Assembly: GCA_029266015.1 (NCBI GenBank)
Contig: JAJUFK010000001.1
Span: 1-53,608 of the forward strand
DNA from: Bacteroidota bacterium
GTDB lineage: Bacteria; Bacteroidota; Bacteroidia; Bacteroidales; UBA1715
DNA length: 53,608 nt
Direction of reading: 5' to 3'
Shown here piece after piece: positions 1 through 53,608 of this stretch. Within the stretch, counting starts at the first letter, position 1, and each line of letters opens with the position of its first letter. The translations under genes were made by a program, and so were the position numbers. The notes beneath the pieces are model-generated. The model saw only the letters and a program-made list of their open reading frames with translations. It did not search any database and had not been told where the DNA came from.

Positions 1-439
1 ATTCACCTTTAATGGCTTGTTGTATTATATCGGGATTTATATCGGTAGCTATTATACGACACCTATCCAACAAATTCATATGATGCAATAATATAGCTAA
101 TGAATATACTTCTAATCCATTTGAACAGCCCGCATGCCAAATTGTTATTGATGATTTTTTTTCAAATTCCGGTAATAATTTATACTGTAACTCCTGCCAC
201 ATTAATTTGTCTCTAAACAATTCTGTTGTATTTACAGTTATTTGTTTCATTATCAAATTGCAAAATTTAGTATCAGTAGATATTTTATGCAATAAAACAT
301 CAAACGTTATTACATTATCGGTAAGTACTTTATCTAATCTTCGCATAAGCGAATTTTCAGAATATTCTGACAAATCGTAATTTGAATATTGTTTAAAACA
401 AGAAATAAAGTCAAGAAGTTCTTTATGAGAAATTTCCAT
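1..439 (-). CDS. CheR-type SAM-dependent protein methyltransferase, N-terminal part (gene runs off the left window edge)
   Basis: Absent from the ORF track because it is truncated. My own reverse-strand translation from the ATG (complement of 437-439) reads MEISHKELLDFISCFKQYSNYDLSEYSENSLMRRLDKVL...TELFRDKLMWQEL...ITIWHAGCSNGLEVYSLAILL...IIATDINPDIIQQAIKGE with no stop down to position 1. TELFRD and W-x-AGCS-x-G-x-E-x-YSLA are CheR N-domain and SAM-pocket signatures. Confidence 0.7.
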   Translation of the reverse strand, partial: MEISHKELLDFISCFKQYSNYDLSEYSENSLMRRLDKVLTDNVITFDVLLHKISTDTKFCNLIMKQITVNTTELFRDKLMWQELQYKLLPEFEKKSSITIWHAGCSNGLEVYSLAILLHHMNLLDRCRIIATDINPDIIQQAIKGE

Positions 440-474
440 GTATTTGGGTCAAACTAAATTTTATTTTGCATATA

Positions 475-482
475 CAAAAATA
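475..482 (-). promoter_or_regulatory. candidate Bacteroidota sigma-A -7 box (TATTTTTG on minus strand) for the CheR-like gene
   Basis: Plus strand reads CAAAAATA, an exact reverse complement of the TAnnTTTG consensus, 36 nt upstream of the start codon. Confidence 0.3.
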
Positions 483-541
483 GACAAATACTATGAGTTA
501 ACAAAATAGATTTGCATTTAACATAACATATATCATCATTT

Positions 542-1621
542 TTAATTAGATTTTGATTTAGAAAATTTCTTTTTTATCCAAACCGGAACTAAAAATGCTC
601 CAATAATTAAATATGGATAGTATGTTACCAATCGCCATAAAACAACTAAAATAGGAATAAGAGAACTTACTAGAATAAATTCACCAAGATATTCCGAAAA
701 AATAAATTCTGCAAAACCACTCCCTCCCGGTGTTGGACTTACCAACATCATAATCCACATTACCAACTGACGAGCAAATATAAGCATGTGATCGGGGACT
801 ACAAAAAAAGCAAGAAATAAAAAATTAACTACCCAATACCTGGATGTCCATGCTACAAAGGTTGCTGCAAAAGACTGCAGCCAAAACTTCCACGATTTAT
901 TTTTTAATTCAACCGAAGCAAATTGAAGGTCAATTCCTGTCTGAATAGCAGAACGTTTCCACCGTTTAAGAAAACGAATAGAAAACACAAAAGCCAAAAA
1001 TCGCTTAAACCCAATAGGATTGATAAACAATGCATAAAAAACAACACCGGTAAAAAGAGCTTTAAGGCTATATCCAACAACAGCAAAATAAAAAAACTGA
1101 TTGCCCCAATTTATACCACCATCATAAGAACCATTTACAGAAAATAAATGGCCAATATCAATAGTTAATAATAACAGTGGAAACATAAGTAAAAAATACA
1201 ATTCATCTAAAAAAGCAGTAGTCATAACCATTGCAGTACTTTCACCCAACGTAACTTTTTCTTTGTAAATAAACAAAATTGCTAAACTCGTACCTCCCAC
1301 TGCCGAAGGAGTAATTGTAGAAGTAAACTCCCATAAAAATATAATTCTTATACATTGCTGCCACGTTAATCTACCGCTTGATAAAATTTTAAGTCTCACA
1401 ATGTATCCAATATCACGAGTAAACATCATACAAAATGCACAAACAATAAATAACAGGGAATAATATGTAAGCTTAATTTCATCTAAACCCGATTTATCAA
1501 ATTCACCCCAAAACATATAGATTACAACAGCAAAACTTATAAAAACAGGTATTAAAAATTGCCTGCTTTTAATTGAGCGAATTGTTTGTTCTGCTTTACT
1601 TGTTGAGTTAAAATCTGCCAT
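542..1621 (-). CDS. polytopic inner-membrane protein, flippase-like / lysyl-phosphatidylglycerol-synthase TM-region (UPF0104-like) family
   Basis: 359-aa ORF with about 8 hydrophobic segments and a C-terminal SPTPGGSGFAEF motif resembling the P-x-PGG-x-G-x-x-E signature of that family. The family assignment is made by eye only. Confidence 0.55.
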   Translation of the reverse strand: MADFNSTSKAEQTIRSIKSRQFLIPVFISFAVVIYMFWGEFDKSGLDEIKLTYYSLLFIVCAFCMMFTRDIGYIVRLKILSSGRLTWQQCIRIIFLWEFTSTITPSAVGGTSLAILFIYKEKVTLGESTAMVMTTAFLDELYFLLMFPLLLLTIDIGHLFSVNGSYDGGINWGNQFFYFAVVGYSLKALFTGVVFYALFINPIGFKRFLAFVFSIRFLKRWKRSAIQTGIDLQFASVELKNKSWKFWLQSFAATFVAWTSRYWVVNFLFLAFFVVPDHMLIFARQLVMWIMMLVSPTPGGSGFAEFIFSEYLGEFILVSSLIPILVVLWRLVTYYPYLIIGAFLVPVWIKKKFSKSKSN

Positions 1622-1700
1622 GTTTTCTATATTTATTAAGCAATAGCTGCAATATCGTATATTTTTTTTGCTAAAAGAAATGAAAGTTAGAAAAATATAT

Positions 1701-1708
1701 TATTTTTG
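1701..1708 (+). promoter_or_regulatory. -7 promoter box TATTTTTG for tRNA-Cys
   Basis: Exact TAnnTTTG match ending 10 nt before the mature tRNA 5' end. The tRNA-Arg promoter box has the same geometry. Confidence 0.45.
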
Positions 1709-1717
1709 CAGCACAAT

Positions 1718-1788
1718 GGTTCCTTGGCCGAGTGGCTAGGCACCGGTCTGCAAAACCGTATACGGCGGTTCGAATCCGCCAGGAACCT
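1718..1788 (+). tRNA. tRNA-Cys (anticodon GCA)
   Basis: Acceptor stem GGTTCCT/AGGAACC, anticodon loop CTGCAAA, T-arm GGTTCGAATCC. Folded by hand into a cloverleaf. Confidence 0.9.
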
Positions 1789-1790
1789 CT

Positions 1791-1827
1791 AAAAAAACTC
1801 CGATATTTTGAATATCGGAGTTTTTTT
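1791..1827. terminator. bidirectional intrinsic terminator shared by tRNA-Cys (+) and mnmA (-)
   Basis: A7-ACTCCGATATT-ttg-AATATCGGAGT-T7. An 11-bp perfect stem is flanked by an A-run and a T-run, and it lies between convergent genes. Confidence 0.8.
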
Positions 1828-1833
1828 GTATTA

Positions 1834-2904
1834 TCAATCAATAAAACCACCACCTACTACTCTATTATTTTTATAAAATACTGCTGTTTGTCCGGGAGCT
1901 ATAGCCTCCAATGGTTTTTGCAATATAACAGTAATTGATTCCGTAGAATTATACTGTAATGTGCATATATTACTTTGATTTCTATATCGAACCTTAACAA
2001 CTAATTCACCCTGCATGTCTTGCAGTGTATGAAAATAAAATGAGTGAATTACAAATTGCGACCGAAATAACGATGAATAAGGGCTTACTGTTACTGTATT
2101 ATTTTTTGCATCAATACTTTTTACAAACATACGTGTATTTATATTAAGCCCCAATTGCTTTCGTTGTCCAACAGTATACCACACGTATCCCTTATTATTA
2201 GATATATAATTACCATGTTCATCAACAAATTTTCCTGCTTCAACCCTCACAGAACGTTTTGCTAATTCCCGTGTTACAAATGAACGATAATTTGTATTTC
2301 CTAAAAAACAAACTCCAAGACTGTCTTTGCGTGTTGCAACATCTACAAACCCTTTACTACGAGCATATTCGCGAACTTGTTGCTTTGTATTGCCCCCCAA
2401 AGGGAATACTGCTTTTTGTAAAATATCTTGCGTAAGTCCCCATAAAAAAAACGATTGATCTTTATCAGAATCAATCCCTTGTGTAATATAATATATTTCA
2501 TTGTGTAATTCTATATTTACATAATGACCAGTAGCTATATAATTACAATTCAATTGTACAGCATAATCATATAGTATCTTCCATTTAAGCAACGGATTGC
2601 ACTTAGCACAAGGGAATGGGGTTCTGCCTTCTATATATTCTGTAACAAAATATGATATAACAGTAGAATAAAATTCTTGTGACGCATTATGAATATAACA
2701 AGGTATATGTAATATGTTGCATAATTTTTTTACATTATTACATGATACTTCTTGCTGTTGTACCACGTGGCCGGGAGCCCATTGGGCATCATAAAATATT
2801 ATAAATAAGCCATACACTTCATACCCTTGTTCCTGCAACAAAATAGCAGCGGCGGAACTGTCGGTTCCGCCGCTCATTGCCAATACAATTTTCTTTGTTT
2901 GCAT
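1834..2904 (-). CDS. mnmA: tRNA 2-thiouridine(34) synthase MnmA
   Basis: 356 aa with the N-terminal PP-loop LAMSGGTDSS, conserved Cys residues (PCAKCN) and typical length. The stop codon is TGA. Confidence 0.9.
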   Translation of the reverse strand: MQTKKIVLAMSGGTDSSAAAILLQEQGYEVYGLFIIFYDAQWAPGHVVQQQEVSCNNVKKLCNILHIPCYIHNASQEFYSTVISYFVTEYIEGRTPFPCAKCNPLLKWKILYDYAVQLNCNYIATGHYVNIELHNEIYYITQGIDSDKDQSFFLWGLTQDILQKAVFPLGGNTKQQVREYARSKGFVDVATRKDSLGVCFLGNTNYRSFVTRELAKRSVRVEAGKFVDEHGNYISNNKGYVWYTVGQRKQLGLNINTRMFVKSIDAKNNTVTVSPYSSLFRSQFVIHSFYFHTLQDMQGELVVKVRYRNQSNICTLQYNSTESITVILQKPLEAIAPGQTAVFYKNNRVVGGGFID

Positions 2905-2927
2905 ACCTTGTATGGTATTGACTTATA

Positions 2928-4820
2928 TTATTTTATAAATTTCGATAACAATCGTAAATACTGAACTTGATACCCATTACTATTTTCACTCACAGCCCAT
3001 GAATTGAGAGGCCATCCTTGATTAAAATCCATATATGATTTTTGAGCAGGTTGATTTTTGAGTGGTTTTATATCCAATTCAAAACACATTGCATTATTTT
3101 CTTTACTATCACAATTTTGAGGACAACATTTATCCCAATCATATTCTTTATTTGGACCACCTGTTACAAATCCGGGAGGAGGCCCATACGTTGATTTTCC
3201 AACTTCGTCCCATTTTTTACTGCCATGTCTAAACCACATATGATAAATTTGATTTACAGAATTTTCGGCACCATAGGCTGACATATTTGTTAAATAACAT
3301 TTATTGAGTGGATTTACGCCATGTAAATAATGAATGTAGTATTCTGCAATATTTTTTGCTTCATCTTTCATTTCGGGCATTATATTGTACTGCACCAAAT
3401 TGTAGTAAATATTACCTTGTTTTGCTTTTGTTCCATTTGAACCCCACACATAATCTTTTTGATATGAAAAATAAGGATCATCATTATTTTTAATTGCAAA
3501 TAAATTATGAATAGTATCAATTGCTTGTTTGTAAACAGCTTTTATATGGTTTACTATTGCAAGATCTGCTTTAGGTAATTTTGTATAATACAATAATAAA
3601 TCTTGGTTGTACTCACCAAAAGGAAATACTAATGTCCAAGCAACCATTTTTAATTGTTTATAATTGTCTTCGAAAATTTTCTTATATTTTTCATCACCCG
3701 TAGCATCATACATGCGTAGTGCGGCTTGCAAACGCTTTTCTATCAATCCCATATCATCAACTTCTTGTTGACCGGCAGCAAGCCCTTGAGTACCATGTTG
3801 TGCACTATTGTTGTAAAATTTCATATTCGGATTTGCTTCTGCCCATTCCCATGAAAGTTTAGCAGCTTCTATTAATTTTGCAGCAAGTTTTTCATTATAT
3901 TGTTTTACAACTTTAGCTCCATATGCCCATGCCGCAACCGCCGAAAATGTTGCCGAAGTACTTGGCGCTCCCCAATAACTTGGTTTAGAAGCCGCCGATG
4001 GAGGCGATGCTTCGTCTAATCCAACAACAGAAATTACAGAACCACTTGAAAATTGTAATCGCAAAAGATGTTCTAAACCAAATATTACCTCATCAACAAT
4101 ATCGGGTATTCCATTTCCTGATTCAGGTATATTAAAATCATCTGTCCATGCTTTTGGATTTTCTTCGAATGCTAAAAGCATATAAATAATATAATCACTG
4201 GTCCAATTGGTATATTTATTAAAATCACCTGCATCATACCATCCGCCGCGAACATCTTTTTCGGTACTTGCATCATTTTCGAGCCCCCATTGTCTGCAAT
4301 TTGGATCTTGACGTTTTCCTAAGTGACTTGCACCATCAGCCCAACCTTCACCTGCATATTTGGCAATTTTAGGAAATCCTGCTCGCTGATAATAAAATGT
4401 TCTAAAAGCTTGTTTTAGCACTTCTTTATATACATTATTTGATATTTCAAAATCATACGAAATAAGTTTTTTATCTATATCAAGTATATAATACGTTCCT
4501 TCCTTTTTTACCGATGAAAAATCAAAATGCCACACAATATCACCCGACGATGGATCAACTGCTCCATTTTTCCATGCTACCGGTTTTGCTTTATACACTT
4601 GGCGTTTTGTTTTTGCTTCAACTACAGCATATGTTTTACCCGGTTTAAATGTTTCTGAAGCATCAAATCCTACTTCGGGATTTCTTATAACTGCAATTTT
4701 ACGCGATTCAGGTAAATATCCAAATTGATCTACCACTATATACTTTGTTTGCTTATAGCTTTGAGACATTACAACCAAAGGCAACAAGCAAACTATAAGA
4801 ATATTTATTTTTTTAAACAT
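2928..4820 (-). CDS. glycoside hydrolase family 9 endo-beta-1,4-glucanase with N-terminal Ig-like domain; signal peptide
   Basis: 630 aa with the GH9 signature GGWYDAGDFNKY, later HYLHGVNP and a C-terminal ...WAVSENSNGYQ block. The N-terminal ~90 aa beta-domain is as in CelD-type GH9. SPI signal LVVMSQ|S. Confidence 0.85.
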   Translation of the reverse strand: MFKKINILIVCLLPLVVMSQSYKQTKYIVVDQFGYLPESRKIAVIRNPEVGFDASETFKPGKTYAVVEAKTKRQVYKAKPVAWKNGAVDPSSGDIVWHFDFSSVKKEGTYYILDIDKKLISYDFEISNNVYKEVLKQAFRTFYYQRAGFPKIAKYAGEGWADGASHLGKRQDPNCRQWGLENDASTEKDVRGGWYDAGDFNKYTNWTSDYIIYMLLAFEENPKAWTDDFNIPESGNGIPDIVDEVIFGLEHLLRLQFSSGSVISVVGLDEASPPSAASKPSYWGAPSTSATFSAVAAWAYGAKVVKQYNEKLAAKLIEAAKLSWEWAEANPNMKFYNNSAQHGTQGLAAGQQEVDDMGLIEKRLQAALRMYDATGDEKYKKIFEDNYKQLKMVAWTLVFPFGEYNQDLLLYYTKLPKADLAIVNHIKAVYKQAIDTIHNLFAIKNNDDPYFSYQKDYVWGSNGTKAKQGNIYYNLVQYNIMPEMKDEAKNIAEYYIHYLHGVNPLNKCYLTNMSAYGAENSVNQIYHMWFRHGSKKWDEVGKSTYGPPPGFVTGGPNKEYDWDKCCPQNCDSKENNAMCFELDIKPLKNQPAQKSYMDFNQGWPLNSWAVSENSNGYQVQYLRLLSKFIK

Positions 4821-4858
4821 AACAACAATATTTTATTTTTTATATTATACAATTGCCA

Positions 4859-4866
4859 CAAAAATA
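4859..4866 (-). promoter_or_regulatory. candidate -7 box (TATTTTTG on minus strand) for the GH9-mnmA unit
   Basis: Plus strand reads CAAAAATA, an exact consensus complement, 39 nt upstream of the GH9 ATG. Confidence 0.35.
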
Positions 4867-4947
4867 CAAAAACTTATGATTTTTTTTATACTTTTATACT
4901 ATCCATTTTTGATAGAACTTACATTCATCCTGTACACTTTTCCAAAT

Positions 4948-4975
4948 AAAAAAAGGTAACATTCCGTTACCTTTT
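4948..4975 (-). terminator. intrinsic terminator after tRNA-Arg
   Basis: Stem GGTAAC/GTTACC, extendable with A/T pairs, followed on the minus strand by a 7-T run. It lies 10 nt past the tRNA 3' end. Confidence 0.6.
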
Positions 4976-4985
4976 CTTTTCTCTG

Positions 4986-5059
4986 TGACCCCGACAGGAT
5001 TCAAACCTGTAACCCTCAGAGCCGAAATCTGATATTCTATTCAGTTGAACTACGGAGCC
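4986..5059 (-). tRNA. tRNA-Arg (anticodon TCG)
   Basis: The reverse complement GGCTCCGTAGTTCAACTGAATAGAATATCAGATTTCGGCTCTGAGGGTTACAGGTTTGAATCCTGTCGGGGTCA folds as a 74-nt cloverleaf with anticodon loop TTTCGGC. Confidence 0.9.
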
Positions 5060-5069
5060 ATTTATAATG

Positions 5070-5077
5070 CAAAAATA
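5070..5077 (-). promoter_or_regulatory. -7 promoter box (TATTTTTG on minus strand) for tRNA-Arg
   Basis: Plus strand reads CAAAAATA, 11 nt upstream of the mature tRNA 5' end. Confidence 0.45.
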
Positions 5078-5108
5078 GATTTTTTTAACATAACAGCACA
5101 ATACTTAT

Positions 5109-5146
5109 AAAAAAAGAGATGAAAAAAATTTTTCATCTCTTTTTTT
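5109..5146. terminator. intrinsic terminator downstream of htrA (palindromic, A-run/T-run flanked)
   Basis: AGAGATGAAAAA / TTTTTCATCTCT perfect 12-nt arms with a flanking A-run and T-run, 19 nt past the htrA stop. Confidence 0.75.
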
Positions 5147-5164
5147 ACTATTATTTTTTTTCAA

Positions 5165-6643
5165 CTACATACCAAATGCATAATAGAATGTGCCGGGAAC
5201 ATCAGGATACACACCTTCTATCATTACACCGCCTTTTTTATCTTTCATAATATCAGCAAATTGAGCTGAATCTTTGATTATTTGATTATCAACTTTTGTT
5301 ATTATAAAACCTTTTCGCATACTTGTATGTTTTTGTATTACACCCGACTGAATATCGGTTACTTGTACACCCGAAGTTTTATTGAGTTTTTTAAGCACTT
5401 TTGGATCAGCATTTTCTACTGTAATTCCTAAATTTGCAATCACATCAATTGCTCCTTTTTCAGTTAATGTTTTCTCACCATCTTTATTAGTTAATACTAA
5501 ATTCATGGTTTTAATTTCACCTTTACGATTAACTTTAATTACAACTTCATCTCCGGGACTTCTACGGCCAATTATCTCTTGAATTTCAGACGGTGAGGTT
5601 ATTTTAATTCCATCTATTTCTACTATTACGTCTCCAATTTTTACACCCGCTTTATCTCCTGCACCGTTTTCTACAAGAGACTCAACATAAGCCCCCTCTG
5701 TTACCTTTAATTTTTTCTCATCAGCCAATTTTGAATCTATTTGACGAATACTTACTCCTATAAAACCACGCTGAACAACACCGTATGTTTTTAAATCAAA
5801 TATAACTTTGGATACAATATTCGATGGCACAGCAAATCCATAACCTGTATATGCTCCGGTAGGACTTGCAATAGCTGTATTAATTCCAATTAAATCTCCC
5901 ATAGCATTTGTAAGTGCTCCTCCGCTATTACCGGGATTTATGGCTGCATCGGTTTGTATAAAAGATTCTATAGCATATTTTTGTTTCAAAATATTAATAT
6001 TTCTTCCTTTTGCACTTACTATACCGGCTGTGACTGTAGAATTTAAATTGAACGGATTTCCAACAGCCATTACCCATTCACCTACTTTAACCTCATCACT
6101 GTTAGCAAATTGAATAACCGGCAAACTATCAGCATCTATTTTTATAAGAGCCAAGTCGGTATTTGGATCGGTGCCTATAACTTTTGCCGTAAATGAACGT
6201 CTATCGTGCAAAGTTACCGTAATTTCATCAGCATCTTTTATTACATGGTTATTCGTAACTATATATCCGTCTTTTTGAACAACTACACCCGAACCACTTC
6301 CCTCACGAACATCGGTTTTTTCTTGCTGAGGAAATTGCCATTGTGGACCAAAAAAATCTTGCCATAATTCAAAACCGGGAGGATACGCACTGCTTCTAAC
6401 TGTAGTTTTTGTTCCTATATGAACTACAGTTGGCATTACTTTAGCCGAAGCTTCAGTAAAATCAAACCCCGTAAACGCAGATGCTGAACCTCTATATTCC
6501 GTTTGCTGAACAAACTCTGAAGGAGAATTAGCAACTACTGTATCAGAAATTGAAGGTATGTGTCCTCCAAAAAAATACACCATACCAAAGGTAAGTAAAC
6601 TACCTAATATGGCTGAACCGATAAACATTCCAATCTTTTTCAT
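5165..6643 (-). CDS. htrA: periplasmic serine endoprotease, HtrA/DegP/DegQ (Do) family, two PDZ domains
   Basis: 492 aa with catalytic-triad motifs (TNNHV, DLALIK, GNSGGAL) followed by two PDZ-like segments, plus an N-terminal signal/anchor. Confidence 0.9.
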   Translation of the reverse strand: MKKIGMFIGSAILGSLLTFGMVYFFGGHIPSISDTVVANSPSEFVQQTEYRGSASAFTGFDFTEASAKVMPTVVHIGTKTTVRSSAYPPGFELWQDFFGPQWQFPQQEKTDVREGSGSGVVVQKDGYIVTNNHVIKDADEITVTLHDRRSFTAKVIGTDPNTDLALIKIDADSLPVIQFANSDEVKVGEWVMAVGNPFNLNSTVTAGIVSAKGRNINILKQKYAIESFIQTDAAINPGNSGGALTNAMGDLIGINTAIASPTGAYTGYGFAVPSNIVSKVIFDLKTYGVVQRGFIGVSIRQIDSKLADEKKLKVTEGAYVESLVENGAGDKAGVKIGDVIVEIDGIKITSPSEIQEIIGRRSPGDEVVIKVNRKGEIKTMNLVLTNKDGEKTLTEKGAIDVIANLGITVENADPKVLKKLNKTSGVQVTDIQSGVIQKHTSMRKGFIITKVDNQIIKDSAQFADIMKDKKGGVMIEGVYPDVPGTFYYAFGM

Positions 6644-6722
6644 ATATATACATTTTTTATTTATCTAATGAGAGCCTTAACTATTGAATAGTTCATTTAT
6701 TGTATTCTTATTTTATTTTTTT

Positions 6723-6730
6723 CAAATCTA
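6723..6730 (-). promoter_or_regulatory. candidate -7 box (TAGATTTG on minus strand) for htrA
   Basis: Plus strand reads CAAATCTA, an exact consensus complement, but it lies 80 nt upstream of the ATG so the assignment is weak. Confidence 0.2.
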
Positions 6731-7016
6731 ATGCCTTATCATTTTTATAAGCATATTAGAATTTACAGAAACATCTAACTTACAAACAATTAACCATTCT
6801 TTATATTACAACAAAAATTCATAAACCAACTCTTTTTTGACAGTTTTTGTAATAAAAAAATGACAATTTGACTTAAAAAAATCATGTAACCAATTCAATG
6901 TAACAAATAAAGAAATTGTTTTTAAATTGTTCATATTTAATTGAATCTGTTCTATTAAAATTTTAATTGTTTTTATGACCTTTGAATGATTTTTATAATT
7001 TTTGTAAAAAATATAT

Positions 7017-8336
7017 ATGGACGAGGTTCAAGACGAAGCAATACAATCCAAGCAAGATTCTGACATACAGCATATAAAATACATATCGGGTCAATTTGAA
7101 GATTGGTTTCTTGATTATGCATCGTATGTAATAATGGAGCGTGCTGTACCATATATAAACGACGGTTTAAAACCGGTGCAACGACGTATACTCCATTCTA
7201 TGAAACGAATGGACGATGGCAGATACAATAAAGTTGCAAACATAATTGGTCATACCATGCAATTTCACCCACATGGGGACTCATCAATAGGTGAAGCTTT
7301 GGTTGGATTAGGACAAAAAGAATTATTGATTGACACCCAAGGTAACTGGGGAAATATTTATACCGGCGATAGTGCTGCCGCTCCTCGTTATATAGAAGCA
7401 CGATTATCAAAATTTGCAAATGAAGTTGTTTTTAATCCGAAAACCACTATTTGGAAATCATCATACGACGGTAGAAACAAAGAACCTATTACCTTACCGG
7501 TAAAATTTCCGTTACTTTTAGCTCAAGGGGTAGAAGGTATAGCTGTGGGAATGGCATGTAAAATTTTACCTCATAACTTTAATGAACTTATAGATGCCAG
7601 CATAAAATATTTACAAGGCAAACCATTTGAATTGTATCCCGACTTTCCGACAGGTGGTTATATAGATATTACAAAATATAATGACGGACTCAGAGGTGGT
7701 GTAGTAAAAGTTCGTGCAAAAATTGTAAAAATTGACAATAAAACATTGGCTATTACAGAAATTCCATATGGCAAAACTACTACTGCCGTAATTGATTCTA
7801 TAATAAAAGCAAATGAAAAAGGTACTATTAAAATTAAAAAAATTGATGATAATACCGCTGCTAATGTTGAAATACTAATTCACCTTCCGCCAAATGTTTC
7901 GCCCGACGAAACTATTGACGCATTATATGTTTTTACCGAATGTGAAATTTCAATTTCTCCAAATGCAAGTGTTATAATAGAAAAATCTCCTGAATTTATT
8001 GGTGTTTCTGACATATTACGAATATCAACCGACAAAACTGTAGAATTACTCCGTCGTGAATTAGAAATTCGTTTAGAAGAACTCAAAGAAGATTGGATGA
8101 AAACTTCGCTCGAAAAAATATTTATTGAAAAAGAAGTATATGAACTTATTAAACCTTGTAAAACAGAAGAAGAAATTCTTAGCACAATTTTTAAAGGTTT
8201 AGAACCCCATGTCAAAAAATTCTGGCGTCTGGTAACTCGCGAAGATTGCGTGATTCTTTCAAATATTCCTATTAAACGAATTTCTAAATTCAGTTCGTTT
8301 AAAGCCGATGAGTATATTAAAGAAATTGAAATTTAA
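7017..8336 (+). CDS. parC: DNA topoisomerase IV subunit A (ParC), N-terminal fragment ending at an in-frame TAA
   Basis: 439 aa with GLKPVQRRILH, HPHGD and the active-site AAAPRYIEARL (catalytic Tyr). The GyrA/ParC breakage-reunion domain continues without loss of similarity into the next ORF in the same frame. Confidence 0.85.
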   Translation: MDEVQDEAIQSKQDSDIQHIKYISGQFEDWFLDYASYVIMERAVPYINDGLKPVQRRILHSMKRMDDGRYNKVANIIGHTMQFHPHGDSSIGEALVGLGQKELLIDTQGNWGNIYTGDSAAAPRYIEARLSKFANEVVFNPKTTIWKSSYDGRNKEPITLPVKFPLLLAQGVEGIAVGMACKILPHNFNELIDASIKYLQGKPFELYPDFPTGGYIDITKYNDGLRGGVVKVRAKIVKIDNKTLAITEIPYGKTTTAVIDSIIKANEKGTIKIKKIDDNTAANVEILIHLPPNVSPDETIDALYVFTECEISISPNASVIIEKSPEFIGVSDILRISTDKTVELLRRELEIRLEELKEDWMKTSLEKIFIEKEVYELIKPCKTEEEILSTIFKGLEPHVKKFWRLVTREDCVILSNIPIKRISKFSSFKADEYIKEIEI

Positions 8337-9740
8337 ATGGATGAAGTAAAAAATCATCTTGCTCATATGATAGATTTTGCTATCAACTATTTTACTCAAA
8401 TTCAAAAAAAATACGGAAAAGACAAAGAACGCAAAACAGAAATCAGAAATTTTGAACAAATAGAAGCAACTCAAGTTGTAATAGCTAACACTAAATTATA
8501 TGCAAATTTAGAAGATGGTTTTGTTGGCACATCGCTCAAAAAAGACACATTTATTTGCGATTGTTCTGATATTGATGACATTATAGTATTTATGCAAGAC
8601 GGTAAATACAAAATATCAAAAGTGAGTGACAAAGCATTTTTTGGAAAAAATATCATACATATTGGTGTATTCAGGAAAAATGATGAACGTACAATTTACA
8701 ACGTTGCGTATCGCGATGGTAAATCAGGAATAACTTATATGAAACGATTTGCTGTAACGGGCATAACTCGTGACAAAATCTATGATGTTACTAAAGGAAC
8801 ACCTAATTCAAAAGTCTTATATTTTAGTGCAAATCCTAATGGTGAAGCCGAAATTATAAAAGTGTATTTACGTCAGAATCCTCGTTTACGCAAAACTATT
8901 TTTGAAGTTGATTTTAGCACACAAGTTATTAAAGGAAGAAATTCACAAGGAAATATTTTAACAAAGCATCCATGCTTCAAAATAATTAAAATAGAAGAAG
9001 GCGTATCTACTTTAGGTGGAAGAAAAATATATTTTAACTTTGAAACAAAACGATTAAATGATGGCGGTTATGGTGAATATTTAGGGGAATTTAAGGGGTC
9101 AGACAAAATATTGGTTCTTACAGCCGACGGCAAGTATACTCTTACCACTTTTGATTTAAGTAATCACTACGAATATGAAATTCTAAAAATCGAAAAATTT
9201 GATGATTCTAAAATTTGGACAGCCGTGTTCTACGACGGTGAACAAGAAAATTATTATATAAAACGATTCGAAATTGAAGAATCAAGTAAATTCATAAGTT
9301 TTATTGGTGAACATGAAAAATCATATTTAGTAGCTGTAAATGATGATGTGTATCCACAACTACAAATAGAATTTGGAGGCAAACATGCTTCTCGCGAACC
9401 TGAATTAATTGATGTAGATGAATTTATTGGTGTAAAAGGTATAAAAGCTCGTGGTAAACGTATTACTACCTTTACTGTAAAAACAATAACATTTATTGAA
9501 CCATTAGAAAAAATTGCATCTTCAGACGACACAATTGATCCTGAATCAGAAATTGGAGAAGAAGACTCTTCTGATGACACTATTGAACCTGAAAGTGATT
9601 CTGAAATAGATTCTGAAAATACAATGGTAGAAACAACAAATGATGAAAAAATAAATATAAATACGTTATCGTCTGTAAAACCTAAAAAAGAACCGCCTCA
9701 AAATTCATCAAATACGCCAAGTCAAATGTCATTATTTTAG
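8337..9740 (+). CDS. parC: DNA topoisomerase IV subunit A (ParC), C-terminal fragment (rest of coiled-coil arm, beta-pinwheel CTD, acidic tail)
   Basis: 467 aa. The ATG immediately follows the TAA of the previous ORF in the same frame. It begins inside the conserved helix that precedes ...KYGKDKERKTEI. Repeated beta-pinwheel blades follow, then a D/E/S-rich tail. Confidence 0.85.
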   Translation: MDEVKNHLAHMIDFAINYFTQIQKKYGKDKERKTEIRNFEQIEATQVVIANTKLYANLEDGFVGTSLKKDTFICDCSDIDDIIVFMQDGKYKISKVSDKAFFGKNIIHIGVFRKNDERTIYNVAYRDGKSGITYMKRFAVTGITRDKIYDVTKGTPNSKVLYFSANPNGEAEIIKVYLRQNPRLRKTIFEVDFSTQVIKGRNSQGNILTKHPCFKIIKIEEGVSTLGGRKIYFNFETKRLNDGGYGEYLGEFKGSDKILVLTADGKYTLTTFDLSNHYEYEILKIEKFDDSKIWTAVFYDGEQENYYIKRFEIEESSKFISFIGEHEKSYLVAVNDDVYPQLQIEFGGKHASREPELIDVDEFIGVKGIKARGKRITTFTVKTITFIEPLEKIASSDDTIDPESEIGEEDSSDDTIEPESDSEIDSENTMVETTNDEKININTLSSVKPKKEPPQNSSNTPSQMSLF

Positions 9741-9745
9741 ATATT

Positions 9746-10411
9746 CTATTCATCATCATCGTCGTCGGTATCTATGGTATTTGTGGGTTGCACCACCGAT
9801 TTTGATGATTGTTGTTTTACTTCATATTTCTGAGGTTTTGAAATTATTGTTTGTTTACGAATAACACTTTGATCAGTTGAAAAATCTGTAATTTTAGTAT
9901 TTTCAATTATTAATTCACCTATCGAAGAATCTTCAACTTCAAATTCAGAAATTACCGAATTTTTTATACTAATTTGCGTAACAGACAGAGCACTGATACT
10001 CAAATAAGAACATGTAATATTTTCTATTACCAATTTTGAAATAATTGAAGAATCAATCATAATATCGGTATGTTTAGTATTACCTATCCAATATTCACCG
10101 GTTATAATTTTAGAAATAGATATATTTTCAGGATTTATAAATTCTTGAACTATTTCTTGCACGGTGTCATGTAACACATCGAGAGTATCTACATCATTTG
10201 CATTTGATACAATAGTATCAGCAATTTTTAAAGGAGTTATAATAGGTGGTATTTGAATACTTTGATCACCTTTTTGCAGAAGTTGTATTGCATTACCAAT
10301 AGTTATTGTATCAATTGTGGTTTGCAATGGAATACTTATCAATTGTTGAGCATTACATACACTTATAATTACAAAAGCACAAACGAATAAAACAAATTTC
10401 ACTAATTGCAT
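9746..10411 (-). CDS. hypothetical secreted protein with poly-Asp C-terminus
   Basis: 221-aa ORF with an N-terminal signal peptide (VCNAQ|Q), an I/S/N-rich beta-type repeat pattern and a terminal DTDDDDDE. It is the last gene co-directional with the GH5 operon. No family was recognised. Confidence 0.55.
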   Translation of the reverse strand: MQLVKFVLFVCAFVIISVCNAQQLISIPLQTTIDTITIGNAIQLLQKGDQSIQIPPIITPLKIADTIVSNANDVDTLDVLHDTVQEIVQEFINPENISISKIITGEYWIGNTKHTDIMIDSSIISKLVIENITCSYLSISALSVTQISIKNSVISEFEVEDSSIGELIIENTKITDFSTDQSVIRKQTIISKPQKYEVKQQSSKSVVQPTNTIDTDDDDDE

Positions 10412-10471
10412 GTTGTTATTTTTTACAAAAATATGAAATTTGTTTTAATCTAAAAGGTAAAATTCTAAAAT

Positions 10472-11680
10472 CTACTTATTAACAGCACCACCTTGTAATA
10501 CGGCATTCAATCCTTGATAATCGGTAATTTTATATGTAGAACGATTAAAAAATCCCCATGAATTGGCACCTGTTCCTCCGGCATCCCAATAGAATGGAAC
10601 CATTTGGTTTTCAACACAAAGTTGGGTAACATATCGTAACCAATAAGCTCTTGAATTTAAATGAAGAGCAAGGCTTTCTCCTGTTAAATGAGAACGTCGA
10701 ACAACACCATATTCTCCAACTAAAACAGGAATACCTTTATCTACGAACTTTTCGCGTATCATTCCAAATAATTTTACAATTTCATCTTCTTCGCCCCAAT
10801 ATGAATTTCGAAGCGTATCGGTTTTTGAATAATATTTTTTACTCCAATAATAAGTCATACGTCCCCAATTAGCATCCTCGGTTAAGCCGCAAAAAGTATA
10901 CGGAGTATAAAAATGGACTTCAAGCATCAATCTATTTGGTACAACATCGGTAGGGAATGTATGCATAAGTTTATATGTTTTTTCAAAATCTGTAGAAGGC
11001 CCCGGCACCACTAATATACGGTATGCATTTCGGCCTCCGGTAGAACGAACGGCATCAACAAATGTTTGATAATATGAAAGTAATACAGCCATTTGTTCTG
11101 CATTCTCAACATTTGGTTCATTTGCTCCGGCAAAGAGTAATCGTTCATCATAATCTCTGAAGTAAGTAGCTATTTGTTCCCAAAATGCTTTTTGTTTTGC
11201 ATTATTTTGATCTTTGTATTGCGGTGTACAATTATTTTCTAACCACCCTCCATCCCAATGAATATTTAACAATACATACATATCATTGTCAATACAATAA
11301 TCTACTACTTCTTTTACTCGTTTAAGCCAATTTTTATCAATTTCAGCTTTTGCTGCATTTGACAGATATTGATTCCAAGCACAAGGAATTCGAATTGCAT
11401 TAAATCCGGCTTTTTTTACAGCATCTATCAATTGTTTGGTAACCATGGGATTTCCCCAAGCAGTTTCACCTCCGGTAGCTTCCATGGTATTGCCTATATT
11501 CCAACCTAAATGCATTTTAGCAGCCAATTGTATGGCATTACTTCTCATACCTGTGGTATCCGGGGCTTTGGGTGAAGTATTGTAACTTGGATATACAGGA
11601 GTATTTTGAGAAAAAACTACTGAAGAGATTAATACTATAATAAGTACTACAATACTATGTAATCGAAAAATTTTATTCAT
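10472..11680 (-). CDS. glycoside hydrolase family 5 endo-beta-1,4-glucanase (cellulase or xyloglucanase; subfamily not resolvable by eye)
   Basis: 402 aa with IRIPCAW, the acid/base motif FAGANEPN, the nucleophile motif LVGEYGV and an SPI signal peptide. Confidence 0.85.
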   Translation of the reverse strand: MNKIFRLHSIVVLIIVLISSVVFSQNTPVYPSYNTSPKAPDTTGMRSNAIQLAAKMHLGWNIGNTMEATGGETAWGNPMVTKQLIDAVKKAGFNAIRIPCAWNQYLSNAAKAEIDKNWLKRVKEVVDYCIDNDMYVLLNIHWDGGWLENNCTPQYKDQNNAKQKAFWEQIATYFRDYDERLLFAGANEPNVENAEQMAVLLSYYQTFVDAVRSTGGRNAYRILVVPGPSTDFEKTYKLMHTFPTDVVPNRLMLEVHFYTPYTFCGLTEDANWGRMTYYWSKKYYSKTDTLRNSYWGEEDEIVKLFGMIREKFVDKGIPVLVGEYGVVRRSHLTGESLALHLNSRAYWLRYVTQLCVENQMVPFYWDAGGTGANSWGFFNRSTYKITDYQGLNAVLQGGAVNK

Positions 11681-11688
11681 AAAAGGTA

Positions 11689-12927
11689 TTATTTAGTAGA
11701 TTTAGCAAGTTGAATAAACGACATATCATCAATATATACAGCCGATGCTCCTTCGAAAGTCATAATTATTTGAGTAATCTCATACAGATTCAATCCTTCT
11801 TCTTTGGCTTTAAAATATGAGAGAGGAATAGTAACTTCTCTCCAAGTTTCATCTATTGCAGCTCCTTTATAATAAGCATTTGATATACTTACACTTTTTG
11901 ACACTATAGAACCATCATCTTGTAAGCTTATAAACATAGGTACAGTTTGCATACTACCTTCTTTAGTGCGAATCCAGAAGTGTAACGCCCACGAATCCAT
12001 AACCTCGGTCATATTTACAACCTTCCAATTATTCCATGCAAAACCTGCAGAAATAACACCACATCCACTTTTAGCGGTATTCCACGATAAATACAACGAT
12101 GAAGAACCATTCTTTTTCACATCGCTAACTTCAACAAATTCTCTACAAGCATCTTTTTCTATACCCCATGCATTTAGTACTTTGTCTGAATATACTGAAG
12201 TAGCAGATAATCCTGTTTCTTTTTTAGTTCCCGAAGCATCTGTTTTTGCTATGTTTATAAGTTGTAATTCATCAATATATATAGATGCTGAACCTTCAAA
12301 AGTTGTAATTAATTGCGAAACTGATGTTACATTAACTCCTTTGGAAATAAAACGAAAATATGATAACGGAATAATCACTTCTTTCCATGTTTCATCTATT
12401 CCCGGCCCCTTATAAAATTTTTCTGATACCGACACATATTCAGTTGTTTTGTTGGCATCGTCTATAAAACTAAGAATAAGCGGCACATTTGGTAACGTTC
12501 CTTTTTTGGTACGAACCCAAAAGCGAATAGCCCATGTATCTAAAATTGTTGACATATCAATAGTTTGCCAATTATTCCAAGCCCATCCTACACCAATCCA
12601 GTCACAACCTTTTTTAGATTTATCCCATGTAATAAGAAGCGATGCTGCACCTGCTTTTTTTACAGAATCTACAACAATAAATTCTCTACAAGCATCTTTT
12701 TCGGTTCCCCAAGTATTTCGAATATCATCGGTAAAAATATCGGTTGCCGTAAATTTTTCAATATAATCAGAATTTACTTCTTTATTAATTACAAAATATG
12801 GGTCATTATCGTCGGCAGTGTTTAAAGCCAAAGGCAAAAAGTGAACACAACTGCTTAAACTGAACATTACAAGTATAATACTTGCTACATGTATTGTTTT
12901 TTTCATAGTAATCGAGTTTAAATACAT
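11689..12927 (-). CDS. surface lipoprotein with two tandem ~170-aa beta-sandwich (CBM-like) modules; candidate glycan-binding protein
   Basis: 412 aa with lipobox SLSSC (Cys27). An alternative start at 12906 gives MKKTIH.... The internal duplication has a 181-aa offset (WGTEKDACREF / WGIEKDACREF; TFEGSASIYIDE / TFEGASAVYIDD). Trp- and aromatic-rich. Confidence 0.7.
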   Translation of the reverse strand: MYLNSITMKKTIHVASIILVMFSLSSCVHFLPLALNTADDNDPYFVINKEVNSDYIEKFTATDIFTDDIRNTWGTEKDACREFIVVDSVKKAGAASLLITWDKSKKGCDWIGVGWAWNNWQTIDMSTILDTWAIRFWVRTKKGTLPNVPLILSFIDDANKTTEYVSVSEKFYKGPGIDETWKEVIIPLSYFRFISKGVNVTSVSQLITTFEGSASIYIDELQLINIAKTDASGTKKETGLSATSVYSDKVLNAWGIEKDACREFVEVSDVKKNGSSSLYLSWNTAKSGCGVISAGFAWNNWKVVNMTEVMDSWALHFWIRTKEGSMQTVPMFISLQDDGSIVSKSVSISNAYYKGAAIDETWREVTIPLSYFKAKEEGLNLYEITQIIMTFEGASAVYIDDMSFIQLAKSTK

Positions 12928-12937
12928 TGTCTATTTT

Positions 12938-13942
12938 TTAAAGTGGTTTACCTTTAGTTATTATTACAAAATCAATGTCGCATGCCAATTTGGGAGTAGC
13001 TATTCCATTTGAGAAAAGCATTACAAACATAGAAGTTATTTTGCTTATCTCCATTTTGCTGTTTCCTGCAGCATTTGCTTCGGTTTGTAGTTTGCTTAAA
13101 GGTATTGAAACTTTTTGCCATGTAGTAGCTGTGGTAGGCACTTGATATCGATATGAAAACGAATCTTCACTTGCTTCGGTATATACACCATCTCCATTAT
13201 CATCTTCTAATATTTGAAAGTTTATAAATGTATTTGCTGTACCATATCCACGAACAAAAAAGTTAATATATGTAGTTGCTGTATCAGCATCATTGAGAGG
13301 AAAATATGGTTTACCAACTATTGATTGAGCCGAAACAGGAGGAAAACTTCCTATCCAATACGAACTTCCGCCTTCAGTACCTTCCATATAGAAATAATTA
13401 ATACCTTCAGGAGCATCAGATTTATTGATACGTTTTGCTTGCTTTCCGTTACCACCCCAAAATTCTTCGGCTCCCGAACCTTCGAAATGTTTAATAATAT
13501 AGCCAACTTTAGAATAATCTCGCGGTTCAGCAATTGTAACCGTTGTTTTCATAGTATCAGGATAATCTTTAAACGAAAACACCACATCGCACACTTCTTT
13601 TCTAAAAAATATGCCATCTGCACTACCATTCCATTGTCCGGCAATTGAATCGAGATTTTTTGATTTTCCGGTAATTGTTTTCACAGCTCCCGAAGTTCTT
13701 CCTTTGATTTCAATTTTCCATTCTGCCATATTAGTCCATGAGCCTGAAAATTGAAGTACACTATCGGTCTTAAAATTAATAGCACCTGAATTTGTATATG
13801 TTAAGGAGTCCAATATTCGAAATGGTCCATATAAATCTACCAAATTTGGTCCAATTGGGTCTTCTTTTTCGCAACCTAAAAACAAATTCGTTGTAATTGT
13901 TGCAGCGAGTATATAGAATACTATTTTTTTCATAACCTTCAC
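12938..13942 (-). CDS. lipoprotein of unknown function, beta-sandwich-like C-terminal half
   Basis: 334 aa with lipobox LFLGC. It is 7 nt from the upstream gene and 10 nt from the downstream gene. No SusD-like helical repeats were recognisable. Confidence 0.65.
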   Translation of the reverse strand: MKVMKKIVFYILAATITTNLFLGCEKEDPIGPNLVDLYGPFRILDSLTYTNSGAINFKTDSVLQFSGSWTNMAEWKIEIKGRTSGAVKTITGKSKNLDSIAGQWNGSADGIFFRKEVCDVVFSFKDYPDTMKTTVTIAEPRDYSKVGYIIKHFEGSGAEEFWGGNGKQAKRINKSDAPEGINYFYMEGTEGGSSYWIGSFPPVSAQSIVGKPYFPLNDADTATTYINFFVRGYGTANTFINFQILEDDNGDGVYTEASEDSFSYRYQVPTTATTWQKVSIPLSKLQTEANAAGNSKMEISKITSMFVMLFSNGIATPKLACDIDFVIITKGKPL

Positions 13943-13949
13943 TTTTTTA

Positions 13950-15650
13950 TTAGAATTTCATTGAAAATATCATATACACTTGTTGAATTGAAAAATCATA
14001 TTCTGACTTCTGTACATGTGTAACATTATATGTACTCCCTTGCAATGTAAGAGCTATATTATCATTAAATCTATAACGAACCCCTCCGGCATATAATGTT
14101 TGCTTATTGTTGAGCGAAAAAACCGAATAATCGGTAATTTCATTAAATTCATTACGAACACTTGCATATTCAGTTCCTTCTACAGTGAGCAATTTAGCCC
14201 CGGCCAACACATCAAATCGCGGTGCTAATTCTACCACCACCCCGGCATCATATGCAATTGAATGCAAATTTACATCGGGCACTAATAATTTTCCGTCACG
14301 ATTACTCTGTGCATATTGAATGCCGGCTGTTATTTGCAATGTGTTATCTAAATCAATTAATTTATGAATTGCAAGCATTCCATTCCAGTTAAACAATAAA
14401 TAATTACGTAATTCTTCGGTACCTTCGCCTCTTACATCTTTAAGTAAATCGGCACTTAAACCAGAAGCATATACGTGTGCTGAATCGGTATAGTCTATTG
14501 CAACAGAAATCCCTTTTCTGTTAGGAGTTGCTTTACCATATGGGGTAACATGATTTAATGAATAATCATATGGCATAAGCTGTGGTGTTATAGACGGATT
14601 GTATATAGTTTGATCTTTTACTAAATCAAACAATCCAACAGAACGAGTAAATGATTTTTCTGATACTAAAGGTAATACTTGTGGTGTTGCGCTATAATTA
14701 ATTCGTTTTGTTTGTGCTCCGGCGCTTATAAAATCATCACTTACTCTACGATATGATGCTTGTAATGTAAGTTGTTTTGAAAGCAATAATTTTGTAATTC
14801 CAGCCTCAAAAAAATTACCTGCAATATCTTTTAATGCAACAGCAGATGTATCGGTATAAGCCGATACTGAGACACCTGCTTCACCAAACAAAATAAAATC
14901 TTTAACAGTAAAACGAGCTATAGCGGTTGATACCGAATTTTGATATTTTTCTTTAGTATCGTTACTAACTGTTTTGGGTAAGTCAAACAATGAAATGTAG
15001 TTGAATCCTATATATGAGCCGGAATTTATATTACATTTCACAACAGTTCCTCCCTGCAATCTATCAGGAATTATATTTCCTTCAACACTTCTATTGCGTA
15101 CCATAAAACCGGAAATATCGGCAGATTGAATAAATTTGTCAAATCCTAAACGAAAAGCACCATCAACTCCTTGTTGACGCCAAAAATTTCCATAATTAAA
15201 GTTTTCTTCTTGATTAATGTCACGAGTAAATCTAAATATTTCAGCCTCATTTTTAGACAATTCTCCATCATAATTATACAACGTATATGGGGTCATTTTT
15301 ACATCAATATCACCAAATCTGTATTTAAAAATATTACCTGCAACACCTTTTAATGATAAATGACGGAGTTGAATAGTTGCTCCTTGCCCCCAAAAACCAC
15401 CCATGGGATTAGCAAATCGCAAATCTGTTTTTAAACGAATATTATCTGATGGTTTTATATCTAACCGTAAATCAACTACTGTGTTTCCTCCTGTAGCTTG
15501 GTCAATATTTGTAGTATCAGTTTGAGGTAACCAATTACTCTCAATAGAACTACGTGCAGCTCCGTTAAAAATAACTTTTTGATTTTGTGCATATGTACAC
15601 AATCCTATAGTACTTAGAGCAATAATAATCGGAATTTTTTTCATTCGCAT
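13950..15650 (-). CDS. outer-membrane beta-barrel protein, uncharacterised family (not SusC-like)
   Basis: 566 aa with signal peptide ...CTYAQ|N, an amphipathic beta-strand pattern, Gly/Asn/Tyr richness and C-terminal ...MIFSMKF. No plug or TonB-box was recognisable. Confidence 0.7.
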   Translation of the reverse strand: MRMKKIPIIIALSTIGLCTYAQNQKVIFNGAARSSIESNWLPQTDTTNIDQATGGNTVVDLRLDIKPSDNIRLKTDLRFANPMGGFWGQGATIQLRHLSLKGVAGNIFKYRFGDIDVKMTPYTLYNYDGELSKNEAEIFRFTRDINQEENFNYGNFWRQQGVDGAFRLGFDKFIQSADISGFMVRNRSVEGNIIPDRLQGGTVVKCNINSGSYIGFNYISLFDLPKTVSNDTKEKYQNSVSTAIARFTVKDFILFGEAGVSVSAYTDTSAVALKDIAGNFFEAGITKLLLSKQLTLQASYRRVSDDFISAGAQTKRINYSATPQVLPLVSEKSFTRSVGLFDLVKDQTIYNPSITPQLMPYDYSLNHVTPYGKATPNRKGISVAIDYTDSAHVYASGLSADLLKDVRGEGTEELRNYLLFNWNGMLAIHKLIDLDNTLQITAGIQYAQSNRDGKLLVPDVNLHSIAYDAGVVVELAPRFDVLAGAKLLTVEGTEYASVRNEFNEITDYSVFSLNNKQTLYAGGVRYRFNDNIALTLQGSTYNVTHVQKSEYDFSIQQVYMIFSMKF

Positions 15651-15680
15651 ATATTCTTAATAAAATTATTTTTACTGTAT

Positions 15681-17543
15681 TTAAAAATAAACTCGTAACT
15701 CAACAGTACCTTCAAATCCTTTGTAAGTATAGAAAGTATTGTTTCTATCAGTATAATCGAACCAACGTCCACGCACATACAAATTGGCAGAATTTGATAA
15801 TTCTGCATCGAATCCCAAACCTAAACCGGTTCCTAATACATTTGTAGGATTTCCTTTAAGGTTTGGTCCATGTTTCATATATTGATTTCCTTTCATAGTT
15901 TCTAAACCAAAGTATCCTGCCAATGCAACTTTTGATAACACTTTGTAATATGATTCAAATTCATGATATTGAATTTGCATATATGCTTTGTCTGAAACCA
16001 CCGGATACAACGATAAATCTTGTTGCATGGTAGAAAGTGAACCTAAATAAAACAAATACAATGGTTTATTCAATATATTGACTTTATATTTTAAATTGCA
16101 TTCGAGTGTATTGAAATTTAATTTTTTCCATGATATATATGTTGGGTTAGTGGTATCAATTGAACTAGTTTCATAATATCCTCTATATGTTGTATTAAAA
16201 CTTTCGTTTTCACCCAAATTAGTTTGATACGCATACACACGGGCAAACATAATTCCATTGATTCGGTGGTTATAAGAAATAATATGCGTTAAATGTTCAA
16301 CTTCTTGCGATATACCATATGCCGCATTTATTTTTAATCCTTCTATATTTAGTTCTGTTCGCACATCAGCCCCTTTACGATTCCCATTTGTATAATCAAT
16401 ATCAGAAATTGTAGCACCTACAGGATTTCCGCTTCCTCCTTCACCATTATAATTTGCCGATGCATCACGCAAAAACGTATTGAAACCTGCATCTAAACTT
16501 ATAAACTTGGGTTTTATATAATAATAATGAAATGTAACAGGTGCCGAAAGTATGTTACTCTTTGACAACAGACTAAAATCCATAGCATAGGCCCAATGTT
16601 CTGACAAATCCGATGATTCAACAAATCTACATTCTCCAATTTCACCTGAAAATACCATATCATTTTGCCAAAATGAATATGCTCCATCTGTTGTTATTAC
16701 ATTGTATCCATAAGCTTTACCATTTACATCACTTGTATAAGCAAGAGTATTTAATGAATTAAACCCTATATAACTCATACCCATTTTTTTACGAATATTA
16801 CCTCCATATGTCATATTATAATTTTTACTCACATATGAAGTTTGACCGCCATTATTAGGTGTTTTGGCATATATAAGTTTTGATTCTAAATTATAAGGTA
16901 ATTTAGTAATGTCGGCAGTAAACCCTTGTAAAAATTTATTACCCCATGTAAAGTCTCGCGAAATAGTCCCTTGAGAATAATATGATTCATAATTTTGACC
17001 TGCTTGTTGAAATCCACCCCATGGGCTGCGTTCAAACATACTTTCACCTTTATTTTCGGTACTCCACAATGTAAGTTTTGACAATTTTGTAAATTGTGTT
17101 CCACCAAATTTTAAATATGCATTTGCTTGTTTTGTATGTATTTGTGCTTCTAAATTTACTCCTATTTCAACCCCCAATCTATCCGATGTAGCTGTGTTGT
17201 ATCCGGGGCCTCGCATACTTGGAGCCAAAAACATATCTGATTTGAAAAATGTATTTATCGTTGGTCGTCCGGAAAAATTCAATCGTAAAACACGCTGTTC
17301 TCCTCCTCCGTCACTGTTACTCAATATCATTTTTTCTTGAGCTTGATTGCCATCAAACAAACTATCAAATTGTCGATAGTAAATCAAACCATTGTATGAA
17401 CCATCTATAGTAAAACTACGAATTGGTTTTTTTCCTATATATATAGTATTGCCGTTTACATCGGTAGAATCTTGATGAATGTATTGAGCATATAAACTTT
17501 GTATACATACAACAAAAAAAACAAGAGGTACAATTCTTTGCAT
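15681..17543 (-). CDS. outer-membrane beta-barrel protein, uncharacterised family, distant paralog of 13950-15650
   Basis: 620 aa with signal peptide ...SLYAQ|Y, a beta-strand pattern and C-terminal ...TVELRVYF. It shares N- and C-terminal motifs with the 566-aa neighbour. Confidence 0.7.
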   Translation of the reverse strand: MQRIVPLVFFVVCIQSLYAQYIHQDSTDVNGNTIYIGKKPIRSFTIDGSYNGLIYYRQFDSLFDGNQAQEKMILSNSDGGGEQRVLRLNFSGRPTINTFFKSDMFLAPSMRGPGYNTATSDRLGVEIGVNLEAQIHTKQANAYLKFGGTQFTKLSKLTLWSTENKGESMFERSPWGGFQQAGQNYESYYSQGTISRDFTWGNKFLQGFTADITKLPYNLESKLIYAKTPNNGGQTSYVSKNYNMTYGGNIRKKMGMSYIGFNSLNTLAYTSDVNGKAYGYNVITTDGAYSFWQNDMVFSGEIGECRFVESSDLSEHWAYAMDFSLLSKSNILSAPVTFHYYYIKPKFISLDAGFNTFLRDASANYNGEGGSGNPVGATISDIDYTNGNRKGADVRTELNIEGLKINAAYGISQEVEHLTHIISYNHRINGIMFARVYAYQTNLGENESFNTTYRGYYETSSIDTTNPTYISWKKLNFNTLECNLKYKVNILNKPLYLFYLGSLSTMQQDLSLYPVVSDKAYMQIQYHEFESYYKVLSKVALAGYFGLETMKGNQYMKHGPNLKGNPTNVLGTGLGLGFDAELSNSANLYVRGRWFDYTDRNNTFYTYKGFEGTVELRVYF

Positions 17544-17598
17544 ATTAAATGTAAAATTTCAATATTTATTTAGTAATAAAAAAATCTCCAAGTATTCT

Positions 17599-17623
17599 CA
17601 AAACTAAAGATTATACAAATATA
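17599..17623 (-). promoter_or_regulatory. two candidate -7 boxes (TAGTTTTG and TATATTTG on minus strand) for the OMP-lipoprotein-GH5 operon
   Basis: Plus strand reads CAAAACTA (17599-17606) and CAAATATA (17616-17623). Both are exact consensus complements, 56 and 73 nt upstream of the ATG at 17543. Confidence 0.3.
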
Positions 17624-17742
17624 TAAAACTATTTTTATAAAATACGTCATGTTATTGTATTTTTAACACAAACTTTTTGTATTATTGTATTCAATTTGGA
17701 GTTAATACGTTTTTGTAATCTTATTTAAAATAGTTTTAATTG

Positions 17743-20589
17743 ATGTTTTTTCGCAAACAGCTATTATCATTATGTGTTCTTGTAATATTAGGAATACATA
17801 CTGTAATGTTTTCACAAACAAGCCGTGAAACATATAATTTTAATCAAAATTGGAAATTTGCCTTGGGACACGCATGTGATGTACAAAAAGATTTTAATTT
17901 CAATACAGGTCATTTTTCATATTTAGCAAAAACCGGATATGGTGATGGGGCTGCTTCAGAAAAATTTGATGACAGAGCATGGAGAAATATTCAATTACCT
18001 CATGACTGGTGCATTTCATTGCCACTCAATGCGCGAGCAAGTAATAGCCATGGTAATCAAGCTATCGGAAAATATTTTCCCGAACATAGTATTGGTTGGT
18101 ACAGAAAACACTTTTTTATAGAAAAAGCCGATACAAATAAACGTATTCGAATAGAGTTTGAAGGAGTATATCGCAATTCAAAAGTTTTTGTAAATGGTTT
18201 TTTTGTAGGTGGAGAAGAAAGCGGATATGATAGTTTTGGCTTTGACATTACAGAATACCTCAATTTTGGTGATGTAAATGTAATAGCTGTTCGTGTAGAT
18301 GCAACTATGGAAGAAGGATGGTTTTACGAAGGAGCAGGTATATATAGAAATGTATGGCTGGTAAAAACAAATAAACTTCATATTGCAACAAATGGCACAT
18401 ACATACAATCAAACATTGAAAATAATAAGGCTGTCGTTACTATTCAAACACAGTTACAAAACGACTTGTTTACACCACAAGAATATTCAATTGAATATAT
18501 AATTACTGATGCCAAAGGTACTATTGTGAAGCAAATACAAGTACCAAACTACCAATTAGTTACAAATCTATCTCATACAACAGAAACTGTTATTAACATA
18601 GAAAATCCCATTATATGGTCAATTGAAAATCCATATCTATATAATCTTAAAACCAGAATATTACAAAATACCATCTGCATAGACGAAACAAATACTCGAT
18701 TTGGTATTAGAACCCTCTATTTTGATGCAAACAAAGGATTTTTCTTAAATGGGAAATCTGTTAAAATAAAAGGTGTATGTGTGCATCAAGATCATGCCGG
18801 CGTTGGAATTGCTATACCATATGAATTACAAAAATGGCGTATTCAACAACTCAAACAAATGGGAGTAAATGCAATAAGAACATCGCATAACCCACCAAGC
18901 CCTGATTTATTAAATATATGCGATGAAATGGGAATGTTGGTTATGGATGAATTACGATTAATGGGAGTAAACGAATATCACCTTAGTAAAATTACATCTT
19001 TACTTACCAGAGACAGAAACCATCCATCGGTATTTATTTGGAGCTTAGGTAATGAAGAATGGGCAATAGAAGGAAGTCAAAAAGGAGCAAAAATTATTGA
19101 AAAAATGCAGACATACGCAGCATTGTATGATACAACCCGTGCATTTACCGTTGCATCAAGTGGAGGTTGGGATACAGGTATTGGAACTACCGTTCAAATA
19201 ATGGGATATAATTATTTAAAACACGGCAATGTAGATGAACATCATAGTAAATTCCCATGGCAACCAAGTATAGGAACAGAAGAAAGCAATACCGTGAGAA
19301 CCCGCGGTATATATAAAACTATTGATTCAATTTGTTGGCTGGCTCCTACCAATTTATATGATGAAGGCATGGAAGGAGGTTGGAAATTTTATGACGAACG
19401 TGAATTTTTGGCAGGACTATTTTTTTGGACAGGATTTGACTACCATGGAGAACCAACTCCATATAACTGGCCAGCGGTAATTTCGCAATTTGGCATATTA
19501 GATTTATGCGGTTTTCCTAAAGACAATGCGTATTATCTTCATTCGTGGTGGAAACAAGAACCGGTAATTCACATTGAGAGCAATTGGAACCGTATTCCGG
19601 GCGAACAAATTGATTTAGTTGTATATAGCAATTGTGCTACTGTAGAATTACTTATAAATGGGCGAAGTTTAGGTAAAAAATCAATGCAAAAAAATGGTCA
19701 TATAGTGTGGCCTATTACTTTTGAACCGGGTGTTTTAACAGCACGAGGATATGGTTCACTGGTTATGCCGCAAACAGATTCTACAAAATTACTTATAACC
19801 AAAGAATTTAAAACTGCCGGCAAACCTGCCGCAATTCAAATAATTCCTCATAAAAAAACATTAAAACCTGATGGTCAAGATGTTGCAATATGTACTATTC
19901 AAATTGTTGATAACAAAGGAACTATTGTACCCAATGCAAATATAGATATTACATTTGAAATTACAGGAAATGCGGCATTTATAGGTGTTGGCAACGGCAA
20001 TCCATCAAGTCACGAAAAAGAAGTATTTCAGGATAACATAATAGTAAAACCAATTATGATTCATAAAGAATTACCGGTACAATCGCTCAGCAAACGCCCC
20101 GAAATTGCCGTAGGTTTTGATGATACAAAATGGAGAACAGCATATTCCGCAGAACCTTCAGATTGGAAAGAATATAGTGATACATTATTAGTTATGAGAG
20201 GATCTTTCATGCTTGATGCTATTACAAAAGATATGATAATTACACTATTTGCAAAAAATATTTTAAGCAACCAAGTAATATATATTAATGGAGCTATGAT
20301 TACTGCAAATGCAGAAAACACATATGTTTTACCTCACGCTATACTCAAACAAGGCACTAATGTATATGCTGTTGTTGGACAAAAATTAAAACGTCCCAAT
20401 CAATGGGAATACCCTAATCGTGACCCCGGATTGATTCAAATAGTAACTCCGGTAAAACAATGGCAACGAAAAACATTTAATGGATTGGCTCAAATAATTG
20501 TACAATCTAAAACAACACCCGGGAAAACTACTATTAAAGCTCGAGCTCAAGGGTTGCCGGAAACAGAATTACAAATTGACATTAAATAA
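17743..20589 (+). CDS. glycoside hydrolase family 2 beta-galactosidase
   Basis: About 948 aa. The track ORF opens at a TTG at 17740, and the ATG at 17743 is preferred. Sugar-binding, Ig-like and TIM-barrel order with WSLGNEE (acid/base) and ...IGTEES... (nucleophile region). SPI signal peptide. Confidence 0.85.
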   Translation: MFFRKQLLSLCVLVILGIHTVMFSQTSRETYNFNQNWKFALGHACDVQKDFNFNTGHFSYLAKTGYGDGAASEKFDDRAWRNIQLPHDWCISLPLNARASNSHGNQAIGKYFPEHSIGWYRKHFFIEKADTNKRIRIEFEGVYRNSKVFVNGFFVGGEESGYDSFGFDITEYLNFGDVNVIAVRVDATMEEGWFYEGAGIYRNVWLVKTNKLHIATNGTYIQSNIENNKAVVTIQTQLQNDLFTPQEYSIEYIITDAKGTIVKQIQVPNYQLVTNLSHTTETVINIENPIIWSIENPYLYNLKTRILQNTICIDETNTRFGIRTLYFDANKGFFLNGKSVKIKGVCVHQDHAGVGIAIPYELQKWRIQQLKQMGVNAIRTSHNPPSPDLLNICDEMGMLVMDELRLMGVNEYHLSKITSLLTRDRNHPSVFIWSLGNEEWAIEGSQKGAKIIEKMQTYAALYDTTRAFTVASSGGWDTGIGTTVQIMGYNYLKHGNVDEHHSKFPWQPSIGTEESNTVRTRGIYKTIDSICWLAPTNLYDEGMEGGWKFYDEREFLAGLFFWTGFDYHGEPTPYNWPAVISQFGILDLCGFPKDNAYYLHSWWKQEPVIHIESNWNRIPGEQIDLVVYSNCATVELLINGRSLGKKSMQKNGHIVWPITFEPGVLTARGYGSLVMPQTDSTKLLITKEFKTAGKPAAIQIIPHKKTLKPDGQDVAICTIQIVDNKGTIVPNANIDITFEITGNAAFIGVGNGNPSSHEKEVFQDNIIVKPIMIHKELPVQSLSKRPEIAVGFDDTKWRTAYSAEPSDWKEYSDTLLVMRGSFMLDAITKDMIITLFAKNILSNQVIYINGAMITANAENTYVLPHAILKQGTNVYAVVGQKLKRPNQWEYPNRDPGLIQIVTPVKQWQRKTFNGLAQIIVQSKTTPGKTTIKARAQGLPETELQIDIK

Positions 20590-20665
20590 TTGGATATGAA
20601 AAGTACTTGTGTTATACACATCAATAAAAAAATATTTTATTCTTGTAAAATACACTTTACTTTTC

Positions 20666-20673
20666 TATCTTTG
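20666..20673 (+). promoter_or_regulatory. candidate internal -7 box TATCTTTG upstream of GH31
   Basis: Exact TAnnTTTG match, 27 nt upstream of the ATG at 20700. Confidence 0.35.
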
Positions 20674-20699
20674 TGTAAAATTTACAATAACTAAACTGT

Positions 20700-23507
20700 A
20701 TGAAAAAATTATTCATTGTACTTTCCATTACAATATCATTAATTTCTTGCGTATCAAAAAATTACAAAAAAAATGATACAGGTGTTATTATAAAAATTGA
20801 TTCGGTTAATATACAATTACAAGTATATTCTGAAAATATAATACGTGTTACAGCAGCAGTAAACAAACTACCAAAAGATACAAGTTTAGTTGTAAAAACT
20901 CCAAAAAAGCATTTTACTGATTGGTCTGTAACTGAAAATAAAACACATGTAATAGTAAACACAAAATCGCTAAGTGCTTCGGTTAACAAAACTACCGGAG
21001 AAGTTGTTTTTACTGATACTAAAGGAGCAATTATATTGCAAGAAAAACAAGGTGGCGGAAAAACATTTATTCCCAAAACCTTTGAAGGAACAAACTATTA
21101 CAGTGTTATTCAATCATTTGAATCTCCCCTCGACGAAGCATTTTATGGACTTGGCGGACAACACCACGGGTACATGAATTATAAAGGAAAAGATGTAGAA
21201 ATTGCCCAACATAATTTAGTTGCAGCAATTCCATTTATATATTCTAATAAAAACTATGGAATATTATGGGATAATTCCTCTATTTCAAGATTTGGAGACC
21301 CACGTGAATATAGTCAAATTTCAAACTTAACATTTTTTGACAAACAAGGTAAACAAGGAGGACTGACAGCTACATATACCATTGATGGTAAAGTTGTAAA
21401 AACAACAACAGACAGTATAATAGATTTTAGATTTTTAGAAGAACCCGGTATAGAAAGTTTATCAAAAGAAATGAAAGATAAAGGAACTATAACATGGGAA
21501 GGTTCTCTATCATCAAGCATTGCCGGGTTACACAAATTCTTATTATATCATTCGAGCTATGTTAAACTTTGGATTGACGGCGAATTACTATTTGATAATT
21601 GGCGACAAAATTGGAATCCGTGGTCACGTCCATTTACTATATCTTTAGAACCGGGTAGTAAAAAAACTATAAAACTTGAATGGAAAATTGGTGGGGGCTT
21701 TTTAGGATTACAACACCTCAATCCATTATCGATTGAAGAACAAAACAGATTTACACTATCTGCCGAAGCAGCTCATGCTATAGATTATTATTTTATTTAT
21801 GGAACCTCTGCTGACCAAGTTATAGCAGGATATAGAACACTAACCGGAAAAGCAACTATAGTACCTAAATGGGCTATGGGTTTTTGGCAAAGCCGTGAAC
21901 GATATAAAACACAACAAGAAATAATAGATATTGTTCAAACATTTCGAAACAAACAAATACCTATAGACAATATTGTTCTTGATTGGCACTATTGGCCTAC
22001 CAACCAATGGGGTTCGCACAAATTTGACACAGCTGCATTCCCCAACCCTGAACTACTCTGTAAACAAGTACATGATTTGCATTGTAATATTATGATTTCG
22101 GTTTGGCCAAAATATTACGAAGGTATAGACAATTACAAAGCCATGAAAGAACAAGGCTTTTTGTATATGAACAATATTGAGAAAGGACGATTAGATTGGG
22201 TAGGACCCGGTTACAAAAATACCTATTACGACGCATTTAATCCGAAAGCTCGCGAAGCATTTTGGAATCAAATAAAACCTGCCATTTTTGATAAAGGGTT
22301 CGATGCATGGTGGCTCGATGCTACTGAACCCGATATGCATTCAAACATATCATACCATGCTCGCAAATTAAATATGCATCCTACTGCTGTAGGTACCGGA
22401 GAACAAATGTTCAATGCTTTTGCTTACGTTAATGCCAAAGGAGTTTATGAATCACAACGACAAGTTGCTCCTGATAAACGTGTCTTTATTCTTACCCGAT
22501 CTGCATACAGCGGCATTCAGAGCGTAGGCGCTGCTGTATGGAGTGGCGATATAGTAACTCGTTGGAGTGATTTAAAAGATCAAATATCGGTAGGAGTTAA
22601 TTTTTCACTGTCGGGTGCACCATTTTGGACTATGGATATTGGTGGTTTTTCTATTGAAGATAAATTCTACAAAACTACACCTGATATTTTAGAAGAATGG
22701 CGCGAAATTCAAACTCGCTGGTATCAATTCGGAGCATTTTGCCCACTATTTAGAGTACATGGGCAATTTCCATACAGAGAAATATTTAACATAGCTCCCG
22801 AATCACACAAAGCGTATCAATCTATGTTGTATTACAACAATCTACGATATATACTTATGCCATATATATACACTTTAGCAGCACAAACATATCATACCGA
22901 TTATACTATTATGCGTGGATTAATTATGGATTTTGCCCATGATTCTAAAGTTTGGAATATAAATGACCAATATATGTTTGGACCTTGGCTTCTTATAAAT
23001 CCTGTATATCAACCGGGTGCAACAAAACGCTCTGTATATTTACCCGCAGGACAAGGGTGGTATGATTTATATAGCGGAATTTTCTTTGATGGTGGACAAA
23101 CTATTTTAGCAAATGCTCCCTACGACCGTATGCCAATTTTTGTAAAAGAAGGTTCTATTATTCCTAGCGGACAACCTATGCAATATACCAATCAAATGCC
23201 TGACTCTATAATTACATTATTTGTTTACGGAGGCAAAGATGCAAGTTTTACACTGTATGCCGATGAAGCAACTAATTATAATTATGAAAAAGGATTGTTT
23301 AGTATGATACCTATTCACTACACCGAAGAAACTAAAACAATAACATTAGAAAAACGAATAGGAGAATTTGCAGGAATGTTGAAATCTCAAACATTTAAGA
23401 TAGTATATATTGACAAACAACAACCAAAAGCATTTGGAAATATAGAAACTATTTTGGAGGAAATTAAATATAAAGGAGAGAAAATTTCAATACAACTAAA
23501 AAAATAA
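20700..23507 (+). CDS. glycoside hydrolase family 31 alpha-xylosidase-type lipoprotein with PA14-like insertion in the N-terminal domain
   Basis: 935 aa with lipobox LISC. GH31 motifs DAWWLDATEPD (nucleophile region), AAVWSGD and FRVHG. A PA14-like segment lies at roughly aa 195-335 (nt ~21282-21704). Confidence 0.88.
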   Translation: MKKLFIVLSITISLISCVSKNYKKNDTGVIIKIDSVNIQLQVYSENIIRVTAAVNKLPKDTSLVVKTPKKHFTDWSVTENKTHVIVNTKSLSASVNKTTGEVVFTDTKGAIILQEKQGGGKTFIPKTFEGTNYYSVIQSFESPLDEAFYGLGGQHHGYMNYKGKDVEIAQHNLVAAIPFIYSNKNYGILWDNSSISRFGDPREYSQISNLTFFDKQGKQGGLTATYTIDGKVVKTTTDSIIDFRFLEEPGIESLSKEMKDKGTITWEGSLSSSIAGLHKFLLYHSSYVKLWIDGELLFDNWRQNWNPWSRPFTISLEPGSKKTIKLEWKIGGGFLGLQHLNPLSIEEQNRFTLSAEAAHAIDYYFIYGTSADQVIAGYRTLTGKATIVPKWAMGFWQSRERYKTQQEIIDIVQTFRNKQIPIDNIVLDWHYWPTNQWGSHKFDTAAFPNPELLCKQVHDLHCNIMISVWPKYYEGIDNYKAMKEQGFLYMNNIEKGRLDWVGPGYKNTYYDAFNPKAREAFWNQIKPAIFDKGFDAWWLDATEPDMHSNISYHARKLNMHPTAVGTGEQMFNAFAYVNAKGVYESQRQVAPDKRVFILTRSAYSGIQSVGAAVWSGDIVTRWSDLKDQISVGVNFSLSGAPFWTMDIGGFSIEDKFYKTTPDILEEWREIQTRWYQFGAFCPLFRVHGQFPYREIFNIAPESHKAYQSMLYYNNLRYILMPYIYTLAAQTYHTDYTIMRGLIMDFAHDSKVWNINDQYMFGPWLLINPVYQPGATKRSVYLPAGQGWYDLYSGIFFDGGQTILANAPYDRMPIFVKEGSIIPSGQPMQYTNQMPDSIITLFVYGGKDASFTLYADEATNYNYEKGLFSMIPIHYTEETKTITLEKRIGEFAGMLKSQTFKIVYIDKQQPKAFGNIETILEEIKYKGEKISIQLKK

Positions 23508-23550
23508 TTATTTAACTCAAAATTCAAAACTTAAAACTCATAATTCATAA

Positions 23551-25035
23551 ATGATTTTACTCGGATTTGATATAGGAAGTTCATCAGTAAAAGTTTCTCT
23601 CATAGACGGCGAAACCGGACAAAACAAAGCATCGGCATTTTATCCAAAACAAGAAATGCCAATTATAGCTGTAAAACAAGGATGGGCAGAACAAAACCCC
23701 GAAGATTGGTGGACTCATTTAAAAGCTGCATTACAAGAAGTTTTATCTATATCTGGCATACAAGTGTCTGACATTAAAGCAATTGGCATTTCATATCAAA
23801 TGCATGGGCTTGTGGTAGTTGATAAAAACCATACTGTATTACGCCCCTCAATAATATGGTGCGACAGCAGAGCTACCGGTATAGGTGCTCAAGCATTTAA
23901 TGAAATAGGCAGAGAACAATGTTTATCAACATTACTCAACACTCCGGGTAATTTTACTGCTTCTAAATTAAAATGGATACAACAAAATGAACCTGAAGTA
24001 TATGCAAAGATTCATAAAATTATATTACCAGGTGATTATATAGCTATGAAACTTACCGGTGAAATTACAACTACCATAAGTGGACTTTCGGAAGGAATGT
24101 TTTGGAATTTTGCCACAGCTACACCATCAGAAACACTTTTACAATATTACGGCTTTGACTCATCATTACTTCCCCAAATAGTTCCAACATTTGGCATACA
24201 AGGATATCTCAATAAACGAGCAGCTGAAGAATTAGGATTACACACAAACATAACTGTAAGTTATCGTGCTGGCGACCAACCTAATAATGCACTATCGCTT
24301 AATGTGTTAGAACCCGGAGAAATAGCTACTACAGCAGGAACTTCAGGGGTAGTGTATGGTGTAAGCGAACAAATTACCTATGACCCCCTTTCACGAGTAA
24401 ACACGTTTGCTCATGTAAATTATACACCAAATCATATTCGATTGGGTGTTTTACTTTGCATTAACGGAACAGGAATTTTAAACTCATGGATACGAAAATT
24501 AATAGGAAATATTCCCTACGAAACTATGAACGACATGGCTTCTAAAATAGCAATCGGAAGTGATGGTGTATCAATTATACCTTTTGGTAATGGTGCAGAA
24601 CGAGTTTTACAAGATACCAATGTTCAAGCTCATATACATAATATAAGTTTTACAACACATTCACAAGCTCACATAATACGAGCTGCTCAAGAAGGAATAG
24701 CTTTTTCATTTCAATACGGAATGGAAATAATGAAACAAATAGGTATACATCCAACAACAATAAAAGCAGGAAAAGCGAACATGTTTTTGAGCCCAATTTT
24801 TCGTGATACAATAGCAGGAATTTCGGGAGCAACTATAGAGCTATATAATACTGATGGTTCAATAGGTGCTGCACGTGGTGCCGGTATTGGATGCGGTTTG
24901 TATTCATCAACAAATGAAGCTTTCAACGGACTTACTAAATTAGAAGAAATCACACCCGATTTACAAAATAAAACAGCATATAGAGAGGCTTATGAACAGT
25001 GGAAAATACATGTGGAACAAATTTTAAATACATAA
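23551..25035 (+). CDS. xylB: xylulokinase (FGGY carbohydrate kinase)
   Basis: 494 aa with N-terminal LGFDIGSSSVKVSL, the FGGY N and C domains, and a position adjacent to xylA. Confidence 0.9.
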   Translation: MILLGFDIGSSSVKVSLIDGETGQNKASAFYPKQEMPIIAVKQGWAEQNPEDWWTHLKAALQEVLSISGIQVSDIKAIGISYQMHGLVVVDKNHTVLRPSIIWCDSRATGIGAQAFNEIGREQCLSTLLNTPGNFTASKLKWIQQNEPEVYAKIHKIILPGDYIAMKLTGEITTTISGLSEGMFWNFATATPSETLLQYYGFDSSLLPQIVPTFGIQGYLNKRAAEELGLHTNITVSYRAGDQPNNALSLNVLEPGEIATTAGTSGVVYGVSEQITYDPLSRVNTFAHVNYTPNHIRLGVLLCINGTGILNSWIRKLIGNIPYETMNDMASKIAIGSDGVSIIPFGNGAERVLQDTNVQAHIHNISFTTHSQAHIIRAAQEGIAFSFQYGMEIMKQIGIHPTTIKAGKANMFLSPIFRDTIAGISGATIELYNTDGSIGAARGAGIGCGLYSSTNEAFNGLTKLEEITPDLQNKTAYREAYEQWKIHVEQILNT

Positions 25036-25082
25036 ACAACTTAGTTGTATATACAATACTAATAACTCAAAATTTATAAATC

Positions 25083-26408
25083 ATGGCAGTAGTAATTGGA
25101 AACAAAGAGTATTTTAAAGGAATCAATAAAATACAATTCGAAGGAAAAGAATCAAAAAATCCTTTAGCATTTAAATGGTACAACGAAAATCAAATAGTTG
25201 CAGGTAAAACCATGAAAGATCATCTTCGTTTTGCGGTGGCATATTGGCACACACTATGCGGCACCGGTGGTGACCCATTTGGTCCGGGAACCAAAAATTT
25301 CCCATGGGAACAAGCATCAAATGTGAGCGATGCAAACAAACAACGTATGGATGCAGCATTTGAATTTATTACAAAATTAGGTGCACCCTATTATTGTTTT
25401 CATGATACCGATATTGCCGGCGATGGTTCTGTTTTTCAAATAGAAAAACAACTTGCCGAAATGGTAGCGTATGCAAAACAAAAACAAGCCGAATCGGGTG
25501 TGAAATTATTGTGGGGAACAGCTAACGTATTCAGTAATCCTCGCTATATGAACGGAGCTTCTACCAATCCTGACTTTGCAGTAGTTGCCAATGCAGCCGT
25601 GCAAGTAAAAAATGCAATAGATGCTACCATAGAATTAGGTGGCACCGGATACGTATTTTGGGGTGGTAGAGAAGGTTACATGAGCCTGCACAATACCAAT
25701 ACAAAAAAAGAGTTAGACCACATGGGGCAATTTTTACGTATGGCTCGCGACTACGCACGCAAACAAGGATTTACCGGAACATTCTTTATTGAACCAAAAC
25801 CTATGGAACCATCAAAACATCAATATGATGTAGATGTACAAACAGTATTAGGATTTTTGAATGCACAAGGTTTAATAGATGATTTCAAATTAAATGTAGA
25901 AGTTAACCACGCTACTTTGGCAGGACACTCTTTTGCTCATGAACTCCGTATGGCTGCTGATGCCGGCAAATTAGGAAGCATAGATGCAAATAAAGGCGAT
26001 TACCAAAACGGCTGGGACACTGACGAATTCCCAACAAATATTTATGAAATTACTGAAGCTATGCTCGAAATTTTACAAGCAGGCGGATTCAATCATGGTG
26101 GTATAAACTTCGATGCAAAAACTCGCAGAAACTCTACCGATTTAGAAGATATATTTATTGCTCACATTAGTGGAATGGACGTATTTGCTCGCTCATTAAT
26201 CATTGCCGATACTATTTTACGCGAATCTGATTATTTGAAATTGCGTGCTAACAGATATGCATCGTTCAATACACCAAAAGGAATTGATTTTGAAGCGGGC
26301 AAACTTTCGCTTACCGACATGTATGCTATAGCAAAAGAAGTTGGCGAACCTGCAATGATTAGTGGCAAACAAGAATATTTGGAACAATTAATTAATCAGT
26401 ATATATAA
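25083..26408 (+). CDS. xylA: xylose isomerase
   Basis: 441 aa with the class II XylA motifs [25 protein letters not shown] and WDTDEFP. Confidence 0.95.
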
Positions 26409-26416
26409 TGTATTAG

Positions 26417-26453
26417 GAGTTAGAGAGTCACACTAACTCTCTAACTCATTTTT
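26417..26453 (+). terminator. strong intrinsic terminator/attenuator between xylA and xylE
   Basis: GAGTTAGAGAGT-cacacta-ACTCTCTAACTC forms a perfect 12-bp stem followed by ATTTTTA. It lies 9 nt after the xylA stop and 25 nt before the xylE ATG. Confidence 0.7.
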
Positions 26454-26477
26454 ATATACCATTAAAACCCCAAACCT

Positions 26478-27860
26478 ATGCAAACACAAGTAAACATGAA
26501 ATTTATAGCAGCAATTACATTTGTTGCTACACTTGGCGGACTCCTCTTTGGATATGATACTGCCGTAATTTCCGGTGCCGAAAAATCTATTCAGGCCTAC
26601 CTTATTACCAGCCAAGGGTTAAGTTCTCTTATTCACGGAGCCACAACATCGAGTGCTCTTATTGGTTGTATCATAGGCGGGGCAATAGCAGGTATTTTTT
26701 CACGAAAATACGGTAGAAAAAAATCATTAATGATAGCCGCTGCATTATTTTTTGTTTCGGCATTAGGTTCAGGCTATCCCGAATTTTTATTTTTCACCAA
26801 AGGAGAACCTACCATTGGGCTGTTACTTATGTTTAACTTGTACCGAATTATTGGTGGTATTGGCGTAGGATTAGCGTCGGCTGTATGCCCAATGTATATT
26901 GGAGAAATTTCTCCTGCTCATTTACGCGGACGTTTAGTTTCGCTCAACCAGTTTACCATAATATTTGGTATGTTGGTAGTATATTTTGTAAATTACGGAA
27001 TAGCCAAAGGACAAACCATAGAATGGATAAATGATATAGGTTGGCGTCAAATGTTTTTATCAGAAGCTATACCTGCAGGATTATTCGGTATATTATTATT
27101 TTTTGTTCCCGAAACTCCTCGTTATTTGGCATTGACCAACAAAGATGACTCGGCATTGGCTGTACTAACCAAAATCAACGGTATTGATAAAGCCAAAGAA
27201 ATTCTTGCCGAAATCAAAAATACCGTTGAACACCATTCAAGTAACATTTTTGCATTTGGTAAAACAGTTATTTTTATTGGTATTTTATTGTCTGTTTTCC
27301 AACAATTTGTAGGTATTAACGTGGCATTGTATTACGCACCGCGAATTTTTGAAAGTATGGGAGCTGCCAAAGATGCTTCGATGCTGCAAACAGTAGTAAT
27401 GGGATTTATAAATGTAATTTTTACCGTGGTTGCTATACTTACTGTAGACCGTTGGGGACGTAAACCATTGCTCATGGTAGGCTCTATAGGTATGGCGGTG
27501 GGCATGTTTGCGATTGCCGCTTTATCATATATGCATATAATTGGAATAAGCACATTAGTGTTTATTATGATATACACTGCATCGTTTATGATGAGTTGGG
27601 GACCAATATGTTGGGTACTGATTGCCGAAATTTTCCCGAATAAAATACGTGGTGCAGCGGTAGCTGTGGCTGTAGCAGCGCAGTGGGCAGCAAATTATTT
27701 TATATCGTCTACCTATCCGTTTATGATGGAATACAGCGGTGCGGTAACCTATGGTTTTTATGGAGTAATGAGTATAGTGTCATTCATATTTGTATGGAAA
27801 ATGGTTCCCGAAACCAAAGGGAAAACTTTGGAAGAAATGGAAAAAATTTGGGAGAAATAA
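26478..27860 (+). CDS. xylE: MFS sugar porter, D-xylose:H+ symporter type
   Basis: 460 aa with 12 TM segments and sugar-porter motifs GYDTAVISGA, GRKKSL, PETPRYL and PETKGKTLEEME. Confidence 0.85.
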   Translation: MQTQVNMKFIAAITFVATLGGLLFGYDTAVISGAEKSIQAYLITSQGLSSLIHGATTSSALIGCIIGGAIAGIFSRKYGRKKSLMIAAALFFVSALGSGYPEFLFFTKGEPTIGLLLMFNLYRIIGGIGVGLASAVCPMYIGEISPAHLRGRLVSLNQFTIIFGMLVVYFVNYGIAKGQTIEWINDIGWRQMFLSEAIPAGLFGILLFFVPETPRYLALTNKDDSALAVLTKINGIDKAKEILAEIKNTVEHHSSNIFAFGKTVIFIGILLSVFQQFVGINVALYYAPRIFESMGAAKDASMLQTVVMGFINVIFTVVAILTVDRWGRKPLLMVGSIGMAVGMFAIAALSYMHIIGISTLVFIMIYTASFMMSWGPICWVLIAEIFPNKIRGAAVAVAVAAQWAANYFISSTYPFMMEYSGAVTYGFYGVMSIVSFIFVWKMVPETKGKTLEEMEKIWEK

Positions 27861-27861
27861 C

Positions 27862-29370
27862 ATGATATATACTGGAAAGAAAATAATTATACTTTTTTTT
27901 TGTTGTGTTATCAGCATACAATTACCTGCTCAATATCAAACACATAATTCGTCAACGTATACAAATCCAATTTTTGCAGGCGACTACCCTGACCCCAGTA
28001 TTTTAGTTGATGGCAATTCATATTATATTGTTCATTCATCATTTGAATATTATCCGGGATTAACCATATGGAAATCAAACGATTTGATACAGTGGACTCC
28101 CATACAAAGTCCTCTCAAAACATATGTTGGTTCGGTTTGGGCACCCGATATAGTAAAGTATGAAAACAAATATTATATATACTTCCCTGCAAATAATACA
28201 AATTATGTAATATCTGCTGATTCCATAAATGGCACATGGAGCAAACCAATAGAATTAGGTATTTCAAGTATAGACCCCGGGCATTTTGTTGATTCTAAAG
28301 GAAATAGATATTTGTATTTTAGCAACGGTAGTTATGTTCCTTTGTCCAAAGACGGGTTAAGAATTACAGGAGAATTAACTCCCGTATATAAGGGTTGGCA
28401 AATTCCTCGAGAATGGTCAATTGAATGTTTTTGCATGGAAGGGCCAAAATTATTCAAACACGGAAATTATTATTATTTAACTGTTGCACAAGGTGGCACA
28501 GCTGGGCCTGCAACGGGGCATATGGTAATATCGGCACGTTCAAAAACTCCATTTGGGCCATGGGAAAATTCACCGTACAATCCTATAGCACGAGCAACCA
28601 ATGCAAATGAAACATGGTGTTCTGTAGGGCATGCTACTGTATTTAAAGCTACTACAAACGATTGGTGGATGATATTGCACGCTTACAAAAACGGAAACTA
28701 CACTATGGGGAGACAAACATTACTGGCTCCTCTAATGTGGACTAACGATGGCTGGTTTAAACTCAATGATACACTCTTACTTGATGCTCCAATAAAAAAA
28801 CCACATATACATCAGGCACAATTCAATTCAAATATTTTTACAACTTTTAATTCGCTATCATTCGAACATTTGTGGAAATTTTTTGGTGAATATGACCCCT
28901 CTCGTTTTACAATTACAGGGAATAGTATAGAAATTAAGAGCAAAGGTACCAATATAGCCGAAAGTTCACCATTATTGTATGTTCCTGCTCATAATTCATA
29001 TAGCGCCGAGGTAGAAATTGAAATTCATGGAAACGCACACGCAGGATTAATTTTGTTTTATAACCAACAGTGCTACTCGGGTATATTAGCTGATTCAACA
29101 AACATTCTCACTAATTTACGCGGTTGGCAATTTGTAACCGAACCCAATACAATTAATCGTCATGTGTTTTTACGCCTTATCAATAAAAACAATACAGTAG
29201 ATATGTATTACAGTATTGATGGGATTTCGTGGATAAAAACAACTAATTCTACAGAAGTTTCGGGGTATCATCACAATGTGCTCAGTGGATTTCTCAGCTT
29301 ACGTATTGGGTTGGTTTCGATGGGTACAGGCAGTGTGCAATTCAAAAATTTTAAATATCAAGCATTATAA
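27862..29370 (+). CDS. glycoside hydrolase family 43 (beta-xylosidase / alpha-L-arabinofuranosidase) with C-terminal beta-sandwich domain; secreted
   Basis: Start moved from the track value 27790 to the ATG at 27862 (MIYTGKKIIILFF..., a signal peptide), 1 nt after the xylE stop. Motifs GDYPDPSI (general base), VWAPD and CMEGPKLF (acid). Confidence 0.85.
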   Translation: MIYTGKKIIILFFCCVISIQLPAQYQTHNSSTYTNPIFAGDYPDPSILVDGNSYYIVHSSFEYYPGLTIWKSNDLIQWTPIQSPLKTYVGSVWAPDIVKYENKYYIYFPANNTNYVISADSINGTWSKPIELGISSIDPGHFVDSKGNRYLYFSNGSYVPLSKDGLRITGELTPVYKGWQIPREWSIECFCMEGPKLFKHGNYYYLTVAQGGTAGPATGHMVISARSKTPFGPWENSPYNPIARATNANETWCSVGHATVFKATTNDWWMILHAYKNGNYTMGRQTLLAPLMWTNDGWFKLNDTLLLDAPIKKPHIHQAQFNSNIFTTFNSLSFEHLWKFFGEYDPSRFTITGNSIEIKSKGTNIAESSPLLYVPAHNSYSAEVEIEIHGNAHAGLILFYNQQCYSGILADSTNILTNLRGWQFVTEPNTINRHVFLRLINKNNTVDMYYSIDGISWIKTTNSTEVSGYHHNVLSGFLSLRIGLVSMGTGSVQFKNFKYQAL

Positions 29371-29385
29371 CTAAATACTAAATAT

Positions 29386-32196
29386 ATGAAGAAACGTTTT
29401 TTTGTAATTTCTGTTTTTTTAAGTGTGATTCTTAGCAGTTGTTCACACAAATTACCGTACACATCTATTACCAATGGGGTACAAGTACAAATAGACAGCA
29501 TGTATGTAAAGGCTCAGTTTTACACCAATTCTATTGTACGTGTACAAAAGTGGGCGGCAGATTCTAGCGACTCCAAAACCAGTTTGATGGTAGTAATTGA
29601 CAGTGTGCAGTCTCTCAACATTTCCGTATCGCAATCAAACGGATATATTATTTTACAATCTCCGGAATTGCTTGTAAAAATTTCGGAAAAAGATGGTGCT
29701 ATTTCTTATTTTGATACCCAAAATCAACAAATTGTAGCCGAAAAAAATACTCCGAAATTTACTCCCTATGTTTCACCTAATGAAAGAGCATGGAGTGTAG
29801 CACAAACATTTCAATTGTCAAACGATGAAGCTATATATGGCTTAGGGCAACACCAATACGGATACATGAACTATCGCGGTAAAGAGGTAAAATTGGTGCA
29901 AACCAATACCGATGCGGTAATCCCATTTTTGTGGTCAACCGCAGGATATGGAATTTTGTGGGACAATTATTCCAAAACCATATTTACCGATACTGATGAA
30001 GGTGCTACACTATGGTCAGATGTTGCCGACAATGTTGACTACTATTTGATAGCCGACAAAAAAGCCGACAAAGTAATTTCGGGATATCGTTATCTTACAG
30101 GCAAAGCTCCAATGTTTGGCAAATGGGCGTATGGCTATTGGCAAAGTAAAGAGCATTATGATACCCAAGCCGAAATAATGGCGGTAGCCGAAAAATATCG
30201 TAAACTACAAATTCCAATAGACAATATGATTCAAGATTGGGATTATTGGAATGGCGCAGCAAACTGGAGTGGTATGTTTTTCGACAAAACTCTCTTCCCT
30301 CGTCCACAAGAAATGATGGATAAACTTCATGCTATGAATTATCATGCTATAATTTCTATATGGCCGGCATTGGGACCAAATACACCTATTTATAAAGAAA
30401 TGAACGAAAAGGGATATTTGTACAAACCTGTTGGATGGGCTGGATTCAAATATTATGATGCATTCAATCCTGAAGCTACCAAATTGTATTATCAATACCT
30501 CAAAAGCGGATTGTGGTGTTTTGGTTTAGACGGCTGGTGGATAGACAGTACTGAACCCGATGTTACCAATGCGTTGACCAAAGAATCGACCGACTACGAA
30601 ATGAAAAATAAAGTAGGGAAAAATCATCTTGGTTCATGGGATAGATATCTCAATGCGTTTTCGCTCATAATGACAACCGAACTGCACAAAATGATGCGTG
30701 CCGATGCAAAGCAACGACAATTTATTCTTACTCGTTCTACCTATGCCGGACAACAACGTGCCGGAGCGGTAACCTGGAGTGGTGATATAGGTGCTGCCTG
30801 GGATATATACAAACATCAAATTGCAGCAGGATTAAATCATTCAATGTCGGGTGTGCCATACTGGACGTTTGATATAGGAGCTTTTGTATTGGGAGCATAC
30901 GATGGAGTGTTTTGCAACGGTGGCAAAGACCCTGCATATCAAGAACTCTATACTCGCATGTTTCAATTGGGTGTGTTTACTCCAATATTTCGCTCACATG
31001 GCTCCGAAACACCTCGCGAGATTTGGGAATTTGGAGAATTTACTCCTACTCTTATAAAATTCGATAATTTACGATACCGATTGATGCCATATATTTATTC
31101 GCAAGCATGGAAAATAACAAACGAAGATTATACAATCATGCGTGGATTGGCTATGGATTATACCGACGACAAACGCGTGTATAATATTGACGACCAATTT
31201 ATGTTTGGACCATCAATTATGGCATGTCCGGTAACCGAATATCAAAAATATACGCCACCATTACGAAGTGTAACTATTCCTAATACTGTATTCAAAACAG
31301 CCGAGGGTAACCAAGGATTACATGCACAATTTTTCAAAGACAAAGCATACAAAAACTTAGGTGCCGACACCATAGTTTCAAATGTAGATGTATTTTGGTA
31401 TACCAGCCGTCCTGTATATGTTACCGATTCTATGTTTTCTATTCGGTGGAAAGGAACTTTAAACCCTACCGAAACCGGACCATATCAATTTCATTTACAA
31501 TCGTTCGATGCCAAACGAATTCGCATAAACGGCAAACAATTGAAGATGGTGTATACCAGTGTAGAACAATACACCGAAGTAATTCAGTTAGAAGCAGGCA
31601 AATCCTATACGTTTGAATTAGAAACAGAAAATACATCGACCGGTGCTGCCCGAATGGTGTTGAAATGGAAAACGCCGAGCTTGTTTGCTGCCGAAAAAGT
31701 ACAAGAAACTCGTAAAACAACACGCGAGGTATATTTACCAAAAGGAACACAATGGGTTGACTTTTGGACAGGCAAAACATACAACGGCGGCACAACCATA
31801 ACTGCAGATGCCCGCATAGAAACTATGCCTTTGTTTGTACCTGCAGGTTCTATTATTCCAATGGGTCCATTTGTGCAATATACAACTGAAAAACCTTACG
31901 ACCAATTAGAAATACGCATTTATAAAGGAGCCGATGGCACATTCACCCTTTACGAAGACGAAAACGATGGATATAATTACGAAAAAGGTGTTTACTCAAC
32001 TATCGACTTTACATGGAACAACAAAACAAACGAATTAACCATTGGCAATCGAAAAGGTTCGTTCCCCGGAATGTTGCAAACACGTAAATTTTCAATTGTA
32101 TTAGTTTCAGAAGTTACCGGCACCGGAATAGAAACAGCAAAAACTATTACAAAAATGGTAGATTATAATGGCGAAAAAATTGTAATAAAACTGTAA
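29386..32196 (+). CDS. second glycoside hydrolase family 31 lipoprotein (alpha-xylosidase/alpha-glucosidase type) with PA14 domain in the C-terminal half
   Basis: 936 aa with lipobox LSSC. Motifs DGWWIDSTEPD, AVTWSGD and FRSHG. The PA14-like block GLHAQFFKD...SIRWKGTL...YQFHLQSFDAKRIRINGK lies at aa ~640-765. Confidence 0.88.
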   Translation: MKKRFFVISVFLSVILSSCSHKLPYTSITNGVQVQIDSMYVKAQFYTNSIVRVQKWAADSSDSKTSLMVVIDSVQSLNISVSQSNGYIILQSPELLVKISEKDGAISYFDTQNQQIVAEKNTPKFTPYVSPNERAWSVAQTFQLSNDEAIYGLGQHQYGYMNYRGKEVKLVQTNTDAVIPFLWSTAGYGILWDNYSKTIFTDTDEGATLWSDVADNVDYYLIADKKADKVISGYRYLTGKAPMFGKWAYGYWQSKEHYDTQAEIMAVAEKYRKLQIPIDNMIQDWDYWNGAANWSGMFFDKTLFPRPQEMMDKLHAMNYHAIISIWPALGPNTPIYKEMNEKGYLYKPVGWAGFKYYDAFNPEATKLYYQYLKSGLWCFGLDGWWIDSTEPDVTNALTKESTDYEMKNKVGKNHLGSWDRYLNAFSLIMTTELHKMMRADAKQRQFILTRSTYAGQQRAGAVTWSGDIGAAWDIYKHQIAAGLNHSMSGVPYWTFDIGAFVLGAYDGVFCNGGKDPAYQELYTRMFQLGVFTPIFRSHGSETPREIWEFGEFTPTLIKFDNLRYRLMPYIYSQAWKITNEDYTIMRGLAMDYTDDKRVYNIDDQFMFGPSIMACPVTEYQKYTPPLRSVTIPNTVFKTAEGNQGLHAQFFKDKAYKNLGADTIVSNVDVFWYTSRPVYVTDSMFSIRWKGTLNPTETGPYQFHLQSFDAKRIRINGKQLKMVYTSVEQYTEVIQLEAGKSYTFELETENTSTGAARMVLKWKTPSLFAAEKVQETRKTTREVYLPKGTQWVDFWTGKTYNGGTTITADARIETMPLFVPAGSIIPMGPFVQYTTEKPYDQLEIRIYKGADGTFTLYEDENDGYNYEKGVYSTIDFTWNNKTNELTIGNRKGSFPGMLQTRKFSIVLVSEVTGTGIETAKTITKMVDYNGEKIVIKL

Positions 32197-32243
32197 TTCC
32201 AAAAAAATAATTTACAAATACTTGTTTTAATTGAACAAATATG

Positions 32244-32251
32244 TATTTTTG
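32244..32251 (+). promoter_or_regulatory. -7 promoter box TATTTTTG for tRNA(CAT)
   Basis: Exact consensus match, 30 nt upstream of the tRNA 5' end. Confidence 0.4.
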
Positions 32252-32280
32252 CAAACCCAAAATAACAAATATGTTATTTC

Positions 32281-32354
32281 GGGCCCATAGCTCAGCTGGT
32301 TAGAGCACCTGACTCATAATCAGGGGGTCGCAGGTTCAAGCCCTGCTGGGCCCA
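32281..32354 (+). tRNA. tRNA with anticodon CAT: elongator Met or, more likely, lysidine-modified Ile2
   Basis: GGGCCCATAGCTCAGCTGGTTAGAGCACCTGACTCATAATCAGGGGGTCGCAGGTTCAAGCCCTGCTGGGCCCA forms a 74-nt cloverleaf with anticodon loop CTCATAA. The C4-G69/C5-G68 acceptor pairs resemble E. coli tRNA-Ile2. Confidence 0.9.
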
Positions 32355-32363
32355 CAATAAATG

Positions 32364-32396
32364 AAGACTTACATATTATTGTGAGTCTTTTTTTTT
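32364..32396 (+). terminator. intrinsic terminator after tRNA(CAT)
   Basis: AAGACTTAC / GTGAGTCTT forms a 9-bp stem (one G-U pair) followed by a 9-T run. Confidence 0.75.
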
Positions 32397-32480
32397 GAAC
32401 ATACTGCTGCCGGTGAAAGTATCGTGATGTACCACTAATATGTGAAAGAATATAGCTCAGAAATTTGATTAGTATCTATA

Positions 32481-32497
32481 AAAAAGCCTGTAAGGCT
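32481..32497 (-). terminator. weak candidate terminator for the two-component operon
   Basis: AGCCT-gta-AGGCT forms a 5-bp stem with a T5 run on the minus strand, about 90 nt past the response-regulator stop. The stem is short. Confidence 0.25.
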
Positions 32498-32589
32498 GAC
32501 ATTTTTATAGAAAAATATTTTATAATTCTTAAAACACCAAATATTAAAATTTATTTAACATAAGAAAAACTAACACTACCTATTATACA

Positions 32590-33285
32590 TTAAATTCGTT
32601 TAATAAAAGTATAGCCTATACCTTTTATAGTATCTATATATTCTTCGTTTAGTTTTTCACGAAGTTTTCGAATATGCACATCAATCGTTCTATCACCTAC
32701 AACTATATCTGTTCCCCAAACTGTCGTATAAATTTCGTCTCGAGTAAAAACCCTATCGGGTTTAGATGCAAGTAACATTAACAGTTTAAATTCTTTATTT
32801 GGCAAATTGATTTCTTTATTTTTAAAGAAAACCAAATGTTTTTCTTCATCAATTACAATATCTTCAAACTCAATTTTTTTAGAGACTTGTATTTGTTTCG
32901 TATTATTTTTTCGTTTGAGTAAAGTCTGCAATCTGGCTATAAGCACCTTAGGCCGAATAGGTTTAGTAATATAATCATCGGCTCCGGCTTGTAACCCGGC
33001 AATTTCTGAATAATCTTCACCCCGAGCTGTTAAAAAAGCAATAATACAATGTTCCAATTCGGGAATTTGACGTATATCTTCACATGCTTGAATTCCGTCT
33101 ATATGAGGCATCATTACATCGAGCAAAATAATATCGGGCAATACTTTTTTTGCTTTTTTTATTGCTTCACGACCATCGGTTGCAGTATATACAGCATATC
33201 CGGCTTTTGTTAAATTGTACTGTAAAATTTCAATAATATCGTCTTCATCATCAACGATGAGAATTTTTACTCCAGATGTATCCAT
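32590..33285 (-). CDS. OmpR/PhoB-family DNA-binding response regulator
   Basis: 231 aa. The receiver domain has DD...D(LLDVMMP)...K(ITKP), and a winged-helix output domain follows (...GIGYTF). Confidence 0.9.
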   Translation of the reverse strand: MDTSGVKILIVDDEDDIIEILQYNLTKAGYAVYTATDGREAIKKAKKVLPDIILLDVMMPHIDGIQACEDIRQIPELEHCIIAFLTARGEDYSEIAGLQAGADDYITKPIRPKVLIARLQTLLKRKNNTKQIQVSKKIEFEDIVIDEEKHLVFFKNKEINLPNKEFKLLMLLASKPDRVFTRDEIYTTVWGTDIVVGDRTIDVHIRKLREKLNEEYIDTIKGIGYTFIKRI

Positions 33286-33295
33286 ATGTCAAAAT

Positions 33296-34357
33296 TTATT
33301 GCAATATAGCTTTTTCTATTGTAAATGTAAACGATGTTCCTTTATTTATTGTGCTTTTTACGCTAATTGTTTGACCATGAGCCTCTATTATATGCTTTAC
33401 TATTGACAACCCCAACCCGGTTCCTCCTTGTTCTCGCGAACGACTTTTATCAACTCTATAAAATCGTTCAAATATTCTGCTTAAATGTTCTTGTTCAATT
33501 CCAATTCCGGTATCACTTACTTCTACCAACACCAAATTATCCATATCATAAAAACGAACACGAATTTTTCCACCTTCGGGATTATTATATTTTATTGCAT
33601 TAATTACTAAATTGTTCAATGCCATTTGTATCCGTTTTTTATCGGCATTTACCATAATAGGTTTTTCAACCCCCATATCTATATACATATGAACATTTCG
33701 TTCTTTTGCAAGCAATTCCTGAGCTTCAAAAACTTCTTTTACCAAAAGTATTATATTAAACTGGCTGTATTCTAATTTTAACTCACCAGCTTCGAGTCTG
33801 GTAATAGAATCTAAATCACGTACAATTGAGGTCATACGTTGGATGGCTTTATCAGCCTTTTCCAAATAAGCTTTATTTATTGTTTCATCATACAAACCAC
33901 CATCTAATAATGTTGATATATATCCTTGTATACTAAAAATTGGCGTTTTTAATTCATGTGAAACATTTCCGATATACTCTTTACGATATTTTTCCAATCG
34001 TTTTAATTCTTCTATTTCTATAATTTTTCGTTTTGCCCATTCAGCAACTTCTTTTTCTGTTGTTGCAATTATATTAGATTCTTCATGTTCATTTTCAGTA
34101 ATTTTTTTTAGTGTTGACGTTTGAGCCGAATGTATGGTTTTGTATATAGGCTTTACTTTTTGAATAATATATTCTTTTGTAATATAAAATGTTATAATGT
34201 AAATAACGGCAAACATAGTAAGAGCTATAAAAATAGCATACGGAATAGTATTATTTTGAGCAATTACGAAACCCGAAACCAATACGGCTACTATTGATAT
34301 AGCCGAAGCTATTCCGGCAACTAAAAGAGCGATAGTTTTGTGTGAAAGAGTTTGCAT
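33296..34357 (-). CDS. sensor histidine kinase (HisKA + HATPase_c), two closely spaced TM helices
   Basis: 353 aa with H-box SHELKTPI, N-box NAIKYN and G-boxes DTGIGI / GGTGLGLSIV. Only about 7 residues separate the two TM segments. Confidence 0.9.
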   Translation of the reverse strand: MQTLSHKTIALLVAGIASAISIVAVLVSGFVIAQNNTIPYAIFIALTMFAVIYIITFYITKEYIIQKVKPIYKTIHSAQTSTLKKITENEHEESNIIATTEKEVAEWAKRKIIEIEELKRLEKYRKEYIGNVSHELKTPIFSIQGYISTLLDGGLYDETINKAYLEKADKAIQRMTSIVRDLDSITRLEAGELKLEYSQFNIILLVKEVFEAQELLAKERNVHMYIDMGVEKPIMVNADKKRIQMALNNLVINAIKYNNPEGGKIRVRFYDMDNLVLVEVSDTGIGIEQEHLSRIFERFYRVDKSRSREQGGTGLGLSIVKHIIEAHGQTISVKSTINKGTSFTFTIEKAILQ

Positions 34358-34510
34358 ATACTAAATACATTTTGATATAAGTAAAAGTAGTATTTTTTTG
34401 CAAATTGAATACGTATACGTGTTAAATTTATGTTAACTCAATCATTATAACCAAATATATAAGAAACCTATATTTTATTTCAAAATAAAAGTAAAAACAA
34501 GAAATTTCAT

Positions 34511-34518
34511 TACTTTTG
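34511..34518 (+). promoter_or_regulatory. -7 promoter box TACTTTTG for the folA-glycosyltransferase-uvrC cluster
   Basis: Exact TAnnTTTG match, 18 nt upstream of the first ATG of folA. Confidence 0.4.
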
Positions 34519-34535
34519 ATTCTCATTCTTAGAAA

Positions 34536-35051
34536 ATGAAAACAAACAAAATGAATATTTCAATTATTGCTGCAATTGACGAAAATTATGGAATTGGTAA
34601 AAACAATGCGTTATTATGGCATTTACCTGCCGATCTCAAATTTTTTAAAGCAAAAACTACAGGTCATTCTATAATTATGGGACGTAATACATTTGAATCA
34701 ATAGGTGGTGGACGACCTTTACCCAACAGAACTACAATAATTATTACCAGAAATAGAGAATATTCAGCTCCTCAGGGGTGCATAATTGCTCATTCACTTG
34801 AACAAGCTCTTACTTTTTGCAGTAACGAAGATGAAGTATTTGTATGTGGAGGAGCTCAAATATATGAACTTGCACTACCTATAGCACATACTATGTATAT
34901 TACACATGTTCATACCCAATGCAATGCCGATACATTTTTCCCAAAATGGAATACTCATGATTGGATTACAATTTCTGAAAATGCATGTACTGCCGATGAA
35001 AAACACGCATTTGATTATACATTTGCGGAATATAGAAGAAAAAATCTTTAA
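34536..35051 (+). CDS. folA: dihydrofolate reductase
   Basis: 171 aa with ISIIAAIDENYGIGKNNALLWHLPADLKFFKAKT and IMGRNTFESIG. The alternative start at 34551 (MNISII...) aligns better with the classical DHFR N-terminus. Confidence 0.9.
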   Translation: MKTNKMNISIIAAIDENYGIGKNNALLWHLPADLKFFKAKTTGHSIIMGRNTFESIGGGRPLPNRTTIIITRNREYSAPQGCIIAHSLEQALTFCSNEDEVFVCGGAQIYELALPIAHTMYITHVHTQCNADTFFPKWNTHDWITISENACTADEKHAFDYTFAEYRRKNL

Positions 35052-35057
35052 CATAGT

Positions 35058-36140
35058 ATGGAACATAACAAAACATATATATGTTTTTTTAATAGTCACA
35101 AACCATGGGGAGGTGGCGAAAAATGGCATAGTGAAATAGCATCATATTTATTTTCAAAAAATCATAATGTTATAGTATGCGGCAACCCTCATGGTGCATT
35201 ATTACAATCTATAGATTCTACAATTCCTCAATATACAATAACATTACGTAATCTTAGTTTTTTAAATCCATTCAAATATGTAGCATGTTACAGAATGTTT
35301 AAAAAATATAGAGTTAAAACCGTAATATTGTGTTTACCAATTGATGTAAAAGTAGCAGGGATAGCAGCTAAATTAGCCGGAGTACAAAACATTGTTTACA
35401 GACGAGGTTGTGCCATTCCAATTAAAAATTCGTTTACAAATAGGTTTTTGTTTTCGCATATTATTACTCATATTATTGCCAATTCTGAAGCTACCAAACA
35501 ATCAATTACAGCATACAATTCAAACTTATTTCCACTCAATAAAATTACCGTATTGTATAATGGAATACCACAATGTAATATTGATAAAAAATATGAAACT
35601 ACTAACAAATCTATTACAATAGGTACTGCAGGAAGACTTGAGCCACAAAAAAATATGAATGCTGTGCTTACAATTGCTAAAGAAGTATTGAAATATACTA
35701 CAAACTTTGTAATTCGTATAGCAGGTGATGGAAGTTTGTACCAAACTCTTAAACAAGCCATACAAGACAAACGACTACAATCACATATTGAATTAGTTGG
35801 TTTTCAAAATAATATCAACGATTTTTATGCAACATTAGATATATTCATTCTTACATCGCATGGAGAAGGATTTGGATATGTAATGGCAGAAGCAATGCGT
35901 TACTCTATTCCGGTAATTGCCTATAATGTTAGCAGTTCACAAGAATTAATTACCGATAACTATAACGGTTTTTTAATTCCCAAAGATAACACCATACAAT
36001 TTGCTCAAAAAATTGTATATTTAATTGAAAATGAACAAGAACGACAAAAAATGGGAGCAAATGCTCGTGAATTTGTTCAGTCTCATTTTGATGCACAAAA
36101 TATATTTGAAAAAACAGAAGCGTTTATTACACAATTATAA
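35058..36140 (+). CDS. glycosyltransferase, GT4 (GT-B fold) family
   Basis: 360 aa with the C-terminal E-x7-E region (SHGEGFGYVMAEAMRYSIPVIA). Confidence 0.8.
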   Translation: MEHNKTYICFFNSHKPWGGGEKWHSEIASYLFSKNHNVIVCGNPHGALLQSIDSTIPQYTITLRNLSFLNPFKYVACYRMFKKYRVKTVILCLPIDVKVAGIAAKLAGVQNIVYRRGCAIPIKNSFTNRFLFSHIITHIIANSEATKQSITAYNSNLFPLNKITVLYNGIPQCNIDKKYETTNKSITIGTAGRLEPQKNMNAVLTIAKEVLKYTTNFVIRIAGDGSLYQTLKQAIQDKRLQSHIELVGFQNNINDFYATLDIFILTSHGEGFGYVMAEAMRYSIPVIAYNVSSSQELITDNYNGFLIPKDNTIQFAQKIVYLIENEQERQKMGANAREFVQSHFDAQNIFEKTEAFITQL

Positions 36141-36152
36141 TGCAAATTTGCC

Positions 36153-36920
36153 ATGCACAAATTATCGGTAGCAATTATAACATTTAACGAAGAAAAAAAC
36201 ATAGAACGATGCATACGTTCGGTACAAGATATTGCCGACGAAATAGTAGTAGTTGATTCATACTCAACAGATGCAACTGTTGAAATATGCAAAAAATTAA
36301 ATGTATCGTGCATATTGCATCCGTTTGAAGGTCATATTCAACAAAAGAATTATGCCCGTATGCTTTGTAAATATGACTTAGTTTTATCACTTGATGCCGA
36401 CGAAGCACTCTCAGACACCCTGAAAGCCAGCATACAAGCAATTAAACAGAATCACACTGCCGATGGATATACTTGTAACAGACTCAATCACTTTTGCAGC
36501 ACCCCCGTTCATCATTGCGGTTGGTATCCAGATATAAGTTTACGACTATGGAATCGAAACAAAGGTGAATGGGGCGGAAACAATCCACATGACAAATTTA
36601 TAATGCACCCAAACACTACTATCATTCATTTACAAGGCGATATATTGCATTATACCGTTCATACTGTAGAACAAGCAATAGCTCAAATAAACTCATTTTC
36701 TACAATTTCTGCACAATCAAAATATTCACAAGGAAAATCATCGTCTATTATAAAAATCGTTATATACCCACTATGGCGTTTCATACGAAACTATATACTT
36801 AAATTAGGATTTTTAGATGGACTTACCGGTTTTGTTATTAGCAAAAATGCGGCATATGCAGTATATCTTAAATACCTCAAACTTTATTATATACAAAAAA
36901 CTAACTCAAATAAGCAATAG
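36153..36920 (+). CDS. glycosyltransferase family 2 (LPS-core type)
   Basis: 255 aa with an N-terminal LSVAIITFNEEKNIERC...VVVDSYSTD...LDADE GT-A fold carrying a DxD motif. Confidence 0.85.
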   Translation: MHKLSVAIITFNEEKNIERCIRSVQDIADEIVVVDSYSTDATVEICKKLNVSCILHPFEGHIQQKNYARMLCKYDLVLSLDADEALSDTLKASIQAIKQNHTADGYTCNRLNHFCSTPVHHCGWYPDISLRLWNRNKGEWGGNNPHDKFIMHPNTTIIHLQGDILHYTVHTVEQAIAQINSFSTISAQSKYSQGKSSSIIKIVIYPLWRFIRNYILKLGFLDGLTGFVISKNAAYAVYLKYLKLYYIQKTNSNKQ

Positions 36921-36926
36921 TTACAC

Positions 36927-37913
36927 ATGAAAATATTATATATTAATTCAACCCATTCTGACTATTTGCAAGATATTTTGTATAGCGGACTGGTAAAAAT
37001 TCTTGGAACCAGGTCGGTAAAAACAGTTCCGTGGAACAAGCAATATTTATTGCCCGTAAAACAATATCCCAAAAATCTTGGTTATCAATCGGGAGAAACG
37101 TTGCAATATATACTTTCATGTATTCTTCCATTTCGGTATGATTGCGTAATTGTAGCAGCAGCAAAACCTGATGCATTTAAAACATATATACAAATTGCGC
37201 CTTCAATCCCCTCGCACATACCGATAATATTTATTGATGGAGGTGATTTTAGTAATGTTGGCGGCGATTTGGAACGAAAAAACTGTTATGAATTATACGA
37301 ACAAGCTCTTGCTATACGTGAATTCAATATCATTTTCAAAAGAGAAAAGCTCATTGACACATATTATCCTTCAAACGTTTTTGCATGTCCTTTTGCATTT
37401 AATTTAGATACAATCATACAAATTAGTTCTGTTAGCAAAACGTATGATGTTTCTTTTTGGGCTGTAAAATCAGACCCTATTAGAACACAAGCACTTACAC
37501 TAATTGCCGATTTATTTGATTGTGCACAAAACGGTACAACACTCAATCAAACATTTAAACAATACAAACGCAAAGGATTATTCTATTTAGAAGAATTGAA
37601 ACGATGTAAAATAGTTTTGAATTTTAGAGGTCGCGGGTGGGATACCCTTAGATATTGGGAAGTTCCTGCATTGGGAGTATGTATGATTTCTCAAAAACCA
37701 CAAATTGAAATACCAAATCCGTTTACCCACGGTGCAAATATTATATATTGCAATGACGATTTATCAAATCTTATAGAATTATGTGAATACTATCTGAAAC
37801 ATAATGACAAACGAGAACAAATAGCACAACAATCATATAATCATATAGCGGCCTACCATACCGATGTAAAACGTGCTACATATGTTCTTTCAATTATTCA
37901 AAAACATGTATAA
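36927..37913 (+). CDS. putative glycosyltransferase (CgeB-like GT1-type C-terminal domain)
   Basis: 328 aa. The C-terminal ...VLNFRGRGWDTLRYWEVPALGVCMISQKP... resembles the Glyco_trans_1_2 type. Assigned by eye and from context between glycosyltransferases. Confidence 0.5.
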   Translation: MKILYINSTHSDYLQDILYSGLVKILGTRSVKTVPWNKQYLLPVKQYPKNLGYQSGETLQYILSCILPFRYDCVIVAAAKPDAFKTYIQIAPSIPSHIPIIFIDGGDFSNVGGDLERKNCYELYEQALAIREFNIIFKREKLIDTYYPSNVFACPFAFNLDTIIQISSVSKTYDVSFWAVKSDPIRTQALTLIADLFDCAQNGTTLNQTFKQYKRKGLFYLEELKRCKIVLNFRGRGWDTLRYWEVPALGVCMISQKPQIEIPNPFTHGANIIYCNDDLSNLIELCEYYLKHNDKREQIAQQSYNHIAAYHTDVKRATYVLSIIQKHV

Positions 37914-37923
37914 CCGGTAGAGT

Positions 37924-38991
37924 ATGAATATAGTATTTACAGGCAATTATTCTTCTGAATATAATAGAACTGCAATTATTATAGAAGGTATTAAGCACAT
38001 ACCCGGCATTTCAATAATAGAATACCCAATTCAAAAAAATAATACATGTGATACTGCCAAGCTCAAAACAGTTTTAAATAGTGCCGATGTTGTATTTTTA
38101 CCATCATTTACTCACAATAGTGTACAATTTATTCGAAAGCATACTAACAAACCTATTTGCTTTGATCCTCTTATTTCTAAATATTTGACTAAAGTCTTTG
38201 ATTATAAACTGGTTTGGAAATATTCTCCGCGTGCTTTAAAAAATTTTTACAAGGACAAACGGGCATTTTCTGCCTGCGATTTTATGATTGCTGATACAGT
38301 TGCACACAAATCATATTATGCCCGCACATTTAAAATATCACACGAACGAATTTTTGTGTTACCTGTAGGAGTTAACACACATGATTTTGCACCTTGCACT
38401 ACACACAAACACTCAAACAATACATTCACAATAGGGTTTTATGGTGGATTTATTCCTTTACAAGGAGTTTCTAATATAATAGATGCGGCTCATATTTTAA
38501 AACAGAATGACAATGTACGATTTGAACTTGTAGGCAATGGTTTTGAATTTGAAGCTATGAAAAAGAAAGCTGCTACACTTGGGTTACACAATATTACATT
38601 TATGGGGTGGCAACCTTACAGCGATTTACCTGCAATTATTAATTCATGGGATATTTGTTTAGGTATTTTTGGAAATACCCAAAAAGCCGATTTAGTTATT
38701 CCAAATAAAATTTACCATTATGCAGCTATGCAAAAACCTATTATAAGTAAGCACAGCGAAGCTATACAAGAATTATTTACACATAATGAATCCATATTAT
38801 TATGTTCTACCCAACCCCACGATATAGCATCAAGCATTACCGAATTAGTAGAAAATCATGAAAAAAGAAATACATTAGGAATACATGCCTTACAAGTAGC
38901 CCAACAATATAACCACATACAAACAGCAACACAGTTTATACGCATCTTGGAGCAAGGATTAGAATATTTACAAGCTACAAAACATGAATAA
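37924..38991 (+). CDS. glycosyltransferase, GT4/GT1 (GT-B fold) family
   Basis: 355 aa with ...FYGGFIPLQGV...FELVGNG...ITFMGWQPY...IPNKIYHYAAMQKPIIS. Confidence 0.7.
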   Translation: MNIVFTGNYSSEYNRTAIIIEGIKHIPGISIIEYPIQKNNTCDTAKLKTVLNSADVVFLPSFTHNSVQFIRKHTNKPICFDPLISKYLTKVFDYKLVWKYSPRALKNFYKDKRAFSACDFMIADTVAHKSYYARTFKISHERIFVLPVGVNTHDFAPCTTHKHSNNTFTIGFYGGFIPLQGVSNIIDAAHILKQNDNVRFELVGNGFEFEAMKKKAATLGLHNITFMGWQPYSDLPAIINSWDICLGIFGNTQKADLVIPNKIYHYAAMQKPIISKHSEAIQELFTHNESILLCSTQPHDIASSITELVENHEKRNTLGIHALQVAQQYNHIQTATQFIRILEQGLEYLQATKHE

Positions 38992-40789
38992 CTCAACACC
39001 ATACGAACGTTGTAAAAACTTGGTAGGAATTTTACCAGAAAAACCTGGTGTATATCAGTTTTTTGACAAACATGACACGTTACTGTATGTGGGCAAAGCT
39101 AAAAATTTAAAAAAACGAGTAACATCATATTTTGTAAAAGAACATGAACATGCCAAAACACGGGTACTGGTAAGCAAAATACATTCTATACAACATATAG
39201 TGGTAAATAGTGAACAAGATGCTTTATTACTCGAAAATAATTTGATAAAAAAATATCGTCCTCGATACAATATAATGCTCAAAGATGACAAAACGTATCC
39301 GTGGATTGTAATTAAAAATGAACCGTTTCCTCGTGTTTTTCATACACGTACAATGATAAAAGACGGTTCTACATATTTTGGACCTTATGCAAATGTTCGC
39401 ATGTCTCGTTTTTTACTCGATATGATTTTTCAATTATACACTTTGCGAACATGTTCACTCAATTTAAGCAATACAGAAATAGCAAAAGGAAAATATAAAG
39501 TTTGCTTAGAATACCATATTAAAAATTGCAAAGGGCCATGCGTAGGTTTAGAAACCGAAGAAGCCTACAATCAAACTATAAACGATATCAAAAATATTTT
39601 ACGTGGAAATATACATGAAGTAATACAAGTTCTAACAAAAAAGATGAAACTTCATGCCGAAGCATTACAATTTGAAGAGGCAAAACAAATTAAAGAACAT
39701 ATAGATGCATTGGCACGATATCAAAGCAAATCTACCATTGTAAGCCCAAGTATTACCAATGTAGACGTATATTCTATAGAAGATGATATAGACGTAGCAT
39801 ATGTAAATTTTCTTAAGGTAGTAAACGGAGGTGTAATTCAAGTTCATACTATTGAAATTAAAAAGCAATTACACGAAACTCCCGAAGAATTACTTGGAAT
39901 GGCTATTACTGAAATTAGAGATAAGATTCCGAGTAATGCACACGAAATAATTGTTCCTTTTATGCCAGACTTTTTGTTAGAACATGTTACCTATACTATT
40001 CCGCAACGAGGCGACAAAAAACAATTACTTGATCTTTCGCAACGCAATGTAACCTACTATAAATTAGAAAAATTAAAACAACTTAAACGAGTTGATCCTG
40101 AACGACATAGCAATAGAATTTTAGAAACCATACAAAAAGATTTACGTCTTTCTGAACTACCCGTACACATGGAATGTTTTGACAATTCTAATATTCAAGG
40201 AGCATTTGCTGTTGCCGCCTGTGTAGTATTTAAAAATGCCAAACCAAGTAAACAAGATTACAGACATTTTAATATAAAAACTGTTGAAGGCCCCAATGAT
40301 TTTGCATCAATGGAGGAGGTTCTTACCAGACGATATACAAAATTAATTGCCGAAAATGAACCGTTACCCCAATTAGTAATAGTTGACGGAGGTAAAGGTC
40401 AATTAAGTTCTGCTGTAAAAGTATTTACTCAATTAGGTATTTTAGACAAAGTTAAACTCATAGGTATAGCTAAACGCTTAGAAGAAATATTTTTCCCCGG
40501 AGATTCTATACCATTATATTTAAACAAAACCAGCGAAACACTTAAGGTTATACAACACATGCGAGATGAAGCACATAGATTTGGAATAACACACCACCGA
40601 AATAAACGTTCAAAACATTTTATACAATCTGAATTAACTTCTATTCAAGGTATTGGCAGCATAATAGCTGAAAAACTTTTATCACACTTTAAATCTATAG
40701 AAGCAATAAAAAACGCTTCAGAAGAAGAATTAACCAAACTCATAGGAAAATCTAAAACTTCAGTTATTAAGGCATATTTTCATACCTAG
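38984..40789 (+). CDS. uvrC: excinuclease ABC subunit C
   Basis: 601 aa with the GIY-YIG domain (PGVYQFFDK...LLYVGKAKNLKKRVTSYF), a UVR domain, an endonuclease V-like domain and a C-terminal HhH. The start overlaps the preceding glycosyltransferase by 8 nt (ATGAATAA). Confidence 0.95.
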   Translation: MNNSTPYERCKNLVGILPEKPGVYQFFDKHDTLLYVGKAKNLKKRVTSYFVKEHEHAKTRVLVSKIHSIQHIVVNSEQDALLLENNLIKKYRPRYNIMLKDDKTYPWIVIKNEPFPRVFHTRTMIKDGSTYFGPYANVRMSRFLLDMIFQLYTLRTCSLNLSNTEIAKGKYKVCLEYHIKNCKGPCVGLETEEAYNQTINDIKNILRGNIHEVIQVLTKKMKLHAEALQFEEAKQIKEHIDALARYQSKSTIVSPSITNVDVYSIEDDIDVAYVNFLKVVNGGVIQVHTIEIKKQLHETPEELLGMAITEIRDKIPSNAHEIIVPFMPDFLLEHVTYTIPQRGDKKQLLDLSQRNVTYYKLEKLKQLKRVDPERHSNRILETIQKDLRLSELPVHMECFDNSNIQGAFAVAACVVFKNAKPSKQDYRHFNIKTVEGPNDFASMEEVLTRRYTKLIAENEPLPQLVIVDGGKGQLSSAVKVFTQLGILDKVKLIGIAKRLEEIFFPGDSIPLYLNKTSETLKVIQHMRDEAHRFGITHHRNKRSKHFIQSELTSIQGIGSIIAEKLLSHFKSIEAIKNASEEELTKLIGKSKTSVIKAYFHT

Positions 40790-40888
40790 TACTCTTTTTT
40801 CATCACATATTGTAATGAATTGGTTTTGTAGTAAAAAAATAGTAGTATTTGCATAAAAATCATATCTTTACAATAATAAATTATTACT

Positions 40889-43672
40889 ATGGCTCAAAAC
40901 AAATTATTTCTTATTGACGGTCATGCAATGTTGTACCGTTCTTATTTTGCATTTATTAAAAATCCACGCATCAACAGTAAAGGCGTTAACACATCAGGAA
41001 TATTTGGATTCGTAAATACATTGTTCGATGTAATTCAAACACAAAAACCAACTCATATTGGAGTAGTATTTGACCCAAAAGGTGACACATTTAGACACAC
41101 TATGTATAAGCTATACAAAGCAAATCGACAAGAAACGCCCGAAGATTTACGAGCATCTATTCCTCATGTTATGGAAATAATACAAGGCATGAATATTCCG
41201 GTAATTCAAATAGAAGGATATGAAGCAGATGATGTAATTGGCACACTGGCTAAACAAGCTGCAAAACAAGGATTTGAAGTATACATGGCAACTCCTGATA
41301 AAGACTATTGTCAGTTGGTTCAAGATAACATATATATATATAGGCCTCGCAGTTTTGGTGCAGGTATAGAAATATTAGGAGTACCCGAAGTGTTACAAAA
41401 ATTTGAAGTGTCATCCCCACAACAAGTAATAGATATACTTGGACTTTGGGGTGACAGCTCTGATAATGTTCCGGGAGCTCCGGGAATCGGTGAAAAAACA
41501 GCAAAATCACTTATAGCTCAATATGGTTCTATTGAAGGTATTTACCAACATATAGATGAATTAAAAGGGAAACAAAAAGAAAGTTTGCTTGCTAATAAGG
41601 AATTAGTAATGCTTTCTAAACAATTAGTAACCATAAAAATTGATGTTCCCATTGACTTTTCATCATACAATTTTGTAAAAGAAGATTTCAATGTTGGAAT
41701 TTTACAAGAAAAATTCAAAGAACTTGAATTTCGTACTCTTTTAGACAGACTTATACCGCAAAGAACTGTTCAAAACAATATAAAGCCGGCTCCTGCTCAA
41801 CAGTCTTTACAATTGGGTTTATTTGATGAACCATCAGAACAACCAGTATATGTATCATCGTATCAAACAATTAATACTGTTAATCATAGTTACTTTTTAG
41901 TAGATAATCAATCTCATATTCAAAAATTAATTCAAGAATTGCTACAACAAAAAGAATTTTGTTTTGATACCGAAACTACCTCTCTCAACACATTAGAAGC
42001 AGAACTATGTGGAATAGCTTTTTCATATGAAGCACACAAAGCCTATTATGTACCATTCCCCGAAAATAAACAAGAAGCTTTTGCTTTAGCACAACAATTT
42101 GCACCAGTATTTTCATCAAAATCATTGAAAATTGGACAAAATTTGAAATTTGATATGTCGGTTTTAGCCAATTACAACATAACAATTGCAGGACCGGTGT
42201 TTGATACTATGATTGCACACTATATAATACAACCCGAAGGAAGACATAAATTAGAATCTCTATCGGAACAATACCTGAATTATGAAATGGTAAAAATTGA
42301 AGAACTTATTGGTAAAAAAGGTAAAAATCAAGGTTCATTTCGTGATGTACCGCTTGAACAAGCAAAAGAATACGCCGGAGAAGACGCTGATATTACATTC
42401 CAATTATATCAATTACTTTCTAAAGAATTGAAACAAAAAAATCAATTAGAATTATGTGAAACCATAGAATTTCCATTAATAGAAGTATTGAATACTATGG
42501 AACGCAACGGAACTTGTATAGACTCTGTAGCTTTACAGGAATTTTCTGACATGCTGTCAACAGAATTGCAAAAAGTAGAAAAACAAATATACCAGTTAGC
42601 CGGAACCTCCTTTAATATAGGTTCACCAAAACAATTAGGTGAAATATTATTTGACACATTGGCAATAGTAGACAAAGCAAAAAAAACTAAAACAAAACAA
42701 TATGCAACCGGTGAAGATGTACTTGAAAAACTTTTAGATGCTCATCCTATTGTTCCTCTTATTTTAGAATACAGAGAATACAAAAAATTATTATCAACCT
42801 ATGTTGATGCGTTACCCCAATTGATTAACCCTCGAACAGGATTTATACACACATCGTTTAATCAGGCTGTTGTTGCTACCGGTCGATTGAGCTCTACAAA
42901 CCCGAATTTGCAGAATATTCCTATTAAAACTGCCAAAGGACGAGAAATCAGAAAAGCCTTTATTCCTTTACATAAAGAACATGTATTTATATCGGCTGAT
43001 TACTCACAAATAGAGTTGCGAGTAATAGCTCACATGAGTGGCGACAGCAATTTTATACAAGCTTTCAAAAATGGTGAAGATATACACTCTGCCACTGCAG
43101 CTAAAATATTTAATATTCCAATAACAGATGTTACCCAAGAACAACGCCGACAAGCTAAATCGGCAAATTTTGCCATTACATATGGTTCAAGTGCATTTGG
43201 GTTGTCACAAACGCTTTCTATTTCACGAAAAGATGCTCAATTTCTTATAGACGGATACTTTGCTGCTTATCCACAAGTAAAACAATTTATGGATTCACAA
43301 ATTCGTATAGCACAAGAAAAAGGATATGTAGAAACTATGTTTGGACGCCGCAGATATGTTCCCGATATTCATTCACAAAATGCTACTGTACGAGGTTTTG
43401 CTGAACGAAATGCTATAAATGCACCTATACAAGGTACTGCTGCCGACATTATGAAGATTGCCATGATTCGAATACATTCTATGATTCAAAAACAATCCTT
43501 ACAATCAAAACTCATAATGCAAGTACATGATGAGTTAAACTTTTCGGTTCCAATTTCTGAAGTTGACGCAATGAAAGAAATAATACGAATAGGAATGGAA
43601 CAAGCGGTAACACTTTCAGTTCCATTAATCGCCGATATTGGTGTAGGAAATAATTGGCTTGAAGCACATTAA
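40889..43672 (+). CDS. polA: DNA polymerase I
   Basis: 927 aa with a 5'-3' exonuclease domain (LIDGHAMLYRSYFA), a 3'-5' exonuclease domain (FDTETTSL) and polymerase motifs (ISADYSQIELRV, RRQAKSANFAITYG, MQVHDEL). Confidence 0.95.
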   Translation: MAQNKLFLIDGHAMLYRSYFAFIKNPRINSKGVNTSGIFGFVNTLFDVIQTQKPTHIGVVFDPKGDTFRHTMYKLYKANRQETPEDLRASIPHVMEIIQGMNIPVIQIEGYEADDVIGTLAKQAAKQGFEVYMATPDKDYCQLVQDNIYIYRPRSFGAGIEILGVPEVLQKFEVSSPQQVIDILGLWGDSSDNVPGAPGIGEKTAKSLIAQYGSIEGIYQHIDELKGKQKESLLANKELVMLSKQLVTIKIDVPIDFSSYNFVKEDFNVGILQEKFKELEFRTLLDRLIPQRTVQNNIKPAPAQQSLQLGLFDEPSEQPVYVSSYQTINTVNHSYFLVDNQSHIQKLIQELLQQKEFCFDTETTSLNTLEAELCGIAFSYEAHKAYYVPFPENKQEAFALAQQFAPVFSSKSLKIGQNLKFDMSVLANYNITIAGPVFDTMIAHYIIQPEGRHKLESLSEQYLNYEMVKIEELIGKKGKNQGSFRDVPLEQAKEYAGEDADITFQLYQLLSKELKQKNQLELCETIEFPLIEVLNTMERNGTCIDSVALQEFSDMLSTELQKVEKQIYQLAGTSFNIGSPKQLGEILFDTLAIVDKAKKTKTKQYATGEDVLEKLLDAHPIVPLILEYREYKKLLSTYVDALPQLINPRTGFIHTSFNQAVVATGRLSSTNPNLQNIPIKTAKGREIRKAFIPLHKEHVFISADYSQIELRVIAHMSGDSNFIQAFKNGEDIHSATAAKIFNIPITDVTQEQRRQAKSANFAITYGSSAFGLSQTLSISRKDAQFLIDGYFAAYPQVKQFMDSQIRIAQEKGYVETMFGRRRYVPDIHSQNATVRGFAERNAINAPIQGTAADIMKIAMIRIHSMIQKQSLQSKLIMQVHDELNFSVPISEVDAMKEIIRIGMEQAVTLSVPLIADIGVGNNWLEAH

Positions 43673-43750
43673 AAATTACTTTATATTAATTTACTAAAAT
43701 CAGTTATAAAAAATTTATGAGGGGATAGTGTATTTTTTACAATTTTATAC

Positions 43751-43758
43751 TATATTTG
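43751..43758 (+). promoter_or_regulatory. candidate -7 box TATATTTG for the GPH transporter-GH43 pair
   Basis: Exact consensus match, 56 nt upstream of the ATG at 43814. Confidence 0.35.
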
Positions 43759-43813
43759 ATTGAATTTTATTGTATCGTAGTAAAAACAAAACAATAATTA
43801 AAACTATACTTGT

Positions 43814-45262
43814 ATGAAATATTCCACAGAAAAACTCTCAATTTTTGAAAAAGTTGGATATAGTTTAGGTGATTTAGCAGCCAATTTGGTGTTTCAAACG
43901 CTAATTACATACTTAGCCTATTTTTATACTGATATTTATGGCTTGAACAATAATGACGCTTCTATTATTATTCTTATAGTAGGATTGGTAGCAGCATTTT
44001 TATTCAATCCATTGATAGGTGCTTTGGCTGACAGAACAAATTCAAGATGGGGAAAATTCAGACCATGGATTTTATTTACGGCTATTCCTATGGGAGTAGT
44101 TGCTTTATTGGCATTTACAACACCCGATTTTTCCTACAAAGGTAAGGTAATATACGCAACAATAACATATACATTATTGCTACTTCTATATGCAGGCAGT
44201 AATTTACCATACTCGGCATTAAGTGGAGTAATTACGGGCAATATGAGTGAACGCAACAGTATATCGGCTATACGATTTGTTGCTGTTATGTTTGCTCAAT
44301 TCTTTGTACAAGTATTTATGTTACCAATTATTGAATATGCAGGCAATGGAGATAAAGCTATTGGTATTGAGATAGTAATGACATGGTTAGCAATAATAGG
44401 AACAATTATGTTGCTTATTACATTTTTTAGTACACGTGAACGGGTTGTTCCCTCACAAGAACAAAAATCTACGTTTAAAGAGGACATTGTAGATTTAACT
44501 AAAAATAAACCTTGGATAATAATGCTAATACTTACTATTTTAATATTTATAACATTAGCCCTCAAAGGTGGTTCGTACGTATATTATTTCAATAATTATG
44601 TTGACAAACATGCATTATCACAATTTATACAACCAATAATTACAAGTATGCAAGCCATAGGTATTAACTTTTTTGGTTCAGATCCTGTTTCTGCAGGATT
44701 TGGATTATTCAATGCCGGCGGTATTATATGTATGTTAATAGGAATAGGTGTTTCAAAGAAACTTGCCGATATATATGGCAAACGTGATGTATTTGGTATA
44801 GCATTATTTATTTCTACACTTTTTATTATATTGTTTGTATTCTTTTCACCGCAAAACATATTTTTAATTTTCGGAGCGCAAATACTCCATGGATTTTTTT
44901 ACGGAATTACCATACCATTGTTATGGGCTATGATAGCCGATGTAGCCGATTATTCCGAATGGAAAAACAATAGACGAGCAACAGCAATTATTTTTTCTGC
45001 CATGATGGTAGGACTTAAATCAGGCTTATCTATTGGAGGAGCACTTGTTTCATGGATATTGGGGCAATACGGATATATCCATGCCGAAGCAGGTGAAACA
45101 ATATTACAACCCCAAACTGTTGCACATGGAGTTAAAATGATGGTTAGCATATATGCTGCTTTACCCTTTTTGATTTGTTGTGCATTATTGTTTTTTTATG
45201 AAATTAACAAAACAACTGAAATTCAAATTGAATCTGATTTAAAAAAGCGAAGAAACAACTAA
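43814..45262 (+). CDS. glycoside-pentoside-hexuronide (GPH):cation symporter, MFS
   Basis: 482 aa with 12 TM segments and GPH motifs GYSLGDLAANLVFQ and DRTNSRWGKFRPWIL. Confidence 0.85.
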   Translation: MKYSTEKLSIFEKVGYSLGDLAANLVFQTLITYLAYFYTDIYGLNNNDASIIILIVGLVAAFLFNPLIGALADRTNSRWGKFRPWILFTAIPMGVVALLAFTTPDFSYKGKVIYATITYTLLLLLYAGSNLPYSALSGVITGNMSERNSISAIRFVAVMFAQFFVQVFMLPIIEYAGNGDKAIGIEIVMTWLAIIGTIMLLITFFSTRERVVPSQEQKSTFKEDIVDLTKNKPWIIMLILTILIFITLALKGGSYVYYFNNYVDKHALSQFIQPIITSMQAIGINFFGSDPVSAGFGLFNAGGIICMLIGIGVSKKLADIYGKRDVFGIALFISTLFIILFVFFSPQNIFLIFGAQILHGFFYGITIPLLWAMIADVADYSEWKNNRRATAIIFSAMMVGLKSGLSIGGALVSWILGQYGYIHAEAGETILQPQTVAHGVKMMVSIYAALPFLICCALLFFYEINKTTEIQIESDLKKRRNN

Positions 45263-45285
45263 TTTATTATTAAAAACAAAGTATT

Positions 45286-46314
45286 ATGCCAGAAGACAGT
45301 ATAGACCACATAGATTTTGACTTGTTGAATACACGAGCAATATCGCAACCATTAATAACTCACATGTACACTGCAGATCCATCAGCACATGTTTTCAATG
45401 GAAAACTATACATTTATCCGTCGCATGATATTGATGCCGGTATTCCTTTTGATGATGAAGGCTCACATTTTGGCATGGAAGATTATCATGTAATATCAAT
45501 GGATTCAATACCCGGTAAACCAATTGATCACGGAATTATATTACACATTCAAGATGTTGCATGGGCTCAAAAACAATTATGGGACTCTGATGTAAATTAC
45601 AAAAATGGAACATATTATCTCTATTTTTCAGCAAAATCGTATGATGGAATTTTTCGTATTGGCGTTGCAACATCAAAAAGCCCTACCGGACCATTTATTG
45701 CTGAACCGGAACCAATAAAAGGAAGTTATTCCATAGATCCTTGTGTATTTCAAGATAATGATGGCTCCTTTTATATGTATTTTGGAGGTATATGGGGTGG
45801 ACAATTACAAAAATATAGGAATAATATTTATAACTCTTTGCATGAATTACCTCGTTCTCATGAACCAGCATTAGGACCACGAATTGCAAAATTACGTGAT
45901 AATATGTTGGAATTTGCAGAAACACCCAAAGAAATAGAAATACTTGATGAACAAGGCAACAGATTAACAGAAGGTGATAATTCACGCAGATTCTTTGAAG
46001 CTTCGTGGATGCATAAATATAATGGAATATATTATTTTTCATATTCTACCGGCGATACACATTATATTTGTTACGCAACAGGCATTTCGCCTTATGGACC
46101 TTTTACATATAGAGGTAGAATATTAAATCCGGTGGTTGGTTGGACAACTCATCATTCAATTTGTGAATTTCAAGGAAAATGGTATTTATTTTATCATGAC
46201 TCAAGTCTTTCAAAAGGTGTTACTCATTTACGATCTATGAAAGTTACACCCATTCATTATAATGCCGATTCCAGCATACAAACAATTGACCCATATAATG
46301 ATTTGAAAATATAG
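45286..46314 (+). CDS. cytoplasmic glycoside hydrolase family 43 (beta-xylosidase / alpha-L-arabinofuranosidase)
   Basis: 342 aa with no signal peptide. Motifs HMYTADPSAHVF (general base), LWDSDV and FFEASWMHKY (acid region). Confidence 0.85.
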   Translation: MPEDSIDHIDFDLLNTRAISQPLITHMYTADPSAHVFNGKLYIYPSHDIDAGIPFDDEGSHFGMEDYHVISMDSIPGKPIDHGIILHIQDVAWAQKQLWDSDVNYKNGTYYLYFSAKSYDGIFRIGVATSKSPTGPFIAEPEPIKGSYSIDPCVFQDNDGSFYMYFGGIWGGQLQKYRNNIYNSLHELPRSHEPALGPRIAKLRDNMLEFAETPKEIEILDEQGNRLTEGDNSRRFFEASWMHKYNGIYYFSYSTGDTHYICYATGISPYGPFTYRGRILNPVVGWTTHHSICEFQGKWYLFYHDSSLSKGVTHLRSMKVTPIHYNADSSIQTIDPYNDLKI

Positions 46315-46446
46315 AGTTACAAATAATGAACTAATGCTTTACATTTTTACCTTTATATGATTACTTTTTACCCTTTGTTTTTTATCATTCACCAATTTTA
46401 ACGTAATTTTAAATACAACAAAATAGGTTTTAACTATATAAACATA

Positions 46447-46454
46447 TATTTTTG
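46447..46454 (+). promoter_or_regulatory. orphan -7 box TATTTTTG in the GH43/GH9 intergenic region
   Basis: Exact TAnnTTTG match. No ORF of 60 aa or more lies downstream before the terminator at 46553-46582. Confidence 0.35.
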
Positions 46455-46459
46455 AAGTA

Positions 46460-46582
46460 TAAAAACAGTATTACAGAGCAGCTATGCTCAACAAGAGAAA
46501 TCTTGTTTATCTTCTTCATTAAACCTTATAGGTTAGTATTTATTTAGGATGCGAGGCAGGATTTCTTCCTGCCTCTTTTTTT
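46460..46582 (+). ncRNA. candidate ~120-nt small RNA, or 5' leader/attenuator of the giant GH9 gene
   Basis: The unit has a promoter box at 46447-46454. It has two small stem-loops: AACAAGA-gaaa-TCTTGTT at 46490-46507 and AACCT-tat-AGGTT at 46522-46534. A GC-rich terminator hairpin plus T7 follows. The only coding potential is a 12-codon ORF. This is hypothetical. Confidence 0.3.
46553..46582 (+). terminator. strong intrinsic terminator not adjacent to any CDS end
   Basis: GAGGCAGG-atttctt-CCTGCCTC forms a perfect 8-bp GC-rich stem followed by T7. It lies 239 nt after the GH43 stop and 185 nt before the GH9 ATG. Confidence 0.8.
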
Positions 46583-46767
46583 CAGAAAATACCCAAAAAT
46601 ACCTATAGTATATATTTTGATTTTATATAATTTTATAGGTTCTAAAAGTTTGTGTTTTTGATTCTGTTTTTCATATTTTAATTTTATCATCTACACAAGC
46701 AAATATATAGGGTTTAAGACATATTGATTGTCTAAAAAATATTGAGAGAAATTATAAAAATATACAT

Positions 46768-49700
46768 ATGAAACGATTCAAAACTATATTCGTAATTATT
46801 TTTTTGTGCACATTTTTTTTACAAAACACATATGCACAGAGTCTAACTGCTACGGAATACAAAAAAGCTTGCTGGATGACAACACGTATGTATGGAGGTC
46901 AACGTTCGGGTAACGGTCCCAATTGGTTAATCATGACACATACACCTACATCAGCCAACATGACAACTTTACAAAGCGCTAAAGGTGCTGACCCATCACA
47001 ATTACAACCCGGTAAGTGTTTTACTAAAGATGCTGATAATACAAATTCTTTATCCGGAGGATGGGTAGATTGTGGTGACCATGTAAAATTCGGTCAAACT
47101 ATGTTTTATTCTGCCTATACTTTATTAAAAGGATACGATGCCTTCCCTCATGGTTACGACGATTATTATTCTTATGATTATGCAGGCTATCTAAATTCAG
47201 GAGATTGGACATTTGAAGGTAATAAAGGTGGGCCTAATGGTATTCCAGACATTCTTGACGAATTAAAATATGAATGTGAATTTTTTATAAAATGTGCACC
47301 AAATGCAACTACATTTTATTCACAAGTAGGCGATGGTGACGCTGACCATAAAAATTGGGTTACATCGGTAGCTATGGCTACATTACCAAAAACTGAAGGA
47401 GGGCAAAAAGAAGGTCCTCGAACATTTGTAAAAAATCCAAACGATGCGTCTATGCCATCATTTTGTGCTGCTACTCTTGCACTTATGTCAAGGGTGTACA
47501 AAAAATTTGACCCTGCTTTTGCTGCTACCTGCTTAACACATGCACAATATGCGTATACGTATGCAAAAGCTCATCCGGGAACAGTGGCTGCAGGTTCATT
47601 CTATCCGGCAAATGCAAAATGGCAAGACGATTTTGCTTGTGCATGTGCAGAATTATATTGGGCTACCGGAATTGAAAGTTATAAAACAGAAGCTTTATCA
47701 TATGCCGGTAATTTAGGAAATCACAACTGGTGCTACAATTACAACAATAATGACGATATAGCTGCATACAATCTTGCAAAATTAGGAAGTGCCAGTGCTT
47801 TAACATTATTTAACACTTTTGTTTCAACATACAAAAGTGCTGTAAATGCATCGGGATTATATACAGGAGGCGATGCAACATGGGGTCCACTTCGTTATAA
47901 TGCCAACGCTGCTTTTATTGTAGCATTACATGGTGCATATAATAATGAAACTACTGTTAATACTTTTATTTATAAGAATATTGATTATATTCTTGGTGGA
48001 AATTCATCTAAATTTTCATTTGTGGTAGGTTTTGCTCCTACAGGAGGAACAAGCGCAGTGCATCCACATCATAGAAATGTGTACTTAATTGATGACATTA
48101 TGGCCAACCAAAATACTATGACAATTCCAACAAAAAATAGACAGCATGGATATATGATTGGTGGTAGTAGAACTGTTCCTTTTACTGAAAGTGCAACCAA
48201 TTATCAAACATCTGAAGGTGGTATTGATTATAATGCGGGATTAGTAGGAGCTATAGCTTATATTGTTTCTCGAGTTGCTCCGGTTGACACCAATAAATTT
48301 GGACACCCAACTCCTGATTTAGGCCCCGATCAATCTATTTGTGGTTTAAGCAGCATTGTTCTTGACTCTAAAATAACACCTGATACTAAAAAAACTTTTA
48401 CTTGGAAAAAAGATGGAACTACCGTGGTAAATGCTTCTACTAACGCACGCACCTACACAGCAACATCGGCAGGAACCTATCAATGTGTAGTTGACTCAGC
48501 TGGCAAATGGAGCACTTCTGACGAAATCATTATTACATCGGTACTACCAAATGTGGCATTAGGAGCCGACAAAAATTTATGTAACCCATCGTGGGATACG
48601 CTTAAAACTGCTGCATCAGGTGCAGGTATAACTTATTCATGGAAAAAAGACAATGTTACCATTCCGGGAGCTACTGCATCATCATATATTGTTTACAATC
48701 CAGGAACATATATTTGTACAATTAGTGCAACAGGCTGTACCTCTAAATCAGATACAATTATAGTAACATCAAATTTACCTGTTGTACAACATGATACAAT
48801 TTGCGCTGCAGGAACTGCAAATTTACAAGTTATTACAACCGGTACTTATGCATGGTATGATGTATTAACAGGCGGAACATCGCTTGCTTCTGGCTCAAGT
48901 TATTCACCAAATATTACTGCAACTAAAACATATTATGTGCAAGATGCTTCATCGGTTAATGGTATCGTTGGGCCAACTGCATTAACATCTACAACAACAA
49001 GCAATTGGGGTGTTAGTAATACTTTACAAATGGCATTTACCGTAGGGTCATCATTCACAGTAAATTCTATAAAAATGGCGGTAAACAGCATTTATAGTGC
49101 CGGGTCGGGTACTGTAACTATAGAAATTTTAGATGGAAGTGGAAATGCTTTTTCTCCTGCTAAAAAATTTACATCAAATTCTGTTTCAATGACTACTGCT
49201 ATGGCCGGAACATTAGTTGAATTTCCTTTTACCGGGTTTAATATTGACAAAGCTTGGGGTACAAATTTACGAATACGCGTTTCTGCAGTAACGTTTAATG
49301 GAGCATTAGGATTTAACGAAAGTGGCGCAGCATATCCATATAATTCAACACCTTCGGGAGTAATGACAATAACTGGAGCATACAACGGAACAGAATCAAA
49401 ACCAACATGGTATTTATATTTTTACAATTGGAAAATTTCGGCAGGTTCAACATGTGCTCGTACACCGGTACGTGCGGTAATAGATGCAACCAATCCTAAA
49501 TGTACGGCAGATACACAAGCACCTACAACTCCGGGAGCAATTACGTTTAGTGCTATTACACAAAATTCATTTACCGCTACTTGGACAGCCTCTACCGATA
49601 ACATTGGTGTAACCGGTTATGAAGTATTACTTAATGGCACATTATATTCTACTGTTACTACAAATTCAATTTCTATAACAAGTTTAACATGTAATACAAC

Positions 49701-51231
49701 ATATACAGTTCGAGTTAGAGCAAAAGATGCTGCAGGTAATGTATCGGCATACAATACAGCAGCTTCTACAACTACAACCGGGGTTGCTGCACCAACTATT
49801 ACCAATACAACTCCTACCCTTTGCGCAGGTGGCACTATTTCTCTCAGCATTCCTACTACAACCGGAGCTACCTATGCGTGGACAGGACCAAGTAGTTATT
49901 CAGCTACTACCGCAGCCATAAGTAGAACAAATGCATCTACTGCTATGGGCGGAACATATTCAGTTACTGTTACAGTGAGTGGCTGTACAAGTACTGCTAG
50001 TACTACTACCGTTACAGTAAATGATATACCTGCTGCCCCTACTATTACTAATACTACCCCAACCCTCTGTGCTGGTGGAACTATATCGCTCAGCATTCCT
50101 ACTACTACCGGCGCTACCTATGCATGGACAGGACCAAGCAGCTATACTGCTACTACGGCTGCTATTAATAGAACAAATGCTACAACTGCTATGGGAGGAA
50201 CATATTCGGCTACCGTTACCGTTAACGGATGTACTAGTACTGCCAGTACTACTACTGTTACCGTAAATGCAATTCCGGCTACACCCACTATTACTAATAC
50301 TACCCCAACACTTTGTGAAGGTGGTACTATTTCTCTCAGCATTCCTACTACTACCGGCGCTACCTATGCATGGACAGGACCAAGCAGCTATACTGCTTCT
50401 ACCTCAGCTATTAGCAGAACAAATGCAACTACGGCTATGAGCGGAACATATTCGGCTACTGTTACCGTTAACGGATGTACAAGTTCTGCAAGTACTACTA
50501 CTGTTACTGTAAATGCTATTCCAACTGCACCTACCGTTACAAGTCCGGTAACATATCAACAAAATGCTACTGCTACTGCTCTTACAGCTACCGGCACCGG
50601 ACTGAAATGGTATACCGTTGCAACAGGTGGTACAGGAAATACAACAGCACCTATTCCAAGTACAACTACTATAGGTACAACAACTTATTATGTATCGCAA
50701 ACAGTAAATGGTTGCGAAAGTCCACGTGCTTCCATAGATGTGGTGATTGTAACTGCTACTATTTCACAAACAATCGCATTAGCACAAGGATGGAATTTAA
50801 TATCATTTAATGTAGTACCTTCAAATACTACAATAGCTTCGGTATTTGCAGGGGTAATGACACAAGTAAATACTATAAAAAATAGTGACGGTTTCTACAA
50901 ACCGGGACAAGATGCAGAATTGCAAAGTCTTACAAATATTTCGGTAGGCGCAGCTTACTTGGTACATATGAAAACAGCACAAACACTTAGCGTATCAGGA
51001 ACAGCTCCGGGTATCGTTACCATGCCTCTCAAAGCAGGTTGGAATATGCTTGGCTATCCAAAATCTACCAATGGTACGACTACAACAGTATTAGGAACTA
51101 CATGGACAAGTGCTCAAATAATTAAAAACTTTGAAGCATTTTTAGATAAAACGTCGGGAACACTTACCTCAATGAAACCGGGCGAAGGATATTACATTTA
51201 TATGAATACCGCTTCAAATGTAACTTTCTAA
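46768..51231 (+). CDS. giant secreted multidomain GH9 endoglucanase. Domain order: GH9 catalytic, Ig-like domains, unknown beta-sandwich, Fn3, 3x82-aa repeat, Ig-like, novel ~156-aa C-terminal domain
   Basis: 1487 aa with SPI signal ...NTYAQ|S. GH9 motifs GGWVDCGDHVKFG, HPHHRN and SEGGIDYNAGLVGA. Cys-containing Ig-like modules (TYxC/GTYxCxx). Fn3 (QAPTTPG...YTVRVRAKDAAGNVS). Confidence 0.85.
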   Translation: MKRFKTIFVIIFLCTFFLQNTYAQSLTATEYKKACWMTTRMYGGQRSGNGPNWLIMTHTPTSANMTTLQSAKGADPSQLQPGKCFTKDADNTNSLSGGWVDCGDHVKFGQTMFYSAYTLLKGYDAFPHGYDDYYSYDYAGYLNSGDWTFEGNKGGPNGIPDILDELKYECEFFIKCAPNATTFYSQVGDGDADHKNWVTSVAMATLPKTEGGQKEGPRTFVKNPNDASMPSFCAATLALMSRVYKKFDPAFAATCLTHAQYAYTYAKAHPGTVAAGSFYPANAKWQDDFACACAELYWATGIESYKTEALSYAGNLGNHNWCYNYNNNDDIAAYNLAKLGSASALTLFNTFVSTYKSAVNASGLYTGGDATWGPLRYNANAAFIVALHGAYNNETTVNTFIYKNIDYILGGNSSKFSFVVGFAPTGGTSAVHPHHRNVYLIDDIMANQNTMTIPTKNRQHGYMIGGSRTVPFTESATNYQTSEGGIDYNAGLVGAIAYIVSRVAPVDTNKFGHPTPDLGPDQSICGLSSIVLDSKITPDTKKTFTWKKDGTTVVNASTNARTYTATSAGTYQCVVDSAGKWSTSDEIIITSVLPNVALGADKNLCNPSWDTLKTAASGAGITYSWKKDNVTIPGATASSYIVYNPGTYICTISATGCTSKSDTIIVTSNLPVVQHDTICAAGTANLQVITTGTYAWYDVLTGGTSLASGSSYSPNITATKTYYVQDASSVNGIVGPTALTSTTTSNWGVSNTLQMAFTVGSSFTVNSIKMAVNSIYSAGSGTVTIEILDGSGNAFSPAKKFTSNSVSMTTAMAGTLVEFPFTGFNIDKAWGTNLRIRVSAVTFNGALGFNESGAAYPYNSTPSGVMTITGAYNGTESKPTWYLYFYNWKISAGSTCARTPVRAVIDATNPKCTADTQAPTTPGAITFSAITQNSFTATWTASTDNIGVTGYEVLLNGTLYSTVTTNSISITSLTCNTTYTVRVRAKDAAGNVSAYNTAASTTTTGVAAPTITNTTPTLCAGGTISLSIPTTTGATYAWTGPSSYSATTAAISRTNASTAMGGTYSVTVTVSGCTSTASTTTVTVNDIPAAPTITNTTPTLCAGGTISLSIPTTTGATYAWTGPSSYTATTAAINRTNATTAMGGTYSATVTVNGCTSTASTTTVTVNAIPATPTITNTTPTLCEGGTISLSIPTTTGATYAWTGPSSYTASTSAISRTNATTAMSGTYSATVTVNGCTSSASTTTVTVNAIPTAPTVTSPVTYQQNATATALTATGTGLKWYTVATGGTGNTTAPIPSTTTIGTTTYYVSQTVNGCESPRASIDVVIVTATISQTIALAQGWNLISFNVVPSNTTIASVFAGVMTQVNTIKNSDGFYKPGQDAELQSLTNISVGAAYLVHMKTAQTLSVSGTAPGIVTMPLKAGWNMLGYPKSTNGTTTTVLGTTWTSAQIIKNFEAFLDKTSGTLTSMKPGEGYYIYMNTASNVTF
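49789..50526 (+). repeat. three head-to-tail 246-bp (82-codon) near-identical coding repeats inside the GH9 gene
   Basis: Units at 49789-50034, 50035-50280 and 50281-50526. Each encodes (A/T)PTITNTTPTLC(A/E)GGTISLSIPTTTGATYAWTGPSSY...GCTS(T/S)ASTTTVTVN. The differences are mostly synonymous or conservative. Confidence 0.95.
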
Positions 51232-51257
51232 TAAAAACTACTTTTTTTTAATAGTAT

Positions 51258-51297
51258 TCGGCGGAAGATTTTCGTAATTTTCCGCCGATTTATTTTT
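51258..51297 (+). terminator. intrinsic terminator after the giant GH9 gene
   Basis: TCGGCGGAA-13 nt-TTCCGCCGA forms a 9-bp stem followed by TTTATTTTT. Confidence 0.65.
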
Positions 51298-51304
51298 ATC
51301 CAAT

Positions 51305-51973
51305 ATGAATATTGAGCAAATACATACTATACAAGGAGCCACTGAATGTTTACTATTCTTTAATGGATGGGGCATGGATACAAATGCAATTCAACATATT
51401 ACTAATCGCAATTACGATATATTTGCATGTAATAATTATACCGATTTAACAGTTGATTTTTCAATAATTGAAAATTACTCAAAAGTTCATATAGTAGCAT
51501 GGTCTATGGGTGTATGGGCTTGTATGAATGTACAATCAAAACTACCTAAAACTATTGCATCGAGTATTGCAATTAATGGTACAGAATTACCAATGCACGA
51601 TACTATGGGAATTCCTTCAACTATATTTAAAGGTACAATTGAGGCATGGAATGATAATACACGCACTAAATTTAATATACGAATGTGTGGTTCAAGAGAA
51701 GAATGGATTCAATATAAGCCTTATATGTCTAAACGAATAAGCACTGAACAAAAGAAAGAATTAGAAGAAATTCATTCACGTATATTATTAAACAAAAATA
51801 GCACACCCTTTAATTGGACATCAGTCGTAATTGGTGAAAGAGATTTAATTTTTACAGCCGAAAATCAAAAAAACTATTGGCAATCACATATAAAAAGATT
51901 TATTTTGCCAATCCCTCATTATCCCTTTGGGAATATTACAACATGGGACGAAATTTTAAATTGGGCAAAATGA
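51305..51973 (+). CDS. bioG: pimeloyl-ACP methyl ester esterase BioG (DUF452 alpha/beta hydrolase)
   Basis: 222 aa with LLFFNGWGMD and the nucleophile elbow VAWSMGVWA. It lies immediately upstream of and overlapping bioC. Confidence 0.7.
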   Translation: MNIEQIHTIQGATECLLFFNGWGMDTNAIQHITNRNYDIFACNNYTDLTVDFSIIENYSKVHIVAWSMGVWACMNVQSKLPKTIASSIAINGTELPMHDTMGIPSTIFKGTIEAWNDNTRTKFNIRMCGSREEWIQYKPYMSKRISTEQKKELEEIHSRILLNKNSTPFNWTSVVIGERDLIFTAENQKNYWQSHIKRFILPIPHYPFGNITTWDEILNWAK

Positions 51974-52734
51974 CCTTACCTGACAAACACATAATTGGTG
52001 AGCGTTTTTGGAAAAATAAAGAAACGTATAAACAAGAAGCAACTGTACAAAAAGTCTTATGTGAATGCTTTGCCGGCACTTTACAATCATATTCATTTCC
52101 CCTATGTAATGTTTTTGAAATAGGTTGTGGCACAGGATTTTTAACACAAGAATTATGCTCTATACCCTCTATTCAAAAACTATATGTGAATGATGTTTCA
52201 CCAAAAATGCAACAAGACATTGATGCTATAATAGCTCAATCAAAAATATCAGACTATGTTTTCATTGCAGGTGATGCAGAAACAATTGATTTTCCTTCTT
52301 CAATAGATGCTATTGTTTCTACATCTACACTACAGTGGTTTCATTCAATCTCCTCATTTTTTGATAAAGCTGCTCTATCACTTCCTTCACAAGGTATTTT
52401 AGCATTCAGTACATTTGGGCCCAATAATTTTATTGAGATAAAACAAACATTAGGAAAAGGATTAGATTATCTGTCGCTCAATAAATTATTAGAATATGTA
52501 CAAAAACAATTCATCATTATAGATTTTCATGAATGGGAAGAACAATTATGGTTTAATTCACCCATAGAAATATTACAACATATAAAACATACCGGAGTAA
52601 GTGGATTTGGTTCATCATATTTTGGTAGACAAAAATTACAAGAATTTAATGCTGTATATTCATCATTATATTCAAACAATAATAAAGTTCGTCTAACTTA
52701 TCATCCTATTATGGTTTTTGCACAAAAGAAATAA
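51970..52734 (+). CDS. bioC: malonyl-ACP O-methyltransferase BioC
   Basis: Start moved from the track value 51877 to the ATG at 51970 (MTLPDKHIIGERF...), which overlaps the bioG stop as ATGA. SAM motif VFEIGCGTGFLT. Confidence 0.8.
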   Translation: MTLPDKHIIGERFWKNKETYKQEATVQKVLCECFAGTLQSYSFPLCNVFEIGCGTGFLTQELCSIPSIQKLYVNDVSPKMQQDIDAIIAQSKISDYVFIAGDAETIDFPSSIDAIVSTSTLQWFHSISSFFDKAALSLPSQGILAFSTFGPNNFIEIKQTLGKGLDYLSLNKLLEYVQKQFIIIDFHEWEEQLWFNSPIEILQHIKHTGVSGFGSSYFGRQKLQEFNAVYSSLYSNNNKVRLTYHPIMVFAQKK

Positions 52735-52735
52735 T

Positions 52736-53386
52736 ATGTCACAGATATATATAATATGCGGAATAGATACTGATTGCGGAAAAACATTTATTACCGGTTT
52801 ACTTGCTAAACAATGTATTAATAAAGGTAAACAATGTATAACACAAAAATTGGTACAAACAGGATGTTCAGGTACTATAGCGGATGACATACTTGAGCAT
52901 CGCAGAATTATGCAAATACCTTTATTATCAGAAGACTATAATCATAACACTAATCCCTACATTTTTAAATTTCCTGCATCACCCCATCTTGCAGCAGAAT
53001 TAGAATCTACAACAATTGATATTACCAAATTGCATGAGTCTATTCAAAACCTTTCTAACAAATACGAAATAGTTTTGTGTGAAGCTGCAGGTGGTATTTG
53101 TGTGCCACTAACACCAACATATTTATTTTCAGATTTTATACAAGAATGCGGATATCCTATTATTTTAGTAAGTTCATCAAAGTTAGGCAGTATAAATCAC
53201 ACATTATTAAGCATAGAATTTTGCAAAAGACATAATATTACTATTCATGCAATAATATATAATATATTTCCTGATACCGATCCAAAAATTTCAGAAAGTA
53301 GTTTTTCATTTTTAAAAATATATTGCAAAACATATCTTCCTACTACTTTGTGTGTTAAACATTGCAATATTGATAGAGTTTTATAA
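52736..53386 (+). CDS. bioD: dethiobiotin synthase BioD
   Basis: Start moved to the ATG at 52736 (MSQIYIICGIDTDCGKTFITGLLA), 1 nt after the bioC stop. P-loop G-x-DT-x-x-GKT and later CEAAGG. Confidence 0.88.
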   Translation: MSQIYIICGIDTDCGKTFITGLLAKQCINKGKQCITQKLVQTGCSGTIADDILEHRRIMQIPLLSEDYNHNTNPYIFKFPASPHLAAELESTTIDITKLHESIQNLSNKYEIVLCEAAGGICVPLTPTYLFSDFIQECGYPIILVSSSKLGSINHTLLSIEFCKRHNITIHAIIYNIFPDTDPKISESSFSFLKIYCKTYLPTTLCVKHCNIDRVL

Positions 53387-53554
53387 CCTTATATATAAAA
53401 CAGTACCATCAGCACAAGCAGTCTTAACTTCTCTGGTTGAAATGAAAAAAGGTAGAACCATTACTCCATAATAACCATTAACAAAGATTTAAGGCTATTA
53501 TTCTACCTAAAAAAAGAGATTACAATATAGGCGTATACAATACTCCTCAATGGA

Positions 53555-53592
53555 ATAAAAAAAATCCTTACCAGTAAAACTGATAAGGATTT
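53555..53592 (-). terminator. intrinsic terminator for a minus-strand gene or RNA lying beyond the right window edge
   Basis: AAATCCTTA-c-CAGT-aaa-ACTG-a-TAAGGATTT forms a long hairpin. On the minus strand it is followed by a T7 run (the A-run at 53555-53561). Confidence 0.5.
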
Positions 53593-53608
53593 AAAAAATC
53601 GGCGGCGA

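Follow-up and report, generated by a model that had tools for sequence, protein, structure and literature searches.

A private single-base difference places an in-frame TAA in the otherwise intact parC of a Bacteroidota metagenome-assembled genome

We report that parC, the gene for subunit A of DNA topoisomerase IV, is broken at codon 440 by an in-frame TAA in one Bacteroidota metagenome-assembled genome (MAG), and that this stop is a single G-to-T difference at position 8334, private to the MAG contig. With somewhat better than even confidence, we take the T at 8334 to be a consensus error or a minority variant. The one substitution would then have turned the GAA codon for Glu440 of an intact, single-copy parC into TAA, while the organism's own gene most likely has GAA at codon 440 and yields one ParC of 907 amino acids. 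The stop would be an artefact of the consensus, the metagenome bin being fragmented and probably of low coverage, and would stem either from a base-call or assembly error or from promotion of a minority read variant into the consensus.

Results

A single stop codon divides a Bacteroidota-type parC

The window analysed here is the whole contig of 53,608 nt, and all positions are counted from its first letter. The TAA at 8334-8336 is the sole separator of two ORFs in the same frame, 7017-8336 (439 aa) and 8337-9740 (467 aa), the codons at 8319-8351 reading ...AAA GAA ATT GAA ATT TAA ATG GAT GAA GTA... (Table 1). Apart from this codon, the parC reading frame contains neither a second in-frame stop nor a frameshift. 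The NCBIfam profile NF009397 (PRK12758, 'DNA gyrase/topoisomerase IV subunit A'; 870 positions) matched the N-terminal part over profile positions 5-438 with 783.8 bits, which passes the cut-off of 780 bits unaided, and the C-terminal part over positions 442-861 with 549.1 bits. Since the two matches are colinear, the stop replaces exactly one residue of one Bacteroidota-type ParC. PF00521 covered residues 42-438 of the N-terminal part (E=1.7e-103), and the catalytic Arg-Tyr pair, R124 and Y125, was invariant across 25 aligned sequences and aligned to the gyrase active-site segment ...AAMRYTEAR.... With 907 codons in total, the gene is of the same length as its intact relatives (904-915 aa), to which it is 69-91% identical. 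A sequence-only reading of this stretch had identified the gene as parC, had described the two ORFs as parted by the TAA alone, had estimated about 906 residues in total as a normal size for ParC, and had judged both halves intact; each of these statements agrees with the profile matches, the codon count and the open frame. The remaining window consists of long clean ORFs under table 11, which excludes a different genetic code.

Table 1. Coordinates of the interrupted parC gene and its parts.
Feature	Position	Strand	Basis and remarks
Whole parC (DNA topoisomerase IV subunit A, Bacteroidota type)	7017..9740	+	907 codons including the internal TAA, plus terminal stop; NF009397, PF00521
N-terminal part, 439 codons: cleavage core with catalytic Tyr125, tower, outgoing coiled-coil helix, C-gate, first half of the return helix (predicted layout)	7017..8333	+	PF00521, NF009397, alignment, model
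In-frame TAA, codon 440	8334..8336	+	T at base 8334; other copies with DNA read have G
ATG, Met441, an ancestral internal codon	8337..8339	+	Codon comparison with relatives
C-terminal part, 467 codons: remaining return helix (to ~466), linker, beta-rich CTD (~492-830), low-confidence acidic/Ser-rich tail (predicted layout)	8337..9740	+	NF009397 profile 442-861; secondary structure from model

Close relatives carry a glutamate codon at the site

Proteins and contigs nearly identical to the window were found in public assemblies. P0005, a protein of 907 aa recorded from two contigs (NCBI, JGI/IMG, Logan), has Glu440 and matches the window protein at 906/906 other residues. P0004 (nine contigs) differs from the window protein, beyond codon 440, only by L405P and I809V. 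The alleles L405 and I809 are the window strain's own; they are present in P0005 and absent from P0004 and from two DNA contigs described below, X3 and L024. P0005 carries both alleles together with Glu440, so the same strain type exists with GAA.

At the DNA level, a soil metagenome of 2019 from a separate study (X3) yielded a contig of 2,834 nt that covers window positions 7000-8583 with 8 differences in 1584 nt (99.5% identical) and reads G at 8334. L024 (JGI contig Ga0116190_1000591) is 98.9% identical to the window across 11.4 kb and has GAA at codon 440, as does G001, a genome of the same genus. The sequence-only reading had named a sense codon in related strains as the mark of an error, and GAA is what these three relatives have at the position. 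A single uninterrupted frame, as expected of a ParC, is thus present in P0005, X3, L024 and all relatives, and is lacking in this assembly.

Within the 90% protein cluster, both halves are recorded from one contig only, the present one of 53,608 nt, with NCBI as the sole source. None of the 13 other members listed has a stop at the site, two of them ending short of it; these members are full-length (904-915 aa) or apparently cut by contig ends, and Glu is found in every one that covers the site. Among the sequencing runs considered, mostly from anaerobic digester, sludge and wastewater with some from soil, the putative source run X1 contained a 0.99 share of the sampled words, a value that either one SNP or a contig break could explain and that carries no weight in the argument; runs X4 and X6 matched only with spurious pieces of 18-50 nt, which speak for neither base.

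Comparison with more distant genomes gave a consistent result. The frame is open at the site in 19/19 genomes of the same family, codon 440 being GAA/GAG in 11, GAT in 6 and CGA in 2, and the following codon is ATG in 16/19 and ATA in 3/19. The next codon was already Met, so that TAAATG is Glu-Met turned into stop-Met by a coincidence of ancestry; the codon comparison shows that this ATG descends from an internal Met codon of the ancestral gene and was not acquired for re-initiation. The comparison was widened to 78 further species-representative Bacteroidota genomes. Upstream of the Met441 equivalent, 75 of them have an open frame of 400 codons or more and the other 3 run to the end of the locus, and a stop at codon 440 is absent from 78/78. 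Codon 440 in these species is GAA/GAG in 39, AAA/AAG in 20 and CAA/CAG in 13, and the Met441-equivalent codon is ATT/ATA/ATC in 65 and ATG in 10.

The gene shows constraint and no sign of decay

Besides the stop, parC of the window differs from that of L024 by 11 synonymous and 2 non-synonymous substitutions. This pattern points to a gene under purifying selection with no sign of decay. Across the 11.4 kb shared with L024, all indels are intergenic and the coding regions are indel-free; the only multi-base indels measure 13 nt and 5 nt (window 10447-10459 and 4840-4844, respectively). Given zero amino-acid changes relative to P0005, the stop, if real, would be extremely young. No significant G-to-T excess was seen between the window and L024 in an unpolarised comparison (10 G:C>T:A versus 5 in the reverse direction). 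Polarising the window-specific substitutions with G001 was possible at 8 sites only, all in parC, because synteny and similarity ended there.

A single-copy gene in a fragmented assembly

Contig C319, which is the window, belongs to an assembly of 2.63 Mb in 438 contigs that is 94% complete. The names borne by members of the 90% cluster, together with the habitats of the sequencing runs, assign the organism to the uncultured Bacteroidales. No second parC was found in this 94% complete genome, the other type IIA A-subunit matches being pieces of gyrA only, which is split over two contigs (G000:C53:3121-4029 and G000:C5:7683-7868; 32% identity). The suggestion that the broken gene could be a decaying duplicate beside a second intact parC therefore finds no counterpart in the assembly. 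Both gyrB and parE are intact, being represented by open GyrB-family frames of 650 aa and 639 aa; the ParE partner and the separate gyrase expected of an organism with a ParC are thus both present. Eighteen tRNA genes were assembled, with no tRNA-Glu and no tmRNA. The distribution of gyrA over two contigs and the incomplete tRNA set both mark the bin as fragmented and probably of low coverage.

The break is predicted to fall within a helix of the C-gate coiled coil

The position of the stop in the protein was evaluated on an AlphaFold2 model of P0005, the intact conspecific protein, built from an alignment of 25 sequences. The model was poor overall (pLDDT 57, pTM 0.32; shallow alignment), and we used from it only the helices within residues 330-466 (pLDDT 69-86) and the secondary structure of the CTD. 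It shows a long helix at 330-371, small helices at 374-423, and two further helices, 427-449 and 451-466; a linker of low confidence then leads to a beta-rich domain that starts at ~492. Helix 427-449, which forms the return arm to the long helix 330-371, contains residue 440 (local pLDDT ~83). A phmmer search against the PDB aligned residues 22-476 to the GyrA N-terminal cores of B. subtilis (4ddq) and S. aureus (6qx2), and in this alignment residue 440 is 36 residues ahead of the ...RRTEI at which the crystallised cores end. Model and alignment together place the stop midway along the return helix of the coiled coil at the C-gate, away from any domain boundary, in accordance with the location that the sequence-only reading had assigned to it. 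The C-terminal tail (window 9500-9737, residues ~830-907) is acidic and Ser-rich with pLDDT under 50, and total lengths vary among relatives (904-915 aa). Folding of the RNA around the junction revealed no structure above shuffled controls (z = -0.74).

ParC fragments among public proteins have scattered start points

Searched with the C-terminal half, public assemblies gave thousands of ParC pieces, 256-818 aa long. In the best 120 of these thousands (P0018-P0137), the start points were scattered from residue 54 to residue 526. The Met441 equivalent is the first residue of three pieces in this set (P0026, P0032 and P0052), a number equalled or exceeded at several other internal Met or near-Met positions, and there was no enrichment of starts at residue 441 among the best 120 of the thousands. 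The species genome nearest to P0052 (96% identical), that of Carboxylicivirga linearis, has an intact parC. Broken parC calls are a frequent form of noise in assembled metagenomes, and nothing marks out position 441. Some of the truncated pieces lie on contigs of more than 100 kb or have many members, such as P0074 (565 aa; 312 members, 15 contigs).

A second conserved gene of the same MAG carries the same change

The whole genome was scanned for pairs of same-frame ORFs, each of at least 120 codons, separated by one stop. The scan yielded 186 pairs, nearly all of them abutting genes; TAA, which ends most of these ORF junctions, is the dominant ordinary terminator here. At twenty junctions where coding-like sequence directly follows the stop, the stop was translated as X and the joined frame was searched with Pfam; parC makes the 21st junction examined. 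Among these 21 examined junctions of the 186 candidates, two were clear in-frame interruptions, parC and a gene for an ABC-F ATPase. Apart from those in surface proteins on contigs C7, C30 and C250, the other Pfam-tested junctions were ordinary abutting genes, and candidates on C419 proved to be antisense shadows of a fully open frame on the + strand. At ten more junctions, inspected by eye only, the downstream frames start like ordinary gene N-termini.

The ABC-F gene lies on C388, a contig of 1,843 nt, and reads ...DEPTNHLDLDVI*WLEDTL..., with the TAA at G000:C388:1196-1198 (L045 1196-1198; L034 592-594). In its Pfam layout the first ABC domain is found just upstream of the stop, AAA_21 and SMC_N span it, and the ABC-extension domain and second P-loop region follow downstream. 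An invariant Glu (GAA/GAG) occupies the stop site in 11/11 relatives. Both the parC and the ABC-F stop arise from ATT-GAA turned into ATT-TAA, and this recurrence of one base change in one sequence context fits a systematic technical cause, though two events are few.

Discussion

The TAA in parC is found in a single contig, and its origin has to be weighed between a technical fault and a real allele. We infer an artefact from several observations. A protein with Glu440 that is otherwise identical exists (P0005), and the X3 and L024 DNAs read G; the frame is open throughout the family, and no listed member of the protein cluster is broken at the site. Only one parC was found in the genome, gyrB and parE are both open, and a fixed knock-out of parC would be unexpected. 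The MAG contains a second ATT-GAA to ATT-TAA change, in the ABC-F gene (C388:1196), and is poorly assembled (438 contigs for 2.6 Mb, 18 tRNA genes, gyrA on two contigs). Against an artefact, substitution errors are uncommon in a short-read consensus at normal depth, and the window is otherwise clean, with no frameshifts and no clear G-to-T excess relative to L024. Just two clear interruptions were found, so the assembly is not riddled with them, and natural populations do contain real nonsense polymorphisms, which can enter a MAG. This last point leads to the strongest competitor, to which we give perhaps a third of our belief: a genuine, very recent nonsense allele, with a sub-lineage of a digester Bacteroidales strain carrying parC GAA>TAA. 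Such an allele may be a nascent pseudogene or a deleterious variant hitch-hiking at appreciable frequency, and may be partially rescued by restart at the adjacent ancestral ATG, the N-terminal fragment keeping the whole cleavage core and the C-gate. The TAA does stand in the deposited consensus, the private synonymous changes of the window strain mark it as a distinct lineage and not a chimera, and the absence of amino-acid changes relative to P0005 would suit an extremely young event. Bacteroidota initiation is SD-poor, and an A/T-rich, unstructured upstream region would allow restart; the region upstream of the ATG has this character (z = -0.74). The ability of separate N- and C-terminal GyrA fragments to complement each other in vitro also speaks for this reading. 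Against a real allele stand the single-copy and normally essential nature of parC, the otherwise identical Glu allele in public assemblies, the predicted break in mid-helix of a coiled coil and not at a domain boundary, and the identical type of change in another conserved gene of the MAG, which points to a technical cause.

The readings in which a broken frame still serves the cell are far less probable. In one, the T is real and common in the digester strain, and the cell lives with a newborn two-polypeptide ParC. Ribosomes would end at the TAA and restart at the adjacent ancestral ATG, and the first 26 return-helix residues of the C-terminal fragment would dock onto the outgoing coiled-coil helix, tethering the CTD. 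We consider this very unlikely; nothing found points toward a true high-frequency TAA. Slightly less credible still is an evolved two-gene ParC, a stable lineage feature expressed by termination-reinitiation at TAAATG with the halves reassembling via the coiled coil. Both halves are intact, an ATG directly follows the stop, and P0026, P0032 and P0052, from other assemblies, also start at the Met441 equivalent. However, no split occurs in the conspecific strains, the 19 family genomes or the 78 wider species genomes; the ATG is older than the stop, and the break is predicted in mid-helix. The truncated pieces start at dozens of positions (54 to 526), with 441 not enriched among the best 120, and the species genome nearest to P0052 (96% identical) is intact. 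Neither conservation in related genomes nor a break at a domain boundary with an acquired start codon, as expected of a split enzyme, was found, and on these comparative grounds an evolved split is effectively refuted. Least probable of all, and hardly to be credited, is recoding of TAA as Glu by a suppressor tRNA or programmed read-through, giving full-length ParC. Both in-frame TAAs do stand where relatives encode Glu, at a conserved codon in parC and at an invariant one in ABC-F; yet among the single G>T steps that create a stop, GAA>TAA is the most frequent in any AT-rich genome, TAA remains the general terminator here, the conspecific strains use GAA, and no RNA structure was found at the site. 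No tRNA with a stop anticodon and no suppressor tRNA is present among the 18 tRNAs found, in a set that is incomplete and contains no tRNA-Glu. The sequence-only reading had left three alternatives side by side; error and recent nonsense mutation are both favoured by the Glu or GAA of P0005, X3, L024 and G001, and the genuinely split gene falls away with the lack of any split relative and the ancestry of the ATG.

A consensus artefact remains our preferred explanation, and with it the stop matters mainly as a quality flag, for a MAG with at least two GAA-to-TAA interruptions in conserved genes. Annotation pipelines would label its parC and ABC-F genes pseudogenes. If a high-frequency TAA were true, the strain would offer a natural experiment of a rare kind, in which an essential topoisomerase subunit withstands a break in the C-gate coiled coil.

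Type IIA subunits can in principle work as two polypeptides. In phage T4, gp39 and gp60 constitute a split GyrB-like subunit as a fixed phage feature, and N- and C-terminal fragments of GyrA can complement each other in vitro. These splits lie at domain boundaries; unlike them, the parC break interrupts, by our model, a coiled-coil helix, and no relative shares it. A literature search for naturally split GyrA or ParC found nothing specific. The protein itself resembles a Bacteroidota-type ParC (NF009397/PRK12758; PF00521) in its near-full colinear match, in R124/Y125, in its length of 907 codons and in the presence of a parE partner, and differs in that TAA replaces Glu440 in this assembly alone. 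The interruption resembles the internal-stop 'pseudogenes' of draft genomes and MAGs, with one private substitution, a gene that is intact in relatives and a second case in the same MAG, and nothing sets it apart from them save that the stop happens to precede an ancestral Met codon.

Follow-up and report, generated by a model that had tools for sequence, protein, structure and literature searches.

A probable xyloglucan-specific version of the Cytophaga hutchinsonii chu_1276-chu_1280 outer-membrane module in an uncultured Bacteroidales

How might a glycan be brought across the outer membrane by a locus that carries a full set of xyloglucan-type enzymes and no SusC/SusD pair? This question is raised by the window, the whole 53.6-kb stretch of DNA analysed here, in which two outer-membrane barrels, two lipoproteins and a GH5 enzyme are encoded back-to-back with a divergent glycosidase operon. 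The original prediction had described a PUL-like locus without SusC and SusD, and the domain search agreed: among window ORFs of at least 150 aa, no Pfam match to Plug, TonB_dep_Rec or any SusD family was found. We consider the cassette to be a xyloglucan-specific version of the C. hutchinsonii chu_1276-chu_1280 outer-membrane module (probability roughly 0.6). The module most likely serves the TonB-independent capture and, as we infer, uptake of beta-glucan-type glycans.

Organization of the cassette and its neighbourhood

The features of the locus are as follows.

2928-4820, minus strand: GH9 endoglucanase with a CelD_N domain (Pfam)
9746-10411, minus strand: ORF of 221 aa, signal peptide present, tail acidic
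10472-11680, minus strand: GH5, 402 aa, subfamily-4-like putative endo-xyloglucanase; type-I signal peptide, lipobox lacking (Pfam, PDB matches)
11689-12927, minus strand: LIPO4, lipoprotein of 412 aa carrying a tandem pair of CBM30/CBM11-like beta-sandwich modules (Pfam, PDB profile matches)
12938-13942, minus strand: LIPO3, 334-aa lipoprotein with a GTG start, CHU_1278 family (BLASTP, lipobox Cys)
13950-15650, minus strand: OMP2, 566-aa predicted 22-stranded outer-membrane beta-barrel, CHU_1277 family (BLASTP, phmmer, AF2)
15681-17543, minus strand: OMP1, 620-aa predicted outer-membrane beta-barrel, plug-less and bearing a signal peptide, CHU_1276 family (ORF, BLASTP, AF2)
17544-17739: AT-rich divergent intergenic region of 196 bp between OMP1 and GH2 (sequence)
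17740-20589, plus strand: GH2 (Pfam)
20700-23507, plus strand: GH31a, putative alpha-xylosidase (Pfam, PDB matches)
23551-25035, plus strand: xylulokinase, xylB, FGGY kinase (Pfam)
25083-26408, plus strand: xylose isomerase-like, xylA (Pfam)
26478-27860, plus strand: Sugar_tr MFS transporter (Pfam)
27790-29370, plus strand: GH43 (Pfam)
29386-32196, plus strand: GH31b, putative alpha-xylosidase (Pfam, PDB match)
32590-33285, minus strand: OmpR-type response regulator (Pfam)
33296-34357, minus strand: histidine kinase (Pfam)

The five co-directional minus-strand ORFs of the cassette were reproduced with the predicted coordinates and spacing, the gaps from OMP1 through OMP2, LIPO3 and LIPO4 to GH5 being 30, 7, 10 and 8 nt. 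A sixth small ORF, of 221 aa, had been listed with them. It begins 60 nt beyond GH5, has no family match in Pfam or NCBIfam and no counterpart after GH5 in the closest relative (locus L001), and it probably lies outside the module. The intergenic region at 17544-17739 is presumed to hold a promoter/regulatory region common to the OMP1 and GH2 sides. As to regulators, the absence of a hybrid two-component sensor stood, but a classical histidine kinase/OmpR-type pair had been overlooked at 32590-34357, and it may regulate the locus.

The divergent operon (17740-32196, plus strand) had been read as GH2-GH31-xylB-xylA-xylE-GH43-GH31, and Pfam agreed, the transporter being assigned to Sugar_tr MFS. 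By its gene content it is predicted to act in xyloglucan side-chain removal and xylose catabolism. GH31a matches BoGH31A (5JOU) at 2.5e-290 and CjXyl31A (2XVG) at 3e-279, GH31b matches BoGH31A at 3.7e-158, and the GH2-to-GH31 operon is also found in loci L001, L004, L005 and L008. On the cassette side, the predicted GH5 enzyme was borne out (PF00150, 2.7e-61), with PDB matches to Cellvibrio japonicus Cel5D (5OYC, 4e-159), a Bacteroides ovatus GH5 (3ZMR, 2e-77) and the xyloglucanases 4W8A and 2JEP. The GH5_4 endo-xyloglucanase and the two alpha-xylosidases point to xyloglucan as the probable substrate. Since GH5 carries only a type-I signal peptide, its most likely location would be the periplasm. 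The GH9 gene lies, as had been noted, some 5.6 kb away (5.65 kb from GH5); its product matches CHU_1280 (phmmer, 1e-37), and it possibly belongs to the same regulon. The absence of a GH3 beta-glucosidase from the 53.6-kb window counts against our reading.

Relationship of the barrels and lipoproteins to chu_1276-chu_1280

The original prediction had pointed to Cytophaga as a possible source of relatives, and this lead proved fruitful. OMP1 is homologous to CHU_1276 (BLASTP 2e-43, 25% identity, residues 50-620 against 75-743; L085:7754-9985), OMP2 to CHU_1277 over its full length (1e-88, 32% identity; phmmer 264 bits) and LIPO3 to CHU_1278 (9e-21, 28% identity); all three count as full-length homologues. 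Locus L085 was confirmed as C. hutchinsonii by an exact look-up of the CHU_1277 sequence (PMC5553014 supplement), which gave ABG58549.1, and its 375-aa ORF has W89, F92, F180, Y253, F256 and F343, matching the published CHU_1279 (PMC12016534). The description of the module as distinct and uncharacterised was overstated, since three of its proteins are homologous to members of an "atypical PUL", chu_1276-1280, on which cellulose use depends genetically (PMC12016534). Mutants in chu_1276, chu_1277, chu_1279 and chu_1280 are defective on cellulose, chu_1278 is still uncharacterised, CHU_1276 has been linked to glucose uptake, and CHU_1279 binds cellulose (PMC12016534); CHU_1277 is involved in cello-oligosaccharide assimilation (PMC5553014). 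The Cytophaga homologues have been reported at the outer membrane. According to PMC11611037, the transporter that carries cellulose chains across the outer membrane has yet to be identified.

Both OMP1 and OMP2 have a signal peptide and a C-terminal F, and AF2 models them as all-beta barrels. As had been predicted by eye, these barrels are plug-less: the first strand starts right after the signal peptide, at residue 44 in OMP1 and residue 26 in OMP2. The OMP2 model has 22 strands (pLDDT 87.2, pTM 0.83); that of OMP1 has about 24 and is of moderate confidence only (pLDDT 68.8), with PDB fold matches to generic barrels only (TM at most 0.41). OMP1 gave no Pfam or NCBIfam match at E<=1. Neither barrel matched Plug, TonB_dep_Rec, FadL, PorV or OprB in Pfam and NCBIfam, nor any TonB receptor, FadL, PorV or OprB protein in a PDB sequence search. 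The two proteins are not truncated SusC. Judging by profile comparison (hhalign, 96.4% probability, E 1e-9), OMP2 is a distant paralogue of OMP1; its family comprises 785 representatives of 50%-identity clusters.

Two beta-sandwich or CBM-carrying lipoproteins had also been proposed. Their lipobox Cys (Cys24 in LIPO3) is invariant across each family. In LIPO3 a match to the SGBP_B_XBD family (PF18329) is sub-threshold (7e-5), and acidic residues follow the lipid Cys throughout its family; the C-E-K-E-D-P of LIPO3 resembles a Bacteroidota surface-export signal, and the protein would be exposed on the cell surface. LIPO4 has an internal repeat and matches CBM30 (PF21582) in two stretches (1.2e-15; score 58 bits, cut-off 27), and its family profile matches CBM30 (2C24, 1WMX) and CBM11 (1V0A/6R3M) in the PDB. 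It occupies the CHU_1279 slot and shares with that protein a tandem CBM11/30-like architecture. Two properties of LIPO4 count against our reading: no homology to CHU_1279 was detectable (BLASTP E 0.62; hhalign probability 2.5%), so that the overlap with Cytophaga is limited to three of the four proteins of the module, and acidic residues are absent after its lipid Cys, so that it may face the periplasm.

From these assignments a route may be proposed, in which we infer glycan import in substitution for SusCD, the channel role of the barrels, and the direction and size of their cargo. LIPO3, at the surface, and LIPO4 would attach to the beta-1,4-glucan backbone and keep the glycan at OMP1 and OMP2, whose paralogous plug-less barrels of about 22-24 strands would form the outer-membrane conduit; glycan or large fragments would then pass without a TonB-energised plug. 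The GH5_4 endo-xyloglucanase, most likely periplasmic, would cleave the backbone, the GH31 alpha-xylosidases, GH2 and GH43 would remove side chains, and the Sugar_tr MFS would take in monosaccharides, with XylA and XylB channelling xylose to metabolism.

Distribution of the module and alternative explanations

The published range of the module comprised three Cytophagales, namely C. hutchinsonii along with C. aurantiaca and Sporocytophaga myxococcoides (PMC12016534). A search for such cassettes revealed the order OMP1-OMP2-LIPO3(-LIPO4) in 80 species-level genomes, drawn from Bacteroidota and Rhodothermia, a repetition that makes a chance arrangement untenable. CAZymes adjoin most of these loci. 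A GH158 beta-1,3-glucanase adjoins OMP1 in 49 of the 80 (divergently in 45) and is present in 54. Cytophagaceae-type loci have GH16 and GH3 on the flanks of the module; the C. hutchinsonii module is followed by GH9, those of L001 and L008 by GH5 homologues, and the one described here by GH5_4. GH2 and GH31 appear in other loci. Throughout the phylum, the module is found beside other enzymes of beta-glucan breakdown. Sugar_tr MFS transporters and sugar-type regulators (Y_Y_Y/GerE, LacI, ECF sigma) also recur nearby. Several rumen Bacteroidales loci, with no flanking CAZymes, count against our reading.

The best surviving alternative, although unlikely, is that barrels and lipoproteins form a scaffold positioning or stabilising surface glycosidases and binding proteins, with uptake through other porins or a SusCD pair encoded elsewhere. 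CHU_1277 and CHU_1276 were reported to be important for cell-associated beta-glucosidase activity (PMC5553014), and Ji et al., as cited there, assigned CHU_1277 a role in supporting surface beta-glucosidase activity, not that of a channel, which also counts against our reading. However, two large plug-less barrels would be an expensive anchor to keep side by side in 80 genomes, the impairment of the chu_1276 mutant on low glucose points to permeation (PMC12016534), and the adjacent endo-glucanases mostly bear type-I, not surface-lipoprotein, signals, CHU_1280 being reported as periplasmic (PMC6247017).

Slightly less probable is that the module is an accessory binding or pre-processing unit for a canonical SusC/SusD encoded beyond the window. 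That just 53.6 kb of the genome is covered leaves room for a co-regulated SusCD pair elsewhere and so counts against our reading too. In canonical PULs, SGBP-B-type proteins serve as accessories (PMC12016534), and a TonB-dependent receptor lies within 10 kb in two related loci. Nevertheless, among 29 large neighbour proteins of no assigned class in the roughly 20-kb stretches of the 80 loci, only two are such receptors, the window itself lacks the pair, and cellulose use by C. hutchinsonii does not require its SusC/SusD homologues (PMC12016534, citing Zhu et al. 2015).

We regard as improbable that the barrels are mainly sensors reporting extracellular glycan to the transcription machinery. 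In work attributed to Zhou et al. in 2016, loss of CHU_1276 reportedly alters, across the genome, how the cell responds to glucose and cellulose. An ECF sigma factor has CHU_1276 as its key target (PMC12016534), and the regulators named above recur near the cassette, but they vary by lineage while the barrels are constant, no N-terminal signalling extension or adjoining anti-sigma partner accompanies the barrels here, and altered transcription would also be expected as a secondary effect of lost uptake. A role of the barrels as general-purpose porins or in envelope biogenesis, with CAZymes beside them by coincidence, is very improbable: the generic PDB fold matches and the housekeeping neighbours in some rumen Bacteroidales loci (MoxR ATPase, LptD-like, tRNA genes) are outweighed by the recurrent CAZymes, by constant co-transcription with CBM-like lipoproteins and by the specific cellulose phenotypes of the Cytophaga mutants (PMC12016534).

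Comparison with known systems

The GH5_4, GH31, GH2 and GH43 enzyme logic is that of the B. ovatus XyGUL and the C. japonicus xyloglucan system, and LIPO3 weakly resembles the xyloglucan-binding domain of SGBP-B. Unlike XyGUL, the locus has no SusC-like transporter, SusD-like SGBP-A or hybrid sensor, its endo-xyloglucanase is no lipoprotein, and it includes genes for xylose catabolism as well as a monosaccharide MFS. As in the SusC/SusD "pedal-bin", a 22-stranded barrel (OMP2) and glycan-binding lipoproteins share an operon with enzymes, and the TonB-dependent transporters FecA and ZnuD are among the better but weak fold matches (TMq 0.46-0.47); here, however, there are two paralogous barrels, not one, with no plug, recognisable TonB box or alpha-helical SusD, which makes energy coupling unlikely. 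The LamB/ScrY, OprB and ChiP porins are likewise plug-less barrels proposed to pass oligosaccharides, and maltoporin, ScrY and chitoporin are among the fold matches (TM 0.3-0.4), but they have 16-18 strands, no lipoprotein partners and no Pfam or PDB sequence relation to OMP1 or OMP2.

With chu_1276-1280 the locus shares its gene order and strand logic, running from two barrels through a beta-sandwich protein and a tandem CBM-like protein to an endo-beta-1,4-glucanase, the lack of SusC/SusD and a glucanase without a lipoprotein signal. The two differ in the glucanase (GH5_4 xyloglucanase-like here, GH9 in Cytophaga), in the length of OMP1 (620 against 743 aa) and in the host, an uncultured anaerobic-habitat Bacteroidales MAG as opposed to an aerobic gliding Cytophagales. 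Given the xyloglucan debranching and xylose catabolism encoded alongside, the substrate here would be xyloglucan, and not crystalline cellulose as in Cytophaga.

Gene organization and predicted substrate

The cassette consists of five co-directional minus-strand genes, coding for two outer-membrane barrels (OMP1 and OMP2), two lipoproteins (LIPO3 and LIPO4) and a GH5 enzyme. ORF calling placed them exactly where the original prediction had, with intergenic gaps within the predicted 7–30 nt (30, 7, 10, and 8 nt from OMP1 to GH5). An ORF of 221 aa follows 60 nt beyond GH5.

Genes of the cassette
15681–17543, minus strand: OMP1, outer-membrane barrel, 620 aa
13950–15650, minus strand: OMP2, outer-membrane barrel, 566 aa
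12938–13942, minus strand: LIPO3, lipoprotein, 334 aa
11689–12927, minus strand: LIPO4, lipoprotein, 412 aa
10472–11680, minus strand: GH5 enzyme, 402 aa (Pfam 2.7e-61)

The predicted divergent operon and a GH9 about 5.6 kb away were both detected by Pfam, the operon in the order GH2, GH31, FGGY kinase, xylose isomerase, Sugar_tr MFS, GH43, and GH31, and the GH9 at a distance of 5.65 kb. A scan for sigma-70 promoters and terminators gave fewer promoter-like sites than were found in shuffled sequences. The closest PDB entries to the GH5 enzyme were Cellvibrio japonicus Cel5D (5OYC, 4e-159) and a B. ovatus GH5 (3ZMR, 2e-77), which we take to be GH5_4 endo-xyloglucanases, followed by other xyloglucanases. 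Both GH31 enzymes matched alpha-xylosidases (BoGH31A, 2.5e-290 and 3.7e-158; CjXyl31A also). The combination of a GH5_4, two GH31, GH2, GH43, XylA, XylB, and the Sugar_tr MFS thus reads as a xyloglucan utilization locus, whose enzyme complement (GH5_4, GH31, and side-chain glycosidases) is present, with specificities assigned by similarity to characterized enzymes. No GH3 beta-glucosidase was found within the 53.6-kb window.

The absence of SusC and SusD from the window, also part of the original prediction, was borne out by the domain scan: Pfam detected no Plug, TonB_dep_Rec or SusD domain in any window ORF of at least 150 aa. Neither OMP1 nor OMP2 matched the domains of a SusC-like transporter (Plug PF07715 and TonB_dep_Rec PF00593, about 1000 aa) at E<=1, and no match to a SusD-like alpha-helical lipoprotein (PF07980, PF12771, PF14322) occurred within the window, whose lipoproteins are of CBM and beta-sandwich types. 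A pair of 927 and 482 aa at 40.9–45.3 kb, SusC/SusD-like in size, turned out to be DNA polymerase I and an MFS_2 transporter.

Several other features of the window were recorded. The GH43 ORF of the operon, called from a TTG at 27790, shares 71 nt with the 3' end of the MFS gene (27790–27860); since its Pfam domain starts only at residue 57, translation probably begins at a later codon. At 43814–46314 (plus strand), an MFS_2 transporter of the glycoside-pentoside-hexuronide type is followed by a second GH43, and this transporter may provide an oligosaccharide import route apart from the Sugar_tr MFS of the main operon. In this Bacteroidales MAG, positions 46768–51231 (plus strand) code for a large cell-surface cellulase in the style of Cytophaga, a multidomain GH9 of 1487 aa that combines Ig_7 (“CHU_C associated”), Ig_2, and fn3 domains; in the related locus L003, a similar GH8-like protein of 1741 aa with Ig_7 adjoins the cassette. 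At 7017–9740 (plus strand), a gene for a ParC/GyrA-like topoisomerase IV subunit A carries one in-frame TAA (8334–8336) immediately followed by ATG, which yields two ORFs of 439 and 467 aa in the same frame. Its second half has no Pfam match, and its tail is acidic and Ser-rich. The gene could be naturally split, a pseudogene or misassembled.

Predicted structures of the barrels and lipoproteins

The AlphaFold2 model of OMP2, built from the family alignment, was an all-beta barrel of 22 strands (pLDDT 87.2, pTM 0.83) whose first strand begins at residue 26, immediately past the signal peptide. The model of OMP1 was less confident (pLDDT 68.8), with about 24 strand elements and the first one at residue 44. 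Since the predicted barrels begin just behind the signal peptides, there is no space for an N-terminal plug in either protein; together with the empty Plug/TonB_dep_Rec search, the models agree with the plugless barrels originally proposed. Assuming the usual barrel topology, OMP2 is predicted to have two extracellular excursions (residues 118–156, with a helix, and 304–377) and short periplasmic turns. Most invariant residues of OMP2 lie in these two excursions (T123, Q160, G161, F307, S309, Q313, R316, R336, and P370–R378), and the long loops may fold into or over the lumen.

Neither barrel scored above threshold for any Pfam or NCBIfam model: OMP1 had no match at E<=1, and the sole match of OMP2 was a sub-threshold one to the generic OMP_b-brl. 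Foldseek comparison of both models with the PDB returned generic barrels only (porins, ushers, AlgE, MtrB, and TonB-dependent transporters) at TM<0.5, so that a family assignment was impossible. In profile searches against PDB sequences, OMP1 gave no match, and the only OMP2 match below E 0.01 was weak and partial, covering a short stretch of OprF (E 0.006). The possibility, raised at the outset, that the barrels are FadL, PorV or OprB proteins or truncated SusC was rejected, as was a sugar porin: there was no Pfam or NCBIfam match to any of them, and the PDB profile searches came back without these families. Profile-profile comparison of OMP1 with OMP2 aligned about 270 N-terminal columns (96.4% probability, E 1e-9), which identifies them as distant paralogues. 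Their relatives are all named “hypothetical protein” and come chiefly from uncultured Bacteroidales, to which the MAG of the window also belongs; an exhaustive HMMER profile search for the OMP2 family recovered 785 cluster representatives (50% identity) at E<=1e-3, of which 302 reached E<=1e-30.

The only Pfam match of LIPO3 was a sub-threshold one to the SGBP-B xyloglucan-binding domain (7e-5), and its family profile found nothing in the PDB. Right behind the lipid Cys lies an acidic stretch, which reads C-E-K-E-D-P in the window and C-[DE]-H-[DE]-T-[DE] in the majority of relatives and resembles the Bacteroidota lipoprotein surface-export signal; LIPO3 is putatively surface-exposed. LIPO4 is a bimodular CBM-like protein (CBM11-type fold) with an internal repeat and two CBM30 stretches (1.2e-15; 58.4 bits against a Pfam gathering cut-off of 27), and its family profile matched CBM30 (2C24, 6e-8; 1WMX) and CBM11 (1V0A/6R3M) structures. 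By Pfam score the LIPO4 modules belong to CBM30. Unlike LIPO3, LIPO4 has no acidic run after the Cys; its family N-termini (alignment A4; 12840–12850 region of the window) carry a conserved C-V-x-F-K-x-x-x-L-Y-D-G directly past the lipid Cys, a segment that may be a barrel-docking element or a plug peptide.

Relatives and gene neighborhoods

Scanning genomes with the OMP1 alignment yielded 92 confirmed loci, the best 80 of which were analyzed.

Lineages named in record titles among the best 80 of 92 loci, with numbers of loci
Saprospiraceae: 21
Lewinella, including the cultured L. cohaerens DSM 23179: 2
Bacteroidales (rumen and gut): 12
Cryomorphaceae: 9
Flavobacteriales: 7
Rhodothermia/Rubrivirga, including the cultured IMCC45206: 4
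Cytophagales: 2
Chitinophagales: 1

When the window proteins were searched against all ORFs of these 80 loci, the order OMP1-OMP2-LIPO3 on a single strand was found in essentially every sufficiently long locus, and LIPO4 came next in 58 of the 80. Eight rumen and gut Bacteroidales loci (L002, L003, L006, L007, L009, L010, L011, and L015) carry a distinct sub-type of the cassette, in which LIPO3 is tandemly duplicated and LIPO4 is shortened to one module of about 225 aa; several of the eight are flanked by housekeeping genes instead of CAZymes, and two have GH65.

Clustering of the neighboring genes in the same 80 loci revealed five recurrent families.

Recurrent neighbors of the cassette in the best 80 of 92 loci
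GH158 endo-beta-1,3-glucanase, 433 aa (PDB 9ORO, 3e-111; 6PAL, 2e-74): 54 loci
Tandem beta-sandwich protein, about 330 aa, unannotated: 43 loci
Y_Y_Y/Reg_prop/GerE regulator: 33 loci
Sugar_tr MFS homologous to that of the window: 22 loci
GH3: 12 loci

The GH158 gene directly adjoins OMP1 in 49 loci and is divergent in 45. The secreted family of about 330 aa has two near-identical beta-sandwich repeats (“IPIDFES...”), no Pfam match and one to three copies per locus; it sits between the GH158/regulator genes and the MFS (e.g., L021, L024 at 2968–3966, L037, and L047), and its members are probably further glycan-binding proteins. Loci of the Cytophagaceae type carry a GH16 upstream of the cassette and, in some cases, a GH3 downstream. 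The divergent GH2-GH31-xylB(-xylA-MFS) arrangement recurs in L001, the closest relative (OMP1 identity 86%), L004, L005, and L008, and a GH5 in L001 and L008. TonB-dependent receptors accounted for two of the 29 large unclassified neighbor proteins. The proposed association of the cassette with CAZymes, seen in most of the loci, is not universal: several rumen Bacteroidales loci have housekeeping neighbors, and among these GH65 occurs twice and GH31 once.

A conserved protein of about 968 aa without Pfam match recurs near the cassette in four loci (L058 at 9776–12682, L019, L063, and L071, Rhodothermia-type genomes among them). In L082, from a Cytophagaceae MAG, the cassette is followed downstream by four tandem paralogous genes for TPR-PD40-OmpA proteins of roughly 650–800 aa each (13289–19719).

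Relation to chu_1276–chu_1280 and proposed function

The Cytophaga hutchinsonii genes chu_1276–chu_1280 form an atypical PUL, co-directional and induced by cellulose, which codes for two outer-membrane proteins (CHU_1276 and CHU_1277), a predicted bimodular beta-sandwich protein (CHU_1278), a 375-aa bimodular CBM-like cellulose-binding protein (CHU_1279) and an endoglucanase (CHU_1280) (PMC12016534), the latter a GH9 (PMC6247017). Mutants in chu_1276, chu_1277, chu_1279, and chu_1280 are defective on cellulose, and those in chu_1276 and chu_1279 also grow poorly on 0.1% glucose, whereas the SusC/SusD homologues of this bacterium are dispensable (PMC12016534). Beyond C. hutchinsonii, that article reports the cluster only in C. 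aurantiaca and Sporocytophaga myxococcoides.

The CHU_1277 sequence was taken from a mass-spectrometry table (PMC5553014, supplement), and exact look-up identified it as ABG58549.1 (4,433,218-bp contig). A longer annotation of its gene led to locus L085, in which a GH9 comes after genes for proteins of 743, 606, 380, and 375 aa. Since the 375-aa protein has all six residues mutated in the CHU_1279 study (W89, F92, F180, Y253, F256, and F343; PMC12016534), L085 is chu_1276–chu_1280. C. hutchinsonii was absent from the best 80 of 92 loci and from the top 120 matches of a protein search. UniRef names the CHU_1277 protein “TonB-dependent receptor”, though no Plug/TonB_dep_Rec domain is detectable, and this label is probably a mis-annotation; RefSeq calls it “CHU_1277 family cellulose-binding protein” (WP_238379357.1), yet no NCBIfam HMM matched it and none was found to underlie that name.

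The suspected link to Cytophaga was confirmed for three proteins. BLASTP aligned OMP1 with CHU_1276 over nearly the full length (2e-43, 25% identity), OMP2 with CHU_1277 end to end (1e-88, 32% identity; phmmer 264 bits), and LIPO3 with CHU_1278 over residues 65–334 (9e-21, 28% identity). LIPO4 was ruled out as a CHU_1279 homologue at the sequence level: BLASTP gave E 0.62, hhalign with a 20-sequence LIPO4 profile 2.5% probability, and phmmer with CHU_1279 found no match among the ORFs of the 80 loci and the window proteins. The structure named by the CHU_1279 authors as closest to its C-terminal module is 6R3M (PMC12016534). Across the related loci, matching ORFs numbered 84 for CHU_1276 (OMP1 ORFs), 80 for CHU_1277, 73 for CHU_1278, and none for CHU_1279. 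With three significant pairs and a fourth that is not, the conserved core is barrel-barrel-CHU_1278-like lipoprotein, and the fourth slot holds a tandem CBM-like protein, either diverged beyond recognition or replaced.

Considering the window and the best 80 of 92 loci, the module spans Bacteroidales, Saprospiraceae, Cryomorphaceae, Flavobacteriales, Cytophagales, and Rhodothermia, and its core, CHU_1276/1277/1278, is ancient and conserved. Neither this phylum-wide distribution nor the recurrent pairing with GH158, GH16 or GH3 was described in the literature searched, which yielded Cytophaga papers only. Its enzyme partners differ by lineage: GH9 (cellulose), GH5_4 (xyloglucan) or GH158/GH16/GH3 (beta-1,3- and mixed-linkage glucans). 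Gene context suggests beta-glucan-type substrates as the common denominator, and the module has been adapted to xyloglucan, beta-1,3-glucan or cellulose by different enzymes and an interchangeable fourth binding protein.

The cassette is most likely a TonB-independent capture-and-uptake module, with transport predicted to proceed through the barrels. In a long-standing model, chains or long pieces of them pass through the outer membrane and are endo-cleaved afterwards. Type-I signal peptides, and no lipoboxes, are found in the GH5 of the window, in the GH5 homologues of L001 and L008, and in most GH158 neighbors; CHU_1280 has been reported as periplasmic, and proteomics also placed it in the extracellular fraction (PMC6247017). 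This pattern fits crossing before cleavage, and it also fits the statement that the outer-membrane transporter for cellulose chains is still unidentified (PMC11611037). A live rival (PMC5553014) is that CHU_1277 acts as a scaffold rather than a channel. The uptake reading can be carried further, to a phylum-wide TonB-independent translocon in which OMP1, OMP2, and the lipoproteins would thread intact or very long beta-glucan chains (cellulose, xyloglucan, and beta-1,3-glucan) into the periplasm; we regard this extension as doubtful, with a chance of roughly one in five. The chains would then be cut in the periplasm by endo-glucanases without lipoprotein signals, namely the GH9 CHU_1280 in Cytophaga, the GH5_4 in the window, and GH158 in Saprospiraceae and Cryomorphaceae. 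If true, the Wilson model would gain the “cellulose chain importer” that has long been sought, and this importer would stand for a whole new class of machines for polysaccharide import, alongside SusCD.

In Bacteroidota, uptake of glycans is commonly treated as synonymous with SusC/SusD, and tools for automated PUL prediction look for this gene pair; SusCD-based predictors would miss such loci in rumen, digester, marine, and freshwater metagenomes. Cellulose use by C. hutchinsonii is the one well-known exception, so far treated as a quirk of three cellulolytic Cytophagales. The existence of a Cytophaga-like system elsewhere will not astonish a specialist; what makes the family worth following is its breadth, its absence from Pfam and NCBIfam, and its bearing on unsolved cellulose import. 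Comparative work on the Cytophaga problem can draw on the invariant residues of the loops and on cultured carriers, Lewinella cohaerens and Rubrivirga among them, and the barrels are candidate TonB-independent glycan channels for biochemical study.

The original description of the module as distinct and uncharacterized stood only in part. Judged by homology, it is not categorically new, being of the chu_1276–chu_1280 kind for three of four module proteins and for gene order; both systems are co-directional, end in an endo-beta-1,4-glucanase gene and have no SusC/SusD. It differs from the Cytophaga cluster in its predicted substrate, xyloglucan, in its fifth gene, GH5_4 instead of GH9, and in its non-homologous fourth binding protein.
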